Assembly (NCBI GenBank): GCA_026395055.1 | Contig: JAPLZK010000001.1 | Coordinates: 81,527 to 145,526 of the forward strand | Source of the DNA: Candidatus Uhrbacteria bacterium | Lineage (GTDB): Bacteria; Patescibacteriota; Patescibacteriia; UBA9934; GWF2-40-263 | Direction: 5' to 3' | DNA length: 64,000 bases | Shown: in pieces, positions 1 through 64,000 of the stretch | Position numbering within the stretch: the stretch's first letter is position 1 | How the letters are laid out: the number at the start of each line of letters is the position of its first letter | The notes under the pieces: model-generated | What the model saw: only the letters and a program-made list of their open reading frames with translations | Databases searched by the model: none | What the model was told of the DNA's origin: nothing | Translations under genes and position numbers: made by a program

Positions 1-704
1 AGAAAGCTTATTGCTTCAGAACCACGCTTCTTTATTTGCACACGATCAGATGTGACACACACGATTTGAAGATCACCCGGAATCAGGTTGAGTTGATTCA
101 AGAGGTCAACAACATCCGCATGTGTCTTTGTACATTCATCACGAAAGGATTGCGGGTTGTGATCAACATCGAAGCTTCGGGATCGAACGCGCGAGAGCCA
201 AGCGATTCCATCTGATATGTCGGGATCTGAAAACAGAGAACCCATCGTTTTATCCAAGAGATCGTTTGTCTCGTTGAAAAATTGAACGTGTGGTGCTGTA
301 TCCCGATCGGATCCAAATGCGATGAGGCGAATGCGTTCATCTGGATTTGCGTAATCTCCGTACTGAAGAGGCCCCCAAAGGTTCAGTTGAGCGGTGAGCT
401 CTCCTTGATTATCGAGATGTATGTTCCAATTCAATTCATGTCCGTTAGGGTTGTTGGTCTTCACGTAAATTCCGGATGTATTTGCTCCTGTTGAAACAAA
501 TGAGCCTCTATTGCAACTTGCGATGGGGGTTCTTTTTTGCCGCAAGGCAAAGACGATCGCTTTCAATAACGATGTTTTTCCTGAACCGTTTTCTCCCATG
601 ATGACATTCCATCCTGGTTGTGGTTTGAGAAACAGGTTGAATGAGCAATCGCGAAAACATGCAAATTTTTCAAGAACGATTTGTTGAATGTAGCCACGGC
701 TCAT
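1..704 (-). CDS. AAA/ABC-type ATPase, 5'-partial; gene continues off the window start
   Basis: Minus-strand ATG at 704..702 opens a frame that is still open at position 1. The N-terminus (MSRGYIQQIVLEKFACFRD...NVIMGENGSGKTSLLKAI) is an RecF/SMC/OLD-like Walker A. The ORF track omits it because it runs off the edge. Confidence 0.6.
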   Translation of the reverse strand, partial: MSRGYIQQIVLEKFACFRDCSFNLFLKPQPGWNVIMGENGSGKTSLLKAIVFALRQKRTPIASCNRGSFVSTGANTSGIYVKTNNPNGHELNWNIHLDNQGELTAQLNLWGPLQYGDYANPDERIRLIAFGSDRDTAPHVQFFNETNDLLDKTMGSLFSDPDISDGIAWLSRVRSRSFDVDHNPQSFRDECTKTHADVVDLLNQLNLIPGDLQIVCVTSDRVQIKKRGSEAISF

Positions 705-790
705 GACGGCTCCTTTTCTGTTTTGTTCAACGAACCTGCGAACAAAAACAGGTGCTAATTTAGCACCTGTTTCTTGTTTTTGTCAATCGA

Positions 791-2083
791 TTACATTTTC
801 ACCATCACGCTCTTCACAAGTTCAATCACCTTGCGGTTCAAGACAACCTGTTCAACGTACTGGCGGTATTCTGGGGAATAGATTTGTTTTTTGGATTCTG
901 GGTCTTCATGACGTGCGGCAACCTCATCTAATTCTGTGTCGAGCTCTTCATCTGTTACAGAAAGTGTTTCACGTCTTGCAATTTCACGCATTGCGATTGC
1001 GACCTTAATGCGCATGAGTGCTTGCGGAGTGAAATCGAGTTTGATTTGCACGAGAGTTTTCTTCAGACTCTGTACGTATTTTTCGAAGTCCATTCCTTGT
1101 TCTTCTACACGTGATTTCAATTCACGAATCATCTTTTCGATTTCTTCGTTCAAGAGAAGATCAGGAATATTTTCGAATTGTGTTTTGTTTGCAATGAGTT
1201 CAAGCGCTTCTTTTTCTTGACGCATTTGTTCTTCGCGAATTTTTTCATCCATCAAATTTTTGTGGATAAGGTCGCGCATCATGGCAAAGTCTTTGAGACC
1301 AAGAGATTGTGCGAATGCGTCATCCATTTGTGGAGGTTCAAGATGAAAAAGTTCTTTGAGAACAATTTCGAAATCAATATCTTGGCCTGCCAAAAATTCC
1401 TGTGCATGATCTGCGGGAAACGGAAGTGTGAAGTTTTTTGATTCACCTTCTTTTAATCCAACCAATTGTTCTTTGAACCCAGGAATGTAATATTCTTCCG
1501 CGAGGTAAACTGCATGATTTGGAGATTGTCCGCCTTCAATTCCGACACCTGCTTTTTTCATGTCCATGGACACAACAGCCTTATCTGTTTCCTTCACGAC
1601 TGAACCGGCTTCCGCACGAACTTCTTTTGTTTGCATGCGTGTGAGATCTTTGAGGGCGAGCTCAACATCATGATCTGCAACTTCAGGAACTTTTCCTTGG
1701 ACAGATAATTTTTTGAAATCCGCGAGCTCTTTTACAGACGGCATGCGTGTGACTTCTGCGGTAAAGATGAGTTCATTTCCGGCTGCCATTTTTTCTACTT
1801 CGATTTTTGGAGAACCAACCGTATCGATTTCATTTTTCAAAATGGCTTCCACAAAATATGCGCGCACGATTTTCTCAAGCGCTTCTTCCATAATTTTTGC
1901 TTCCCCAACACGTTGCTTCACGATTTCATATCCTGCCTTTCCTGGACGAAATCCTGGAATGGTTGAGTGTTCAGAAATGTGTTCTGCGGCTGCCTCAAGA
2001 AATGGTTGTTGTTCTTCAACGGACACCGTAAACGTGAGTTTTACGTGACCTTTTTCTTGTTCGTCGATTTGAATGTTTGGCAT
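791..2083 (-). CDS. tig: trigger factor (ribosome-associated chaperone/PPIase)
   Basis: Carries trigger-factor motifs: FRPGKAGYEIVKQRVGE, an N-terminal ribosome-binding region and a long helical C-terminus. The ORF runs to 2170, but the likely start is the internal Met (MPNIQIDEQ...) at 2083. Confidence 0.85.
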   Translation of the reverse strand: MPNIQIDEQEKGHVKLTFTVSVEEQQPFLEAAAEHISEHSTIPGFRPGKAGYEIVKQRVGEAKIMEEALEKIVRAYFVEAILKNEIDTVGSPKIEVEKMAAGNELIFTAEVTRMPSVKELADFKKLSVQGKVPEVADHDVELALKDLTRMQTKEVRAEAGSVVKETDKAVVSMDMKKAGVGIEGGQSPNHAVYLAEEYYIPGFKEQLVGLKEGESKNFTLPFPADHAQEFLAGQDIDFEIVLKELFHLEPPQMDDAFAQSLGLKDFAMMRDLIHKNLMDEKIREEQMRQEKEALELIANKTQFENIPDLLLNEEIEKMIRELKSRVEEQGMDFEKYVQSLKKTLVQIKLDFTPQALMRIKVAIAMREIARRETLSVTDEELDTELDEVAARHEDPESKKQIYSPEYRQYVEQVVLNRKVIELVKSVMVKM

Positions 2084-2196
2084 AAATTTGGATTGAATTT
2101 CTGCGAAAGTGTAGCGAAAACATTCGTGGTTGTCAATTATGAGCCGGTCCCTTTTGAAAAGAAAAAGCACCCGAATGGTTCGGGTGCGAGGGAGAG

Positions 2197-4194
2197 CTAG
2201 CTGCGCTTGGCAGGCTTGCTCATGAGTTTTGCTGTGACTTCACCGGCCTTTTGATGCAGTTCGTTTTGCGTCGATTCCTTCGGGAGAAGGATGTGTGCAA
2301 TGCGAAGGGCGATTTCACGAAAGCAGAGGGCGTAGCGCGTTGCGACGGACGCCTGTTCGTACATGGGATGAGCGAAGTTGAGGGTGATCTTCGCGTAAGC
2401 ACTCAGCTCCTGGAGAATACTTGTGCAGGGATTCCCTGGAAGTTTCGAGGAGTCGAGTTCGAACACGCGACCTTCGTACACAAACGTGTCATCGATCGTG
2501 TTTGAGGTTCGCGTATTTGGCTCGTAATCCTTTTCCACATGAATCGCGCAGTTCGCTGCAATGCCTTCATGTTCCGTATCTGTGACGGTGACATCAAAGG
2601 TTCCTTCCATGGATCCCGTGATGATGCGTGCAGATGTTTTGTCTGGTGCAATCTCGAGTTTGCCATCCCACTTTGCAGGGGGAGTCCACACGAGTTTTGC
2701 ATTCTCCGGAACATGTTCCAGGCGAATGTGACGTTCTTGCTTGCAGTCGAGGTGCAGTGAGGTTTGGGTAAACCGCATCGGCAATCGATCCACAATCTTG
2801 ATGCTCACTTCCGCTTCTGGTGCATTGCGTACATCGCCCATGAGACGGACGACGAGTTTGAAGATGCCAAGTTTCTTTGCCGTGTAGACAACACGCGTTC
2901 CTGTGTTTGGCTCAAGCGAGCCTCCACAAGCACTCGTGTCCCACACGTAGCGTCCTTCCTTCGGATTCTTGATGGTGATCACGCAGGTTTCACCCGGCGT
3001 GAGTTCGATCCGTCCATGATCCAGTTCGATCTTCGCAACCGAATGACGAGACGGTTTTTCGCCTGTGCGATCATGGAGATCTTGGCACAGTTTTGCGATA
3101 AGCGTTTCGTCGTCCGTTGTCTTGATCTCATCGGATTTCATGCCAAGTTCGGCTTCGACCTTGGGGACGATTTCGATACGAAGGCACTCGAGCAGTTTCC
3201 TGCAGAGGACTTCGTCTTCAAGAAGTGAGCCTTTAAATCCGTCACGATCGTTCGTGACGTACTCCCTCTCGTTCAGAGAACTGATTTCAATCCGACCCAT
3301 CACCCACGGATGCCGAAGCACGTGTGTGATTTCGTTTGCAAGCAGACTGTAGCGCGCGTCTTTCAGAAACGGCGCAATGAATTGCTCCCATGCACACACA
3401 GGATTTGGCGAACTCACTTTGACAGGCAACAAATGCTTGTTGTCCGCAACGATGTCCAAGTTCCAGTGAATGTCTCCAAGCGGCTGCGGTCCGTGGAAGC
3501 TACCCTCAATGGGCTTTCCGATCGTCACGCGGGGCTTGAGGGGTTGTTCGACCCACTTTCCATTTTTCAAGTATCGCACGCGGACAATGCGTGCCATGTA
3601 GGGAGAGAGTCTGTCTGCCAGATTCTCAACCAGATACTCCGGTGTACGACACTTCTGTTCGTTCGGAGTTCCAACGTTGAGGTCAAACCAGGTGATGTAG
3701 CTTCCGGTCGTACGCAATTCTTTCGGAATTCCGACAGATACGGGGCTCCAAACCAGGGGCTTCCAACTATTCGGAACGTTTCGATCCGGGAACCAGGCAT
3801 CAATCATCGACGCTTCGGTAAGCGTAATGGAGTGCACACCCTCTTCCGGTGTCTTTGTGAAGGCTACACATTTCTGTCCGTGATGGATAAAGCCAAGGCG
3901 GCCGTTTCCATTTTGCCCATGCTTGTTTTTGTCTCCAAGCGATGTGCTCACACACAGTCCTGTATAGGCATCACGATGATGAACATCCATTCCACTTCCG
4001 TTATCGTAGAACGACACGCAGCGCTTGCCGTCTTGTTCGAAAAACGTGATGAGAATCTCTGATGCGTTTGCATCGACCGCGTTGCAAACGATTTGCTCAG
4101 CGGCCTTTGAAAACTCGATGAATCCGTCGAGAAGTTTCCGGAGAACCTTCCCTGCGACATGATTTCCGCGAACCTTCATTGCTGTTTGACTCAT
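2197..4194 (-). CDS. GHKL (Bergerat-fold) ATPase-domain protein, ~665 aa, unknown function
   Basis: N-terminal GHKL motifs are present: N-box EQIVCNAVDANASEI, G1 box DNGSGMD and G2 box GQNGNGRLG. A beta-rich middle region and helical C-terminus follow, with no MutL, gyrase or Hsp90 signature motifs. The start ATG at 4194 overlaps the upstream stop as ATGA. Confidence 0.7.
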   Translation of the reverse strand: MSQTAMKVRGNHVAGKVLRKLLDGFIEFSKAAEQIVCNAVDANASEILITFFEQDGKRCVSFYDNGSGMDVHHRDAYTGLCVSTSLGDKNKHGQNGNGRLGFIHHGQKCVAFTKTPEEGVHSITLTEASMIDAWFPDRNVPNSWKPLVWSPVSVGIPKELRTTGSYITWFDLNVGTPNEQKCRTPEYLVENLADRLSPYMARIVRVRYLKNGKWVEQPLKPRVTIGKPIEGSFHGPQPLGDIHWNLDIVADNKHLLPVKVSSPNPVCAWEQFIAPFLKDARYSLLANEITHVLRHPWVMGRIEISSLNEREYVTNDRDGFKGSLLEDEVLCRKLLECLRIEIVPKVEAELGMKSDEIKTTDDETLIAKLCQDLHDRTGEKPSRHSVAKIELDHGRIELTPGETCVITIKNPKEGRYVWDTSACGGSLEPNTGTRVVYTAKKLGIFKLVVRLMGDVRNAPEAEVSIKIVDRLPMRFTQTSLHLDCKQERHIRLEHVPENAKLVWTPPAKWDGKLEIAPDKTSARIITGSMEGTFDVTVTDTEHEGIAANCAIHVEKDYEPNTRTSNTIDDTFVYEGRVFELDSSKLPGNPCTSILQELSAYAKITLNFAHPMYEQASVATRYALCFREIALRIAHILLPKESTQNELHQKAGEVTAKLMSKPAKRS

Positions 4195-5702
4195 GTTCTC
4201 TGTACTCCCTTGAGGTGTGAGTTGATTTTTGCGGACTCCCGCATTCCCTCTGTGACCTGGCAAGCACCGTCGCTTGGCCAGAGATCTTTCATACCCTGAT
4301 GAGAAATGAGAAGTTCAAACAACTCATTTCCGATTTTCGGACCAACAATCTGTTTGAGGTATCGATGATCCAATTCACACACAAGCGTTAACGCTCCACG
4401 CAAGACCATAACAGCCTTTGTGAGTTGGTCGAGTTCTTGTGTCGTGAGCTTTTCACCAGGTCGAGGGTTGAATGTTTCTCGTGAGAGATGTTTCAACACA
4501 AGACCCGAAAGATCATGCACATTCGGATTCGATGGTTGGCCTTTGAGGCGCAACAATCGATCAAGTGTGAATTGCGCAATTTCAATTTGGGCATCAAGTA
4601 AAGCTTCCATCGAAGGAGGCCCCTCGGGTTTTTCCGTGGGTTCCTCGACGTGTTCTGTGACAGGCACCACAGGTTGATTGATGCGTGTTTCTCGCACGAC
4701 CTCCAGGATTGGTGGGGGTTTCTTAGCATGACTCCGTTTCGGTGGAGTTGCCTTTGCCAATTTTGGCGCAGGGTCTTCCGTCTTCACGATTTGAGGCACG
4801 GCTGGCTTGATTTGGACTTTGAGCGGATGGCTCACAGACCAGATTCCAGATTCTTCTGTGTCTCGATAGTGACGGAGGTTTTCATCAAATGCTTTTTTGA
4901 GCGCGGGCACGCGCTCGCAAACGATGACGCGCAAGATTTTTTCCATCGTTGCGACCGTAAAACGCTTGTCTTTTCCTTTCGGATTCCACCTCTTCAGGAG
5001 GGTGTAAACAATCTGTTTGTGCAGTCCGGTTTTTTCCGAGATGCGTGTGTCTGTGTTTCCAGGAAATGTTTTTAGAAACCATGCGGGCACATGTGTGAAC
5101 GATGGAATGTCTGGAAACAGTTCTTCTGGCTCGCAGCCGAAAATGGCACGGATCATCATGTCGAAGATCAAATCTTCCAGGCAGGTGACGGGTTTGAGCC
5201 CACCACACAACCCTTTCAGAATCGCGGGCAAAAATTCTTGGCTTGGGAGCCGAGCCGAAGCGCCTTCAATCGTCCAACGACAGAAGACACTTGGGGAAAT
5301 CTTGAAGGCGAGTGCCGTATACAGGTCATTGTCATAAGCTTCGCGCAAAATGTTTAGCTCAAGGACAATGTCTGACCGGTGAACGAGTTGATCATAGGAG
5401 ATGAATGCGCTCAGTTCTGGGTGATTCAGAAGCAGCTTTTGCTTTGCATCACACACCATCCAACCATCAATATCGATTCCCGTAAGGGCTTCGATCCGTT
5501 GTTTCTGCGAAGTCAAAAGATCATTTGTCGGCTTGTTTTCAAGCCAATCCGTCAAGTTTTTGAAGCCAACTCCGTTTTTGCGAAGAACTTCTTGTGCTTG
5601 CGGAATGGTTTTTAGGCCATTCAGTTCCATCCATTGTCGCCAGAGTCCCTCGAGGGAGGTGTCCGGGCCAAAGACAAGCGATTTCAATGACTTCGTTTTC
5701 AC
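4191..5702 (-). CDS. hypothetical protein (503 aa), partner of the GHKL ATPase
   Basis: Long ORF with a GTG start at 5702, preceded by AAGGAGGAAAC. It contains a Pro/Lys-rich linker (PAPKLAKATPPKRSHAKKPPP). Its stop TGA overlaps the downstream ATG, implying translational coupling. Confidence 0.55.
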   Translation of the reverse strand: MKTKSLKSLVFGPDTSLEGLWRQWMELNGLKTIPQAQEVLRKNGVGFKNLTDWLENKPTNDLLTSQKQRIEALTGIDIDGWMVCDAKQKLLLNHPELSAFISYDQLVHRSDIVLELNILREAYDNDLYTALAFKISPSVFCRWTIEGASARLPSQEFLPAILKGLCGGLKPVTCLEDLIFDMMIRAIFGCEPEELFPDIPSFTHVPAWFLKTFPGNTDTRISEKTGLHKQIVYTLLKRWNPKGKDKRFTVATMEKILRVIVCERVPALKKAFDENLRHYRDTEESGIWSVSHPLKVQIKPAVPQIVKTEDPAPKLAKATPPKRSHAKKPPPILEVVRETRINQPVVPVTEHVEEPTEKPEGPPSMEALLDAQIEIAQFTLDRLLRLKGQPSNPNVHDLSGLVLKHLSRETFNPRPGEKLTTQELDQLTKAVMVLRGALTLVCELDHRYLKQIVGPKIGNELFELLISHQGMKDLWPSDGACQVTEGMRESAKINSHLKGVQRT

Positions 5703-5784
5703 GTTTCCTCCTTGTAAAGGGCATCCACCAAACCGTAGGCGGAGAAACGATCCTAGCAAAGCAAAGGTCGAATGTCAAGGGAAT

Positions 5785-5813
5785 CTTGACAAAAAGAAGC
5801 GTTTTCATTAGAT
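5785..5813 (+). promoter_or_regulatory. sigma70-like promoter (TTGACA-17-TAGATT)
   Basis: ttgacaaaaagaagcgttttcattagatt sits about 38 nt upstream of the 5851 start, and GGGAGA lies before the ATG. Confidence 0.45.
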
Positions 5814-5850
5814 TGATCTCTTCCTATATTCAGGAAGACAGGGAGATTCG

Positions 5851-6621
5851 ATGCAACAGAGAGCGACAACATCAGAGACAACCGTTCTTGCAGCCGCAAT
5901 TCCGGCAAAAGATGCGAAAGTGATTCATTTGGGTGCCAAGCAGTTTCAGGTTTGGAAGGCGTTTCACGATGAGTGGATGAAGACGTCACAACCGATTTCT
6001 GCAGAGAGTGCCGAACGTTTGGTGCACAGTGTAATTCCCATGGTGAGCAATTGGTCGAGCGTGCTTTACGAACTCGAACAGAAAGGTGCGATGACCTCAA
6101 GTGAGGAATCAAGCCGCAAGTTTCGCACTCCTGTGACGAATGGGATTGTGATCACGAGCGGGTTCAAGAGTAATGAGCGTCAATGCTGGCCAGAGATTGC
6201 ATCCACGGGAACATCACCAAAACCGAAGAAACTCAAGTTGGTGCAGCCGGCACGAACGCCAGCGCCTGCTGTTGTGGTGCCGAACATTGTTTCGAAAGTT
6301 GCTCTGCAACAGCAACTTCAATCGAAGCAGGATGCATTGCAGACTGGTCTGAGGCGCTGCAAGCAAGATCGTATCGATAGTAAAACGCTTGAGCAGCAAA
6401 CTATTGCCGGTGAAATCGAGTCGATCGAGGAACAGATCACGGCTTTGCAGACACGACTTAGTGAAAAACTTGAACAGCACGAAACAGTTCGTGACACACT
6501 TGCAGAAATGTGTTCGCAGGAATGCACTTCAGAAGAAGCAGGTTTGCAGGATGTGGTCACGGAGATCGCAGACCTCGAATCTGCACTCAGGGTGTATGAC
6601 CGAATCGTTCAGCCGACTTAG
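5851..6621 (+). CDS. hypothetical protein with C-terminal coiled coil
   Basis: ORF of 256 aa with an upstream promoter and SD. The C-terminal third has heptad-like periodicity (IESIEEQITALQTRLSEKLEQ). A terminator follows. Confidence 0.5.
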   Translation: MQQRATTSETTVLAAAIPAKDAKVIHLGAKQFQVWKAFHDEWMKTSQPISAESAERLVHSVIPMVSNWSSVLYELEQKGAMTSSEESSRKFRTPVTNGIVITSGFKSNERQCWPEIASTGTSPKPKKLKLVQPARTPAPAVVVPNIVSKVALQQQLQSKQDALQTGLRRCKQDRIDSKTLEQQTIAGEIESIEEQITALQTRLSEKLEQHETVRDTLAEMCSQECTSEEAGLQDVVTEIADLESALRVYDRIVQPT

Positions 6622-6630
6622 AAGCCCTTA

Positions 6631-6658
6631 CCGCCGGATTTATTCCGACGGTTTTTTC
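6631..6658 (+). terminator. rho-independent terminator
   Basis: ccgccggatttattccgacgg hairpin followed by ttttttc. Confidence 0.5.
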
Positions 6659-6687
6659 TTTGTTTGTAATCTGTATTTACAAGATTT

Positions 6688-6717
6688 ACAAAAAGAAAAA
6701 ACATCGCGGATGCGATG
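6688..6717 (-). terminator. rho-independent terminator for the convergent minus-strand gene
   Basis: acatcgc-gga-gcgatgt hairpin, with a U-run on the minus strand (plus-strand aaaaagaaaaaa). Confidence 0.55.
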
Positions 6718-6718
6718 T

Positions 6719-8428
6719 TTAAGAGTCAGTGCCCGTCTGCTTGGGTTTGCGATTGCTGTTCAAGAGTTCCCAGTATTCACGTTTGCCACGCAGGATTTGT
6801 TCCATGACATTTTTCTTGTCATGGCAAAGAGCAAGATAAACTTCTGCCAGCTGACGCACTTCCTTGTGCGGAATCCAGCGCCAATGGTTTTTGTCGCGTT
6901 CGCGATCGAATGCCTTATAAAATTCTTCGTCCTTGCTATGATCTCCGTAAACAGATCCAGGAGCAAGGTTCGAGAATTCAATGAATGCGGTAAGCGATCG
7001 CATGGTTTTTGCTTTTCGCTTTGAGTCCACTGGATTGCAGACGTGTGCCGTGATGTAGAGCAGACGAAGTTCTGCTTCAAATGTTGTTGGTGCATCTGTG
7101 AACACATGCACGACAGGTTTTTCTGTCTCTGCGACGCGGATTTTTTTGTGTGGCTCAGGAACTTTCTCAAACAAACGCAAGAGTGCGTCTGGAAGTTTCG
7201 GATAGTCCGCCTGAAAGCGGAGCATGTTCTCGCGCTGTGTAAAGGATTCATCGTCTGCATTCAAAAGAGCCAGACGGTGTGCCGTCTCTTCCATTTGCAA
7301 ATGGATTTCAGCAGAAAGGCTGAGTTCGAATAGTTCACACGCTCCGCGAATACGTTCGCAACGCGTTCGAAGTTGCTCGAGTTGCTGTTCTGTTTCAAGA
7401 TACACGTTTTTGATTTCGTGAATCCGATCAATGCTGGTCCGCATGATTGTGTCGTGAGATCCAATCTGAAGGCGTTCCGCTTGCAGTTGTGAAAGAAGAG
7501 CTTCAAGCTTGCGTGCATCGTCTGTGTTTGGATGTTGCGTCATCGCACTCATCCAAACATCGAGGCGTGCGCGTCGCGTTGGTGCTTCTTCGATGAGCGC
7601 ATCGCACAACTGTTTGCGTGCATGGCGATGCTCTTGGTAGAGATCGCGTTCGCTTACAAACCGTTGATACTCCGCGCGTAAATTTCTTGGCAGTGCCACG
7701 GCGTCTTCGTAGACTTCGTGAATCAACTGTTGAATCCGCGTGAGGAGTGACGTGTCGCGTGATGGCGCGCCAGGTTTCGCAATTTGCTCAATTGCGTGAA
7801 GGGCATCGTTTGTCTCTCCTTCGGCAAGATGACGAAGCAGTTGAAGGACGTATTCTCCAGCGGGCTGTCCCGCAAGATTCATGTCTTCGGCAAGCTCTGC
7901 GAGATCGCGCAGGTCTGATGTGATGCCTGGCACGTCATCGCGTTCTTCTGCGACAAGGAGTGATTCCTTGAGCGTTTGAATTTCTGTACGAGCCTGCCCC
8001 AAATCGATTGTTGCCTGTGCGAGTTCTGTTGCGACACGCTGTTGTTCGGTGATCAAACGAGCACTCTCAGATTCTGTTTGAGCAAGTTGTGCCTGCATGG
8101 TTTGTTCTGTTTTACGAGAGGCAACCAAGCTTACACGTACTTTTTCGAGTTCCTCGGTTGCGACACGAGCCGCTTCCTCACTCGTCGCCTTTCCCTTCTG
8201 GAGAGAGGTAGTGCGAAGCGTGAGTGTTTCGATCTGTGTTTCAAGAGAAAGGAGTCGTTCTCGCTCTTGTTCTACGGCTTTGAGTTTTTCTCGTTCAAAG
8301 AACGAACGAGATGTTGGAACGAACGCGCCGGGCGCATGCGGAGTATCAAGTTCGATTGCGCGTAGTGGAAGCGACGCGTCGTTCAAGAGTGCCACAAGCG
8401 GCAGGCGAGGCTTTATTGCTGGTGCCAT
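6719..8428 (-). CDS. hypothetical long coiled-coil protein (~570 aa)
   Basis: ORF to 8512, with the likely start at 8428 (MAPAIKPRLP) preceded by AAGGGGAAAC. A central stretch of ~250 aa is Ala/Glu/Gln/Leu-rich and predicted coiled coil. No recognisable catalytic motif. Confidence 0.5.
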   Translation of the reverse strand: MAPAIKPRLPLVALLNDASLPLRAIELDTPHAPGAFVPTSRSFFEREKLKAVEQERERLLSLETQIETLTLRTTSLQKGKATSEEAARVATEELEKVRVSLVASRKTEQTMQAQLAQTESESARLITEQQRVATELAQATIDLGQARTEIQTLKESLLVAEERDDVPGITSDLRDLAELAEDMNLAGQPAGEYVLQLLRHLAEGETNDALHAIEQIAKPGAPSRDTSLLTRIQQLIHEVYEDAVALPRNLRAEYQRFVSERDLYQEHRHARKQLCDALIEEAPTRRARLDVWMSAMTQHPNTDDARKLEALLSQLQAERLQIGSHDTIMRTSIDRIHEIKNVYLETEQQLEQLRTRCERIRGACELFELSLSAEIHLQMEETAHRLALLNADDESFTQRENMLRFQADYPKLPDALLRLFEKVPEPHKKIRVAETEKPVVHVFTDAPTTFEAELRLLYITAHVCNPVDSKRKAKTMRSLTAFIEFSNLAPGSVYGDHSKDEEFYKAFDRERDKNHWRWIPHKEVRQLAEVYLALCHDKKNVMEQILRGKREYWELLNSNRKPKQTGTDS

Positions 8429-8514
8429 GTTTCCCCTTTTGTTGAAAGCCAGAGAGCGAGCGTAGCAAAAGAAATGCGTTCCGTCAAGATATCGTAATAA
8501 AAAAACCGCCACTC

Positions 8515-9345
8515 TTAGGGAGTTGCGGTGAGATAGTTGGATGTGTGATCCAAAGCATATTTTGGCAACGTGCGCTTTTGCCGGTCTTTCTTTGCTCGTT
8601 CAATCAGGTCAATGATTTCTGCGAGCGACAAGCAACGAACAAGATCTGGTTCCGACGCAAGCTGTGCCGCACTCCATTGTTTGAGGACGCCGGATTGCAG
8701 GAGCTCAATCCAATCATCCATACGTTCTGCCCCGTGTGCCTTTGCTAGTGCGAAGATGGTATTGATTTCGATATTGCATTCCTGCGCATACGCAACAAGG
8801 CGCAGACAGCGACATGGTGAAATGGTTGCCTGCATCTCGGTCAAGAGTTTCACGGTGTTCGTGAAGACAAAAGAGGTGAGACGCATTGTTGTCGTGGTCG
8901 AATTTGGTTCACACGCAAGATGTGTTCCAATGAGTTCCATGAGCCGCTCGTATCGCTCCAAAAATTGATCATGCAGACGACCCTTGAGCCCGTCTTTTTT
9001 TCCTGGATTGTCGAACGTCAGCAACTGTTCTTCGCAGAAGCGAATACATGTAGCGGCATCTTCGGGTGTTGCGAAAACAACATCATGTTTTTCTGCAAGC
9101 AAGAGTTGTTCCACCCACACCATTCCACGAATGTGTGTTCTTGAAACAAAAATCTTTGCGTAGAAACCGGATGCAGGTACTTCTGGATAGAGTTCATCGA
9201 AACGCTCGAGAATGAGTCGCAAGCGACCCCATTCATCTTTTCCAAGACTTTTGATAAATGTCTCTTCTGGTTGTGTGAACTGAATCCATGTTCGAAGAGC
9301 TTGGTTCCGTTCTTTCTTTTTCATTCCGTCCTGAATTTTTGCCAT
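8515..9345 (-). CDS. hypothetical protein (276 aa)
   Basis: Clean ORF with GGGGGA before the ATG. It sits directly upstream of the coiled-coil gene and is probably co-transcribed with it. No recognisable motifs. Confidence 0.5.
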   Translation of the reverse strand: MAKIQDGMKKKERNQALRTWIQFTQPEETFIKSLGKDEWGRLRLILERFDELYPEVPASGFYAKIFVSRTHIRGMVWVEQLLLAEKHDVVFATPEDAATCIRFCEEQLLTFDNPGKKDGLKGRLHDQFLERYERLMELIGTHLACEPNSTTTTMRLTSFVFTNTVKLLTEMQATISPCRCLRLVAYAQECNIEINTIFALAKAHGAERMDDWIELLQSGVLKQWSAAQLASEPDLVRCLSLAEIIDLIERAKKDRQKRTLPKYALDHTSNYLTATP

Positions 9346-9440
9346 GCAATCCCCCTTGAAGCTGAGGGGGCATCATGGGCGAGAATTGACGTTTTGTCAA
9401 GAGTTTGATAGATTCTTCCCTCGCTTGCATAAGGAGAATC

Positions 9441-10439
9441 ATGGACGTTACGTATAATTATCCTGCGAAAAATACGGTGCGAAGTGCGTGGATGGAATTT
9501 CTTCCTGACACCTTCGTGCAATCAGACTCAGGGCTTTATTTGCCTGGACACGAAAACTTGGAACTCGCGGCGTATCTTGAGAAAGGACTCGTTCCTAAAC
9601 AGATGGTCGGAGTGGAACAAGATCCGCTTTTGATTGATCATGTTCGAGAGAATGCCCAAGGGACGTTGATCGTTCATGGGAATGTCACAAGTGCTGTCCA
9701 GTATATTGAGCAAACGCAGACCACAAATTTGCGATTCGCAAATCTGGATCTTTCCAACTCGTACAGAGATTCGATCGAACAAATCTTATCACTGTTTCGT
9801 GTGTTCCCTTCTTCACAAGGTGGATATCTTGCGGTCACAAGCTATAGTGCTCGTGACAATGAGACCCTTACAGAAGGTGTGATCAATACGAGTAAGTTTT
9901 TTTCCGTTGTGAAATCTCAGGAACAATTCTTTGGACCATATGGTCAGATGCTGAATCGGTATCGTGCCATGCACGGAACATGGAATCGTTCGGAAAAAAA
10001 TAAGCATACGCATCTGACGCGCACGCTTGGATTTCTTTGGTGGATTGGTCTTGTGCTTGGGTCTGTTCGTAAGGCGCGTACCGGAAGGTATGTGATAGAC
10101 GAATTGTATCTTTCACAAATCAAAAGCGAGATTGATGCCATCAGTGAAGAGGCGAGACTTCTTGTAGAAGGAGATCGCAACTTTCATCTTGTGCGAAACA
10201 AATCGCTCGGAAAACTTTTTGCGAAACGTAGAAGCGAACTTGTGCCTACGCGACTTCAACAATTCATTCATCTGTCTCGGCGATCTCAGCCAATGCAGAC
10301 ATGGATGCTCCACATTGCGCCAATGACCGGCGCACAAAAACCCACGCACCAAGAGGTGATTGGGGATCTCTGGCAGCTCATGACTCACGGAACGCTCGTC
10401 ATGGTCGACGAGTCTGGAACGCGAGTCACAACAACGTAA
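9441..10439 (+). CDS. hypothetical protein (333 aa)
   Basis: ORF from 9405, with the likely start at 9441 (MDVTYNYP) after AAGGAG. It has weak Rossmann-like features (VGVEQDPLLIDHV) that are not diagnostic. Confidence 0.5.
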   Translation: MDVTYNYPAKNTVRSAWMEFLPDTFVQSDSGLYLPGHENLELAAYLEKGLVPKQMVGVEQDPLLIDHVRENAQGTLIVHGNVTSAVQYIEQTQTTNLRFANLDLSNSYRDSIEQILSLFRVFPSSQGGYLAVTSYSARDNETLTEGVINTSKFFSVVKSQEQFFGPYGQMLNRYRAMHGTWNRSEKNKHTHLTRTLGFLWWIGLVLGSVRKARTGRYVIDELYLSQIKSEIDAISEEARLLVEGDRNFHLVRNKSLGKLFAKRRSELVPTRLQQFIHLSRRSQPMQTWMLHIAPMTGAQKPTHQEVIGDLWQLMTHGTLVMVDESGTRVTTT

Positions 10440-10448
10440 GGAGAATGC

Positions 10449-11126
10449 ATGCGTATTGCAAGATGGCTCATTGAGGGGGGAAAAGCTCTCGTCGAACTTG
10501 GAGATCACTTATTCATGCAACAAGCGCGACTCGATTCGCTTGGTGCGCGTAAGGAACCCCCGAAAGAAAAAGGGGAATATACGGAAGCCGTCGTTGATGC
10601 GCTGATCGCATCACGCGCAGAAAGTTCTGATGAGGATTGGTTGCGCACGGGTGGCCGGCGTGATCAAGAATGTGTACGTTACGGCATTACGCGAGAGCAA
10701 GTTGCGGGAATTCTCGCAGCTGGAACGAAACGTGAAAAGAAAAGCGGTAGTGGGAATGTTCCTGCGCCCGTCGCGCCCCCGTTCGATGATCGCGCAGCAA
10801 GCACACTCTCTTCTCCGGTTGCAAAGACGGGGGAAAAGAATGAACGCAACATGTTTGATGCAAAAGAATGGGGGGAGGTGACGCTCGAGCCGAATGGTGC
10901 GCGTGATCAGATTCCTTTGAAGCCGTTTCGTGACGCGACAGAGGATGACAAAAAGATTGTGGTGCTTGTGTACGTTCAGTGCAAGGCACACGAGAAGGAT
11001 TGGAGCGAGATGCGTCAGCAGCTCTGTTGTACGCGTCGACTGACGCGTCAGCAGGTTGCCGCAATCGTGGCAGAACACACCAGACAGGAAAACAAAAAGT
11101 TTGCGTCGCAAGCCGCACACGCCTAA
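10449..11126 (+). CDS. hypothetical protein with an internally duplicated motif
   Basis: AAGGAG lies before the ATG, 9 nt after the previous gene. The motif C[VT]R..[IL]TR[EQ]QVA[GA]I[LV]A occurs twice, at about aa 75-92 and aa 195-212. Confidence 0.5.
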   Translation: MRIARWLIEGGKALVELGDHLFMQQARLDSLGARKEPPKEKGEYTEAVVDALIASRAESSDEDWLRTGGRRDQECVRYGITREQVAGILAAGTKREKKSGSGNVPAPVAPPFDDRAASTLSSPVAKTGEKNERNMFDAKEWGEVTLEPNGARDQIPLKPFRDATEDDKKIVVLVYVQCKAHEKDWSEMRQQLCCTRRLTRQQVAAIVAEHTRQENKKFASQAAHA

Positions 11127-11133
11127 GACCCTT

Positions 11134-11167
11134 ATCGCCTTCGAAAACTTCGAGGCGATTTTTTTAT
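11134..11167 (+). terminator. rho-independent terminator
   Basis: atcgccttcgaaaacttcgaggcgat hairpin followed by tttttta. Confidence 0.6.
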
Positions 11168-11217
11168 TCGCAACAAAAAAATCGACCCACAGAGTGTGAA
11201 TCGATCTTCTTTTTTAT

Positions 11218-13209
11218 CTAGACGAGGAATCCAACGATGAGCAATGCCACAATGTTCAAAATTTTGATCATTGGGTTGATGGCTGGTCCCGCTGTGTCTT
11301 TGTATGGATCTCCTACGGTGTCTCCGGTGACCGCCGCCTTGTGAGCGTTGGATCCTTTTCCGCCGTAGTTTCCAAGTTCAATATATTTCTTTGCGTTGTC
11401 CCAAGCTCCTCCACCGGTTGTCATAGAGATTGCCATGAACAAACCTGTGACGATCGAACCAATCAAGAGTCCGCCAAGAGCTTTTGGTCCAAAGGCGAAT
11501 CCGACAACGATTGGAGCAAACACGGCGAGCAAGGAAGGAGCGATCATGAAATTGATCGCAGCTTTTGTCACAATGTCTACAGCTTTTGCGTAGTCAGGTT
11601 TTCCGGTTCCATCCATGATTCCTGGAATCTCACGGAACTGACGACGTACTTCATCAACAACAGATCCTGCAGCTTTTCCAACAGCTTCCATGGCGAGGGC
11701 TGCGAATAAGTAGGTGACGATCCCTCCAAGGAATAATCCAGCAAGAACATATGGGTCGCTCACTTCGAATACAACCAATGATCCTTTTGCCGCAAGCGCA
11801 TGCACGTAGTCTCCAAAGAGAACAACAGTTGCGAGTCCGGCAGAACCAATGGCATATGCCTTTGTCACAGCTTTTGTTGTGTTTCCAACCGCATCGAGTG
11901 GGTCTGTGATGTTACGAACGTCTTCTCCAAGATCTGCCATTTCTGCGATTCCACCTGCATTGTCTGTAATTGGACCAAAGGCGTCAATCGCAACAACGAT
12001 TCCTGTTAGAGACAACATGGCCATTGCGGCGATTGCAACTCCGTAAAGTCCAGAGAGAGAGTTTGCGATCAAAATTCCAAAGACGATTGTAAGAACAGGA
12101 AGAGCGGTTGATTTCATGGAAAGACCAAGTCCTGCAATGATGTTTGTTCCGTGTCCAGATTCAGAAGCGGCTGCAAGGTCTTTTACAGGTTGATGATTTG
12201 TTCCTGTGTAATATTCTGTAATCAGAATCAAGGCTGCGGTAATAACGAGTCCAAGAAGTGCAGAGTAATACACGTTCATGGTGTTCAAACCCGCAATGTT
12301 TGCGAGCATATACTTTGTGACAGGGTAAAAACCAATGGCAGCAAGAGCGCCCGCAACAAACAATCCTTTATAAAGTGCGTTCATGATGTTTCCATCTTTC
12401 CCGATCTTGATAAAGAAAGTTCCAACAATTGAACACACGATGGCAATCGCTCCAAGAGCGATTGGGTAAATGACAACTTGTGCGTTGTTTGCAAACAAGA
12501 GGGATCCAAGCAACATGGCTGCAACAGATGTTACAGCATATGTTTCGAATAAGTCCGCAGCCATTCCTGCACAGTCTCCAACGTTGTCTCCAACGTTGTC
12601 TGCGATAACCGCTGGGTTGCGTGGGTCGTCTTCAGGGATTCCTGCTTCTGTTTTTCCAACCAAGTCCGCACCAACGTCTGCAGCTTTGGTAAAAATTCCT
12701 CCACCCAAACGAGCAAAGACAGAAATAAGAGATCCTCCAAATCCGAGTCCAACGAGTGCGTGGACATCATGTGTCATCATGTAAAAAAGGGTGACTCCAA
12801 GAAGCGCGAGTCCAACAACGAAAAATCCTGTCACAACGCCTCCGCGTACGGCGACGTCCATGGCAGCAGAAAGTCCGCTTTTTGCTGCTTCAGTTGTGCG
12901 TACGTTTGCACGTACAGAAACAGACATTCCAATATAACCCGCAACTCCCGAAAGGACTGCTCCTACCAAGAATCCAATTGCGAGGGTCCATCCTAATGCG
13001 AATCCAAGGATAAGGAAGACAACCGCTCCGATCATGGCGATCATTTTATATTGACGCGCCATGTATGCATTCGCTCCTTCTTGGATCGCAAGCGCGATTC
13101 CTTTCATTTTTCCTTCTCCGGCCGGGAGCTTCAAAATCCATTGAGTAAGATAGGCTCCATAAATGAGGGCAAGCAAGCTCGCCCCGATCGCGTACATCGA
13201 AATATTCAT
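11218..13209 (-). CDS. hppA: membrane-bound proton/sodium-translocating pyrophosphatase (V-PPase)
   Basis: A 663-aa polytopic membrane protein carrying the signature [22 protein letters not shown] and conserved [19 protein letters not shown]. Confidence 0.9.
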
Positions 13210-13544
13210 AATGTATGGGTCGAAATGAAAATGACTAAAAACATGCGGCTATCGTAATGAGATATGCGCATTTTGTCAACGATTTTTACGCACAGGAAAA
13301 GACGTTTTATGTATAAATTTAGCCAAAAAATACAAAAAAACGTTTGACAAAAGAGGGAAAAAAGACTACAGTTGATCATACGAAATGCGTTAAATTTTTT
13401 TGTATCAAATTACACATCAAACATTTCTTTGTCCGAACAGCTCTTTTTGTCATGCAGGGGCTGATTGTCATAAAACGCGTTGCTAAACCGGTTTTTTTGG
13501 CTATCTATCAACCGTTTAAGACGGTTGGTTTTATTTTGGTGAAG

Positions 13545-14699
13545 ATGATTGGAGTTCCGGCGTACAGAGGAATCTTTTTCGTGCGTCGTTTCGTGAACAC
13601 AATTCTTTTGCCTGCCAAACACCGTTTTTTTTATTTGCTCTCGAATCGCTACACGGTTCACGCGCTCATGATTATCCTTGTCGGGATCATTGGCATAACA
13701 AATTTTCAGACGCGTGATGTTCGTGCAGAAACATTTGGGCAAAAAAGTATTCTGTATTCTCTTGTCTCTGTTGATGATTCAGAAACTGTCGAGGTGGTTG
13801 AAGCAGGAAAATCCGTTTTGATTCCTGGGGGTCCTTCCAGTTATTTCTCTGATACCACATTAGATACACGTACGCAGTTTCATCAAAATGAGTTAGAACA
13901 ATCCATTGTGCCAACGCAGCCGCAAATTGCTGCATCACGTTCTTCTGTAGAAACATATGTCGTAAAAGACGGTGACACCCTCGGGCGTATTTCCGTTCGT
14001 TTCCACTTAAGTATTAGCACAATTCTTTCAGCAAATGGTTTGACACTGCGCAGTACTCTCCGCCCAGGAGACACGTTGAAAATTCTTCCAAGTGATGGAA
14101 TCATGTATACCGTGAAACGTGGTGACACACTTTCGAAAATCGCGAATGCATTTAACATTGACGCGACGGAAATTGCGTCGGCAAACCAATTCTTTGGAAA
14201 TGCTTCTTTGAAAATCGGAACAGAAATAATCCTTCCAGGCGCAACGCAAACGGCCGCACCGGCAGCAATTGCGCGTAAGCCTGTGAGTATTAAAGATATT
14301 ATTACCAATACCCCCATTCCAAAACCATCTGGATCAACAAGTGTTGGCTGGGTGTGGCCAACAAACTGGCACGTTATCACCCAATACTTCAGCTGGAAGC
14401 ACACAGGAGTTGATATTGATGGAGATTTCACAACATTTAGTATGGCCGCTCATGACGGTGTTGTAAGTTACACAGGTTGGCGTAATGGATACGGACTCAC
14501 CGTTGAAGTTGATCACGGAAATGGATTAAAAACACGTTACGGACACAACTCAAAGATTTTTGTAAGCACGGGAGATGTTGTTGTGGCGGGACAACATTTG
14601 GCACAAACAGGAACAACAGGAAATTCAACCGGAACGCATTTGCACTTTGAAGTGATCTTGAACGGAAAGTTCCAAAATCCATTGTCTTATATTCGATAG
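13545..14699 (+). CDS. LysM-domain M23 family peptidoglycan endopeptidase
   Basis: Two LysM repeats (YVVKDGDTLGRIS..., YTVKRGDTLSKIA...) precede a C-terminal M23 motif (HTGVDIDG...GNSTGTHLHFEV). The ORF opens at 13344 with TTG. The true start is uncertain; an internal Met before the TM helix was chosen. Confidence 0.7.
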   Translation: MIGVPAYRGIFFVRRFVNTILLPAKHRFFYLLSNRYTVHALMIILVGIIGITNFQTRDVRAETFGQKSILYSLVSVDDSETVEVVEAGKSVLIPGGPSSYFSDTTLDTRTQFHQNELEQSIVPTQPQIAASRSSVETYVVKDGDTLGRISVRFHLSISTILSANGLTLRSTLRPGDTLKILPSDGIMYTVKRGDTLSKIANAFNIDATEIASANQFFGNASLKIGTEIILPGATQTAAPAAIARKPVSIKDIITNTPIPKPSGSTSVGWVWPTNWHVITQYFSWKHTGVDIDGDFTTFSMAAHDGVVSYTGWRNGYGLTVEVDHGNGLKTRYGHNSKIFVSTGDVVVAGQHLAQTGTTGNSTGTHLHFEVILNGKFQNPLSYIR

Positions 14700-14700
14700 A

Positions 14701-16141
14701 TTATTCTCGTTGCATTTTTTGACCACGAAACTGCAAAGCTTCGGCTAAATGATGTTCTTCAATCGTTTGTGAGTTCGCGAGATCTGCAATCGTGCGCGCG
14801 ACCTTTCGAACGCGCGATGCTGCGCGTGGCGAAAGTGACTGAGATTCAATGGCGAGGGCTAATAATGTTTTAGCATCTGGTGTAAGAAAACAAACGTGTT
14901 CAAGAAGCGCGGGTGAAATTTCGGCGTTGAGATGACAAGCGGAATCGAAAAATCGATCCGCTTGTTTTTTTCTTGCGGCAATCACACGCGTGAGAATAGA
15001 AGAGGATGTTTCAGAACGAACTTCAGACAAAAGAAGTTCTTGGGAAAGATTTGAGACTTCAATGCGTAAATCAAAACGATCAAGGAGTGGTCCTGACACG
15101 CGCTTTTGATAATTTTGTAATTGCATAGTTGTACAAACACATCGACGTTTTGGATCTGATGCGTATCCGCACGGACATGGATTCATGGCAGCGATCAACA
15201 GAAACCGAGCGGGAAATTTTACGGTCGCTTGCGCGCGAGAAATAGTGACAACACCATCTTCAAGCGGTCCGCGTAAGTGCTCAAGAACGTGTCGTGGAAA
15301 TTCAGGAAGCTCATCGAGAAATAAAACACCTCGATGTGCAAGAGAAATTTCTCCTGGAGTTGGCCAGGTTCCACCACCAACCAAAGAGACCGCAGAAGCG
15401 GAATGATGAGGAGATCGAAATGGACGCTCTTCAATAAGTCCTGAGGAAGAAGTAAGCTCTCCCGCAATTGAGGCAATGCTTGTGACTTCCATAGATTCTT
15501 CTTCTGTAAGGGGCGGAAGAATAGATGGGAATGATTTTGCAAGGAGAGTCTTCCCTGTTCCGGGTGGACCCGATAAAAGAATGTTGTGTCCACCCGCAGC
15601 GGCGATTTCAAGTCCGCGCTTCGCAAGATCTTGTCCTTTTATATAAGAGAAACAATGTTCATTTTGTTGTATGCATTCTCGTCGAAGATAAATTGTTTTT
15701 GCTATCTGTGTTCGATGAAGTAAGTGATCGATGAGTTCACGGAGAGTGGATGCCCCGAATACTTCCAACTCTTTAATGACGGCTGCCTCTTGTTCGTTCT
15801 CTTTTGGAACAAAGATGCTTTGCTTTTGAATACGTCGTGCCATGAGTGCTGTTGTAAGAACGCCTCGAACGGATCGAATGGAACCGTCGAGTGCCAACTC
15901 TCCCAAAACGACGGCGTGCTCAAGGGCTTGGGCGGGGATTTCTCCGCGCGAGACGAGAATAGAGAGCGCGATGGGTAAATCATAAAGCGGTCCTTGTTTG
16001 CGTAAATCTGCGGGTGCGAGATTGATGGTCACGCGTCCGCGCGGAAACGGAAAACCCGTATTTTTGAGTGCGGCACGAATGCGATCACGGGATTCTTTGA
16101 CGGATGTATCCGGGAGCCCTACGATCGTGAAATTACGCATG
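14701..16141 (-). CDS. YifB/ComM family Mg-chelatase-like AAA+ ATPase
   Basis: Lon-like N-terminal domain, Walker A LLSGPPGTGKTLLAK and a C-terminal ChlI-like region. The start was taken at the internal Met MRNFTIVGLPD (16141). Confidence 0.85.
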
Positions 16142-16269
16142 AATCCCCGTTGTTGTACTTGAGGTGATTGAAAACATAAAAAGGAAATAAAAAAAGAACT
16201 CCCAAGAAATTTATCTAGGGAGTTCATTTATAAAAAAAGTTTATCCGTTTTTTTTGACGTTGTCAATGG

Positions 16270-16737
16270 TTATTTGTCTCCATGTTCCGGAAGCGATCGT
16301 CGTGATGAGATAAGAAGGATGACGACTCCGAAGATGATGAGAAGATCTGAAAGATTCACAGCGGATCTTCCGAAGAAGATGATGTAGTCAACCGTGAAGC
16401 CGTAATAAATGCGATCAAAAACGTTTCCAACCGCACCAATCATGATGATCAAACTCGAGAACGCAATTTTTGGATGCGTCGTGAGGTTCTTTACGATCAT
16501 TTCGATTAAGAAGTATCCAATGACGACAGAGATCAGTAAGATAAATTCTCTTCGGAATGGAATATCAAAGGCAAGTCCCCAGTTTTTGTGGATGGCAAGA
16601 TTGAGGAAACTTGGAACAAGCAAAGAGCTTTCGTCTGGAAAATGCGTTAACGCAAAAGCTTTCGCCCACTCATCTAATAAGACGAGAAGAATGGCGGGAA
16701 GCAAGAACCAATAAAGATGTTTTCCAAGATTTTTCAC
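16270..16737 (-). CDS. lspA: lipoprotein signal peptidase II
   Basis: A 155-aa protein with 4 TM segments and conserved NWGLAFD, GAVGNVFDRI and FNLSDL motifs. Confidence 0.8.
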   Translation of the reverse strand: MKNLGKHLYWFLLPAILLVLLDEWAKAFALTHFPDESSLLVPSFLNLAIHKNWGLAFDIPFRREFILLISVVIGYFLIEMIVKNLTTHPKIAFSSLIIMIGAVGNVFDRIYYGFTVDYIIFFGRSAVNLSDLLIIFGVVILLISSRRSLPEHGDK

Positions 16738-17108
16738 ACTTCTTGTGTAAGAGTTTTTTTACATTGAATGCACGAGCTGGATGTTGGACGTGCAAGAAGA
16801 CGGCGTTCGTCAATGGGTTGGTGACAGTATTTGCAGATTCCGTATTCTCCCTTGTCAATTTGCTTCAGTGTTGAATCAACGTCACGTAACGCTTTTTCTA
16901 ATTCGTCTTCTAAAGAAAGGTTGTCTGAAAATTGAGCGACTTCAGACGCGTTTTCGTCTTCGCTGTCTCCGTTATTTGGAAAGTCTGTTCGGAAGGTTTC
17001 TTCCGTTGCGTTTGGATTTCTGTGTGAAAATTTTGAGAGTTCTGTCTCTAGGCGAGATTTTTCTTCCAGTAAGATCGTTTTCGCTTTTGAGGTGAGATCC
17101 TTTGTCAT
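16734..17108 (-). CDS. DksA/TraR family C4-type zinc-finger protein
   Basis: A coiled-coil N-terminus plus CKYCHQPIDERRL...CIQCK. It overlaps the lspA start by 4 nt. Confidence 0.7.
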   Translation of the reverse strand: MTKDLTSKAKTILLEEKSRLETELSKFSHRNPNATEETFRTDFPNNGDSEDENASEVAQFSDNLSLEDELEKALRDVDSTLKQIDKGEYGICKYCHQPIDERRLLARPTSSSCIQCKKTLTQEV

Positions 17109-17199
17109 AAAATGCGTGACGAAAACGTCACCGATCAAATCTTTAATGAAGCTAGCATAGCATCATTTGAGTTGTTCGCCAATAACAACCCTTCACAAC

Positions 17200-17221
17200 A
17201 AAAAAAGCCCCCGAAGGGGCC
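17200..17221 (-). terminator. rho-independent terminator on the minus strand
   Basis: Minus-strand GCCCCUUCGGGGGC hairpin followed by UUUUUUU. It lies about 500 nt downstream of the stop of the 17727 gene. Confidence 0.6.
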
Positions 17222-17684
17222 AGAAAATCAATCAGCGACCGGTTTAGATATCGGATTTTGGGCTCAATCCTTTATTGAGAAGCAAAACTCGACATCCACA
17301 CCGGTACAACCGCTTAATTTTAGAAGAGTGGCTCTTGTCACCTACCATTCAATGGTTTTACCCAGGCGAAGATCGCGAGGACCTTCATGATTTGGGCGAA
17401 CCTAGATGTGTTCGATTTTGTTTTTGTTTTTAATCAGAACAGTAGATGTGCGCGAGATCATTATTCCTGAATCATAATTCAAGCGTGGGGAGCTTGCCGA
17501 CAACAATGGTCGGGATTAAGGATGATCTCAGAGATGGAAAAGGTACGAAGCAATGTTTCACGATTGCACATATATAATATCAAAAAAAGACCCGAAGGTC
17601 AATCCATGAATTTTCGCTTGAATAAGATTCAATGTGAGTGTGTTGGAAAATTTTGTGTTCAAAATGGTTTGCTGGGTAGAAAAG

Positions 17685-17724
17685 TTATCCACACTTTATA
17701 CCACTTATGCATAACTTATCCACA
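17685..17724 (+). promoter_or_regulatory. two consensus DnaA boxes (TTATCCACA), 31 bp apart and in the same orientation
   Basis: Perfect 9-mers at 17685-17693 and 17716-17724, with a TTATGCATA near-match between them. Confidence 0.3.
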
Positions 17725-17726
17725 GG

Positions 17727-18998
17727 CTACTTACAGAGACGAATTGTTGTTGATAACAATCCAGATCTTAAACCAATACTAGAGAAATTTTGTGCAAAGA
17801 GAAGGATCGCGCTGTTGTTTACGGAATTTGTGTGTTGATTTTGCATATCTACAAGCGGTTTAAGTACTATGCCCGCATTTTTTCCCCCGCAAATTTTTGT
17901 ATTTGATTTATTTTGGCCTTTAAATGCACGAAATAACTCTTCGCGGTTTGTGAGAAAGATTTCATTATTTTTTGTGTAGCCAGCAAGTAGGATGCCGTCA
18001 CTTGTTTGAATACGATCTACTTGAATTCCAAGCAGCGTCACCTCCTCGACAGAAATATTTTCAGGGTTTGCGATGATTTCTTTGATTGAGGTGCCGTCTT
18101 CTAAAACCGTTTCTTGTATTTTTGGGGAGTTTAGAGCTGAAATGGAACGAAGAGTCTGCGCGAAATCAATCTTATGTGTTTCTGTGCGTTGAATGGCTGT
18201 CAGAAAAAAACCGACTCCCTGTGAATCCTTTGTGAGGATAAGTTGGCTTTGGTTTTCCGGAAGATTTGCAAGTTCATTCAAAAATGGTGAATCTACAACA
18301 GATTTCATGAGTGGAAGAAAAGGATCGAGAAAATCCTTTGTTGTGTTTGGCAAGATTGGAGTAGACAAATAAGCGATTGTGTCTTTTGGAATCTGCTTAA
18401 ACGCATTTCCTGTTGGATGCACGCCCGGAACCGTGATGTCTAAATGATCTTTTGATGCATAAAGAAAAGATCTGTGCGGTTGTGTGCTATCAACCAGTTC
18501 GCCAATCCAACGATGACCAGGAAAAGAAATACCCGGTATGATTTTAGGTGAAATATTTAATGGCTTCAAAACTTCTTCTTTTTCAGAAAGTAAAATAATT
18601 CCGTGACCAATTGATTGGGTGCTAATAGATTGAGAATCCAATAATTTTTGTGGAAGTTGTTTGTTTCCTTCTCGAATCGCTATGGATTGTGATCCGTCAT
18701 TCTTCAAAAAAAGAACAAACTCCCCAGAGATATATGGAGCTAAATCAGAAAATGTGAGTGCTCGATGTGAAATAAGGGGAACATGGTTTGTAAATGCTTC
18801 AACATCTGTTCCTTTTTGACCACCGACAAACAGGCGAATGGCCATGACGGTGTTTTCTGGCGCAGCTTGATAAATGGTATCTCGTGTAAACCAAAGAGTG
18901 CTTCCCCAGGAGATGATGGTTATGATGCTTGATACACACACCACCAGAAGCCAAACAACCCACCGAGTACGGCGGGTTGTTTTGGAACTTCTAGACAT
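17727..18998 (-). CDS. hypothetical membrane-anchored protein
   Basis: The ORF extends to 19088, which would overlap pnp. The likely start is MSRSSKTTRRTRWVVWLLVV, a signal anchor. It lies downstream of pnp on the same strand. Confidence 0.5.
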   Translation of the reverse strand: MSRSSKTTRRTRWVVWLLVVCVSSIITIISWGSTLWFTRDTIYQAAPENTVMAIRLFVGGQKGTDVEAFTNHVPLISHRALTFSDLAPYISGEFVLFLKNDGSQSIAIREGNKQLPQKLLDSQSISTQSIGHGIILLSEKEEVLKPLNISPKIIPGISFPGHRWIGELVDSTQPHRSFLYASKDHLDITVPGVHPTGNAFKQIPKDTIAYLSTPILPNTTKDFLDPFLPLMKSVVDSPFLNELANLPENQSQLILTKDSQGVGFFLTAIQRTETHKIDFAQTLRSISALNSPKIQETVLEDGTSIKEIIANPENISVEEVTLLGIQVDRIQTSDGILLAGYTKNNEIFLTNREELFRAFKGQNKSNTKICGGKNAGIVLKPLVDMQNQHTNSVNNSAILLFAQNFSSIGLRSGLLSTTIRLCK

Positions 18999-19005
18999 GG
19001 GAATA

Positions 19006-21252
19006 TTAAGATGTTGCATTCTTTTTGAAGAATGGTCGCTTTGGACGATCCATTGACCCTCCGGCTGATGGAGGTTTAGATGCGCCACCCGCGCCTGGAG
19101 CTGGTCGTTCTGGGTAAACGTTTCCTGGGGCTTCTTTCATGGAAAGGCTAATCTTTCCGTCCGGATTGATTTCCATAACCTTTACAAAAACCACTTGGCC
19201 CATTTTTACAATATCCGTTACATTTTCAACACGCCACGGTGCCATGTTGCTTACGTGAACCATTCCGTCTTTTTTCGGTAAGAATTCAACGATAGCTCCA
19301 AAGTCCATAACACGCACGACTTTCCCTTGGTAGATTTCTCCAACCTTGGCTTCTCGTGTGAGAGATTCGATCCAGGCTTTTGCTTGATCGGCTCCGTTTG
19401 AGTCTTTGGACGTAATCATGACGAGACCGTCTTCCTCAATATCAATTGCTTGAACACCCGTTGTTGCAATGATTTCATTGATCATCTTTCCGCCTGGACC
19501 AATCACGCTTCCAATGGATTCTGGATTGATGCGAAGGGTGATGATGCGTGGTGCGTAAGGAGAAAGATCAGGACGTGGAGCAGAAATGGTTGCCTCCATG
19601 ACGTCGAGAATCTTCATGCGCGCAATGCGCGCTTGGTTTACGGCTTGCGTCACAATTTCGCGTGAAAGTCCTTTTGTTTTTGTATCCATTTGAATTGCGG
19701 TGATTCCGGATCGGGATCCAGCAATCTTGAAGTCCATTCCACCTTTACCGTCTTCCAGGTCTTGAAGATCGGTTAAGACTTTGAATCCTCCCACATCATT
19801 GGACGCAAGTCCCATTGCGATTCCAGCAACCGCGGCTTTGATTGGGACTCCTGCATCCATGAGCGCGAGGGTTGAACCACACGTGGATGCCATAGAACTT
19901 GATCCATTAGATCCGAAGACTTCAGATACGGCACGAACGGTGTAAGGAAACGCTTCTTTGTCTGGCATCATTCCGCGTAATGCTTTCTCGGCGAGTCCGC
20001 CGTGTCCGATATCGCGACGTGATGGTCCGCGAAGCGGTTTTACTTCTCCAACGGAGAATGGAGGAAAGTTGTAATGGTGGAAGAAACGTTTCTTTCCAAC
20101 GGTTTCCATGCCGTCCAATGTTTGTTCGTCGCCAGGTGCGCCGAGGGTGATGGTTGTCAAAACTTGTGTTTCTCCGCGCATGAAGTGTCCGGTTCCGTGA
20201 ATGCGTGGAAGAAGTTGAACTTCTGCAAGGAGTGTACGAATTTCGTTTAACGCACGGCCATCGACACGTTTGCCATCTTCGATCACGGCGCGCGTGAGTT
20301 CGTCTTCTAAGACAGTAATGACAATGTCTGTTCCGTATTTAATTTGATCCTTCTCAATTCCCTTTTCAGCAAGGAATTGTTTTGTGCGCGCTTTTAGTTC
20401 TGATTTTTGTGCGGCACGTTCTCCTTTTGTTGCTTGTGGTGCTTTAAAGAAGAGTTCTTTTACTTGTTCGAGGATATATGGGCGAACCATGTCCTCGACA
20501 GTCTTGCGAGCAACAAGGATTGCCTTTTCTTCATCTGTTTTTGGAGAAAGAATATCTACTTTTGTTTTTCCTGCAGCTTTTACGACTTGGTCGATAAGTT
20601 GCATGGGTTCTTTCAAGTTTTTTTGTCCAAACCAGAACGCTTCCAAGACAACATCTTCTGCCGCTTCATTTGCTCCCGCTTCCACCATGATGATGGATTC
20701 CGTTGTTCCGGCAAATGCGAGATCAAGAAGTGATTTCTCACGCGCTTCATAGCTTGGGTTTAAAACCCATTCGCCATCTACTTGTCCAACGCGTACACAT
20801 CCGATTGGTCCGTCCCATGGAATGTCAGACATCGCGAGTGCACAGCTTCCACCAATGAGTCCCAAAACATCTGGATCATTTTCGCCATCAAACGCGAGAC
20901 AGGTGACAATCACTTGAATGTCATTGCGAATGCGATCATCAAACAATGGGCGCAGGGCGCGATCAATAAATCGTGCGGTGAGAATTGCTTCGTCTGTTGG
21001 ACGACCTTCTGTTTTCATGAAACGTGAACCTTTGATGCGACCAGCCGCATACAATTTTTCTTCGTAATCTACCATGAGGGGAAGATAATCGATTCCATCA
21101 CGCTTGTTTGAACTAAGTGTTGCGGTCGCGAGAATCACCGTGTCTCCGTATTGCACCATACAAGCTCCGTTTGCTTGTGCGGCATATTTGCCAACTTCAA
21201 TGGATAAGGTTTTTCCGCCCCATTGCGTTTCAAATTTCTGAATCTTGTTCAT
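19006..21252 (-). CDS. pnp: polynucleotide phosphorylase/polyadenylase
   Basis: 748 aa with two RNase PH domains, KH (GPGGKMINEI) and a C-terminal S1 domain. The N-terminus is MNKIQKFETQWGGKTLSIEVGK. Confidence 0.95.
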   Translation of the reverse strand: MNKIQKFETQWGGKTLSIEVGKYAAQANGACMVQYGDTVILATATLSSNKRDGIDYLPLMVDYEEKLYAAGRIKGSRFMKTEGRPTDEAILTARFIDRALRPLFDDRIRNDIQVIVTCLAFDGENDPDVLGLIGGSCALAMSDIPWDGPIGCVRVGQVDGEWVLNPSYEAREKSLLDLAFAGTTESIIMVEAGANEAAEDVVLEAFWFGQKNLKEPMQLIDQVVKAAGKTKVDILSPKTDEEKAILVARKTVEDMVRPYILEQVKELFFKAPQATKGERAAQKSELKARTKQFLAEKGIEKDQIKYGTDIVITVLEDELTRAVIEDGKRVDGRALNEIRTLLAEVQLLPRIHGTGHFMRGETQVLTTITLGAPGDEQTLDGMETVGKKRFFHHYNFPPFSVGEVKPLRGPSRRDIGHGGLAEKALRGMMPDKEAFPYTVRAVSEVFGSNGSSSMASTCGSTLALMDAGVPIKAAVAGIAMGLASNDVGGFKVLTDLQDLEDGKGGMDFKIAGSRSGITAIQMDTKTKGLSREIVTQAVNQARIARMKILDVMEATISAPRPDLSPYAPRIITLRINPESIGSVIGPGGKMINEIIATTGVQAIDIEEDGLVMITSKDSNGADQAKAWIESLTREAKVGEIYQGKVVRVMDFGAIVEFLPKKDGMVHVSNMAPWRVENVTDIVKMGQVVFVKVMEINPDGKISLSMKEAPGNVYPERPAPGAGGASKPPSAGGSMDRPKRPFFKKNATS

Positions 21253-21259
21253 AATTTGT

Positions 21260-21320
21260 GATTCTGCAGAAGCGTAAGAAGTCGAGCAATCTCTCGAAAT
21301 CTCGTTGTCTCTGCAGAATC
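21260..21320 (-). promoter_or_regulatory. pnp 5' leader stem-loop (11-bp inverted repeat GATTCTGCAGA / TCTGCAGAATC)
   Basis: A perfect 11-bp inverted repeat with a 39-nt loop lies immediately upstream of the pnp start. In E. coli the pnp leader has an RNase III-processed hairpin used for autoregulation. Confidence 0.4.
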
Positions 21321-21381
21321 GAGCTAATGATTAATCCGTGTAAGGCTTGCGCTATTCACAAGCCTCTCACTGCGCAATCAT

Positions 21382-22059
21382 TTAAAATTCTAATCGGCGT
21401 TCACGTGAATCCTCCTGATCTTTATTTGGTTTTGATTCCATGAAGAATCCGTGATCTCCTTCGTTATCTTCGTGTTCTTCCCCAATGTCGTCTGTGTTTG
21501 TAGGTTCCATGTATTCTGGTTCATCATTGTAGCTTGGTTTTTTGTCGTGCGTTGGTTTTGAAACGGGCCCAATAAGGAAACGACGTTTGTTTTGAGACAT
21601 GTCGATGTGCGCATCGACAACGCCGGTAAGAATGGACGATGTTGTTTCCCCGAAGCTTATTAATTCTACGATGCGTCCGCGCGCTTGGCAAAATTGTACA
21701 AGCGGTGCGTAGTCTCCATCACCAGAAACTAAGACAACAACGTCGAGCATGTCGAGCATACGCACGACATCAATGGTGAGTCCAACATCCCAATCCCCTT
21801 TTTTGTGACCGGATGCGTATTCAATGAGATCTTTTTCTCGAAGTTCGATTCCTGCTTTCTCGAGGGCATCAAAGAATGGACGACCTTCTTCTCCTTTTGT
21901 GCGAATGACATACGCCATTGCGCGAATGAGTCTGCGTCCGCTTGTTGCGTCTGCCACAATATTTTTAAAATCTACTTTGCGTTTAAAAAGATAACGCGCA
22001 GAGTAGTACATGTTTTGTGTGTCGATAAAAATTCCGACACGTTGGTCTGGGTGTTGCAT
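21382..22059 (-). CDS. NYN/LabA-like domain protein
   Basis: Carries VGIFIDTQNMYYSA and VVLVSGDGDYAPLV, typical of the NYN/PIN-like fold. It sits between rpsO and pnp and has an acidic C-terminal tail. Confidence 0.65.
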   Translation of the reverse strand: MQHPDQRVGIFIDTQNMYYSARYLFKRKVDFKNIVADATSGRRLIRAMAYVIRTKGEEGRPFFDALEKAGIELREKDLIEYASGHKKGDWDVGLTIDVVRMLDMLDVVVLVSGDGDYAPLVQFCQARGRIVELISFGETTSSILTGVVDAHIDMSQNKRRFLIGPVSKPTHDKKPSYNDEPEYMEPTNTDDIGEEHEDNEGDHGFFMESKPNKDQEDSRERRLEF

Positions 22060-22154
22060 AATGAAAGGGACAAGGGGTTAGGGTCTAGGGGTTAGTCAAA
22101 AAAGTGCTAACCACGAAAAAGGCAAAACCTCGCCGAATGGGCGAGGCTTTTAAA

Positions 22155-22418
22155 TTACTTCAGTTCCAATTCTTTCTTGAGTTTCAAAAACGCTTTTGCA
22201 TCTTCGCGCTCAAGGTATTTGAGCAAGCGGCGGCGTTCGTTTACCTTTTTGATGAGTCCACGGCGGGATGAAAAGTCCTTTTTGTGGTCTTTCAAGTGAT
22301 CCGTAAGCTCAGAGATTTCTGAGGTTAAAATAGCGATCTGCACTTGTGGTGACCCTGTGTCAGAAGCATGTGTACGGAATTTCTCAATAATCTTGAGTTT
22401 CTTTTTAACATCGAGCAT
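22155..22418 (-). CDS. rpsO: 30S ribosomal protein S15
   Basis: 87 aa with conserved HKKDFSSRRGLIKKVNERRRLLKYL. It is in the classical position upstream of pnp. Confidence 0.9.
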   Translation of the reverse strand: MLDVKKKLKIIEKFRTHASDTGSPQVQIAILTSEISELTDHLKDHKKDFSSRRGLIKKVNERRRLLKYLEREDAKAFLKLKKELELK

Positions 22419-22536
22419 ATCTTTGTGATTTCGTGCCGGTCAACTGAGTAAAAGGGGCTCATTCCTTAAACCGAGTCAAAGGCCAATGAGTTATGGGCAC
22501 AATATAAGGTTATAAGAGGGTTTTGTCAAATATAGG

Positions 22537-22869
22537 CTATTTATACATCAAAATACCAATAACGACCCCTAAATCTACTAAAATCATGAGACTGTTTGGA
22601 AACCAAATGGGCATTTCTTTGTGAAGCCAGCCGTAATACGTCCAATAACACGCACTTATAAGGTAGGTTCCCCATGTGACAAGAGAGAGATCTGAAGCAT
22701 TGTGATGTACAAAGATGGTAATGAACTGAGGAATGGTCAGGATGGGAACGATGATGGAGAGATAAGCGAAGCGATCAACGAACCGGATAAAGGCTTTTGG
22801 GTTTGGGACTGGTTCTAGTTGTTTTGAAGCGCGCGCGCGTGCACGAAGATGTTTGAGTCCAGAATTCAT
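22537..22869 (-). CDS. small PQ-loop (SemiSWEET-like) membrane protein
   Basis: About 110 aa with 3 predicted TM segments and a PQ motif (LTIPQFITIF). The start was taken at internal MNSGLKHL. Confidence 0.4.
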   Translation of the reverse strand: MNSGLKHLRARARASKQLEPVPNPKAFIRFVDRFAYLSIIVPILTIPQFITIFVHHNASDLSLVTWGTYLISACYWTYYGWLHKEMPIWFPNSLMILVDLGVVIGILMYK

Positions 22870-22903
22870 AAGAAAGGATGAACGAATCAGTGTGATTAGT
22901 ATA

Positions 22904-22938
22904 TCAAAAAAACATCCCCGGGTCAGGGATGTTTTTTG
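22904..22938. terminator. bidirectional rho-independent terminator
   Basis: aaaaaaacatccccgggtcagggatgttttttg: a 7-bp stem flanked by A- and T-runs. Confidence 0.6.
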
Positions 22939-22946
22939 TTTCACGG

Positions 22947-23711
22947 TTATTTACCGAGTGCCTTGTCGATTGCTGCGGAAAGCGTTGCTTCTGGGACAGC
23001 TCCTGTAATTGGAGTTGCAGAACCGTCTTTTCCGATAACGAATGTTCCCGGTGTTCCGTTGATTCCCGCGGCTCCTCCGGCTGCGGCTTGGTCTTGGATT
23101 TTCTTCAAGTATTTTTGTGTTTTCACACAATCGTTGAATTTACCAAGGTTCAACTTATTGTCTGTTGCGAGTTTTACGTAATACGCATCGTTTTCTGAAT
23201 CTTGGTTTGCAAACAATGCGTCATGAAACTCCCAGAACTTTCCTTGTTCAGATGCACATTCTGCTGCGTTTGCGGCTGGAAGGGCGTTTGGGTGAAAGGA
23301 TAATGGGAAGTGGCGGTACACAAGACGAACTTGGTCTTTGTATTTTGCCATGACCGTATCAAGAGTTGGTTCAAATGCGCCACAGTATGGGCATTGGAAG
23401 TCTGAGTATTCAATGAGGGTCACAGGCGCGTTCTTATTTCCTTTCATGTGGTCGTCATTTGAAACTGCGGGAACGGTTCCGGTTGGAGCTGGTGCTGCAT
23501 TTGGATCTGCGGACGGAGATGGGTTGTTTACGGCGATTGGTTTTGCGCTATTTGATCCAAGGGATAAATCGCTCACAGAACAGCTTCCGCGGAACATGCA
23601 GGTTGCAAGTAAGATGAAGCCGAGTGTTCCGACTCCAAGGATTGCGGTGCCGACTCCGAGCCAGAATGCGGTTTTTGACGGGATAACGTCAAAAAGATTT
23701 TGTTTTTCCAT
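22947..23711 (-). CDS. DsbA-family thiol:disulfide oxidoreductase (membrane-anchored)
   Basis: N-terminal TM helix, a Pro-rich linker and a thioredoxin fold with a CPYC active site (YSDFQCPYCGAF). Confidence 0.8.
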   Translation of the reverse strand: MEKQNLFDVIPSKTAFWLGVGTAILGVGTLGFILLATCMFRGSCSVSDLSLGSNSAKPIAVNNPSPSADPNAAPAPTGTVPAVSNDDHMKGNKNAPVTLIEYSDFQCPYCGAFEPTLDTVMAKYKDQVRLVYRHFPLSFHPNALPAANAAECASEQGKFWEFHDALFANQDSENDAYYVKLATDNKLNLGKFNDCVKTQKYLKKIQDQAAAGGAAGINGTPGTFVIGKDGSATPITGAVPEATLSAAIDKALGK

Positions 23712-23758
23712 AATGAGAAAAGTGAATTCAAGAAGTTAAGTTGTCGAAAAGTCGATTT

Positions 23759-24145
23759 TTAGAAACCGTGTGCAGAGGAAATTTGCGGAAGGAATAGATC
23801 AAATGGAATTGGGCCTGTTCTCGGTCGTAAATGCTCCCTTCTGCCGATACGGCCTGTGATAGCAAGGAATCGAACAAGTGATTTCTCTAGAATACGCTTT
23901 GAACATATGGCATAGACGATCACGGCCGCAAGAATGCTTGCGAGTTCTTGTGTGAGCGCCATGTCTGGCGCATGTTTTTCTGTGTGAATTGGACTGGATG
24001 CATGTTCAACGGAACAGAACGGGCCTTGGAAAAAAGACACAGAACTTGTTGACCCGCATCCGGATGCGGCACCGATCATAAAACTCATCGCAAGAAGAGC
24101 GAGGGAGAGGCTAATCACCAGTGATCGCGGACAAGCACGAATCAT
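23759..24145 (-). CDS. hypothetical small membrane protein
   Basis: A 128-aa ORF with 2-3 hydrophobic segments and Cys residues in a loop. A VKOR/DsbB-like role is possible given the adjacent DsbA, but it is not supported by motifs. Confidence 0.3.
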   Translation of the reverse strand: MIRACPRSLVISLSLALLAMSFMIGAASGCGSTSSVSFFQGPFCSVEHASSPIHTEKHAPDMALTQELASILAAVIVYAICSKRILEKSLVRFLAITGRIGRREHLRPRTGPIPFDLFLPQISSAHGF

Positions 24146-24246
24146 AATGAAAGAATTATAGCAGATGAAAGACGGAAAGAAGAGAATGCGTCAAGAAGGA
24201 AAGAATATTCGACCAAGAGAAGTGATGTGTCGTATAATTTCCGTAC

Positions 24247-25167
24247 ATGAAAAAACTCGATCAACTGATTACCGACTTTCTTGAATATCTTGAAATCGAA
24301 CGTGGGCGTTCAAATCGTACGATTGTGAACTATAATTTTTATTTGCGAAGATTTTCAGAGTTCGCAAAGAATCCTTTCGCAAAAGATGTTACACGTGATC
24401 AAATCCACGAGTACCGGTTGTGGTTGAACAGAATGGAAAGCGGAAGACAACGTGAACAACTCTCAAAGAGTACACAAAATTATCATTTGATCGCGCTTCG
24501 ATCTTTTTTGAAATATCTCGCGCGCCAAGCGGTTGAAAGTTTGCCCGCAGAACAAATCGAACTTGCAAAAACGCCCATGCGACAAGTTGAATTTCTAGAA
24601 GTTGATGAATTGGATCGATTGCTGAAAGCGCCAGATCGAACGGCTAAGGGAATGATTGCCCTTCGTGATAAGGCTGTGCTCGAGCTTTTATTCTCGACAG
24701 GGCTTCGTGTTTCAGAACTCTCAAATTTACAAATGGAAAATATTAATTTGAAGCGCGAAGAATTTACGATTCGCGGAAAAGGTGGAAAGACACGATTAGT
24801 TTTTCTTTCTTCAACGGCGCGTGATGCGATTACAACCTATCTCGATAAACGTCGTGACACGTCTCCATTTATTTTCGTTTCGCATGATCGCGCGAAACAA
24901 GGACGTGAAGAAACGGGTCCACTCACCCCTCGATCAATTCAGAGAATGGTTGAGAGATATGCAACAGCCGTTGGAATTACCAAACACATTACGCCACATA
25001 CACTTCGACACACATTCGCAACAGATCTGCTTCTCTCGGGAGCAGATATTCGATCGGTCCAATCCATGCTTGGACACTCGAGTATTACAACCACACAGAT
25101 TTATACACACATTACCAACAACCAGATGAAAGATGTGTATAAGAAGTTTCATGGGAAGAATCGATAA
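24247..25167 (+). CDS. tyrosine site-specific recombinase (XerC/XerD-like)
   Basis: N-terminal SAM-like core-binding domain. The catalytic C-terminus has R..HTLRHTFAT and LGHSSITTTQIYTH (the RHRY family). Confidence 0.85.
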   Translation: MKKLDQLITDFLEYLEIERGRSNRTIVNYNFYLRRFSEFAKNPFAKDVTRDQIHEYRLWLNRMESGRQREQLSKSTQNYHLIALRSFLKYLARQAVESLPAEQIELAKTPMRQVEFLEVDELDRLLKAPDRTAKGMIALRDKAVLELLFSTGLRVSELSNLQMENINLKREEFTIRGKGGKTRLVFLSSTARDAITTYLDKRRDTSPFIFVSHDRAKQGREETGPLTPRSIQRMVERYATAVGITKHITPHTLRHTFATDLLLSGADIRSVQSMLGHSSITTTQIYTHITNNQMKDVYKKFHGKNR

Positions 25168-25190
25168 AAAAAGATTCGACATGCGTCGAA

Positions 25191-25652
25191 TCAAGGATGG
25201 TTGAGAGCAAACTCTCGAGGAATGGCTTTCCAGCCATTTTTATTTTTGAAGAGTCGTCGTGCGACCACGGATTTGTGTGTGTCGAGGGTGAATCGATGAA
25301 ATCGATTTGCCGGAATGATAATGAGATCTCCCGGAGAAAGCATGATGCGCATCCAGCGATCATCCGCATCACGAATATCGAAGATGCCATTCCCTTCAAG
25401 GATGAGGCGAATCTCTTCGTCCTCATGACGATGTTCTTGAAAGAACATGACGAGTTTTGTTTCGAGATCTGGTGTGTTCTTATCGAGCTGCACTTCATCT
25501 TGATCCATGTACCCGCGCATGGAGCAGATGGACGCGAGGGTTTGTTCTCGTTCGCGCGTATGTGTTCCAAGTTGCCAAGAAAGGATTCCTTGTTGCGTAA
25601 GGAAATCACGATCAAGAATCACATTTGCATTATCGAGTAGAAAAGTATGCAT
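25191..25652 (-). CDS. cupin-fold acireductone dioxygenase-like protein
   Basis: 153 aa with EEIRLILEGNGIFDI...IIIPANRFHRF, matching the ARD/cupin pattern. Confidence 0.55.
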   Translation of the reverse strand: MHTFLLDNANVILDRDFLTQQGILSWQLGTHTREREQTLASICSMRGYMDQDEVQLDKNTPDLETKLVMFFQEHRHEDEEIRLILEGNGIFDIRDADDRWMRIMLSPGDLIIIPANRFHRFTLDTHKSVVARRLFKNKNGWKAIPREFALNHP

Positions 25653-25655
25653 GTG

Positions 25656-26615
25656 CTACCTCCAGACGAGTTCATTTGTGTATTTCACAATTCCCTTCAC
25701 TCGCCATGGACGAAGGGTTGCAACGGAGCCAATGAAGATTGAACTTGCGCCGGCCTGATGATAGTCGCGCACATCTTCTTTGCATAGAATTCCGCCACCG
25801 CCATTGATGGGTTTTGTGAATCCTGTTGCGCGAAGTTGTTTGATCCAATCGCACACAAGGGGTTTGAGTGCGGCACCAGAAATTCCACCACCACCCAAAT
25901 GTTGGAGCGGAGAGGTTGGGTTGCGCCATGTGTGAAGACCGAAGGAAAATTTTCCGTCCGGTTTCCAATCGTAGGGAATCGTATTTGAAACGCAGATCGC
26001 ATCGCAATACGGAAGGTGTTCAAGTTCCATGACGGCCGCAATCGGTGCAGATGCAATCGAGAACTTTGGCATGATTGGAACACCAAGGTGACTTGCGGCT
26101 TCAAGAATAGTGATCCATTCGGAAATAAATGTTTTCGGATCGTGTCCTGTGTTTGGACACGACAAGTTGATCTGTAATCCAAATAGGGATTTGAATTGGT
26201 GTTTGCAAAGAGCGAGCGCGGCAACCATGCGTTGTATTTCATCCAGTCGTGTTTCCGGTGTGTCCGCAAGCGTCGTCACGGAAATCCAAAATGGTTTTGC
26301 ATGCGACTGCCAGCGAAATGTGTTTAGCAGATCGATCACGCCAGGATTCGAAAGCCCAACCGAGTTGAGCATGAGTCCTTCGAATGGTCTTGCGCGGACA
26401 CAGAGCGGAAATGGATAGCGCGGCGAAAAGTCGCTCGCAAGAACCATGTTTCCCGCACGAGCGCGCAGTGTTGCTGTCTTTGACACAAACGTTACGTCGG
26501 AGAAATCAAGGCCGAATGGTTTCCATGCGGGATGAAACCAATACCCTTCTCCAAAAAATCCTTGAACGCCGGACGCACCAAGCACATTCCCAAATTCAAT
26601 CTTACGAAGTTGCAT
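25656..26615 (-). CDS. dihydroorotate dehydrogenase-like TIM-barrel flavoenzyme
   Basis: Carries GNVLGASGVQGFFG, NLSCPNT and GGGGI, characteristic of PyrD/DHPD-type folds. The start was taken at internal MQLRKIEF (26615); the ORF extends to 26807. Confidence 0.65.
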   Translation of the reverse strand: MQLRKIEFGNVLGASGVQGFFGEGYWFHPAWKPFGLDFSDVTFVSKTATLRARAGNMVLASDFSPRYPFPLCVRARPFEGLMLNSVGLSNPGVIDLLNTFRWQSHAKPFWISVTTLADTPETRLDEIQRMVAALALCKHQFKSLFGLQINLSCPNTGHDPKTFISEWITILEAASHLGVPIMPKFSIASAPIAAVMELEHLPYCDAICVSNTIPYDWKPDGKFSFGLHTWRNPTSPLQHLGGGGISGAALKPLVCDWIKQLRATGFTKPINGGGGILCKEDVRDYHQAGASSIFIGSVATLRPWRVKGIVKYTNELVWR

Positions 26616-26760
26616 GTGGATTCCTTTTTGTCTATTGGTTGAAAGAATCAGAGGAATCTTACTTGATCCGAGAGAAATGGCAATAAATGATTGACAAATA
26701 CGTGATTTTCGTGTATTTTTTTCTGTTGTTTTACAACGTGTTTCAAACAACGGAGGAACC

Positions 26761-27702
26761 ATGGAACGGAAATCCGATTCCAAGCTCATTGAAAACCTGT
26801 TTCGCAAACGCGATCTACTCCTTGCAGGAAATGACGATCACAAACAGATTCGTCCCGTTCTGCTTATTTTGGGTGGTGGCATGCGTGGGGCAAGTGGCAT
26901 TGGTGCGGTGTATGCGCTACACCTTCTTGGATTGCAAGACGTATTCGATGTCGTTGTCGGAATCTCGACCGGAGCAGGCATCAGCGCTTGTTTCCTCTCG
27001 GGAGAAGAAACGGCTCGACGTGGCGCAGCGATTTATTACGAAGATCTTGCGCAAGGGTTCATTGATGTCATGCGTGATCCAATTACGGACATTGATTTCG
27101 TTGAGCGTGTTGTGCGAACCGGAAGAAAACGTGTTGATCCAGAAGCGATTCACAGCGCGCGATCGGAATTTTTCGTGTGTGTGACCGATCACCACGATGT
27201 GACTCCAGTGCTTCTTGATGCAAAGCGAGCGACTCCAGACATCATCACGGCCGTGAAAGCGTCTATGGCGATTCCGGGATTCTATAATCGAACCGTTCAA
27301 GTGAATGGTCGGCAGTACGTGGATGGAAGTGTGAATCCGTTTCCGATTCGTCGCGTACTCGAGCTTTTCAATCCGACCGACATGTTGGTCATCGCGAATT
27401 GTACGGAAGAATCCGGACGAGATCGTGAACCAAATTTGATCGAGAAGGCGTTGAACCTCTATTTCATGCGCAATGTGCCGAACACGCTTCGCACCATGTG
27501 GACGTCGCGTTACGAGCGGTGGGCTCGTGGACTCGCACAGTTCCGCGCGCTCACACACGTGCACACCGGAATTTTGTGGTCACCGACACAAATTGAAATG
27601 CTCACAAGCGACCCAGAAAAATTACGCTACGCGTCAGAACGTGCGGTCGAAGAAACGTTTCGCTCATTTGGTCAAAAGCCACCTGCGTTTTCACTCCTCT
27701 GA
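26761..27702 (+). CDS. patatin-like phospholipase
   Basis: Glycine-rich GGGMRGASG oxyanion motif, a GISTG serine lipase motif and a later DGS/DGG Asp motif. Confidence 0.8.
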   Translation: MERKSDSKLIENLFRKRDLLLAGNDDHKQIRPVLLILGGGMRGASGIGAVYALHLLGLQDVFDVVVGISTGAGISACFLSGEETARRGAAIYYEDLAQGFIDVMRDPITDIDFVERVVRTGRKRVDPEAIHSARSEFFVCVTDHHDVTPVLLDAKRATPDIITAVKASMAIPGFYNRTVQVNGRQYVDGSVNPFPIRRVLELFNPTDMLVIANCTEESGRDREPNLIEKALNLYFMRNVPNTLRTMWTSRYERWARGLAQFRALTHVHTGILWSPTQIEMLTSDPEKLRYASERAVEETFRSFGQKPPAFSLL

Positions 27703-27765
27703 TATTTCTCAGAGGATTTTTTTATGCAAACAAAAAATCCTTCGAGATCATCGAAAGATTCTTTG

Positions 27766-27842
27766 TGGTGGCCTGGACTGGAGTTGAACCAGTGACCTTG
27801 GGCTTAGAAGTCCCCTGCTCTATCCAACTGAGCTACCAGGCC
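27766..27842 (-). tRNA. tRNA-Arg (anticodon TCT)
   Basis: Manual fold: acceptor GGCCTGG/CCAGGCC, D-arm GCTC-AGTTGGATA-GAGC, anticodon loop CTTCTAA, T-arm ACTGG-TTCAACT-CCAGT, with CCA encoded. The anticodon stem has only 3 GC pairs flanked by G·A and A·G mismatches. Confidence 0.75.
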
Positions 27843-27863
27843 GCAAAAACTACGGTAAATATA

Positions 27864-28508
27864 ATGGATTTTTGGAGATTTGTCAATCGATGCTATGATC
27901 AAATGCATATGAAGCAACAAATTTTTGCGATTCATGGCGGCGGTGCGTTTGACACGTACGAAGCGTTTCTTGAGGATCTTCGATCGATCAATCTTGATTT
28001 GTCTCGTGCGACACGCGAGGGTTGGAAGCAAAGTTTGCAAGAAACACTTGGTGATGACTTCGAGGTTATTCAACCTCGCATGCCGAATGCGAACAATGCA
28101 AAATATTTGGAATGGAAAATTTGGTTTGAGAAACACATTCCGTTTATGCAAGATGGTGTGATCTTCATCGGGCACTCACTCGGTGGAATTTTTCTTGCAA
28201 AATATTTGTCAGAAGAGACGTTGCCAAAAACCATTCGCGCAACACTACTCGTTGCACCACCGTTCAATACAGAAACAGAACATCCGCTCGCTGATTTTAT
28301 TCTATCCGCATCTCTCGAGAAGTTCGAGAAGCAAGCCGGTACTATTTATTTTTTTCAAAGTAAAGATGATGAAATTGTTCCGTACGCAAATGTTGAATCG
28401 TACACGTGTGTATTGCCGCGCGCACATTTGATCGCGTTCGAGGATCGTGGGCATTTTCATCAGGCAACATTTTCAGAATTAATCGAGGTGATAAAAAACA
28501 ACTGTTAA
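27864..28508 (+). CDS. alpha/beta-fold serine hydrolase (YdeN/RBBP9-like esterase)
   Basis: Carries IFAIHGGGAFD and a GHSLGG nucleophile elbow. The ORF as drawn from 27765 overlaps the tRNA, so the start was moved to an internal Met. Confidence 0.6.
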   Translation: MDFWRFVNRCYDQMHMKQQIFAIHGGGAFDTYEAFLEDLRSINLDLSRATREGWKQSLQETLGDDFEVIQPRMPNANNAKYLEWKIWFEKHIPFMQDGVIFIGHSLGGIFLAKYLSEETLPKTIRATLLVAPPFNTETEHPLADFILSASLEKFEKQAGTIYFFQSKDDEIVPYANVESYTCVLPRAHLIAFEDRGHFHQATFSELIEVIKNNC

Positions 28509-48617: not shown

Positions 48618-48887
48618 ATGCGCCGATGGATCTTTGTCGCGATGATCGCTTTGTGTGCTATTGCATGTGAAAAGAAAGTTGAAGGAAAAGAAGAAGACAA
48701 TGTCTCGGGAAATGTCTATCACGTCACATGTTTCTCGGCCGGTCAGGTTGTCTATGAAGGTGATTGGAAATACTCCACTGGCGATGGTTGGGATTACATT
48801 GATGTGAAAACAAAACTGAAATTTCGTTTAAGAGATCACAACGACTGCTACTGGACCAACGCCCCTTTTTACAAAGTAAATCGCTAG
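48618..48887 (+). CDS. small lipoprotein (tandem paralog 2)
   Basis: GGAGGAA lies before the ATG. Lipobox MRRWIFVAMIALCAIAC. The core TCFSAGQVVYEG...HNDCYWTNA is similar to that of the upstream gene. Confidence 0.5.
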   Translation: MRRWIFVAMIALCAIACEKKVEGKEEDNVSGNVYHVTCFSAGQVVYEGDWKYSTGDGWDYIDVKTKLKFRLRDHNDCYWTNAPFYKVNR

Positions 48888-48892
48888 CGCTT

Positions 48893-48916
48893 ATCACCCA
48901 CTCGGGTGATTTTTTG
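48893..48916 (+). terminator. rho-independent terminator (ATCACCC-actc-GGGTGAT + T6)
   Basis: Nearly the same hairpin as at 31667. Confidence 0.65.
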
Positions 48917-48963
48917 TACTTGTTCCCTCCTTCATGAAGGAGGGGTTAGGGGTGGTTGTTTAG

Positions 48964-48994
48964 AAAAAAAATCGATCTATTTTTTAGATCGATC
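48964..48994 (-). terminator. rho-independent terminator of MazG-like gene 1 (ATCGATCTA-N6-TAGATCGAT)
   Basis: A 9-bp stem followed by a U-run on the minus strand. The same stem sequence follows MazG-like gene 2 at 51907. Confidence 0.55.
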
Positions 48995-49351
48995 AGGTGG
49001 AGGTGTTCGCGTTGCCCATGCGTCGAGGAATTCTTTGATGTCTGCTTCTGTCATGTCGCACGCGGCCGCAAGGCGCATGACGTCGAGGAGAAGTTTTCCA
49101 ACGCGTTGTTGCATGACATCCGTGTTGATGACGGAACCGTGATCAATCATTTCAAGTTGCGAAGCGATGCGGCCGGTAGATGTGATGACATGAAACAGAG
49201 TATGCGCACGCTCAAGACGTTTTTTCCCCGTATCGTCGAGCACTTGCATTTCGGGATATTCTTTTTCCGTGCAGGGATATCGTTCCGTAACGAGTCGGAG
49301 AAGAGCTTCAATGTGCATGGTAAACCTCGAAGTGTGGGAAGAGATTAGCAT
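48977..49351 (-). CDS. MazG-like all-alpha nucleotide pyrophosphohydrolase domain protein (paralog 1)
   Basis: 124 aa with the pattern E...E.....LLDVMRLAAACDMTEADI, consistent with the MazG/HisE fold. It is about 45% identical to the 51928 paralog. Confidence 0.5.
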   Translation of the reverse strand: MLISSHTSRFTMHIEALLRLVTERYPCTEKEYPEMQVLDDTGKKRLERAHTLFHVITSTGRIASQLEMIDHGSVINTDVMQQRVGKLLLDVMRLAAACDMTEADIKEFLDAWATRTPPPDRSKK

Positions 49352-49422
49352 GAGATTTTGTGTTTTACAATGAGATAAAAAGAAAAACCCCGCATGCGTG
49401 TGTATGCGGGGGAAGAAAGGTT

Positions 49423-49839
49423 TTACGCATCAGAATTGGATCCGCAGTCCTCCATCCTATTCATATTTTGCCGAATGGATGGTTCGTATCCATGAAATTC
49501 TCTTCGCACGGGATCCCAAGTCAGACTCAACCCGGTGGGCGGAAGTTTTCTCTCATGCTCCGAACCTTTATAGATTGCTCGTGTCTCTTTTTCTGTCAGG
49601 TGTCTCCAGACGAAATTATCCTCTGGCCCATTGAGTCCCGTGGCACGGATAGAGGAGCCGTCTTTCATGACAAACGTATAGCAGAACTGCACACCGAACT
49701 GCACGATGCTTTCGGCACGAAAATCAGTGATGATGACGTAGCCCGGCCATTCTTTGAATATGGTCAGTCGTCCGTTAAAGTCACATCCAACTTTATGGTG
49801 AATGAACATCGAAAGCCTTTCCGTCGCTTTGTGCCACAT
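49423..49839 (-). CDS. hypothetical protein, array member A (138 aa)
   Basis: AAAGGAG lies 5 nt before the ATG. It is distantly similar to member B: GYVIITDFRAESIVQF versus DYRIVAHMGPEFALIQH, and FCYTFVMKDGSSI versus RWFTVHDDTYPEI. Confidence 0.45.
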   Translation of the reverse strand: MWHKATERLSMFIHHKVGCDFNGRLTIFKEWPGYVIITDFRAESIVQFGVQFCYTFVMKDGSSIRATGLNGPEDNFVWRHLTEKETRAIYKGSEHERKLPPTGLSLTWDPVRREFHGYEPSIRQNMNRMEDCGSNSDA

Positions 49840-49865
49840 GAGATCTCCTTTGAATTCGAATGCGT

Positions 49866-49936
49866 ATTTCCCGTTCTCGTCCGACCATCACTTGATCGTC
49901 CGAGGTTGGGGCCCGTCGAGAGTGAATCGACGGGCA
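49866..49936 (-). repeat. conserved ~72-nt intercistronic element, copy 1
   Basis: Contains a perfect 8-bp hairpin CCCGTCGA-gagtgaa-TCGACGGG, with conserved flanks ggttggggc and atttcccgttctcg. It is about 80% identical to copy 2. Confidence 0.7.
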
Positions 49937-49958
49937 GGTTGAAGAGAGGAATAAGGAA

Positions 49959-50408
49959 CTACTTCCGTCGCCCACGCCTTGGCGCAATCGCGCGTTCACG
50001 ATCAGATCCCCACTCGTTGCGGGTGACTTCGGGGACTTGGGTCGGTTCCGGTTCCACCTGAACGTCCACAAGTGTCTGCAGAAGTTCGTCGAATTTATGC
50101 AGCTCATTCTCGGTTGCTTCGAGATTGTTCTGCGCGCGCTCGACCTTTGCCTTGTAGTAGGCAATGCTGACGATGCTGCCCTCGCGCGCTTGGTTGAGGA
50201 TTAACTTGGCCTCTCCTGCCGTGACCTCCGGAATTTCCGGATAGGTATCATCGTGCACGGTGAACCAGCGACCGTCGATATGCTGAATGAGGGCGAACTC
50301 TGGCCCCATGTGCGCCACGATCCGATAGTCGGGATCATTGAGCGGATCCCCTTTCTTGATTTCCTGTTTGTGGGCGGACGTATGAAAATCATGCCAATAC
50401 TTCTGCAT
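49959..50408 (-). CDS. hypothetical protein, array member B (149 aa)
   Basis: GAAGGAG lies 5 nt before the ATG at 50408. The longer ORF to 50573 would read through the repeat and is rejected. Confidence 0.45.
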   Translation of the reverse strand: MQKYWHDFHTSAHKQEIKKGDPLNDPDYRIVAHMGPEFALIQHIDGRWFTVHDDTYPEIPEVTAGEAKLILNQAREGSIVSIAYYKAKVERAQNNLEATENELHKFDELLQTLVDVQVEPEPTQVPEVTRNEWGSDRERAIAPRRGRRK

Positions 50409-50435
50409 GGGAACTCCTTCTCGATCTTGGGAATC

Positions 50436-50508
50436 ATTTCCCGTTCTCGAACGACCAGTCAATCTGATCATCCAAGGTTGGGGCCCGTCGAATGTGAATC
50501 GACGGGCG
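50436..50508 (-). repeat. conserved ~72-nt intercistronic element, copy 2
   Basis: CCCGTCGA-atgtgaa-TCGACGGG hairpin with the same flanks as copy 1. Confidence 0.7.
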
Positions 50509-50520
50509 AGTTTGTGTGGG

Positions 50521-50850
50521 CTAAAGACCGACGTTGACAGCGAAGAGTCGTTCGAGTCGAACGCATATGCCAAGAGCTTTTACTTTGTATTCCGGGTGCT
50601 CCTCCTTGAGCAAGTCACAAATTTCTTTGAAGTTGTGATTGGTCCACACAGAAATCTCTTTTTCTGCGTGCCTAATAATGAGTGTCCCCTCACACAGGCC
50701 TCTACCGGTCATTCCTGGACTATTCAACACTCCCATGAACATCAACCAGACATTCATTCGAGCATTTCCGGCGCGCAGAAGGAGTCCTTTGTTGGTTTCG
50801 ATGAGAATGAACTCTTGATGCACACTGTCAGCGATCAAAACCTTTTTCAT
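50521..50850 (-). CDS. hypothetical protein, array member C (109 aa)
   Basis: First ORF of the minus-strand array. The upstream region has repeated gcgaaaa(aa)ccggtt motifs. Confidence 0.4.
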   Translation of the reverse strand: MKKVLIADSVHQEFILIETNKGLLLRAGNARMNVWLMFMGVLNSPGMTGRGLCEGTLIIRHAEKEISVWTNHNFKEICDLLKEEHPEYKVKALGICVRLERLFAVNVGL

Positions 50851-51105
50851 GATGAGCTCCTATTTCTGTGAAAGGTGCGAAAAAACCGGTTCTCGGATAG
50901 ATCTAATGAGAGTTCTATGCGAAAACCGGTTTTACAATCTTTTGGGCGCGGATTGTTCGCGTTCTCTCCTTTCCCGATAGTTGAGATGAGCTCGTTTGTT
51001 GATTCCCCGTTCTGATCTTGATGAACCAAGTTTATCAGTTTTTTGCAAAATTGTCAATTTATAATGTACAGAATGAGCAATATTTTTGAGTAATTAACAT
51101 ATAAA

Positions 51106-51134
51106 ATTGACAACTTAGCATAAAAATAGCATAA
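51106..51134 (+). promoter_or_regulatory. sigma70-like promoter (TTGACA-17-CATAAT)
   Basis: ttgacaacttagcataaaaatagcataat sits upstream of TrmB paralog 3. Confidence 0.4.
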
Positions 51135-51160
51135 TAATGTTGTACATAATTACACAACAT

Positions 51161-51904
51161 ATGTTGATCGATGAGCTTAAATCTCTTGGATTGTCGGATC
51201 AGGAGGCTTCTGTGTATCTTGCTTGTGCCGAGATGGGGTCTTCCACCGTTCTTGAAATTGCTAAGAAAACGAAAACGCACAGAACAACTGTGTATCACAC
51301 AGTTCAAGGTTTACTCGAGAAAAAGCTGTTCTCGGAATCTGTTCGTGGGAAACGCCGTGTGTTTGTTCCGGAAGGTGCGGATGCGTTTAAGAAGATGCTA
51401 CAAAGCAAGCTTGCACGTGTGGACGGGATCGCAGGTGAGCTCTTGGCTTTGACGAAAGAAAGCACGATGAAACCCATCGTAAAATTTCATGTTGGGGTTG
51501 AAAGTATTAAAGATACGATCCGTACATCGGTGTTGGATGTAAAAGAAAAATTCCAATATGGAATTTTTACTGTGGAAGAAATGATGAGCTCACATGGATT
51601 GAAAGAATTTTTCTTGGGAGAATATAGTGCACTTCGTGAAAAGAATGGATTGTTTGCAAAAATTATTGTCGCGGATACGGAAGATGGAAAAGCGTACAAG
51701 AGTTTGGATAAAGAAAAATTTCGCGAAACAAAACTCCTTCCCGCATCCAGCTACCATTTCCCCACAGAGGTGATGATCTCCGGAGATGTTGTGTTGTTAT
51801 TTGTGATTTCAGAAAAAGAACAATTTATTATTTCCGTCGAGAGTGCTGCGATCGCGATGACGTTTAAGATGATTTTTAATGCGGTGTGGACATTGGGGTA
51901 TTAA
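51161..51904 (+). CDS. TrmB-family transcriptional regulator (paralog 3 of 3)
   Basis: wHTH LGLSDQEASVYLACAEMGSSTVLEIAKKTKTHRTTVYHTVQGLLEKKL. The start was moved to MLIDELKS. Confidence 0.7.
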   Translation: MLIDELKSLGLSDQEASVYLACAEMGSSTVLEIAKKTKTHRTTVYHTVQGLLEKKLFSESVRGKRRVFVPEGADAFKKMLQSKLARVDGIAGELLALTKESTMKPIVKFHVGVESIKDTIRTSVLDVKEKFQYGIFTVEEMMSSHGLKEFFLGEYSALREKNGLFAKIIVADTEDGKAYKSLDKEKFRETKLLPASSYHFPTEVMISGDVVLLFVISEKEQFIISVESAAIAMTFKMIFNAVWTLGY

Positions 51905-51936
51905 AAAATCGATCTAGAACAGATCGATTACGTTTT
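51903..51936. terminator. bidirectional terminator (AATCGATCT-agaac-AGATCGATT)
   Basis: The same stem sequence as the terminator of MazG-like gene 1. Confidence 0.55.
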
Positions 51937-52302
51937 ATCAGATTGTTCCTGTGCGCGACGTGTGCTCCATTCGGTGAAGAAATTTTCTAGTTCTCCTGGA
52001 GTGATATCGCACGCTGTTGCAATACGCGCCAAGTTCATGAACATGGTTCCAATCGCTTTGCGCAATGCTTCGTGGTCGAGCGGTGCGCCGTGGTCATGTG
52101 ATTCGAGTGCGTCTGACAATCGCCCGATCGCTTTTAGATGATGCAAAAGCGTATGGTGGCGTTCAAGTCGTTTGCGTTCTGCCTTCGATTTACCTTTCAT
52201 GGGCGAATATTCAATTTCCGTGCATGGCCAAAGATTTTGAACGAGTTTCATGAGAGATGCAATGAGCATGGATTCCTCCGTAATGTGTGAAGAGATTAGC
52301 AT
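51928..52302 (-). CDS. MazG-like nucleotide pyrophosphohydrolase domain protein (paralog 2)
   Basis: 124 aa, starting MLISSH like paralog 1. Carries KRLERHHTLLHHL...MFMNLARIATACDITPGELE. Confidence 0.5.
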   Translation of the reverse strand: MLISSHITEESMLIASLMKLVQNLWPCTEIEYSPMKGKSKAERKRLERHHTLLHHLKAIGRLSDALESHDHGAPLDHEALRKAIGTMFMNLARIATACDITPGELENFFTEWSTRRAQEQSDKT

Positions 52303-52362
52303 GTGGGTTATTGATTGGCAATCGTTTAGAAAAATCGACCCATCTCTGGATCGATTAGGTGA

Positions 52363-52899
52363 TTATGGACAAGCTCCCCAAAGGCCGAGCTTGTTTTTCT
52401 TTGCGACTTTTTGGTCTGCGCGAAATTCTGTCTGGTACGCATATGGATGTTTGTATGTGTATTCATGTGCATATCCGTCACGCACCAGAGATTCGTTCAC
52501 GTTCTCGTTTCCAAGAAAAACAAAGCGCAATTCACGATGATATTTATCTTCGTTGTCTTGCGATGGATCTGCTTCTAGACGCACGATTTTATCCGTTAGT
52601 AATTCCTTTGTGCGCTTTGAAGCTTCCGGTCCGAAACACTCGACAGGCGAATTTGGTTTCACGGTTTCTGGGGTGTTGATTCCAATCAAGCGAATGGTGT
52701 GAGGTGCGTGATCAATGGCAACAACAATGGTATCACCATCTACTACACGAATCACACGAAAATCATCCGTGGTTTTTGCGACGAGTTTATCTGCGGGATG
52801 ATGCACGTTTTTATTTGCGTGTGGATACACCAACCATCCGCCGTAAACGACTGCGGCAAGAATGAAAAGAGCGATGACAGCTTTGAGTTTTCTGATCAT
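52363..52899 (-). CDS. membrane-anchored thermonuclease (staphylococcal-nuclease fold)
   Basis: N-terminal TM helix plus an SNase core: VIRVVDGDTIVV, RLIGINTPE and YHRELRFVF. Confidence 0.8.
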   Translation of the reverse strand: MIRKLKAVIALFILAAVVYGGWLVYPHANKNVHHPADKLVAKTTDDFRVIRVVDGDTIVVAIDHAPHTIRLIGINTPETVKPNSPVECFGPEASKRTKELLTDKIVRLEADPSQDNEDKYHRELRFVFLGNENVNESLVRDGYAHEYTYKHPYAYQTEFRADQKVAKKNKLGLWGACP

Positions 52900-53000
52900 A
52901 AATTCCTCCGATAAGAAAACTCCCACTCAAGATGAGTTAGGAGTTCTTCTAAAAATAGATTCTCACAAAATTTTGTGTTTGTCAACGGTGTGGTGTGGGT

Positions 53001-53045
53001 AAAATAAAATCCGTCTCGCAGTTGCGGGACGGATTTTATTTTATT
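53001..53045. terminator. bidirectional terminator after rpsT
   Basis: atccgtctcgc-agtt-gcgggacggat flanked by A/T runs. Confidence 0.55.
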
Positions 53046-53310
53046 TTGCTTTGAGTGCGTTCACCTTTTTGGCGAGACGAGACTTCAAGCGTGCGGCGGT
53101 ATTTTTTTTGATGATATTTTTTCCGACCGCTTTATCAAACTTCTTGCTCACGAGCTTTGCAACTTCTGTTGCTTCTGCAACGAGTTTTGCATCAATCATT
53201 TTGCGAAGCTTTACTCGAAGAGATTTGATTTCTGCGTTGACCACTTTTACGTGTTGCGTGCGCTTTTCTGATTTACGGACGGCCTTCTTGGCGTTTTCTT
53301 TGTTTGGCAT
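53041..53310 (-). CDS. rpsT: 30S ribosomal protein S20
   Basis: An 89-aa basic helical protein: MPNKENAKKAVRKSEKRTQHVKVVNAEIKS... Confidence 0.9.
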   Translation of the reverse strand: MPNKENAKKAVRKSEKRTQHVKVVNAEIKSLRVKLRKMIDAKLVAEATEVAKLVSKKFDKAVGKNIIKKNTAARLKSRLAKKVNALKAK

Positions 53311-53418
53311 AGTGTAATAAATAATTTTTTGGGCAAGATGGAAAGGTTATATCCTCCTTTGCATCTATCACATTCCGTGAGAGCGATACGGATTGGTCGA
53401 AGTTTATGGGAAAAGTCC

Positions 53419-54531
53419 CTATTCGTCAAGCATTTGGCTCCCCTGCTCGATTTCGATTGGTTCAAGGAGTTTTCCAGCTGTGCCCTGGGTAATGCGGAAC
53501 ACGTCTTTATCCACTTTCTTTAGTTCGCCTGACGATGCGTTAAAGGCTCTTACAGTCGTTTCGAGGTTCTTTCCAAGCTTATTGTGATAATCCTCGTACG
53601 CCTTCATGTGCTTCACAAGCGCTTCGGCTTGCAGTTGGATATCTTTCACAGAATCCTCGATTTGGAGCGCTTTTAATCCAAGAATAACGGTTTGAAGGTA
53701 AGCAAAGAAAGAAGTTGGGGCGACGATCATGACGCCTTTTTCGAAGGCGTATTCGATGAGATTTCGTGTATTCACCTTTACGGCACCCACGCTTGAGTTG
53801 ATCAGGTTGTGATAAACACCTTCTGCAGGAATAAACATGAATGCGAAATTTGTTGTTCCTTTATCGGGTCGAATATATTTGGAGGTTTCATCAATGCGCT
53901 TCTTTACATCGGATTTAAAATCTTTTTCTAATTGATCTCGCAGGGCTGCATCCTGTTCATTTGAAATTTTGTTGTAATTTTCAAGAGAAAATTTGGAATC
54001 AATCGGAATGAGCATGTCCTTTACATGGATCACTGCATCCGGGATAAGTTTTTGTCCGGTCGTTTCATCGATCCCAAGATCAAATTGCATTTCATATTGT
54101 CCTGGCGCAAGAACTTGTCCGAGTAATGACTCGAGCCAATATTCCCCAAGGATTCCACGGTGTTTTGGGTTTTTTAAAATATTTTCAAGACTCTGAAGTT
54201 GTGTTGAAAATCCAAGCACCTGCTTATTTGTCTCGTCGAGTTTTGTAAGTTTTTCTGTAACATCACGAATGATTCCGGAAGTATTTTGAAAATTTTTTTG
54301 TAGGGTTGAGGAGGATTCTGTGAGATTTTTCATCATGCGATCAGACATGAGGTCGAGTCGATCTGCAACTTCACGACGTTGATTGTTGGTCGTTTCTTGA
54401 AGTTCCTTACGAAGTTCTGAAAGAGTTTGTTGGAAAGAGGATTGATCAAATGATCCCGTTGGTTTTTTTGTGTAAAGGATGAAAGCAATCGCAAGAAGCA
54501 AGATAAGGATAATAATTTCTACGGGGGTCAT
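53419..54531 (-). CDS. rmuC: DNA recombination protein RmuC
   Basis: N-terminal TM segment, long coiled coil and C-terminal RmuC nuclease-like region (GEYWLESLL...DAVIHV). The start was taken at the internal Met (54531). Confidence 0.8.
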   Translation of the reverse strand: MTPVEIIILILLLAIAFILYTKKPTGSFDQSSFQQTLSELRKELQETTNNQRREVADRLDLMSDRMMKNLTESSSTLQKNFQNTSGIIRDVTEKLTKLDETNKQVLGFSTQLQSLENILKNPKHRGILGEYWLESLLGQVLAPGQYEMQFDLGIDETTGQKLIPDAVIHVKDMLIPIDSKFSLENYNKISNEQDAALRDQLEKDFKSDVKKRIDETSKYIRPDKGTTNFAFMFIPAEGVYHNLINSSVGAVKVNTRNLIEYAFEKGVMIVAPTSFFAYLQTVILGLKALQIEDSVKDIQLQAEALVKHMKAYEDYHNKLGKNLETTVRAFNASSGELKKVDKDVFRITQGTAGKLLEPIEIEQGSQMLDE

Positions 54532-54651
54532 ATGCTTTACGATGAATGTTAAAGAAACGTATAATGTTCGCGGTTCATTATAGCATGTGCAGAATAAAAG
54601 CCTATGCATTTTACGACGCTTATGTATTGAATCGCAAAATCTTTGCGTTTT

Positions 54652-54727
54652 GTCCTCGTAGCATAATTGGATAGTGCTGTAGCGTCCTAAGCTATAGATG
54701 GGGGTTCGATTCCCTCCGGGGACACCA
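54652..54727 (+). tRNA. tRNA-Arg (anticodon CCT)
   Basis: Manual fold: acceptor GTCCTCG/CGGGGAC, D-arm GCAT...GTGC, anticodon arm GTAGC-GTCCTAA-GCTAT, T-arm GGGGG-TTCGATT-CCCTC, with CCA encoded. Confidence 0.85.
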
Positions 54728-54780
54728 ATTCATTTTATCGTGAGCTGGATGCTCCAAGGTTTTTTCACGTGAAACATTTT

Positions 54781-55425
54781 ATGAAATTACCACCAGACAC
54801 AAAAGTAGTTTTATTCGATATGGATGGAGTAATTTTTAATACAGAAGATTTGGCTCACAATGTATTTGCAGAATTAGCACAAAATTTTGGAAAAATATTT
54901 GAAGAAGCAGACCATAAAACTATTTTAGGGACATCTCAAGACAACTGGAGCCAGTATTTTGTTACTAAGTGGGATTTAAACACGTCTTTTAATGAATTTG
55001 CCTCACTGTTTTGGCAAACATTAAAAAAAGAAACGCTTATTCATTCAAAACTTCTTCCTGGGTTTCAAGAGTGTATTCATAAGGTGCGAAAAAATGGTTT
55101 GCGTACAGCTCTTGTAACAAGCACGCCTATAACGAGCGTAGATCCTTTGTTGGAAAAATTCGAATTGCGAGAATTGTTTGATGTGGTTGTTACTGGTGAT
55201 GAAATTATTCATGGGAAACCAGATCCAGAGCCGTATTTATTAGCCATGAAGAGATTGAATCTTAAATCGAATGAATGTGTTGTGATAGAAGATGCTCTTG
55301 GCGGAGTAAAATCAGCTAAGTCTGCGGGGTGTTACGTGATTGCGGTTCCAACGACACATGCGTTAGGTCTTGATTATTCAGAAGCGGATTGCATTTTGAG
55401 AACTCTTAAGGAAATTGATGTCTGA
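54781..55425 (+). CDS. HAD-superfamily hydrolase (subfamily IA, beta-phosphoglucomutase-like)
   Basis: Motif I VVLFDMDGVIF, motif II VTSTP and motif III/IV HGKPDPEPY...EDALGG. Confidence 0.8.
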   Translation: MKLPPDTKVVLFDMDGVIFNTEDLAHNVFAELAQNFGKIFEEADHKTILGTSQDNWSQYFVTKWDLNTSFNEFASLFWQTLKKETLIHSKLLPGFQECIHKVRKNGLRTALVTSTPITSVDPLLEKFELRELFDVVVTGDEIIHGKPDPEPYLLAMKRLNLKSNECVVIEDALGGVKSAKSAGCYVIAVPTTHALGLDYSEADCILRTLKEIDV

Positions 55426-55719
55426 GGTTTCTCGACAAGTTCATAAGGAGGATATTTGTGGTCATATCGGTTGTGGTAAAAAGGGGATTAGAAGGAAACA
55501 AAAAAGCACTTGTTCAAATCAAGCGCTTTTTTGTTTCACATGAAACTTTACCGATCATTATTCACTTAATAAGTATGGTTTGTCCACAATAGCATAGACA
55601 AAAATGACAAATTGTGGATAACTCTGAAAAAAGCCAATAAAACTGCAATTTTGAAAAATATTTTGTGTAAAAAAATAAGCAAGATCTATTTTTTTATCTA
55701 AATTTAGTACAAATATAGC

Positions 55720-55748
55720 TTGACTACATTTGTTATTCATGATACAAT
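55720..55748 (+). promoter_or_regulatory. near-consensus sigma70 promoter (TTGACT-17-TACAAT)
   Basis: ttgactacatttgttattcatgatacaat is preceded by an AT-rich UP-like region. It implies a start at 55770 rather than 55752. Confidence 0.55.
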
Positions 55749-55769
55749 GATATGCGTAAAGGTAATGAT

Positions 55770-56681
55770 ATGAGCAAGCTAGTTGCCGCCTTTGTTCTTG
55801 TGGGGTTTTTTCTATACACCAACCCTGTAATGGCAGAGATGACATCCACAAACTATCAAATCCGATGGGACTCCTTAACAGAGGGGGGTTCTGATACGTC
55901 TGTATCAGAAAACTATGGAATTCATGATTCGGTTGGTGGGGCCGCTCAAGGAAACTCGACGAGTGCCAACTATCAAACAGATAGTGGATACCGTCTTGGC
56001 GCCTTTGACCAGGTCATTACATTTGATCCCCTTCTCGAAGACTCATCCGCCGGCGTTTCTGTGACCTCACGTAGTGGTACGACCGTCTTTACCGCACAAA
56101 CAGCCGGGCTATCTACAGGTGAAGCTGTTGTCTTGGTTCAAGATCACGGTGTGGCACAGATTTCTGCAATAGGAAAAATTACAAGTATCTCTTCTGGAGT
56201 CTCTATCGTAGTAGATTCATGGTCTGATAATGGAACAACTCCCACGATCGACGGAATAAATGACTTCCTTTATCCAATGAACAGTTCATCTATTACGCTC
56301 GGAGAATTGAGTAAAACATCGGTCGTAACAGCTGTTATTGGTTATGAGGTGACTGCAGATCTAGATAATGGTTACTCAGTTCAGGTGATGGCAGATGGTG
56401 GATTAACAACTGGGTCACATACAATTACAGATGTTTCAGACGGGTCTGTTACTGCAACCTCTGAAGAATATGGAGGAAGATCATCTGATACAAGTATTGC
56501 GACTTCAACGTTTGATACACAAGACACGGCATTTTCAACATCGTTTCAAGATATAACAACAGAATCAACCGCAAAATATAAAGATAGGCACTTCCTTACG
56601 CTCAAAGCAGCTGCGTCTGACACAACTCCAAGTGGAAATTATTCACAGGCACTTACAATCGTTGCGTCAGGTAACTTCTAA
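55770..56681 (+). CDS. secreted Ser/Thr-rich hypothetical protein
   Basis: Signal peptide MSKLVAAFVLVGFFLYTNPVMA. First of four consecutive surface-protein genes. Confidence 0.5.
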   Translation: MSKLVAAFVLVGFFLYTNPVMAEMTSTNYQIRWDSLTEGGSDTSVSENYGIHDSVGGAAQGNSTSANYQTDSGYRLGAFDQVITFDPLLEDSSAGVSVTSRSGTTVFTAQTAGLSTGEAVVLVQDHGVAQISAIGKITSISSGVSIVVDSWSDNGTTPTIDGINDFLYPMNSSSITLGELSKTSVVTAVIGYEVTADLDNGYSVQVMADGGLTTGSHTITDVSDGSVTATSEEYGGRSSDTSIATSTFDTQDTAFSTSFQDITTESTAKYKDRHFLTLKAAASDTTPSGNYSQALTIVASGNF

Positions 56682-56682
56682 T

Positions 56683-57600
56683 ATGAAGCTTCGTTCACTT
56701 ATCACATCACTCATCTTGTTCGCCATACCGTTCTGCATGCAAGCAGCGGCTGTTTCGCCTGCGACGATTGATTTGATGGGGGGACGCAATGAAACAGTAG
56801 CTTCTACATTTACCGTTATCAATACAAAAGCAACTAGCGAAACGTATTACTTGGACACACTTTCCTTTCAAGCCAAAAATGAAACAGGGGAGCCGCAGTT
56901 TTCTTCGCAAAAAACACAAGATGATCTTACAAAGTGGATAAAATTTCCATCAGACCACATTCAGGTTCCGGCAAGATCAAAGCTTGATGTCCCATTCACG
57001 ATTCATGTTCCAGCAGATGTTGCTGGTGGTAGCTATCAATCGGCAATCACCGTCTCAAGCGCGCCATCAGAGATTGTTGCAACAAATGGAGCTGTCATTG
57101 AAGCAAAAACAGCCATACTCATTTTCTTCACAGTCAAAGGTGATTCAACAAAAAAAGCAGCGCTTCTCGATTTTCTCCCGAGTGAGAGAGGAATTCTCTC
57201 AGATCTTCATCAGACATTTACGTATCGTATCCAGGACCAAGGAAATGTTTACGTGATTCCAGACGGAACGGTGACCATAAAAGATCTCTTCGGCAGAACC
57301 ATTCAAACAAGAAATGCAAACGAAGCAAAAAATCGCGTGCTCCCAATGTCCACAAGATCGTTTCAACTGACAGATCAAAAACCAAAAGGATTTCTAAATA
57401 CGCTGAATGATCAAGCAAGACTGTTCGCCATCGGTCCTATGCACGCAACGCTTGCATTGAATCTGGGAGAAGGGTTCCAGCCAATCAACGCAACAACTTC
57501 CTTCTGGTATGTACCGTATCAATTGATCCTTGTCGTGATTGCTCTCATTGTTCTCGTGCTCCTTGGGTATAGATTCCTCTCAAAACATAAAAAAACGTAG
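56683..57600 (+). CDS. secreted protein with C-terminal TM anchor
   Basis: Signal peptide MKLRSLITSLILFAIPFCMQAAA. The C-terminus has a TM helix plus RFLSKHKKT. The start overlaps the upstream stop. Confidence 0.5.
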   Translation: MKLRSLITSLILFAIPFCMQAAAVSPATIDLMGGRNETVASTFTVINTKATSETYYLDTLSFQAKNETGEPQFSSQKTQDDLTKWIKFPSDHIQVPARSKLDVPFTIHVPADVAGGSYQSAITVSSAPSEIVATNGAVIEAKTAILIFFTVKGDSTKKAALLDFLPSERGILSDLHQTFTYRIQDQGNVYVIPDGTVTIKDLFGRTIQTRNANEAKNRVLPMSTRSFQLTDQKPKGFLNTLNDQARLFAIGPMHATLALNLGEGFQPINATTSFWYVPYQLILVVIALIVLVLLGYRFLSKHKKT

Positions 57601-57616
57601 TGTGTGTCAAAAATCG

Positions 57617-60600
57617 TTGTCCATTATTTCGAAGATTGTCTCAATCGCGGTCATCATGACGGCGCTTGTGGCGGCTGTTCGAGTAAATGCAGCAACGGTG
57701 ACGAGTGCAAATGATTACGTGACGACACTTAAAGTGTCCGTTCCGGCGAATCATGAGGTGCTCTTTACAACTCCATCAGGTATTTCAGAAGGTCAAACCG
57801 TAACCCTTACGTTTGATCCAGGATTTACAACATCATCCATCGTGGAAAACGATGTTGATATTGCGGATGACGGTGTTGAACTCACTACAGCAACAAGTTG
57901 TGCGGGCTCAGAACAAGCATCTGTTTCTATTGGATCAAACATCATCACCATCACAATTTGTGCGGGTGATGGTGGTGCGATTGCATCGAGTAGTATCGTG
58001 CGTGTTCGTATTGGAACAAATGCAACAAACTCCGGAGTGGGTGTGAACAGAATCACGAACCCCTCAACCGCTGCGAACCATTTTGTGACAGTTGGCGGAA
58101 CATTTGGTGATGCTGGATCCATTATTTTGCCAATGCAATCTAATTTTGGAGGCATTGCTGTTACCGCATCTATCCCTGCACCATCAGGTGGTGGCGGTGG
58201 GTGTACGGATTGTCCCCCTCCTCCACAATCAGATACGACTGCGCCGGTCATTAGCCAGATTGTTGTCAGCGGAATCACAAAAACGGGCGCGACAATTAGT
58301 TGGACAACAGACGAAGATTCCTCGTCGCGCGTGAATTACGGTCTTACCGATTCATTTGAATTGGGTTTTGTGATGGATCCGTCTCTCACAAAGAGTCATG
58401 TCATCGCCCTTTCAAATTTGCAAGAAGGAAAAACGTATTATTTTCAAGTGAAGTCCGCAGATCAATCGAACAACATCGCGACATCATCAACACTTACGTT
58501 TGGGACGATTGATGAAACAGCTCCTGTTATTTCGAGTATTGCAATTACGAACATTACACAATCCTCTGCAACGGTTACGTGGAACACAAACGAGAACGCA
58601 ACGAGCATTCTTGATTATGGAACCACAACAGATTACGGATCAAATAAGTTGAGTGCGACTCTTGTTACGAGTCACTCATTCGATCTGTCATCGTTACAAA
58701 GTGGGGTGACGTACCACGTTCGCGTGAAATCGCAAGATGCCTCTTCGAATATCGCATCTTCTACAGACGTCACATTTGCAACACTTGCAAATCTTCCTCC
58801 AACGAATGTTTCGGGATTAATCATTACGCCTGGAGATCACTCTCTTTCGCTTGTATGGACAAATCCATCTGACGAAGATTTTGTTGGTGTTCGTGTGTTG
58901 CGATGTCTTTCTCAATACCCAAGTGGTCCGACAGATGGTTCCTGTACGGTTGTTTTAGATAACAGTACAGCGCAATCACTCGATCAAACGAATCTTACAA
59001 ATAATACCTATTATTATTTCGGCGTCTTCTCAAAAGACTCTGCTTTGCAATTCGCTTCTGGTGCGCTTATTTCAGATAAGCCAAGCGCTCCAGTAATAGA
59101 GGTGCCAAGTGTATGTGGAGATAAAATCTGTAGCGCAACAGAAACGATCTCTTCGTGCCCTGCCGACTGTTCTGTTCCTATTCAACCAGGAACTGTCTGC
59201 GGCGATAAAGTATGTACAGATCCCGAAACAGTCATTTCGTGTCCAGCGGATTGTGCGGTCCAAACGCCAACCGTAGGGGATACATGTGGCAATGGGGTTT
59301 GTAATGATTCAGAGTCAACGTTTACGTGTCCGTCTGATTGTAAGAAAACAGAGCCAATTATTCCCGGGTCAGGAGTAGGAACGCTCAAATTTTCAGACGT
59401 GTCATTTTCCGTAGGTAATGGATCGATACCGTTATTAGGCACGGCAGAATATGCAGAGGTCCTGCCACACACGTCGCTTTCTGTGCATGTGCCGGCAGCA
59501 AGTTTGGCAAGTGGTGTTGATCGCGTAACACTCGCGATTGGCGCTGATTCGTACATTTTGCGTCCTGTCACAAAGGTGAGTGCTTCATCTTCTCCCGCAT
59601 CCATTGTTGTTGCGGCAGCGACAGATAACGCACCCGTTCTTTATTACGAGGCGGATGTATTCACTCCGAATACGTTATCCCTCAATCCCGTTTCCATTTT
59701 TATCGATTATATAAATGGAAAAACAATTACGGTTTCTTCGTTTCTGCGTGTTGTCGCTCCGGGCGTCACAAAAGAAATCATCGATGGAGAAGAAAACGTG
59801 ATCGCGGGAGCAACCGTTACGCTGTATCAAGGTTCCGGATCGGGCGTTGTATGGGATGGGTCACCCTATAGCGCACAAAATCCGACAACTAGTACAGCAA
59901 CCGGATCGTTTGCCTGGTATGTTCCAAATGGGCTCTATCATGTCCATGCAGAGCATGACAATTATTCTTCCATCGACACACCTGTGCTGGATGTGAAAAA
60001 TAACATTGTGAGTCCAAGCATCTTGATGACACCTCTTCTTCTAAAAAAAGAGGCAATCCCCCTGCAAACGGCGACGGAAGCCGTGCTTTCAGCGGTCGTC
60101 AGTCAAGACACGGTGAAACAGATCACCGCATCGATTCAAAAATTCACGCAGTCAAAAACTATTCAGGCCGTCTCTAAAAGTATTGAAACCGTTCGGGCAA
60201 TCCCAGCTGTGCAAACAGCTGCAGATGTCTCGGTTCCAACACTTGTCGTGTCCGCTGGATCGAGCGTTCTTGTGATGTCAGTCGCATTCGATTTTCTTCC
60301 GTTTGTTCAATACCTTTTTACTGCGCCGATTCTCTTTTTTGGGCGCCGCAAACGAAAGTCCTTTGGTGTGATTTACAACGCAGTTAGTAAGGAGCCAATT
60401 GGTCTCGCTGTTGTGCGTCTTTATCAGGTAAAAGACGAGCAAGAGCTTCCAGGCAAATTGGTGAAAAGTCGCGTGACGGATAAAGGTGGACGATTTTATT
60501 TCTTGGTTCAACCAGGATTATATCGTCTGACGGTCACAAAGTTAGGGTTTCAGTTCCCTACTCAACAACTCATGACAAAAAAAGAGGACGCTCAGTACAT

Positions 60601-61153
60601 AGACTTGTATCACGGAGAATTGTTACGCGTGACAGAAGCCGATGCAGCTATTACCCCTAATATCCCAATCGATCCTTCGTCAGCAGCGCAATTTCAAGAA
60701 CCAAAGAGTATTCAATGGCGATCGCGACTTCGCGCGATTCAGCACATCATCGCCTTATCCGGCGTTATCGTCTCCCTTGTTTTTGCTATCATCCGACCGA
60801 ACGTGCTTGCGGCCGTGATGGTGATCATTCAAGTTGGAGTTTACGTATTAGTGCAACGACTCGCGAAACCTCGTAAGCCGAAATCTTGGGGAATTGTCTA
60901 CGACAAAAACACTGGCCGCCCCGTTTCAAATGTGGTTGCTCGTATTTTTGAGCCGAAATATAACAAACTTCTTGAGACACAAGTCACAGACAATAAAGGA
61001 CGATACTCCTTCCTTCTCGGACCGTCAGAATATTATGCCGTGTTCGAGAAGGAGGGTTACCGATCCACGCAGGTGAGTCCAATCGATTATACAAAAGACA
61101 AAGAGGCAAAAGATTTTTCCATGGACATCAGTTTGTTTACAAAAGCGGTTTAA
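57617..61153 (+). CDS. giant surface protein with FN3-like repeats, Cys-rich CGDxxC...CPADC repeats and two CarboxypepD_reg-like domains
   Basis: A likely TTG start at 57617 gives the signal peptide MSIISKIVSIAVIMTALVAAVRVNA. Three FN3-like modules (APVISQIVVSGITKTGATISWTT...). Three repeats of VCGDKICSATETISSCPADC. Two copies of the pattern GVIYN....GRFYF....GLYRLTV. Confidence 0.65.
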   Translation: MSIISKIVSIAVIMTALVAAVRVNAATVTSANDYVTTLKVSVPANHEVLFTTPSGISEGQTVTLTFDPGFTTSSIVENDVDIADDGVELTTATSCAGSEQASVSIGSNIITITICAGDGGAIASSSIVRVRIGTNATNSGVGVNRITNPSTAANHFVTVGGTFGDAGSIILPMQSNFGGIAVTASIPAPSGGGGGCTDCPPPPQSDTTAPVISQIVVSGITKTGATISWTTDEDSSSRVNYGLTDSFELGFVMDPSLTKSHVIALSNLQEGKTYYFQVKSADQSNNIATSSTLTFGTIDETAPVISSIAITNITQSSATVTWNTNENATSILDYGTTTDYGSNKLSATLVTSHSFDLSSLQSGVTYHVRVKSQDASSNIASSTDVTFATLANLPPTNVSGLIITPGDHSLSLVWTNPSDEDFVGVRVLRCLSQYPSGPTDGSCTVVLDNSTAQSLDQTNLTNNTYYYFGVFSKDSALQFASGALISDKPSAPVIEVPSVCGDKICSATETISSCPADCSVPIQPGTVCGDKVCTDPETVISCPADCAVQTPTVGDTCGNGVCNDSESTFTCPSDCKKTEPIIPGSGVGTLKFSDVSFSVGNGSIPLLGTAEYAEVLPHTSLSVHVPAASLASGVDRVTLAIGADSYILRPVTKVSASSSPASIVVAAATDNAPVLYYEADVFTPNTLSLNPVSIFIDYINGKTITVSSFLRVVAPGVTKEIIDGEENVIAGATVTLYQGSGSGVVWDGSPYSAQNPTTSTATGSFAWYVPNGLYHVHAEHDNYSSIDTPVLDVKNNIVSPSILMTPLLLKKEAIPLQTATEAVLSAVVSQDTVKQITASIQKFTQSKTIQAVSKSIETVRAIPAVQTAADVSVPTLVVSAGSSVLVMSVAFDFLPFVQYLFTAPILFFGRRKRKSFGVIYNAVSKEPIGLAVVRLYQVKDEQELPGKLVKSRVTDKGGRFYFLVQPGLYRLTVTKLGFQFPTQQLMTKKEDAQYIDLYHGELLRVTEADAAITPNIPIDPSSAAQFQEPKSIQWRSRLRAIQHIIALSGVIVSLVFAIIRPNVLAAVMVIIQVGVYVLVQRLAKPRKPKSWGIVYDKNTGRPVSNVVARIFEPKYNKLLETQVTDNKGRYSFLLGPSEYYAVFEKEGYRSTQVSPIDYTKDKEAKDFSMDISLFTKAV

Positions 61154-61165
61154 CACATACGGAGG

Positions 61166-64000
61166 TATGTCAACGCAATTGCGAAGACAATTTGCATCGT
61201 TCCTCATCATCGTCACATGCCTTGTGACGATGGTTCGTGTTGTAAATGCGGCAGCGGTCGCGCCTCCGAATATTGTGAGTTATCAAGGTCGCTTACTGAA
61301 CGCAAGTGGGGTTCCCGTGACAGACGGATCTCTTTCCATCAAGTTTAAATTGTATGACGCACCAACCGCAGGAACGTGTTTGTGGACAAACTCGAGTTCA
61401 ACCTGTGCAAGCTCAACGGCTCGCTCGGTTACATTGAGTTCTGGTTTGTTCAGTGAAAATTTAGGAGACACAGGAGCAAGTTATGCACCTATCCTCCCAA
61501 CCGTTTTTTCCGATAATGACGCGGTGTATCTTGGAATCACCATCGGTTCAGATTCAGAAATGACGCCACGCAAACGCATGACTGCCGCGCCTTACGCGAT
61601 GAATGCGCAAACATTAGACGGAATTGATTCCACAAGTTTTGTCAGAAATGACGCATCTATTCCTGGTGCGTCTCCACTTACGTTTGAAGGTGCAACAAAC
61701 AATGCATTTCAAACGACATTTAGTTTTACAGATCCAACTGTTGATAGAACCGTTACATTTCAAGACGCATCCGGAACTGTCGCGTATTTATCAGATATAG
61801 GTGGAGGTGTTACACCAGATTCTTTAGATTTTACAGATTTTTCGGACACAATGGCTCTTGATGCGTCAACATCTATTACACAAACAGGAGCACTTTCGCT
61901 TTCTTTCAATAACAACAGTTCGGCAAATACGATTTTTAACCTTCAATCAACAGGGGACTTCGTTGTCCAAGATAATGGAACACCTGCATTTCAGGTGAAT
62001 GATGGTGGACGATTACATTTGGATGCAACATCTGCACAGTCAACGGGAATTACGGGGGTCGGGAACTTTTTGACAGCAGACACCATGTCCGTGATTTCAA
62101 ATGCGAGTTTTCCGGCAGATAGTTCGTCTGGAAATGGAGGGACCTTAATTGGTCAGTTATTTGATTATCACGTTGCAAATTCGTCTGCAACGGTTGTTGG
62201 AGTATTTCCTACATTTGCTTCTACACAAAATGGAAAAAGTTTTACAGGATTTGAATTTGGTGGAGGGCTTTCCACATTTGCTCCAACAAATACAACGGGA
62301 ATAAATGATGTAAATGCATTTCAGATTGATGGTATTACTGATCCAGGAAGTACGATTACTTCAAAAGCTATTAATATTGGTGATGGATGGGATACGGACA
62401 TCGTTTTTGGATCGAATGCTGTGTTGCAAATGAATGGAACAACGCTTACATATAAAGGTGGAAGCGATACGCTGATGACGCTTACACATACTTCAGGCAC
62501 GGGGAATCTACAGATATCAGGTGATCTAACAATTGCCGGAGACGACTTATTCATGACCACAAATACAAGTGGGTTTATTTTGGTGGCTGATGGTACCAAT
62601 TATAACCCTGTTGGTGTGTCTGGTGATGTTTCACTCAGCAGTACAGGATTGACGACGATCGGTGCAAGCGCAATCAATTCTTCCAAAATTGCGGACAACA
62701 GTATTGTAAATGCGGATATCAATTCATCGGCAGGGATTTTGTATTCTAAATTGTCTTTGTCAAATAGTATTTTGCCGACCGATTTAACTTCAGGAGATTA
62801 TTCTGCAGAAATTACATCCGGAACATACTCGATCAATATTTCCGGAAACGCCGCGACGACAACAACGAACGCAAACTTAACGGGTGATGTTACTTCCGTT
62901 GGTAATGCGACGACGATTGGTGCAAGCACCGTCAACTCTTCCAAAATCGCTGATGCGACCATTGTAAGTGGAGACATTGCAGACGGTACTATTCTTAATG
63001 CGAATCTTTTTAACAATACGCTTGATTTTGATAAATTCGCAAACACAATGTTACTTGATGCTGCAACCACCATTCAGGCGCCGGCAGGAAAAAGTTTGTC
63101 AATTGCGGCAACAGCTGCACCGACAGCAGATCTTTTCACAGTCTCTAACTCTGGATTTGCAACAAGCAGCAACATTAATGGGTTTCATTTGAATTATGCG
63201 GGAGCAGATGCGAGTTCTACTGCCATGAAAATTGATTCAGCATTTTCTGCATCTTTTGGCGGACAGACGTACGCCGCACTTGATCTTGGTGCTTTTTCAC
63301 CAACATCTGGCGGCGGCGGTGGCACAACGGTCATTGGTGCAAACATCGAAGGTATTACAGACCCAGATCCAGGTGTTTCAACGATGGTGAACTCCATTGC
63401 ACTTGCTCTTGGAGATGGTTGGGATACCCAACTTTTGTTCGGTGCAGGAGCATCTAAGGTCATGTTTGCAAACACAGGAAGTCTTGAGTTTGAAGATGCA
63501 GCTTTTAACAACATGATGACGCTTACAGACTCAGGAACGACAGGGGATTTGAGTGTGACAGGGAATAGTTATATTGGTGCGGGAAAATCCTTTGACACGA
63601 ATGCAGCGGGGGCTTTGAGTATTGGAAACGTAAATGCTACTTCCCTCGCGATTGGAAATGCGTCCGCAACATCAGCAATTACTACATCTGACTGGGGAAT
63701 TTCAACGACAGGTGCTTTGACGGGAATTGATTCAATCTCCGGTAGTGATAACCAAGGAAGTATTATTCACGATATTCAAGTTACAAGAGTAAATGCTTCA
63801 ACGCATTCACATGTATTTGAAATTGATGGAAGTGCCTTGATGCTTATTTCTGCAACAGGTGATGGTGGAGGTGGAATCAACAGTCGAACGATCGAGATGG
63901 GAACTTCATCTTCTGATACGATTCATATCGCCTCCGCAAGTGCTGCAGCGGCTGATACAATTGCGATTGGTAACTCGAACGCTTCATCCACACTTACTCT
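61166..64000 (+). CDS. giant repetitive surface protein, 3'-partial; runs off the window end
   Basis: GGAGG lies before the ATG at 61166. Signal peptide MSTQLRRQFASFLIIVTCLVTMVRVVNAAA. More than 940 aa of Gly/Ser/Thr-rich beta-type repeats (TIGASAINSSKIADNSIVNADI...). The frame is still open at 64000. Confidence 0.6.

Follow-up and report, generated by a model that had tools for sequence, protein, structure and literature searches.

A GHKL ATPase gene and its dedicated partner in an exchangeable cassette of Candidatus Uhrbacteria: a possible MORC-like genome-conflict system

We characterized two overlapping open reading frames on the minus strand of a Candidatus Uhrbacteria contig, within a stretch of 64,000 nucleotides (contig JAPLZK010000001.1, positions 81,527 to 145,526) that we call the window and by which all coordinates are numbered. 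The GHKL frame spans 2197-4263 when read from a TTG and 2197-4194 when read from an ATG (665 aa); the partner frame spans 4191-5759 from a TTG and 4191-5702 from a GTG (503 aa). Ortholog alignments back the start sites of both genes. They agree with the original prediction of an ATGA overlap between the genes, which is seen in the sequence, and of a partner GTG start behind a Shine-Dalgarno sequence: AAGGAGGA ends 3 nt ahead of that GTG (5702-5700), and an SD-like GGGAG lies 10 nt 5' of the GHKL ATG. The features of this operon are as follows.

5750..5778, minus strand: promoter-like site TTGACA-17-TAGGAT, TG-extended, 5' of the partner gene (consensus scan)
5706..5713, minus strand: Shine-Dalgarno sequence AAGGAGGA of the partner gene (read from the sequence)
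4191..5702, minus strand: partner gene, 503 aa, GTG start, first in the bicistronic operon (ORF call and orthologs)
4191..4194, minus strand: ATGA stop/start overlap, translational coupling (sequence)
2197..4194, minus strand: GHKL ATPase gene, 665 aa (ORF call, Pfam and homologs)
2167..2187, minus strand: intrinsic-terminator-like hairpin, 9-bp stem with 6 GC, T tract, 10 nt past the GHKL stop

The promoter-like site is well positioned, in a region where such sites are no more numerous than shuffled expectation in the consensus scan, and the hairpin, terminator-like in its sequence, probably ends the bicistronic operon. Both frames are genuine genes rather than chance ORFs, since full-length homologs at 28-86% identity are found in many metagenomes.

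The GHKL protein could be divided into five segments.

3685..4164, minus strand: Bergerat-fold ATP-binding domain, aa 11-170 (Pfam HATPase_c_3, PDB profile search)
3280..3684, minus strand: transducer-like alpha/beta domain, aa 171-305, with basic R222 and G300 conserved
3055..3279, minus strand: helical linker, aa 306-380 (AF2 helices at 328-350 and 362-377)
2515..3027, minus strand: two Ig-like beta-sandwich domains, aa ~390-560
2215..2493, minus strand: C-terminal beta-hairpins and helical hairpin, aa 568-660, motif N606-x-x-H609-P610 (AF2 model, conservation counts)

HATPase_c_3 matches aa 27-118 with 37 bits (gathering score 25, E 4e-9; Pfam), and all four Mg-ATP-binding motifs by which the GHKL superfamily is recognized are present: motif I as Q34xxxN38xxD41, II as D64xGxG68, III as G93xxG96xG98 and IV as T163-G164-S165. 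The original prediction of a Bergerat-fold N-terminus thus stands together with the motifs quoted for it, except that the quoted glutamate, E33, is one residue off register and not conserved. The general-base Glu sits four residues ahead of the N-box Asn, as in MORC2 (E35) and MutL (E29). At this position the window copy has Gln, as do P0002-P0005, so that it lacks the catalytic glutamate; Q34 aligns with MORC2 E35, and N38 with MORC2 N39. In MORC2, E35A is hydrolysis-dead and N39A binding-dead (PMC11879086). In a PDB profile search the nearest solved structures were MORC2 (E 2.3e-7), MORC3 (9e-5) and PMS1 (1.4e-4). Downstream, the predicted Ig-like segment and helical tail were recovered as a tandem of Ig-like domains followed by a helical C-terminus, whose modelled end (aa 568-660) is a putative site of constitutive dimerisation or partner binding. 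The protein had also been said to lack the signatures of other GHKL families; no full-length match to MutL, GyrB/ParE, Hsp90, Topo VI-B or histidine kinases was found by Pfam, NCBIfam or PDB profile search, but a transducer-like domain is present.

Neither gene is the ORFan it was first taken for, because a large CPR-wide GHKL family exists, and the partner has orthologs as well. An exhaustive HMMER search gave at least 137 full-length 50%-cluster representatives of the GHKL protein, and the family is common in Parcubacteria. All named representatives are Uhrbacteria or Parcubacteria, to which the cassette described below appears to be restricted, a taxonomic limit drawn from only four named clusters. 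Residues N38, D64, G66, G68, G93 and G98 are retained in 127-136 of the 137 representatives, and position 222 is R or K in 115. The catalytic position is E in 84 representatives and Q in 52, with the two variants intermixed on the family dendrogram.

The partner protein consists of three regions.

4848..5702, minus strand: N-terminal region, aa 1-285, all helical and variable between lineages, holding up to three HTH-like modules of XRE/Cro-like type
4614..4847, minus strand: Pro/Lys-rich disordered linker, aa 286-363 (pLDDT <50 over aa 282-363)
4194..4613, minus strand: C-terminal helical domain, aa 364-503, conserved GHKL-associated module (profile matches)

As expected of a true pair, each of the 13 lineages fetched has a gene with the C-terminal domain that overlaps or directly adjoins the GHKL start; in 12 of them the two genes overlap or lie no more than 13 nt apart. 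Across these lineages the C-terminal helical domain (~100 aa) is constant while the N-terminus differs. Its profile matches the gene immediately preceding GHKL in lineages L017, L018, L019, L020 and L021 (E 1e-5 to 1e-10); the corresponding L015 gene gives a weak match over most of its length (E 2.6e-5) and a phmmer link to the partner family. The L020 partner, only 149 aa long, consists entirely of this domain. An 11-lineage alignment defines the motif G[VI]R[FH]xLT...LRRR...LGxE[LV]xEL...R...G, and the domain has no PDB sequence match. Partner orthologs are 25-36% identical among the Uhrbacteria loci, and the linker, Pro/Lys-rich as originally described, aligns poorly and is Pro-rich in all of them. 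The partner had been described as having no recognisable domain; nevertheless, weak convergent signs, all sub-threshold, suggest XRE-type helix-turn-helix modules in its N-terminus. Internal-repeat tests were negative (hhalign probability <6%). Foldseek gave no match for the partner, whose model is of low confidence (pLDDT 60).

The pair was proposed to be a two-component unit. It is indeed a dedicated and conserved pair, but it lies in a cassette of seven genes, of which g344 co-occurs widely and four more complete the set.

2085..11201, no strand assigned: whole inserted cassette, 7 genes, ~9.1 kb, from the H+-PPase stop to the tig start (nucleotide comparison)
5851..6621, plus strand: g256, putative winged-helix N-terminus and C-terminal coiled coil, divergent from the partner gene (orthologs)
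6719..8512, minus strand: g597, long helical/coiled-coil protein, C-terminal half conserved (orthologs 22-28% identical)
8515..9345, minus strand: g276, variable cassette gene (relative in L009)
9405..10439, plus strand: g344, Rossmann-like, perhaps methyltransferase-like protein, third widely co-occurring component (homologs near GHKL)
10449..11126, plus strand: g225, small cassette gene with an allele-swap breakpoint inside, at 10514 (62% identical to L012)

Homologs of g344 occur in every full Uhrbacteria cassette and in five of seven deep lineages; they adjoin GHKL in L015 (E 3e-42), L017 (2e-19), L019 (3e-5) and L021 (8e-8, as a domain within a 598-aa protein), and none was found in the flanking sequence available for L018 and L020. 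Residues K22, G48, E53, E71, D115, T145, R206 and G209 are invariant. The strand/helix pattern fits a class I SAM-dependent methyltransferase, with E71 and D115 among the invariant residues and the Gly-rich SAM loop absent; the sole family hint is a sub-threshold match of the L019 homolog to Methyltransf_24 (E 0.023), and there is no PDB sequence match. Orthologs of g256 are present in L001, L004, L006, L009 and L012; that of L001 is matched weakly by the TrmB wHTH (E 0.016), and the C-terminus gives only weak coiled-coil-type matches (SMC, JetC, LmuB). For g597 no domain was found with Pfam, PADLOC, NCBIfam or PHROGs. The only relative of g276 is a repeated segment of an 855-aa protein in L009, and a 290-aa gene at its position in L001 showed no link to it in searches. 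No cassette gene or ortholog carries a nuclease, helicase or other effector domain, and PADLOC, Pfam, NCBIfam and PHROGs named no family beyond the GHKL fold.

Comparison with related genomes delimits the cassette sharply at the DNA level. In L025/L026 only 19 nt separate the PPase stop from the tig ATG, and homology between the window and L025 breaks off at 2084 and returns at 11202; with L022 it returns at 11159. The cassette is absent from L022 (tig 88% identical, PPase 92%), L024 (tig 81%), L025/26 (67%), L032 (58%) and L030/31 (40%), and lineages with and without it interleave. The site is differently filled in some close relatives; L032 holds an ORF with a DGLQR motif. Against L012/L023, nucleotide homology is lost at 2118 and regained at 10514, within g225: tig and PPase of L012 are 86% and 96% identical to those of the window, but GHKL and partner only 44% and 35%, whereas L012 and L011 are about equally similar in tig (75%) and GHKL (74%). 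Cassette GC is 0.492, a modest deviation from the 0.455 of the remaining window that another window region equals; GC3 is atypical, at 0.45-0.57 compared with 0.34-0.44 for housekeeping genes. Even in lineages whose tig identity is as low as 55-60%, the same gene set occupies the same site. We found no integrase, transposase, replication or structural gene in the cassette, no flanking direct repeats and no tRNA at the site. The recurrence of one gene set at one site without marks of integration points to exchange by homologous recombination rather than site-specific integration. Distant lineages carry the cassette in unrelated genomic contexts, and genes of toxin-antitoxin or defence type are found no more than 10 kb away in L015 (MazE/PIN), L019 (GmrSD_N/HNH, AAA_13) and L020 (HepT/MNT, Zeta-like).

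The most likely role of the cassette is genome defence or silencing, not housekeeping. Prokaryotic MORC/paraMORC proteins are encoded chiefly in restriction-modification and defence settings (PMC2292703), and a GHKL-nuclease, Shedu, protects Vibrio (PMC12137116). An affinity with MORC/paraMORC-type conflict systems had been suspected from the start; the hotspot and the allele swap speak for it, and the failure to find a nuclease, helicase or other effector domain in any cassette gene speaks against. Tentatively, and at somewhat less than even confidence, we propose that these two genes form the core of a hitherto undescribed, horizontally exchangeable CPR accessory cassette, a nuclease-free genome-conflict system of MORC/paraMORC-like kind acting in defence or silencing. 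Residence in a hotspot also fits other accessory functions.

Four other explanations were weighed. Because MORC/paraMORC operons usually pair with methylases and nucleases (PMC2292703), the cassette might be a methylation-linked restriction system of paraMORC type, in which g344 is a DNA methyltransferase, a hidden nuclease cuts unmodified DNA and the GHKL protein loops DNA between sites. The methyltransferase-like pattern of g344 and its Methyltransf_24 match would fit, and g276, g597 and the large neighbours in L018-L021, none with an assigned fold, could hide such an enzyme. However, the lack of the SAM loop in g344, its absence from the available L018 and L020 flanks and the failure to detect a nuclease or SFII helicase signature in the cassette genes make this unlikely. 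We consider it rather less probable still that the cassette is a housekeeping module for nucleoid or chromosome organisation, a lineage-specific MORC/SMCHD1-like device compacting the cell's own chromosome near the origin. In Uhrbacteria it does lie 3-5 kb from rnpA-rpmH-dnaA-dnaN, it combines HTH-like, winged-helix and coiled-coil proteins with a clamp-like ATPase and no nuclease, and the family is widespread among Parcubacteria. Yet it is missing from close relatives such as L022 and L025/26, a 44%-identical allele has been swapped in between flanks 86-96% identical, and its context shifts in distant lineages, all of which is unexpected of essential chromosome machinery. Quite improbable, too, is an origin from a degenerate integrated mobile element, a plasmid or prophage remnant landing repeatedly between PPase and tig, for which the genes would serve maintenance, partition or exclusion. 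Sharp borders, atypical GC3, DNA-binding-like genes and the toxin-antitoxin genes near the cassette in other lineages are island-like, but besides the missing mobility genes, repeats and tRNA and the constancy of gene set and site, searches found no relatives of GHKL or g344 in IMG/VR viral contigs, nor any relatives in GenBank phages. We give very little credence to an Hsp90/sacsin-like protein-remodelling chaperone with a dedicated co-chaperone, whose Ig-like domains and partner would bind protein clients instead of DNA. The Hsp90 likeness of the window protein is structural only and equal to its likeness to MORC and MutL; its middle and C-terminal domains differ from those of GRP94, HtpG and TRAP1, and it sits in a mobile, DNA-related genomic setting.

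For the preferred conflict system a mechanism can be sketched, on the precedent of MORC2, an ATP-gated clamp that entraps circular DNA (PMC11879086). ATP binding would dimerise the GHKL heads, the C-terminal helices would join the other end, and the Ig-like arms might encircle DNA in the fashion of MORC and SMCHD1. The partner could dock onto the ATPase through its C-terminal domain and select DNA through its variable N-terminal HTH-like modules, while g344 and the winged-helix and coiled-coil proteins may mark, sense or scaffold the target. With Q34 in place of the general-base Glu, the window copy would form a slow or non-hydrolysing, long-lived clamp, and invading DNA would be compacted or occluded, not cut. 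Whether this amounts to a nuclease-free, CPR-specific class of immunity or silencing, with a MORC-like ATP-gated clamp loaded by an adaptor with swappable DNA-reading heads to trap or compact foreign DNA, and with Glu-to-Gln variants arisen repeatedly, we regard as doubtful though worth stating. If true, the repeated natural 'hydrolysis-dead' variants would imply that the effector step is clamp closure rather than ATP turnover, and the cassette would be a prokaryotic functional counterpart to eukaryotic MORC/SMCHD1 silencing.

Among known systems, the housekeeping GHKL families were set aside first. The MutL equivalogs of NCBIfam reach 12-18 bits, below their cut-offs of 180-840 (TIGR00585: 17.8 bits against 180, over aa 36-71 only), and unlike MutL/PMS1/MLH1 the protein has no C-terminal dimerisation/endonuclease domain and a partner that is neither MutS nor MutH. 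Hsp90/HtpG gave no family match in Pfam or PDB profile search, GyrB/ParE and Topo VI-B no full-length match, and the histidine kinase profile PF02518 reached 18.5 bits against a cut-off of 26.4, with no HisKA. PADLOC returned no significant system match, in keeping with the original view that the pair resembled no nameable system: the window protein resembles MzaB over aa 30-114 only (E 0.013), and over 60 GHKL members the best matches were TmtA (8.3e-5; 8 members) and MzaB (2.3e-4; 7 members). The MzaB and TmtA anti-phage systems were rejected on these non-significant, minority matches and on the absence of their other components from the cassette. The likeness to SMCHD1 lies in the ATPase module, in a protein about one-third its size that lacks the SMC hinge and UBL domain. 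With paraMORC1-5 and GHKL-Shedu (paraMORC3, VcSduA) the window family shares a prokaryotic GHKL+transducer-like architecture, mobile conflict-type neighbourhoods and an accessory, patchy distribution (PMC2292703, PMC12137116). Those systems are, however, defined by linked or fused nucleases (DUF4263 PD-(D/E)xK, HNH, RE-fold), helicases and methylases, none of which was detected here; among cassette genes and orthologs there is no helicase or nuclease match, and a weak methyltransferase hint in g344 only. The MORC-specific S5 motif GhXhhpXXRhl (PMC2292703) is not reproduced either; the nearest stretch, G300-R-I-E-I-S-S-L-N (family consensus G-x-I-D-h-P-x-L-N-(R), with D or E at the fourth position), is offset by one residue and its Arg is not conserved. 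Compared with MORC, the window protein also lacks the CW domain, the coiled-coil insert and a linked SFII helicase or nuclease, has Gln for the general-base Glu (as do 52 of 137 representatives), and ends in two Ig-like domains and a helical hairpin. By ATPase sequence, MORC2/3/4 are nonetheless its closest relatives of solved structure, followed in the PDB profile search by PMS1 and MutL.

The partner and GHKL genes lie on the minus strand, and their lengths, the GTG start with its Shine-Dalgarno sequence and the ATGA overlap were found in the ORF listing and the sequence as the original prediction had described them.

Features of the partner-GHKL operon (window coordinates)
5778-5750, minus strand: promoter-like site before the partner gene
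5706-5713, minus strand: Shine-Dalgarno sequence AAGGAGGA of the partner gene, with the GTG start 3 nt after it
4191-5702, minus strand: partner gene, 503 aa, GTG start
10 nt upstream of the GHKL ATG, minus strand: SD-like GGGAG of the GHKL gene
4191-4194, minus strand: ATGA stop/start overlap of partner and GHKL
2197-4194, minus strand: GHKL gene, 665 aa, ATG start
2187-2167, minus strand: strong terminator-like hairpin after the GHKL gene

The promoter-like site and the hairpin mark the two ends of a bicistronic operon, although neither type of signal is over-represented in the region. The exact window proteins are named Candidatus Uhrbacteria in NCBI (Candidate Phyla Radiation, CPR; metagenome-assembled contig), and because full-length homologs of both exist elsewhere, we regard both as real genes.

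The domain order of the GHKL protein and its low scores against NCBIfam MutL models (12-18 bits; cut-offs 180-840) place it in the MORC/MutL/Hsp90 class, among the GHKL ATPases with a transducer-like domain. Pfam HATPase_c_3 matched aa 27-118 with 37 bits (gathering threshold 25). In an AlphaFold2 model (pLDDT 74.5), a Bergerat fold reaching to about aa 170 is followed by an alpha/beta transducer-like domain (about aa 171-305), a helical linker, two Ig-like sandwiches (about aa 390-560), a small beta-hairpin region and a C-terminal helical hairpin (aa 617-658). The transducer-like domain contains R222, a position occupied by R or K in 115 of the 137 sequences of the family alignment, and G300, kept in 131. 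The Ig-like beta segment and helical tail foreseen beyond the Bergerat fold are thus both seen in the model. In line with the earlier reading, the protein belongs neither to MutL nor to the topoisomerase ATPases, Hsp90 or the histidine kinases. The aa ~390-560 repeat is also carried, in 11-23 Ig-like copies, by giant proteins of 1600-5500 aa from the family searches (P0060, P0075, P0083, P0090, P0102 and P0127), so this repeat family is common to large multi-repeat-looking proteins. In the C-terminal beta-hairpin/helix region (aa 568-665, window 2197-2493) the sole conserved polar motif is N606-x-x-H609-P610, its named residues being kept in 108, 91 and 81 of 137 representatives, respectively. 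A cryptic nuclease at this C-terminus, proposed from a beta-beta-alpha topology and the N606xxH609P motif, was not adopted because fold and family matches sought for the region gave none.

All four ATP-binding motifs are kept in the family, both in an 8-homolog alignment and in the 137-sequence family alignment. N38 is retained in 136/137 sequences, and the other conserved ATP-binding residues are D41, D64, G66, G68, G93, G96, G98 and T163-G164-[TS]165. The best PDB sequence in a profile search was MORC2 (E 2.3e-7), followed by MORC3/4, PMS1 and MutL; N38 pairs with MORC2 N39, and E35, the general base of MORC2, corresponds to Gln (Q34) in the window protein. MORC2 E35A is without ATPase activity and N39A has been described as ATP-binding deficient (PMC11879086). 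Among family representatives, position 34 is Glu in 84/137 and Gln in 52/137, with the ATP-binding residues conserved throughout. Since the two types are intermixed on an identity dendrogram, the switch is one that recurred many times on a background of unchanged binding residues.

A word-indexed search recovered 8 GHKL and 4 partner relatives, and the partner alignment as query gave the same four proteins again and no others. An exhaustive HMMER search with the GHKL alignment returned 2115 proteins at E <= 1e-3 (212 at E <= 1e-10), from which filtering left at least 137 full-length (600-730 aa) representatives of 50%-identity clusters. With a family of this size, and full-length homologs of both genes, the description of the pair as ORFans had to be abandoned. 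The named clusters, few in number, are Candidatus Uhrbacteria or 'Parcubacteria group', and close-family patterns matched in only three GTDB species representatives. Pfam, NCBIfam, PHROGs and PADLOC 2023 had no name for the family beyond the ATPase fold, and searches of the accessible literature found no prior description of it. Two loci, L013 and L014 (CAYMBX010000008.1 and CAYRYG010000013.1), are titled 'uncultured Gammaproteobacteria bacterium', yet their genes are ordered as in Uhrbacteria (PPase-cassette-tig-rnpA-dnaA) and include a GHKL gene of the CPR family; judging by this gene content, the label is likely wrong.

The pairing proved to be conserved across genomes. A same-strand gene lies directly upstream of GHKL in 13/13 lineages examined, close and distant, and in 12/13 it overlaps the GHKL start or ends at most 13 nt away (the gap in L015 is 113 nt). 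These upstream genes range from 149 to ~500 aa and share the C-terminal domain: in distant lineages the Uhrbacteria-partner profile matches only the C-terminal ~100-140 residues (L020, E 1e-10; L017, E 1e-9; L019, E 7e-7; L018, E 2e-6; L021, E 3e-5). The L020 partner is this domain alone, and the 481-aa upstream gene of L015 matches the profile weakly over most of its length (E 2.6e-5), with a phmmer link to the partner family. The domain (aa 364-503 in the window) is helical, with a recurring LT...LRRR...ExxEL...R...G pattern in an 11-lineage alignment, and a PDB profile search with it retrieved no sequence relative. The N-terminal ~285 residues of the window partner are lineage-specific and all-helical in a weak model (4-sequence alignment, pLDDT 60). 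Convergent, sub-threshold matches (YdaS_toxin, 2.4e-4; HTH_3, 0.009; P22_Cro, 0.028; XRE protein 3bs3, E 0.031) suggest that they could hold up to three XRE/Cro helix-turn-helix-like units; an internal-repeat test of the three modules gave hhalign probabilities below 6%, and a Foldseek search with the partner gave no match. No match to the partner rose above threshold, consistent with its earlier description as lacking a recognisable domain.

Seven unannotated genes, GHKL, partner, g256, g597, g276, g344 and g225, lie between tig (791-2083/2170) and the H+-pyrophosphatase (PPase) gene (11218-13209). The pair had been placed in an ORFan block beside housekeeping genes; the seven unannotated genes and the tig/PPase flanks bear this out, but orthologs of all but g276 occur with unchanged gene order at other Uhrbacteria loci. 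g344 also stands beside GHKL in the distant lineages L015, L017, L019 and L021, so the recurrent core is the partner C-terminal domain, GHKL and g344. g344 has a Rossmann-like alternation and a D-x-x-G-S-Y stretch, its E71 and D115 are invariant, and PDB profile searches with it found nothing; fold assignments for it and for the partner are weak. There is a hint in g256 orthologs of a possible winged-helix N-terminus (TrmB, E 0.016) followed by a coiled coil, and g597 is a long helical protein. The longest tig ORF (791-2170) begins at GTG 2170; because homologs align only from residue 30 (ATG 2083-2085) and there is a promoter-like site (2136-2108) between these starts, the real tig start is probably 2085.

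The PPase-tig junction is polymorphic among relatives, as revealed by a metagenome scan anchored on tig, with window proteins mapped onto the matches.

State of the PPase-tig site in relatives (identities to the window)
L025/L026: tig 67%; site empty, 19 nt from PPase stop to tig ATG
L030/L031: tig 40%; cassette absent
L022: tig 88%, PPase 92%; a single gene of 638 aa, unrelated
L024: tig 81%; homolog (478 aa) of the gene in L022, immediately upstream of tig
L032: tig 58%; GC-rich stretch with a DGLQR-motif ORF
L012 (= L023): tig 86%, PPase 96%; cassette with GHKL 44%, partner 35%, g344 45% and g597 28%

Compared with L011, L012 is 75% identical in tig and 74% in GHKL; this contrast means that the cassettes of the window and of its nearest neighbour are not vertical counterparts. 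Nucleotide identity to L012/L023 (~81-83%) ends at window 2118 and restarts at 10514 inside g225, identity to L022 restarts at 11159, and the insert relative to the empty site is 2085-11201. GC3 is 0.45-0.57 in the cassette versus 0.34-0.44 in the surrounding housekeeping genes. A vertically inherited, merely fast-evolving block, as the synteny of L001-L014 had suggested, was ruled out once the scan had shown that close relatives lack the block, that its phylogeny is incongruent and that its DNA breakpoints are sharp. No repeats, direct or inverted, of a kind suggesting site-specific insertion were found to flank the locus, and the simplest mechanism would be exchange by homologous recombination in the conserved flanks. 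In other lineages the module occupies different genomic contexts, often with toxin-antitoxin or defence-type genes within 10 kb (MazE/PIN in L015; GmrSD_N/HNH and AAA_13 in L019; HepT/MNT and a Zeta-like gene in L020).

Several further observations concern this site and its surroundings. The single gene at L022:7975-9891 (-) and L024:39-1475 (-) encodes a protein that is Pro-rich in its middle part and has a coiled coil at its C-terminus, and a homolog (phmmer E 1.2e-20) lies at L015:5426-6904 (+), beside PPase in a rearranged GHKL cassette; the gene is perhaps an additional component, separable from the others, or a remnant. The 368-aa DGLQR ORF (L032:738-1844, +), in GC-rich sequence with overlapping ORFs on both strands, is reminiscent of DUF262/ParB-like (GmrSD/DndB-type) proteins. 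PPase also lies within ~5-7 kb of GHKL in distant L015 (3290-5290) and L021 (18644-20755), perhaps as a remnant of synteny or because the hotspot is recurrent. Window ~31500-39900 (GC 0.493, as high as in the cassette), which contains an SBP+VWA protein (32948-34720) and, at 36822-37880, an ORF lacking a Pfam match, might be another accessory region. A 453-aa ORF, also without a Pfam match, lies at 17727-19088 (-), immediately downstream of the PNPase gene (19006-21252), with ~80 nt of overlap.

The best-supported reading is a genome-conflict role, favoured because the cassette is patchily present, has hyper-divergent alleles with sharp borders and atypical codon composition, and encodes an ATPase of the MORC/paraMORC radiation. 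Most prokaryotic MORC/paraMORC members are encoded in operons for restriction-modification or defence (PMC2292703), and GHKL-Shedu is a defence system by experiment (PMC12137116). It is unlikely that the cassette is a methylation-linked restriction system of the classical kind whose nuclease went unrecognised; the sole family hint for g344, which lacks a Gly-rich loop, is Methyltransf_24 (E 0.023), and a search of the cassette genes detected neither a nuclease or helicase nor any other effector family. We consider a housekeeping nucleoid organiser quite improbable, and the presence/absence data weigh most against it. A mobile-element maintenance module is a decidedly improbable explanation; no integrase genes, tRNA genes or Rfam elements were found at the locus, and searches of IMG/VR viral contigs and GenBank phages found no GHKL or g344 relatives. 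An Hsp90-like chaperone pair is very improbable.

MORC2 is an ATP-gated, doubly dimerised clamp that entraps circular DNA (PMC11879086). By analogy, in a genome-conflict role the partner would bring a GHKL dimer to target DNA, the heads would close around the DNA on ATP binding, and the closed state would be long-lived in Q-type proteins, the window copy included. Only the identity of the domains, the linkage of the genes and the behaviour of the locus are observed; every further step of this mechanism is our inference.

Much of bacterial diversity belongs to the CPR/Patescibacteria. This large family comes from a branch of the bacterial tree that is poorly understood, its function is a predicted one, and the cassette occupies ~9 kb of a small CPR genome. 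Should the cassette prove to be a conflict system, it would represent a MORC-type machine working without a recognisable nuclease, and would bear on how prokaryotic MORC relatives act and on the origin of eukaryotic MORC/SMCHD1 silencing. Because the catalytic base has changed from E to Q repeatedly in nature, the need for hydrolysis could be tested on ready-made variants, and the PPase-tig site gives a definite hotspot, open to alignment, in which more accessory systems of Uhrbacteria can be sought.

Compared with MORC/paraMORC, the cassette clearly uses the same engine. However, the defining motif was not found in the GHKL protein, nor the defining gene linkage in the cassette, which has no recognisable nuclease or helicase. 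Instead, it has a dedicated adaptor with a conserved, putative docking-type domain and variable, putative DNA-reading heads, and its GHKL family is distinguished by Ig-like arms and recurrent loss of the catalytic base.

Follow-up and report, generated by a model that had tools for sequence, protein, structure and literature searches.

A dispensable seven-gene island carrying a MORC/MutL-like ATPase and a predicted methyltransferase-fold protein at the hppA-tig junction of Uhrbacteria

An accessory island of seven genes (GHKL-P / A / B / X / MT-R) lies between hppA and tig in the window, the 64,000-nucleotide stretch of a Candidatus Uhrbacteria MAG in which all positions below are counted. The island is dispensable and is swapped among relatives as a cassette. 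Its borders are sharp, at 2119 and 11176, which places it exactly between the hppA terminator and the tig promoter. We tentatively propose, with a little less than even confidence, that it is a paraMORC-type system of conflict or defence, directed at DNA and linked to methylation. An initial annotation of five ORFs had described lineage-restricted, unannotated genes interrupting a conserved core neighbourhood; this description holds for the 9,058-bp island, of which the five are the right-hand genes. The GHKL pair was rightly associated with them, although the unit is a seven-gene island and not a five-gene block.

2119..11176, no strand: the whole accessory island, 9,058 bp, measured against the 43-bp empty site of close relatives
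791..2083, minus strand: tig (flank); the tig promoter, 2108-2136, is kept at the island border
2197..4194, minus strand: GHKL ATPase, MORC/MutL-like, 665 aa from ATG 4194; Pfam HATPase_c_3, 37 bits
4191..5702, minus strand: P, the GHKL partner, about 503 aa from GTG 5702, putative HTH regions; SD AAGGAGG before the GTG
5750..5830, no strand: divergent back-to-back promoter-like sites for P-GHKL and A; 89% identical to L006
5851..6621, plus strand: A (p256), conserved N-terminal domain ~25-115, putative winged helix; C-terminal coiled coil 172-254 (heptad score)
6699..6720, minus strand: terminator-like hairpin at the B end, in the convergent A/B spacer
6719..8428, minus strand: B (p569; initially 597 aa), N-terminal coiled coil and helical C-terminal region
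8429..8514, minus strand: X-B spacer, 86 nt; TTGACG-17-TACGCT; AAAGGGG-N4-ATG SD for B
8515..9345, minus strand: X (p276), helical, conserved PCxCLRL Cys pair
9372..9414, no strand: divergent back-to-back promoter-like sites for X and MT; intergenic region 96% identical to L006
9441..10439, plus strand: MT (p332), predicted class I SAM-methyltransferase fold at ~1-150 (9441-9890), then a helical/beta C-terminal half
10449..11126, plus strand: R (p225), a helix at the N terminus followed by two HTH-like repeats of three helices (~55 aa each), joined through a disordered linker
10575-10748 and 10926-11114, plus strand: R repeats, residues 43-100 and 160-222 (AF2)
11139..11165, plus strand: terminator-like hairpin 3' of R, within the island
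11218..13209, minus strand: hppA (flank); the hppA terminator hairpin is kept at the island border

Close relatives (L105-L109) have an empty site: their hppA and tig lie 118 bp apart in an otherwise identical neighbourhood, and are 93.7% and 88.6% identical to those of the window. By blastn against the window (W), L105 3184-12032 corresponds to W 19998-11177, and L105 12076-13404 to W 2118-790. The empty arrangement was found on 14 contigs from several samples. The initial annotation had suggested asking whether tig and hppA are adjacent elsewhere, and comparing GC and codon usage with the flanks; the outcome agrees with its expectation. Besides these close relatives, three more distant low-GC lineages have tig directly downstream of hppA on the same strand, at 57-138 bp (3/5 loci); the other two distant loci have gaps of 0.8 and 3.7 kb. 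GC3 is 0.45-0.57 in the block, above the 0.34-0.41 of the flanks. On the far side of tig, in this genome only, lies a PtuA-like (Septu) ATPase (PADLOC E 7e-20).

L002, a relative as close as those with empty sites (tig 88% and hppA 96% identical to the window), carries a six-gene version of the island whose proteins are 43% (GHKL), 35% (P), 27% (B), 45% (MT) and 62% (R) identical to those of the window, and no nucleotide similarity between the two was found across 2119-10513. The L002 GHKL protein is nearer to that of L005 (54%) than to that of the window, and a comparison of MT with 1.84 billion representatives gave 47% identity for the closest allele other than itself. Because relatives that are equally close have either an empty site or a deeply divergent allele, we conclude that the island is dispensable and that whole cassettes are exchanged, presumably through recombination within the conserved flanks.

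Many Uhrbacteria carry the island at the hppA-tig site with gene order kept and very divergent sequences. Its families occur in matching order in L002, L005, L007, L010 and L012-L016, and lineages with tig only 56-66% identical keep that order at this one site of the chromosome. X is an optional member, confined to the window, L006, L013, L015 and L016, and a distant counterpart of the full set is found in L018 (an HTH protein, GHKL, a coiled-coil protein and an MT-R fusion). Presence/absence and allele-replacement polymorphism among close relatives, invisible from one sequence, is the most informative property of the locus.

The five genes had been called ORFans, which they are not, since orthologues recur in matching order in at least eight Uhrbacteria species. 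All five ORFs are present at the coordinates first assigned to them and are real genes. They are under purifying selection, with dN/dS against L006 (a strain 86% identical in DNA) of 0.18 for p256, 0.11 for p569, 0.14 for p276, 0.08 for p332 and 0.06 for p225. No family in Pfam, PHROG, PADLOC or NCBIfam matched any of the five proteins above threshold, as might be expected of genome-specific ORFans or non-coding chance ORFs; that reading is nevertheless scarcely credible, being refuted by the dN/dS values, the syntenic orthologues, the 35 MT clusters at E<=1e-30 and 21 R clusters, and a confident AF2 model for MT. The earlier impression that the proteins carry no placeable motif fails for p332, for which the model predicts a class I methyltransferase fold.

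Some gene calls required revision. B almost certainly starts at ATG 8428, giving 569 aa in agreement with the NCBI call and not the 597 aa first reported. Because this start has its own promoter-like site and SD in the spacer, the 2-nt gap described within the minus-strand pair is a longest-ORF artefact, the actual X-B spacer being 86 nt, and the three transcription units proposed are probably four. Heptad-like sequence in B amounts to about 150 aa (residues 73-191 and 354-390 in 597-aa numbering, by a crude heptad score compared with shuffles), in place of the ~250-residue coiled coil first described. The 9-nt MT-R gap was called correctly, as was ATG 9441 with its SD AAGGAG. Promoters and convergent terminators had also been noted; such sites are present, with a further terminator-like hairpin after GHKL, but the overall counts of promoter-like pairs and terminator-like hairpins are not above shuffle expectation. 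The X-B spacer is 92% identical to L006, compared with 78-86% for the adjoining CDSs.

Judged by its sequence, the GHKL protein is closest to MORC and MutL, and its ATP-binding motifs are intact. Its profile matches MORC2 (E 2e-5) and also MORC3/4, PMS1, MLH1 and MutL, with SMCHD1 weaker, and N38, D64, G66, G68, G96 and G98 (N-box, G1, G2) are invariant in 8 orthologues. In the ATGA shared by P and GHKL, the stop of the former overlaps the ATG of the latter, and an SD (AAGGGAG) lies upstream. P orthologues are present in all loci; P itself has a weak HTH_23 match and a weak match to an XRE-type PDB entry, and its distant homologue in L018 matches HTH_31 at 28.1 bits (hhalign E 5.7e-6).

MT is predicted by its AlphaFold (AF2) model (pLDDT 87.5, pTM 0.89) to be a class I methyltransferase-fold protein, and belongs to an undescribed family, absent from Pfam, NCBIfam, PHROGs and PADLOC. 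Its Foldseek neighbours in the PDB are rRNA, lipid and small-molecule methyltransferases: RsmD-like 2fhp/2ift, PmtA, fibrillarin and KsgA (E 5e-5 to 1e-3), along with natural-product enzymes. The conserved motifs are LPG..LE, GxE and NLD(F/Y)xG. The key positions hold up among 110 remote family members: an acidic residue is found at the E59 position in 109/110 and at the E41 position in 110/110, and D103 is retained in 96/100. The duplicated 18-aa motif noted earlier in R is real; it makes up the core of a longer repeated domain of ~55 aa, whose two copies align with each other by hhalign over 53 columns with a probability of 96.5% (E 8.5e-10). The AF2 model of R has a pLDDT of 70.6 overall and 80-90 within the repeats. 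A fold search with R gave no significant match (best E about 1), the weak matches being mostly homeodomain and HTH proteins; these matches and the two modelled three-helix bundles fit the original suggestion of a small DNA-binding element. In the distant homologues P0065 and P0070, and in a huge-phage protein, an R-type module is fused to the MT domain.

The remaining proteins are mostly helical or coiled-coil, and there are weak HTH or winged-helix indications in P, A, B and X. Weak evidence suggests a putative DNA-binding domain in p256 and p569. Orthologues of A are 335-397 aa long, the window protein being without a ~130-aa middle domain, and the L018 protein at A's position weakly matches MarR_2/HTH_34. 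B has orthologues in 11 loci, among which no polar residue is invariant, and no match among PDB sequences. The C-terminal domain of X is repeated 2-3 times in L015 and L013.

In the paraMORC-like scheme that we favour, MT, guided by R and by its own C-terminal half, would mark resident DNA. The GHKL ATPase, whose translation is coupled to that of the HTH-rich P, would be recruited to unmarked or foreign DNA together with the coiled-coil proteins A, B and X, and it would then clamp, compact or otherwise disable the DNA in an ATP-dependent manner. Deep allelic divergence would represent diversification of specificity. PADLOC models gave no match beyond a generic GHKL and coiled-coil level, and the seven proteins showed no recognisable nuclease, helicase or toxin, nor any other effector domain. 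Defence systems usually turn over between unrelated types, and the retention of one gene order at one site across lineages with tig 56-66% identical counts against defence, as do the weak matches behind the DNA-binding assignments of A, B, X and P. Prokaryotic paraMORC GHKL proteins have been inferred to act with methylases in R-M-like systems (PMC2292703). CRISPR and classical defences are mostly absent from CPR bacteria (PMC6509639, PMC12455944). If the proposal is true, the island would add a defence-type system to a group of bacteria in which little is known about defence.

The same genes could instead form an accessory, non-defensive module that organises or regulates DNA, in which a MORC-like nucleoid or silencing complex is joined by a methyltransferase acting as an epigenetic regulator. 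The module would then tune the host's own gene expression, for example for an episymbiotic lifestyle, rather than fighting invaders. We consider this unlikely. Its attraction lies in the largely helical, coiled-coil proteins with HTH-type indications and no recognised nuclease, in the retention of order and site across deep Uhrbacteria lineages under purifying selection, and in promoter-bearing spacers more conserved than coding sequence, a feature suggestive of tight autoregulation. The island is, however, wholly missing from close relatives whose neighbourhoods are otherwise identical, a Septu-type ATPase adjoins, and alleles in equally close relatives are 27-45% identical. Such divergence is typical of conflict loci, not of regulators.

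Somewhat less probable still, in our estimation, is that MT methylates RNA, protein or a small molecule, as part of a modification or stress pathway that is specific to the lineage and has nothing to do with DNA. The (D/N/S)PP(Y/F/W) tetrapeptide of DNA amino-methyltransferases is absent from MT, and DNA-methylase HMMs do not match it; with fold neighbours of the rRNA, lipid and small-molecule kinds, its substrate could be other than DNA. Those neighbours, at a TM of about 0.3 of the query, reflect the generic Rossmann core only, and MT is persistently paired or fused with HTH-like modules and co-inherited with a MORC/MutL-like GHKL protein and HTH proteins. It is improbable that the island is a selfish integrated element (a cryptic integrative or addiction cassette) whose methyltransferase and partners serve the element, not the host. 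Presence/absence polymorphism with sharp borders, raised GC3, incongruent cassette and flank relationships, and MT-domain relatives in a 595-kb phage would suit such an element; against it, we found no integrase, transposase, relaxase or replication gene in the island, no att-like direct repeats at its borders, no tRNA nearby, and no relatives of the Uhrbacteria MT in IMG/VR, GenBank phages or PLSDB plasmids. The island was always found at the hppA-tig site, a pattern that favours homologous exchange over site-specific insertion.

Among described systems, the prokaryotic MORC (paraMORC) R-M-like systems (Iyer, Abhiman and Aravind 2008, PMC2292703) resemble the island in their MORC/MutL-like GHKL protein with intact ATP-binding motifs, a multi-gene neighbourhood including a methyltransferase-fold protein, patchy distribution with horizontal exchange as a unit, and an inferred effect on DNA superstructure that is triggered by an epigenetic mark. 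Those neighbourhoods are defined by an SF-II helicase and an endonuclease (RE-fold, Vsr or a fused C-terminal nuclease), neither of which is detectable in the island; moreover, MT is in no described DNA-methylase family, and P, A, B and X have no counterpart. Type I/III R-M, BREX, DISARM, MADS and Mza likewise combine several genes inherited as one accessory unit, an ATPase included, a methyltransferase with a separate DNA-recognition partner, and deeply divergent alleles. No PADLOC or NCBIfam model for them matches the island, the MzaB match (E 0.008-0.014) being confined to the GHKL core, and the island has no HsdR, PglZ, phospholipase-D or helicase component. The two repeated modules of R are reminiscent of the two target-recognition halves of HsdS, although R is an HTH-like repeat protein and not an HsdS-type TRD.

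RsmD-like class I SAM-dependent methyltransferases share the Rossmann-type fold of MT (Foldseek probability 1.00) and its motif order, in which a Gly loop precedes a conserved Glu, beta-2 ends in an acidic residue and beta-4 in an Asp. MT differs in having NLD(F/Y)xG in place of DPPF, an extra 180-aa helical/beta C-terminal half and an obligate HTH partner, and in lacking HMM-level similarity to them. The GHKL profile is closest to the eukaryotic MORC2/3/4 silencing ATPases and weaker for SMCHD1, with homology evident in the ATPase core only; these too are associated with coiled-coil proteins and a methyltransferase, whereas the island coiled coils are on separate proteins, without CW or hinge domains. 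At the level of the locus, the fixed hppA/tig core junction, empty or filled with alternative divergent cassettes in close relatives and adjoined by a known defence ATPase (PtuA-like), resembles variable defence-island hot spots in which cassettes are replaced through flanking homology. Its alternatives differ from those of such hot spots in being homologues of each other, versions of a single system that keep its gene order; in holding these instead of unrelated systems, the hppA-tig locus resembles allelic specificity loci.

All five ORFs that the initial annotation placed at 5851-11126 were found as described. Comparison with a close strain (L006, whose DNA is 86% identical) gave Nei-Gojobori dN/dS values of 0.18 for p256, 0.11 for p569, 0.14 for p276, 0.08 for p332 and 0.06 for p225. 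They are real genes, and the island genes are under purifying selection. The NCBI protein records of the window genes are MCX6714274-79. The arrangement between tig and hppA is as follows.

791-2083, minus strand: tig
2119-11176: the island (9,058 bp), by alignment to the empty site of close relatives
4194, minus strand: ATG start of the GHKL gene, overlapping the stop of P as ATGA
5702, minus strand: GTG start of P, with AAGGAGG upstream
5760-5850: promoter-bearing spacer
5851-11126: the five ORFs A (p256, plus), B (p569, minus), X (p276, minus), MT (p332, plus) and R (p225, plus), with 9 nt between MT and R
6622-6718: convergent A/B spacer
8429-8514: promoter-bearing spacer between X and B
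9346-9440: promoter-bearing spacer
11127-11217: promoter-bearing spacer
11218-13209, minus strand: hppA

Some details of the gene models changed. The ORF first called at 597 aa stands but its length does not: translation most likely starts at ATG 8428, for a product of 569 aa that agrees with the NCBI call. The 2-nt gap assigned to this minus-strand pair was an artefact; in its place is an 86-nt spacer after the p276 stop, with a promoter-like site (TTGACG-17-TACGCT) and the SD AAAGGGG, which is 92% identical between the window and L006, compared with 78-86% in the adjoining coding regions. The block probably comprises four transcription units, not the three claimed. The GHKL and P starts, read from the sequence, predict that these two genes are translationally coupled. 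Across the island, the promoter-bearing spacers were 89-96% identical to those of L006, above the coding sequences (78-91%), and the convergent A/B spacer was just 66% identical. The spacer conservation suggests operator sites and autoregulation by the island's own HTH proteins.

The genes had been described as ORFans, a label that did not survive comparison: every family recurs in other Uhrbacteria loci with the same order and strands. The p332 protein has 12 homologue clusters at 34-45% identity, on contigs from other Uhrbacteria that read tig, GHKL (-), P (-), A (+), B (-), MT (+), R (+), hppA. A one-genome-per-species scan yielded eight such loci, all from Uhrbacteria or Patescibacteria, in which local HMMs built from the first orthologues recovered GHKL, P, A, B, X, MT and R with order and strands unchanged. 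When the 597-aa protein was the sole query of a word-indexed search, only the protein itself and one 89% relative came back, coiled-coil words having filled the candidate list; orthologues of p569 were recovered through synteny and the local HMMs. True ORFans are thus excluded by these synteny-conserved orthologues.

The set is not uniform. X is optional, being present in the window, L006 and three other loci (L013, L015 and L016). In the L015 and L013 versions of X the C-terminal domain recurs two or three times. Orthologues of A are 335-397 aa long and have a middle domain of ~130 aa that the window protein lacks. One Uhrbacteria locus (L005, 8817-9746, plus strand) has an unrelated 309-aa ORF where other lineages carry the minus-strand X; its similarity to any island family was not detectable. 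Extra genes spanning 2.7-8 kb lie between R and hppA in L010 (12212-13796), L013 (6876-14636) and L016 (11700-16100). These inserts are unrelated or mostly unannotated, with an amidohydrolase and a GNAT protein in L013, and they make the R-hppA junction a second insertion point.

We compared the island and its flanks with those of L002, a close relative. Flanking proteins were 82-96% identical (tig 87-88%, hppA 96%, M23 peptidase 82%, ChlI-like protein 83%), whereas identity in the island proteins fell to 42-43% for GHKL, 32-35% for P, 38% over 96 aa for A, 27% for B, 45% for MT and 62-65% for R. DNA alignment extended over 791-2118 and 10514-19998 only, with none in between. The L002 GHKL resembles the L005 protein (54%) more than the window protein; tig indicates the opposite. 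Among 1.84 billion representative proteins searched, the closest non-self MT allele was 47% identical.

Other close relatives lack the island altogether. P0007, an HppA in the same 90% cluster as that of the window, occurs on 14 contigs from several samples, with tig directly after hppA across a 118-bp gap (hppA 93.7% and tig 88.6% identical to the window). The neighbours of this empty site are otherwise identical (ChlI-like, M23, hppA, tig, AP endonuclease, ..., rnpA, rpmH, dnaA, dnaN). Alignment places 43 bp opposite the island, whose borders fall just past the hppA terminator hairpin and just ahead of the tig promoter. An hppA-based metagenome scan returned no Uhrbacteria; the relatives that it found, at 69% identity at most, served as outgroups. 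Five of these more distant loci, low in GC and with hppA at 66-69%, have tig on the hppA strand and downstream of it, at 57, 58 and 138 bp in three of them; one (L041) also has the RNase HII ... AP endonuclease flanks, and in another (L030) a 3.7-kb gap holds acyltransferases and an adenylate-forming enzyme. The question of whether tig and hppA adjoin elsewhere is thereby answered: they are adjacent in the empty-site relatives and in three outgroup loci.

The divergence from L002, the empty site and the outgroups together establish that the island is accessory and swappable; within a single genus-level clade the site is found empty, filled by a six-gene allele or filled by a seven-gene allele. 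The view of the block as a lineage-specific insertion into a core neighbourhood held up, and the proposed composition check agreed with it, GC3 being 0.45-0.57 in island genes and 0.34-0.41 in the flanks. A conserved core cluster is contradicted by the empty junction on 14 contigs of relatives with 94% identical hppA. In the empty-site relatives L105-L109 the hppA-tig junction lies ~4-6 kb from rnpA-rpmH-dnaA-dnaN, so that the island site in these relatives adjoins the chromosomal replication-origin genes.

The island borders have no att-like direct repeats, the island encodes no integrase or transposase, and no tRNA or Rfam element lies within or beside it. Searches with MT found no match in IMG/VR (profile) or among phages and plasmids (tblastn). 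These results speak against a prophage or integrative mobile element. Since att-like repeats, integrase and transposase are lacking, the most economical mechanism of exchange that we can infer is homologous recombination within the conserved flanks.

None of the five ORFs reached a curated threshold in Pfam, PHROGs, PADLOC or NCBIfam, and none of the seven proteins has a nuclease, helicase or toxin domain in these collections. The GHKL protein matches Pfam HATPase_c_3 at 37 bits, and its best profile match is MORC2 (E 2e-5), followed by MORC3/4 and by PMS1, MLH1 and MutL at 1e-4; the matches end at about residue 120-140. N38, D64, G66, G68, G96 and G98 are invariant; the Bergerat-fold N-box Asn and the G1/G2 glycines are kept in the distant locus L018 as well. 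The protein is predicted to be a MORC/MutL-like ATPase with intact ATP-binding motifs. P has weak HTH matches, and its L018 homologue (hhalign E 5.7e-6) carries HTH_31 above threshold. A consists of a conserved N-terminal domain and a coiled coil; the L018 protein at its position has weak MarR-type matches, and homology to A (hhalign E 0.022) is not established. B combines a coiled coil with a helical C-terminal region and has no invariant polar residues; its coiled coil, put at ~250 residues in the initial annotation, shrinks to ~150 residues of heptad-like sequence (73-191 and 354-390). X is helical and has few invariant polar residues; a Cys pair in it is conserved. PDB sequence-profile searches with B, X and P gave nothing significant. 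As judged by these profiles, only the GHKL core falls in a described family, and none of the known system models fits the island.

The p332 protein, said to carry no placeable motif, could be placed by structure. An AlphaFold model built from 13 sequences (pLDDT 87.5, pTM 0.89) was used in a fold search of the PDB, in which residues ~1-150 matched 47 chains at E<=1e-3, all of them methyltransferases. The matches cover ~140-150 residues at TM 0.5-0.6 relative to the target and include RsmD-like 2fhp/2ift, PmtA, fibrillarin, KsgA, MnmM and natural-product enzymes (E 5e-5 to 1e-3, probability 1.00). The model thus assigns p332 the Rossmann-like alpha/beta fold of class I methyltransferases. Sequence comparisons were silent: at E<=10 neither Pfam nor NCBIfam matched any of 13 MT members or 10 remote homologues, and a PDB sequence-profile search found no match. 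A profile search of 1.84 billion representatives gave 191 relatives, of which ~35 are full-length orthologues; the remainder share the N-terminal domain only, within proteins of 250-1,179 aa, and none of these has any Pfam or PHROG domain.

The remote members share a signature. In hLPG...LE, G36 is kept in 98 of 110 and position 41 is acidic in 110/110. The GxE motif has an acidic residue at E59 in 109/110, invariant in the 13 orthologues; in class I methyltransferases, the SAM ribose is bound by an acidic residue that ends beta-2. After beta-4 comes NLD(F/Y)xG, with D103 in 96/100, and R(D/E) follows with R138 in 68/70. The glycine loop after beta-1 has one Gly only, not GxGxG. DNA and RNA amino-methyltransferases (N6A, N4C, m2G; RsmD-like) have a motif IV of the form (D/N/S)-P-P-(Y/F/W), which is missing from MT; NLD(F/Y)xG stands in its place, keeping the Asp and the aromatic residue without Pro-Pro. 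From this conserved signature MT looks like an active enzyme. In BFVD, the best viral matches to the MT model span its full length (307-332 columns, TM 0.42-0.46) and are giant-virus 'chromo domain-containing' proteins of Tetraselmis virus 1 and Hyperionvirus, among which the C-terminal half of MT may have relatives.

R has 21 orthologue clusters. Its duplicated 18-aa motif, noted in the initial annotation, proved to be the core of a duplicated domain of ~55 aa (profile-profile E 8.5e-10). The model comprises an N-terminal helix, a three-helix bundle at 46-99 and another at 165-224 (pLDDT 80-90), with a disordered linker between the bundles. Foldseek gave no significant match (best E ~1), the weak matches being mostly homeodomains, KorA, sigma region 4 and DeoR; the sequence profile matched Engrailed at E 0.3-0.7. 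The R-type module '..G(I/L/F)T..QVA..I.A..R' is fused to an MT domain at the C-terminus in the relatives P0065 and P0070, is repeated with it in P0086, P0089 and P0113, and stands N-terminal to an MT-like domain in a 522-aa protein of a 595-kb uncultured phage. Fusion in several proteins indicates that MT and R are a predicted functional pair. MT and its relatives define an undescribed methyltransferase-like superfamily, with this active-site-like signature, a recurrent HTH partner and a member in a huge phage.

The phage fusion gene (LR756511.1, 595 kb; contig L104, 3707-5275) encodes the N-terminal R-type motif AAQYGVSLATISAITAWTKIWG. By eye, it appears to lie between genes for HNH-like and WGR/PARP-like proteins, downstream of a sigma-70 region-4-like gene.

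The conserved lCVrlGLTPeQVagvLs of R (residues 73-92 and 193-210) resembles the TAL-effector repeat junction LCQAHGLTPEQVVAIAS over 19 aa. TAL-effector repeats are tandem units of 33-35 aa, in many copies, with hypervariable di-residues; R carries two motif copies ~118 aa apart. The whole-protein TALE E of 0.035 is a sum of many weak repeat matches, no single repeat being significant. We rejected homology to TALE repeats because the resemblance is short, non-significant per repeat and set in the wrong architecture; it probably reflects chance or helix-turn-helix convergence.

Versions of the set extend beyond these loci. The contig L018 (61% GC) encodes a winged-helix/coiled-coil protein, an HTH_31 protein, GHKL, a coiled-coil protein, an MT-R fusion and an R-like protein. 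We regard it as a putative distant version of the whole set, most assignments being by position and architecture: when L018 and L103 proteins were compared with the A, B, X and R families by hhalign, homology was supported only for P (E 5.7e-6) and for the L103 B (E 6e-4). L103 (GCA_964494275.1) carries B and MT, with a 465-aa protein in the place of R; a 105-aa ORF separates these from tig, which has the opposite orientation. The set again adjoins tig here, in a rearranged order, and the contig has no hppA. P0113 (L100/L101, 6278-9817), of 1,179 aa, combines two MT-like domains with several R-type motifs. Its gene is a solitary one without GHKL, among neighbours that are bipA, an FGase gene and a gene whose product weakly matches a PT-TG domain. 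The occurrence of such proteins without GHKL suggests that MT-R is the more widespread core, to which GHKL-P-A-B have been added in the Uhrbacteria-type system.

On the far side of tig, at 3-704 on the minus strand and running off the window start, lie the N-terminal 234 aa of an AAA_23/SMC_N-type ATPase. It matches PtuA of Septu best (PADLOC E 7.4e-20) and scores 47 bits with Pfam AAA_23. The PtuA-like gene occurs in this genome only, its place to the left of tig being taken by an AP endonuclease in L002 and L105; tig is therefore flanked here on both sides by accessory genes.

We tentatively read the island as a methylation-linked conflict or defence system, at somewhat short of an even chance. 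MT-R would methylate resident DNA, its target sites being recognised by R, by the C-terminal half of MT or by both; GHKL-P together with A, B and X would bind DNA without the mark and act on it through ATP-driven clamping or compaction, as has been suggested for paraMORC/MORC ATPases of R-M-like systems (PMC2292703). The deep allelic divergence would represent diversification of specificity. Contextual support may come from the PtuA-like (Septu) neighbour and from the poverty of Patescibacteria in classical defences; two studies describe them as generally without such defences and as exchanging genomic islands mostly among themselves (PMC6509639; PMC12455944). Against defence, no effector nuclease or helicase was recognised in the seven proteins, and defence islands do not typically keep a single architecture at the same site over deep lineages.

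These same two points sit easily with a non-defensive, MORC-like nucleoid or regulatory module, which we consider unlikely beside the exchange of divergent alleles. A DNA mark, for its part, has against it the modelled fold neighbours of MT, the nearest of which are RNA, lipid or small-molecule enzymes; a methylation pathway directed at something other than DNA is nevertheless quite unlikely in our judgement, alongside the pairing of MT with the HTH-like R. A selfish element would share the island's optional distribution, yet with neither integrase nor transposase in it we hold this to be improbable. A bolder form of the defence reading, which we think doubtful, is that the island represents an unrecognised nuclease-free class of defence or epigenetic silencing, with a MORC-like GHKL, coiled-coil/HTH adaptors, a new methyltransferase superfamily with detachable HTH specificity modules, and swappable, divergent CPR alleles. 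If so, MORC silencing guided by methylation would have a counterpart in prokaryotes.

The preferred defence reading bears on a wider problem. According to PMC6509639 and PMC12455944, CPR/Patescibacteria have tiny genomes, mostly without CRISPR-Cas and other classical defences, and how they resist phage and foreign DNA is an open question. A 9-kb island is a noticeable share of such a genome. Purifying selection, optional presence among close relatives and the exchange of divergent alleles make it a concrete, testable candidate for CPR defence.

Against PADLOC-DB 2.0, the island showed generic GHKL similarity (MzaB, E 0.014) and coiled-coil similarity (LmuB/JetC/PbeC, E ~1e-3) only. With the paraMORC/MORC R-M-like systems (PMC2292703) it shares a MORC/MutL-related GHKL ATPase with conserved ATP-binding motifs, and where paraMORC neighbourhoods have a DNA methylase, the island has a co-inherited protein with a predicted methyltransferase fold. 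Those systems also have an S5-fold domain following GHKL, a linked SF-II helicase and an endonuclease (RE fold, Vsr or fused C-terminal nuclease); neither helicase nor endonuclease was found in the seven island proteins. Because this helicase and nuclease were searched for and not found, the island would work like that kind of system without being a member of it. Should GHKL act on DNA in response to the MT mark, the island would offer a simple bacterial model for MORC-type ATPases; its nearest concept is the paraMORC neighbourhood of GHKL plus methylase.

Follow-up and report, generated by a model that had tools for sequence, protein, structure and literature searches.

Between three small open reading frames (ORFs) in an uncultured Candidatus Uhrbacteria bacterium (CPR; GCA_026395055.1, contig JAPLZK010000001.1, forward-strand positions 81,527-145,526, the 64,000-nt stretch analysed here as the window), both gaps carry a copy of the same repeat. 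We asked in what form a repeat at such a position acts: as RNA on the transcript that would contain it, as a DNA site for a regulator or a recombinase, or as a sequence without specific function. The answer that we tentatively favor is an undescribed, lineage-specific structured RNA, which would act in cis on the transcript of an operon of ORFan genes and be recognized in trans, probably by an endoribonuclease. Most likely, the element flags every junction along the transcript to a factor that processes or binds the RNA.

The three minus-strand ORFs of 109, 149, and 138 amino acids (aa) in the original prediction are all present, as ORFs C, B, and A (Table 1). Their promoter had been expected near 50900, but the putative promoter maps to 51057-51029, and the sequence near 50900 is a hairpin in the 5' untranslated region (UTR). 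This promoter stands back to back with that of a TrmB-like regulator gene, which is the conserved anchor of the locus, and its sequence is also kept in the related loci L022 and L023. The 5' UTR hairpin is conserved in L012, L022, and L023 and looks, from its sequence, like an attenuator. The terminator at the operon end is kept 3' of the last ORF in L022, L023, L026, and L027.

Table 1. Features of the ORFan operon and the divergent regulator gene, in positions of the window
Feature	Position	Strand	Description
TrmB-like winged-helix regulator gene	51137..51904	+	Pfam PF01978, E 3e-11; divergent from operon
Putative operon promoter	51029..51057	-	TTGACA, 17-nt spacer, TG-TAAACT; consensus scan, matches 10/12
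5' UTR hairpin	50876..50933	-	23-nt arms, inverted repeat 87% complementary, followed by six-U run
ORF C	50521..50850	-	109 aa; first cistron; ORFan
Element copy 1	50431..50510	-	Covariance-model match, 92.8 bits
Copy 1, P1	50507-50483	-	
Copy 1, P2	50482-50440	-	
Copy 1, tail	50439-50436	-	AAAU
ORF B	49959..50408	-	149 aa; second cistron
Element copy 2	49861..49938	-	Covariance-model match, 89.5 bits
Copy 2, P1	49935-49911	-	
Copy 2, P2	49910-49870	-	
Copy 2, tail	49869-49866	-	AAAU
ORF A	49423..49839	-	138 aa; last cistron; ORFan
Intrinsic terminator at operon end	49378..49411	-	CCCCGCAU...AUGCGGGG, then U run; terminator scan

The ORFs had been described as diverged paralogs reminiscent of an immunity-gene array, with A and B distantly homologous. 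BLASTP between A and B returned an E value of 51, and Smith-Waterman scores for A-B, A-C, and B-C were no better than those of shuffled sequences, all three falling within the shuffled range. Since the ORFs are unrelated, neither the paralog nor the immunity-array reading holds. Only three homology groups, all small, emerged among 20 array ORFs from seven loci. The array proteins, A and C included, had no match in Pfam, PHROGs, PADLOC, or NCBIfam, and no relatives of them were found in viral contigs. ORF B is the only array protein here with homologs, encoded by the first ORFs of L012 and L022; its dN/dS against the L012 homolog is about 0.2, and a search of 5.8 billion clusters and 1.84 billion representatives left the family with three members. 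The AF2 model of B (pLDDT 78) matched no fold in the PDB; that of the flanking 124-aa paralogs was too poor for use (pLDDT 61), and neither a PDB nor a family match was found for them. Codon usage favors the annotated frame of ORF C; for ORF A, the annotated frame and one antisense frame were nearly tied.

What these unrelated genes have in common is the repeat. The C-B and B-A gaps do hold two ~72-nt copies, as predicted, the whole gaps being 79% identical and the core blocks 88-91%. In the window, a covariance model found these two copies only, both inside the one operon, and the palindrome pattern occurred twice against 0.16 expected by chance. Both copies folded well beyond their shuffled counterparts (copy 1, -39.5 kcal/mol, z = -5.95; copy 2, -36.9 kcal/mol, z = -5.24), each into two hairpins with zero spacer between them. 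P1 is a GC-rich hairpin that begins 6-23 nt past the upstream stop codon and varies in sequence; the perfect stem seen originally is real, but has 9 bp (GCCCGUCGA/UCGACGGGC) rather than 8. The tail described after it is indeed conserved; it is not single-stranded, however, but forms the 3' strand of the long second hairpin, P2. The stem and internal loops of P2 are near-invariant (CCC-AAC-CUYG-GA-YGAUCA ... UGGUCG-NN-CGAG-NNN-GGG), with 13-14 pairs and with symmetric, stackable internal loops (3x3, 2x2) free of bulged bases. The proposed switch between two structures, in which ACGGG would pair alternatively with CCCGU, found no support: the alternative helix is 83.6% paired with zero compensatory changes, and 500 of 500 shuffles equaled it.

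The covariance model, a check proposed with the original prediction, also matched copies beyond the window. In all, the family comprises 14 distinct copies from six related Uhrbacteria loci, 11 of type 1 and 3 of type 2, the latter with a longer P1. Across 11 copies, 96.8% of pair cells were paired, against 24-43% in slid controls, and double changes occurred at 8 of 23 pairs, against 2.5 in shuffles, none of 500 shuffles matching the observed count. With all 14 copies, pairing stood at 95.6% and compensatory changes appeared at 12 of 23 pairs, although some of these covariation counts reflect shared ancestry because all copies come from one narrow clade. G-U cells outnumbered A-C cells 26 to 4 and one U-G pair was invariant in 14/14 copies, so it is the sense strand that folds, as expected for RNA; this strand also had the lower folding energy in 11/11 copies. 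Although these genomes have reached saturation at synonymous sites (pS 0.65-0.75), copies of the element are still 58-91% identical (mean, 73%); the element is under selection and is no recent duplication. Both hairpin loops vary freely while the 5' strand of P2 is nearly invariant, which points to sequence-specific recognition rather than mere stability.

The original prediction had recognized no named riboswitch or leader in the repeat, and this stands: no Rfam covariance model matched any copy, and no Rfam match overlapped one even with E cutoffs of 10 for the window and 1 for L033, L022, and L027. Hammerhead and hairpin ribozyme cores were also rejected: most copies have C where GAUGA would need its invariant U, and Rfam returned no match. 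So was a kink-turn, in that the tandem G-A pair lies 4 bp away from the 3-nt loop. Of the 18 loci that a pattern scan of genome contigs returned, L012 was real and the other 17 were chance matches. Two pattern scans of JGI metagenomes gave no match and two chance matches, respectively; in viral contigs (IMG/VR), the first pattern gave one chance match and the second none; and blastn against phage and plasmid sequences gave no match to the element. In the literature on CPR integrons or RNA motifs, we found nothing relevant.

That the element is a selfish or neutral REP-, BIME-, or MITE-like repeat, or the trace of a recent segmental duplication, and has no specific function is largely refuted by these data and in our estimate very improbable. 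The element is a short palindrome in intergenic DNA of a narrow clade, as such a repeat might be. However, it is conserved despite saturated dS, covaries, keeps strand-specific wobble pairs, has no terminal inverted repeats or target duplications, and is present in two copies only in the 64-kb window, in one operon. Nor are the copies scattered regardless of neighboring genes: 14 of 14 are co-oriented with the genes and lie within the same kind of ORFan operon. The outcomes that would have counted against the original prediction did not occur. REP/BIME hairpins stabilize upstream mRNA in enterobacterial operons and occur in hundreds of copies, in both orientations, genome-wide. The element shares with them a stable intercistronic hairpin past a stop codon, which can protect the upstream cistron from 3' exonucleases, and differs in its single kind of operon, its single orientation, and its second, sequence-conserved hairpin.

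A palindromic operator had been another suggestion. P1 does have the form of a DNA operator for the TrmB-like protein, a winged-helix regulator encoded nearby: its 9-bp arms are perfect inverted repeats 7 bp apart, and in type 2 its apex reads ATCAC...GTGAT. Yet P1 varies in sequence through compensatory changes and G-U pairs, and does so within a single genome: L012 has GGCCAUCG/CGAUGGCC beside GCCCGUCGA/UCGACGGGC, and the G-U pairs would be A-C mismatches in the symmetry of a duplex. The P1 loop has between 3 and 9 nt, the promoter is 0.5-1.1 kb upstream of the site, and the most conserved part of the element is P2, not P1. Of the readings considered, we regard this one as the least probable.

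In the genomes, the element sits only between co-oriented small ORFan genes, with one exception, in operons divergent from TrmB-like genes, of which we found seven homologs; a divergent small ORF lies on the array side in all six loci whose flank on that side was covered (L022, L023, L026, L027, L028, and L029), and a second TrmB-like paralog pairs with another such operon in L033. In the main arrays, the element is absent before the first ORF and after the last, the TrmB1-linked arrays having ORF/element counts of 3/2, 5/4, 3/2, 2/1, 2/1, and 1/0. A further two-ORF operon in L012 has one element, and L027 has two ORFs and two elements, with a decayed remnant between the elements. The exception is L033 (7201-7311), where a copy follows a single ORF and is itself followed by a terminator and no further cistron. 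Every ORF has a strong hairpin at its 3' side, either P1 or a terminator, and in L012 the terminator stem carries the P1 sequence.

Gene content is the variable part of these loci: strains whose flanks are 86% identical have entirely different array genes, and ORF B is second in the window and first in L012 and L022. The idea of cassette-boundary repeats is therefore right as a description, since unrelated ORFs are swapped while the repeats stay, but it fails as a claim of membership among integron attC sites. As in integron arrays, a single promoter precedes small ORFs that are unrelated, lack promoters of their own, and all point the same way, and content differs between close relatives; the arrays here also keep to a fixed chromosomal spot. 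Moreover, attC sites are likewise imperfect-hairpin repeats (60-110 nt) that are alike within an array and carry a YCCCAAC motif at one end (PMC5027507). By definition, the R box of an attC site, which contains the crossover triplet, arises when R' (RYYYAAC) pairs with R'' (GTTRRRY) (PMC5027507). The YCCCAAC on the 5' side of P2 resembles the R-box consensus, but no R box can form: AAC faces AAC, AGA, CAC, or CCC followed by GGG, and never GTT, so only CCC and GGG pair and AAC is unpaired in 11/11 copies. An attC site has extrahelical bases on one arm and an unpaired central spacer of 5-6 nt, and it recombines as the folded bottom strand; here, the symmetric internal loops offer no extrahelical bases, and the sense strand folds. 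An integron has a tyrosine-recombinase gene, IntI, with attI beside the array, and an attC site behind each cassette, the last one too. Here, a terminator without an element comes after the last ORF, and no recombinase was present in the Pfam calls within 5-10 kb in L023, L026, L027, L028, and L033. Clusters of attC sites without an integrase exist, and the absence of an integrase alone is not decisive. Compared with an integron, then, the arrays lack integrase, attI, R'/R'' pairing, extrahelical bases, and a repeat after the last ORF.

PeSLs of T4-type phages are another parallel. They too are conserved composite motifs that flank small ORFans in hyperplastic regions with ORF shuffling (PMC2839356, PMC4122927), and recombination between the motifs has been shown for PeSLs (PMC2839356, PMC4122927), while for the element it is only inferred. 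A PeSL couples a terminator stem-loop to a strong sigma-70 promoter (PMC2839356), an arrangement that makes each ORF its own transcription unit (PMC2839356, PMC4122927). The element, in contrast, lies inside one operon and has no U tract and no conserved promoter; the only promoter-like hexamers inside an element, at 50462-50433, belong to the P2 loop, which is variable, and do not recur in the other copies. PeSLs are nevertheless the best analogy for a passive role as linker. That the element mainly serves a gene-cassette system at the DNA level, as an attC-like recombination site or a PeSL-like homology linker, we consider unlikely. Such a site would account for the wholesale differences in gene content and the changed place of ORF B, as well as for the homology between L022 and L023 that begins at the 5' edge of an element and for the remnant in L027. 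On the other hand, the homology between the window and L022, its closest relative, breaks where the first ORF starts and the last one stops rather than inside an element, the elements beside orthologous ORFs are not mutual closest relatives, and a structure preserved through G-U pairs is unneeded for plain homologous recombination.

The hairpins might instead act on transcription, shielding untranslated gaps from Rho or acting as processive antiterminators on RNA polymerase, but this is quite improbable. P1 itself is not an intrinsic terminator: it is followed by YCCCAAC in all type-1 copies and has no U tract, unlike the true terminators of the same loci, and the terminator scan of the sense strand called the operon-end terminator and not P1. 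Control of termination is plausible because the operon leader has a terminator-like hairpin; the elements, however, lie downstream of it and so cannot help the polymerase to read through it. The precedents for such control, put RNA of phage HK022 and the EAR element, occur once per transcription unit, upstream of the terminators that they suppress. Like put, the element consists of two adjacent stem-loops in ~70 nt without a spacer and would act in cis on its own transcript, while EAR shares with it only the intercistronic position inside an operon. Neither put, EAR, nor any Rfam antiterminator resembles the element; a single antiterminator per operon would suffice, yet there is one element per junction; and the final terminator must still function.

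The likeliest reading left is an RNA that acts between cistrons. The original suggestion of a new RNA acting in cis, or of a site where an RNase separates the cistrons, is supported by the covariation, the sense-strand wobbles, the co-oriented intercistronic position, the purifying selection, and the lack of an Rfam family. In phages T7 and SP82, RNase III cuts hairpins between early genes, leaving a protective hairpin upstream and a defined leader downstream. Those sites, like the element, are mutually similar repeated hairpins with internal loops in polycistronic gaps, and by analogy this is our favored model of how the element works. The operon would be transcribed from the one promoter divergent to the TrmB-like gene, with one element per cistron gap, and a trans-acting factor specific for sequence and structure would bind P2. 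This factor would most likely be a double-strand-specific endoribonuclease of the RNase III kind, or else a dedicated nuclease; we found no candidate nuclease in the neighborhood. A cut at P2 would leave the 3' end of the upstream cistron protected by P1, as that of the last cistron would be by the terminator hairpin, and would give the downstream cistron a defined leader, insulating the expression of each gene from that of its neighbor. Since each junction carries the same ~70 nt, the elements would probably also be passive homology linkers through which ORFs enter, leave, and change order.

RNase III-type sites are irregular duplexes of roughly two helical turns in a polycistronic RNA, and P2, with its 13-14 pairs and stackable internal loops, has such a structure. 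Compared with the T7 and SP82 sites, the element has P1 as a separate extra hairpin, is on a CPR chromosome rather than in a phage, has no sequence similarity to them, and is conserved far above the usual need of RNase III. RNase III normally needs little sequence conservation, and the near-invariant P2 therefore fits a dedicated RNA-binding protein at least as well.

Binding without cleavage is the main alternative that we weighed, although still a somewhat unlikely one: a protein or small ligand would bind P2 at each junction and co-regulate translation or decay of the downstream cistron, as with the phage RegA and coat-protein operators and CsrA sites. Such an operator RNA shares the evidence on structure, strand, and selection; the near-invariant stem with its invariant U-G wobble fits a protein that binds by sequence, the tail and the internal loops contain GGA motifs, and the element stops 17-45 nt short of each start codon. 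Its distance from the Shine-Dalgarno (SD) sequence is variable, however, and masking of the downstream SD by the conserved CAACUC flank, a form of translational coupling, gave duplex energies no better than those of shuffled flanks. The predicted unpaired probability of the SD is inconsistent (0.03 to 0.82), one copy has no downstream cistron, the switch is unsupported, and the fold has no expression platform and lacks the multi-helix junctions or pseudoknots that ligand pockets typically have.

The element bears on more than this one operon. CPR/Patescibacteria genomes are tiny, and we know of almost nothing about post-transcriptional gene regulation in these bacteria; the element is a testable RNA motif with solid comparative support among them. 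It also belongs to a recurring module, in which a TrmB-like regulator stands next to an operon for small, lineage-specific proteins that are quickly replaced. If the element serves as a signal for processing or insulation, it shows how these bacteria can express genes that have just been acquired or have just arisen in whatever order they stand, and it could find use as a natural insulator between cistrons. Should it mediate ORF exchange as well, it would be a counterpart of the integron that needs no integrase.

A more far-reaching version, decidedly unlikely in our judgment, makes these loci a new kind of platform for sampling genes in CPR bacteria, with a regulator-controlled promoter, exchangeable ORFan cassettes, and RNA punctuation that is cut by a specific nuclease, cleaves itself as a new class of ribozyme, or is handled as a tRNA-like minihelix. 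The minihelix is conceivable because YCCA always comes after P1 and CCA is encoded in the tRNA genes here. If true, the platform would be a functional parallel to the integron that has no integrase and uses insulation by RNA in place of attC. Whatever the element does, the covariance model enables a search for arrays that carry it in other genomes: type 1 copies scored 63-98 bits and type 2 copies 24-44 bits, and unrelated control loci that share the unpaired motifs scored at most 16 bits.

The repeats lie in an operon of three minus-strand ORFs, which we call C, B and A in order of transcription (see table). Each ORF is preceded by a strong GGAG Shine-Dalgarno sequence, and the operon promoter stands back to back with that of the divergent TrmB-like gene. 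The leader hairpin of the operon looks like an attenuator, and three related loci keep it (L012, at 2800-2855; L022 and L023, in their 5' UTRs). The repeats reported in both gaps are real: one copy lies between C and B and one between B and A, and the palindrome pattern was found twice in the window versus 0.16 times expected by chance. Identity is 79% for the gaps and 88-91% for the repeat cores.

Layout of the small-ORF operon and its divergent regulator gene in the window
Feature	Position	Strand	Details
Promoter	51057-51029	minus	sigma-70-type, TTGACA-17-TG-TAAACT
5' UTR		minus	~170 nt, between promoter and first ORF
Leader hairpin	50933-50876	minus	in 5' UTR; 23-nt arms, 87% complementary; ends in run of six U
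ORF C	50521-50850	minus	109 aa
ORF B	49959-50408	minus	149 aa
ORF A	49423-49839	minus	138 aa
Intrinsic terminator	49411-49378	minus	canonical, at operon end
TrmB-family winged-helix regulator gene	51137-51904	plus	divergent from operon; PF01978, E 3e-11

Both window copies of the element are predicted to fold into two hairpins, P1 and P2, with zero spacer between them (-39.5 and -36.9 kcal/mol; z = -5.9 and -5.2). P1 is formed by GCCCGUCGA, a 7-nt loop and UCGACGGGC, which gives a stem of 9 bp rather than the perfect 8 bp originally predicted. The 5' strand of P2, CCC [AAC] CUYG [GA] YGAUCA(G), leads into its loop, and the 3' strand, (C)UGGUCG [NN] CGAG [AAC] GGG, leads from the loop to AAAU. 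The tail GAGAACGGGAAAU is conserved, as had been claimed, but it is not a separate tail: it is the 3' side of P2, in which GGG is paired to the CCC directly after P1 rather than to P1. The alternative ACGGG/CCCGU pairing put forward as a switch is 83.6% paired across copies, shows no compensatory changes and was equaled by 500 of 500 shuffles; tests of switch and Shine-Dalgarno-masking models gave no support. YCCA always stands directly 3' of the P1 stem (50483-50479 and 49911-49907 in the window, minus strand), where it resembles the acceptor end of a tRNA minihelix, and a 3' CCA is encoded in all three tRNA genes of the window (27766-27842, 36358-36432 and 54652-54727). A link between this likeness and RNase P processing is speculative; the CC of YCCA is also predicted to pair with GGG. 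Ahead of many array ORFs, a short GC-rich hairpin immediately precedes a Shine-Dalgarno region with conserved CAGGAGUUC (L012, 3440-3470 and 5060-5097; L023, 8701-8760; L026, 3985-4030; L033, 7705-7745; also L027 and L028), and in some elements (about 5 of 12 copies, so not universally) a GGGAAAnnnUUCCC hairpin overlaps the P2 3' GGG.

We scanned one genome per species (596 Gb) with a pattern of 20 specified bases and obtained 18 loci. Seventeen were chance matches, in agreement with a rough estimate of ~20 expected by chance, and one was real: L012, a contig of a metagenome-assembled genome that is syntenic with the window. With the TrmB-like protein as an anchor, which has seven homologs at 56-94% identity, we collected the same chromosomal spot from more relatives, where the gene order is SNase, rpsT, rmuC, TrmB divergent from the array, and holA. 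With a covariance model of 11 copies we found 14 distinct copies at six loci, comprising 11 of type 1 (63-98 bits) and 3 of type 2 (24-44 bits), which share the type 1 architecture with a P1 of ~20 bp. The model found no further copy in the rest of the 64-kb window and scored at most 16 bits on 20 unrelated control loci, most of them chosen for carrying the same unpaired motifs. No Rfam family matched any copy, and the phage and plasmid collections held none. A first pattern had no match in JGI metagenomes and one chance match in IMG/VR, while a second had two chance matches only and none, respectively. Its known members all belong to a single narrow clade.

Standard pairs filled 96.8% of pair cells when 11 copies were aligned with MAFFT, versus 24-43% in slid controls, and 8 of 23 pairs showed compensatory double changes, a number expected to be 2.5 and reached in 0 of 500 shuffles. 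Adding the type 2 copies raised this to 12 of 23, including the basal CCC/GGG helix, in an alignment that is model-fitted and leans towards structure. Wobble cells were one-sided (26 G-U versus 4 A-C, with one U-G invariant in all 14 copies), and in 11 of 11 copies the sense strand folded more stably than its complement. The fold is therefore a feature of the coding strand and suggests that the folding molecule is the transcript. The P1 sequence also shifts via compensatory and G-U substitutions inside one genome, contrary to the palindromic operator suggested originally, and a role as a DNA operator is scarcely credible. Synonymous sites of the adjoining TrmB gene are saturated (pS 0.65 between the window and L012, 0.75 between the window and L026), and yet the elements remain 58-91% identical (mean, 73%), which excludes a recent segmental duplication and shows purifying selection. 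The REP/MITE identity raised by the original prediction also fell away, with a single orientation, a single type of context and 2 copies in 64 kb; a selfish repeat of any kind is very improbable.

The element sits between two co-oriented small ORFs, in gene orientation, starting 6-23 nt past a stop codon and ending 17-45 nt ahead of the next start codon. In the six arrays adjoining orthologs of the TrmB-like gene, the operon is divergent from it. The arrays so linked have three ORFs and two elements in the window and in L022, five and four in L012, two and one in L023 and L026, and one and none in L028. The array in L027 has two ORFs and two elements, type 2 and type 1 in tandem ~110 nt apart (778-1081, minus strand); the stretch between them keeps GGAG, holds no ORF and looks like the remnant of a decayed cassette. 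A further operon in L012, which begins at the contig edge, has two ORFs and one element. The first ORF has a conserved 5' UTR upstream in place of the element, and the last has a conserved terminator downstream. One exception occurs on the full contig of L012 (L033, 7201-8685), where a second paralog of the TrmB-like gene (26% identity to the first) lies divergent to a single 128-aa ORF; a type 2 element with a long P1 comes after this ORF, then a terminator, with no next cistron. The pairing of such a regulator with an element-bearing small-ORF operon is thus a recurring module, present at least twice in that genome. These operons carry a selected, sense-strand structure of two hairpins at every cistron junction, and we consider it probable that the element is a functional cis-acting RNA structure.

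The array ORFs themselves are lineage-specific ORFans, none of which matched Pfam, PHROGs, PADLOC or NCBIfam. The proposal that A, B and C are diverged paralogs did not hold up: BLASTP gave E values of 51, none and 9.2, and Smith-Waterman scores for A-B, A-C and B-C lay within shuffle distributions. Twenty array ORFs from seven loci form only three small homology groups, namely ORF B (window, L012 and L022), a short acidic ORF that ends the arrays of L022 and L023, and a weak L026-L028 link. Across 5.8 billion clusters plus 1.84 billion representatives, the family of ORF B numbers three; a dN/dS of ~0.2 indicates purifying selection on B, and across the arrays the annotated frame scores best for codon usage in 14 of 15 ORFs. 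The flanks of the array in the window and in L022, ending at the first ATG and resuming at the last stop codon, share 86% identity, and inside these limits nothing but the elements matches; by this comparison the gene content is completely replaced and the flanks are retained. ORF B comes second in the window and first in L012 and L022.

Such turnover would fit a site whose primary role is recombination, a reading we consider distinctly unlikely. Compared with the defining features of integron attC sites (PMC5027507), an R box is prevented by AAC lying opposite AAC, extrahelical bases are lacking, the folding strand is the wrong one, no locus has a recombinase within 5-10 kb, and the last ORF has no element after it. 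A transcription-level role is quite improbable. P1 has no U tract, unlike terminators of the same loci, and is no intrinsic terminator. Promoter-like hexamers in the C-B gap copy (TTGACT-18-AATGAT, 50433-50462, minus strand; 9/12 matches) fall in the variable P2 loop and tail, are absent from other copies and are probably due to chance. A conserved promoter is missing from the element, and it is not a PeSL motif of the kind known from T4-type phages.

Both loops and the P1 sequence vary, and the P2 5' strand with its AAC and GA loop residues is almost invariant. This uneven conservation suggests that a sequence-specific partner recognizes the element, as opposed to a mere need for stability. 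A protein or ligand could bind it as an operator without cleavage, which we regard as unlikely. We tentatively favor, at less than even confidence, a processing and stabilization signal. Under this model the operon would be transcribed into a single RNA, and P2 would be bound by a specific factor acting in trans, in the simplest case an endoribonuclease specific for double strands. The cut would leave the upstream cistron with P1 at its end, as the terminator hairpin ends the last cistron, making expression of each cistron independent of its neighbors. RNase III sites between early genes of phages T7 and SP82 are a precedent for such cleavage. The repeated 70 nt would in addition supply homology through which ORFs could be reshuffled, like the PeSL motifs of T4-type phages (PMC2839356). 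The terminator past the last array ORF of L012 (5696-5735) has a stem with P1 sequence (GCCCGUCG...CGACGGGC) and a U run, a hint of an evolutionary relationship between P1 and the operon terminator.

The element fits no described RNA family; by type, its place is among intercistronic structured RNA signals. As far as our searches show, its association in CPR bacteria with TrmB-like regulators and the hypervariable ORFan operons under them has no earlier description in the literature.

Two 124-aa paralogs (48977-49351 and 51928-52302, both minus strand; 39% identical) bracket the TrmB and array block. The same palindromic terminator, which contains AAAAAATCGATCTA, stands after each of them, and L022 and L023 carry the downstream copy alone. 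The two proteins have no family or PDB match and share the conserved stretch KKRLERxHTLxH, which resembles an Rx4H motif; an AF2 model is all-alpha with low confidence (pLDDT 61). A stretch missing from the syntenic locus L023 holds two adjoining small ORFs (48158-48887, plus strand) whose translations resemble each other in their lipoprotein-like N-termini (..FAMPGACEK and ..ALCAIACEKK) and in their Cys/Gly-rich cores.
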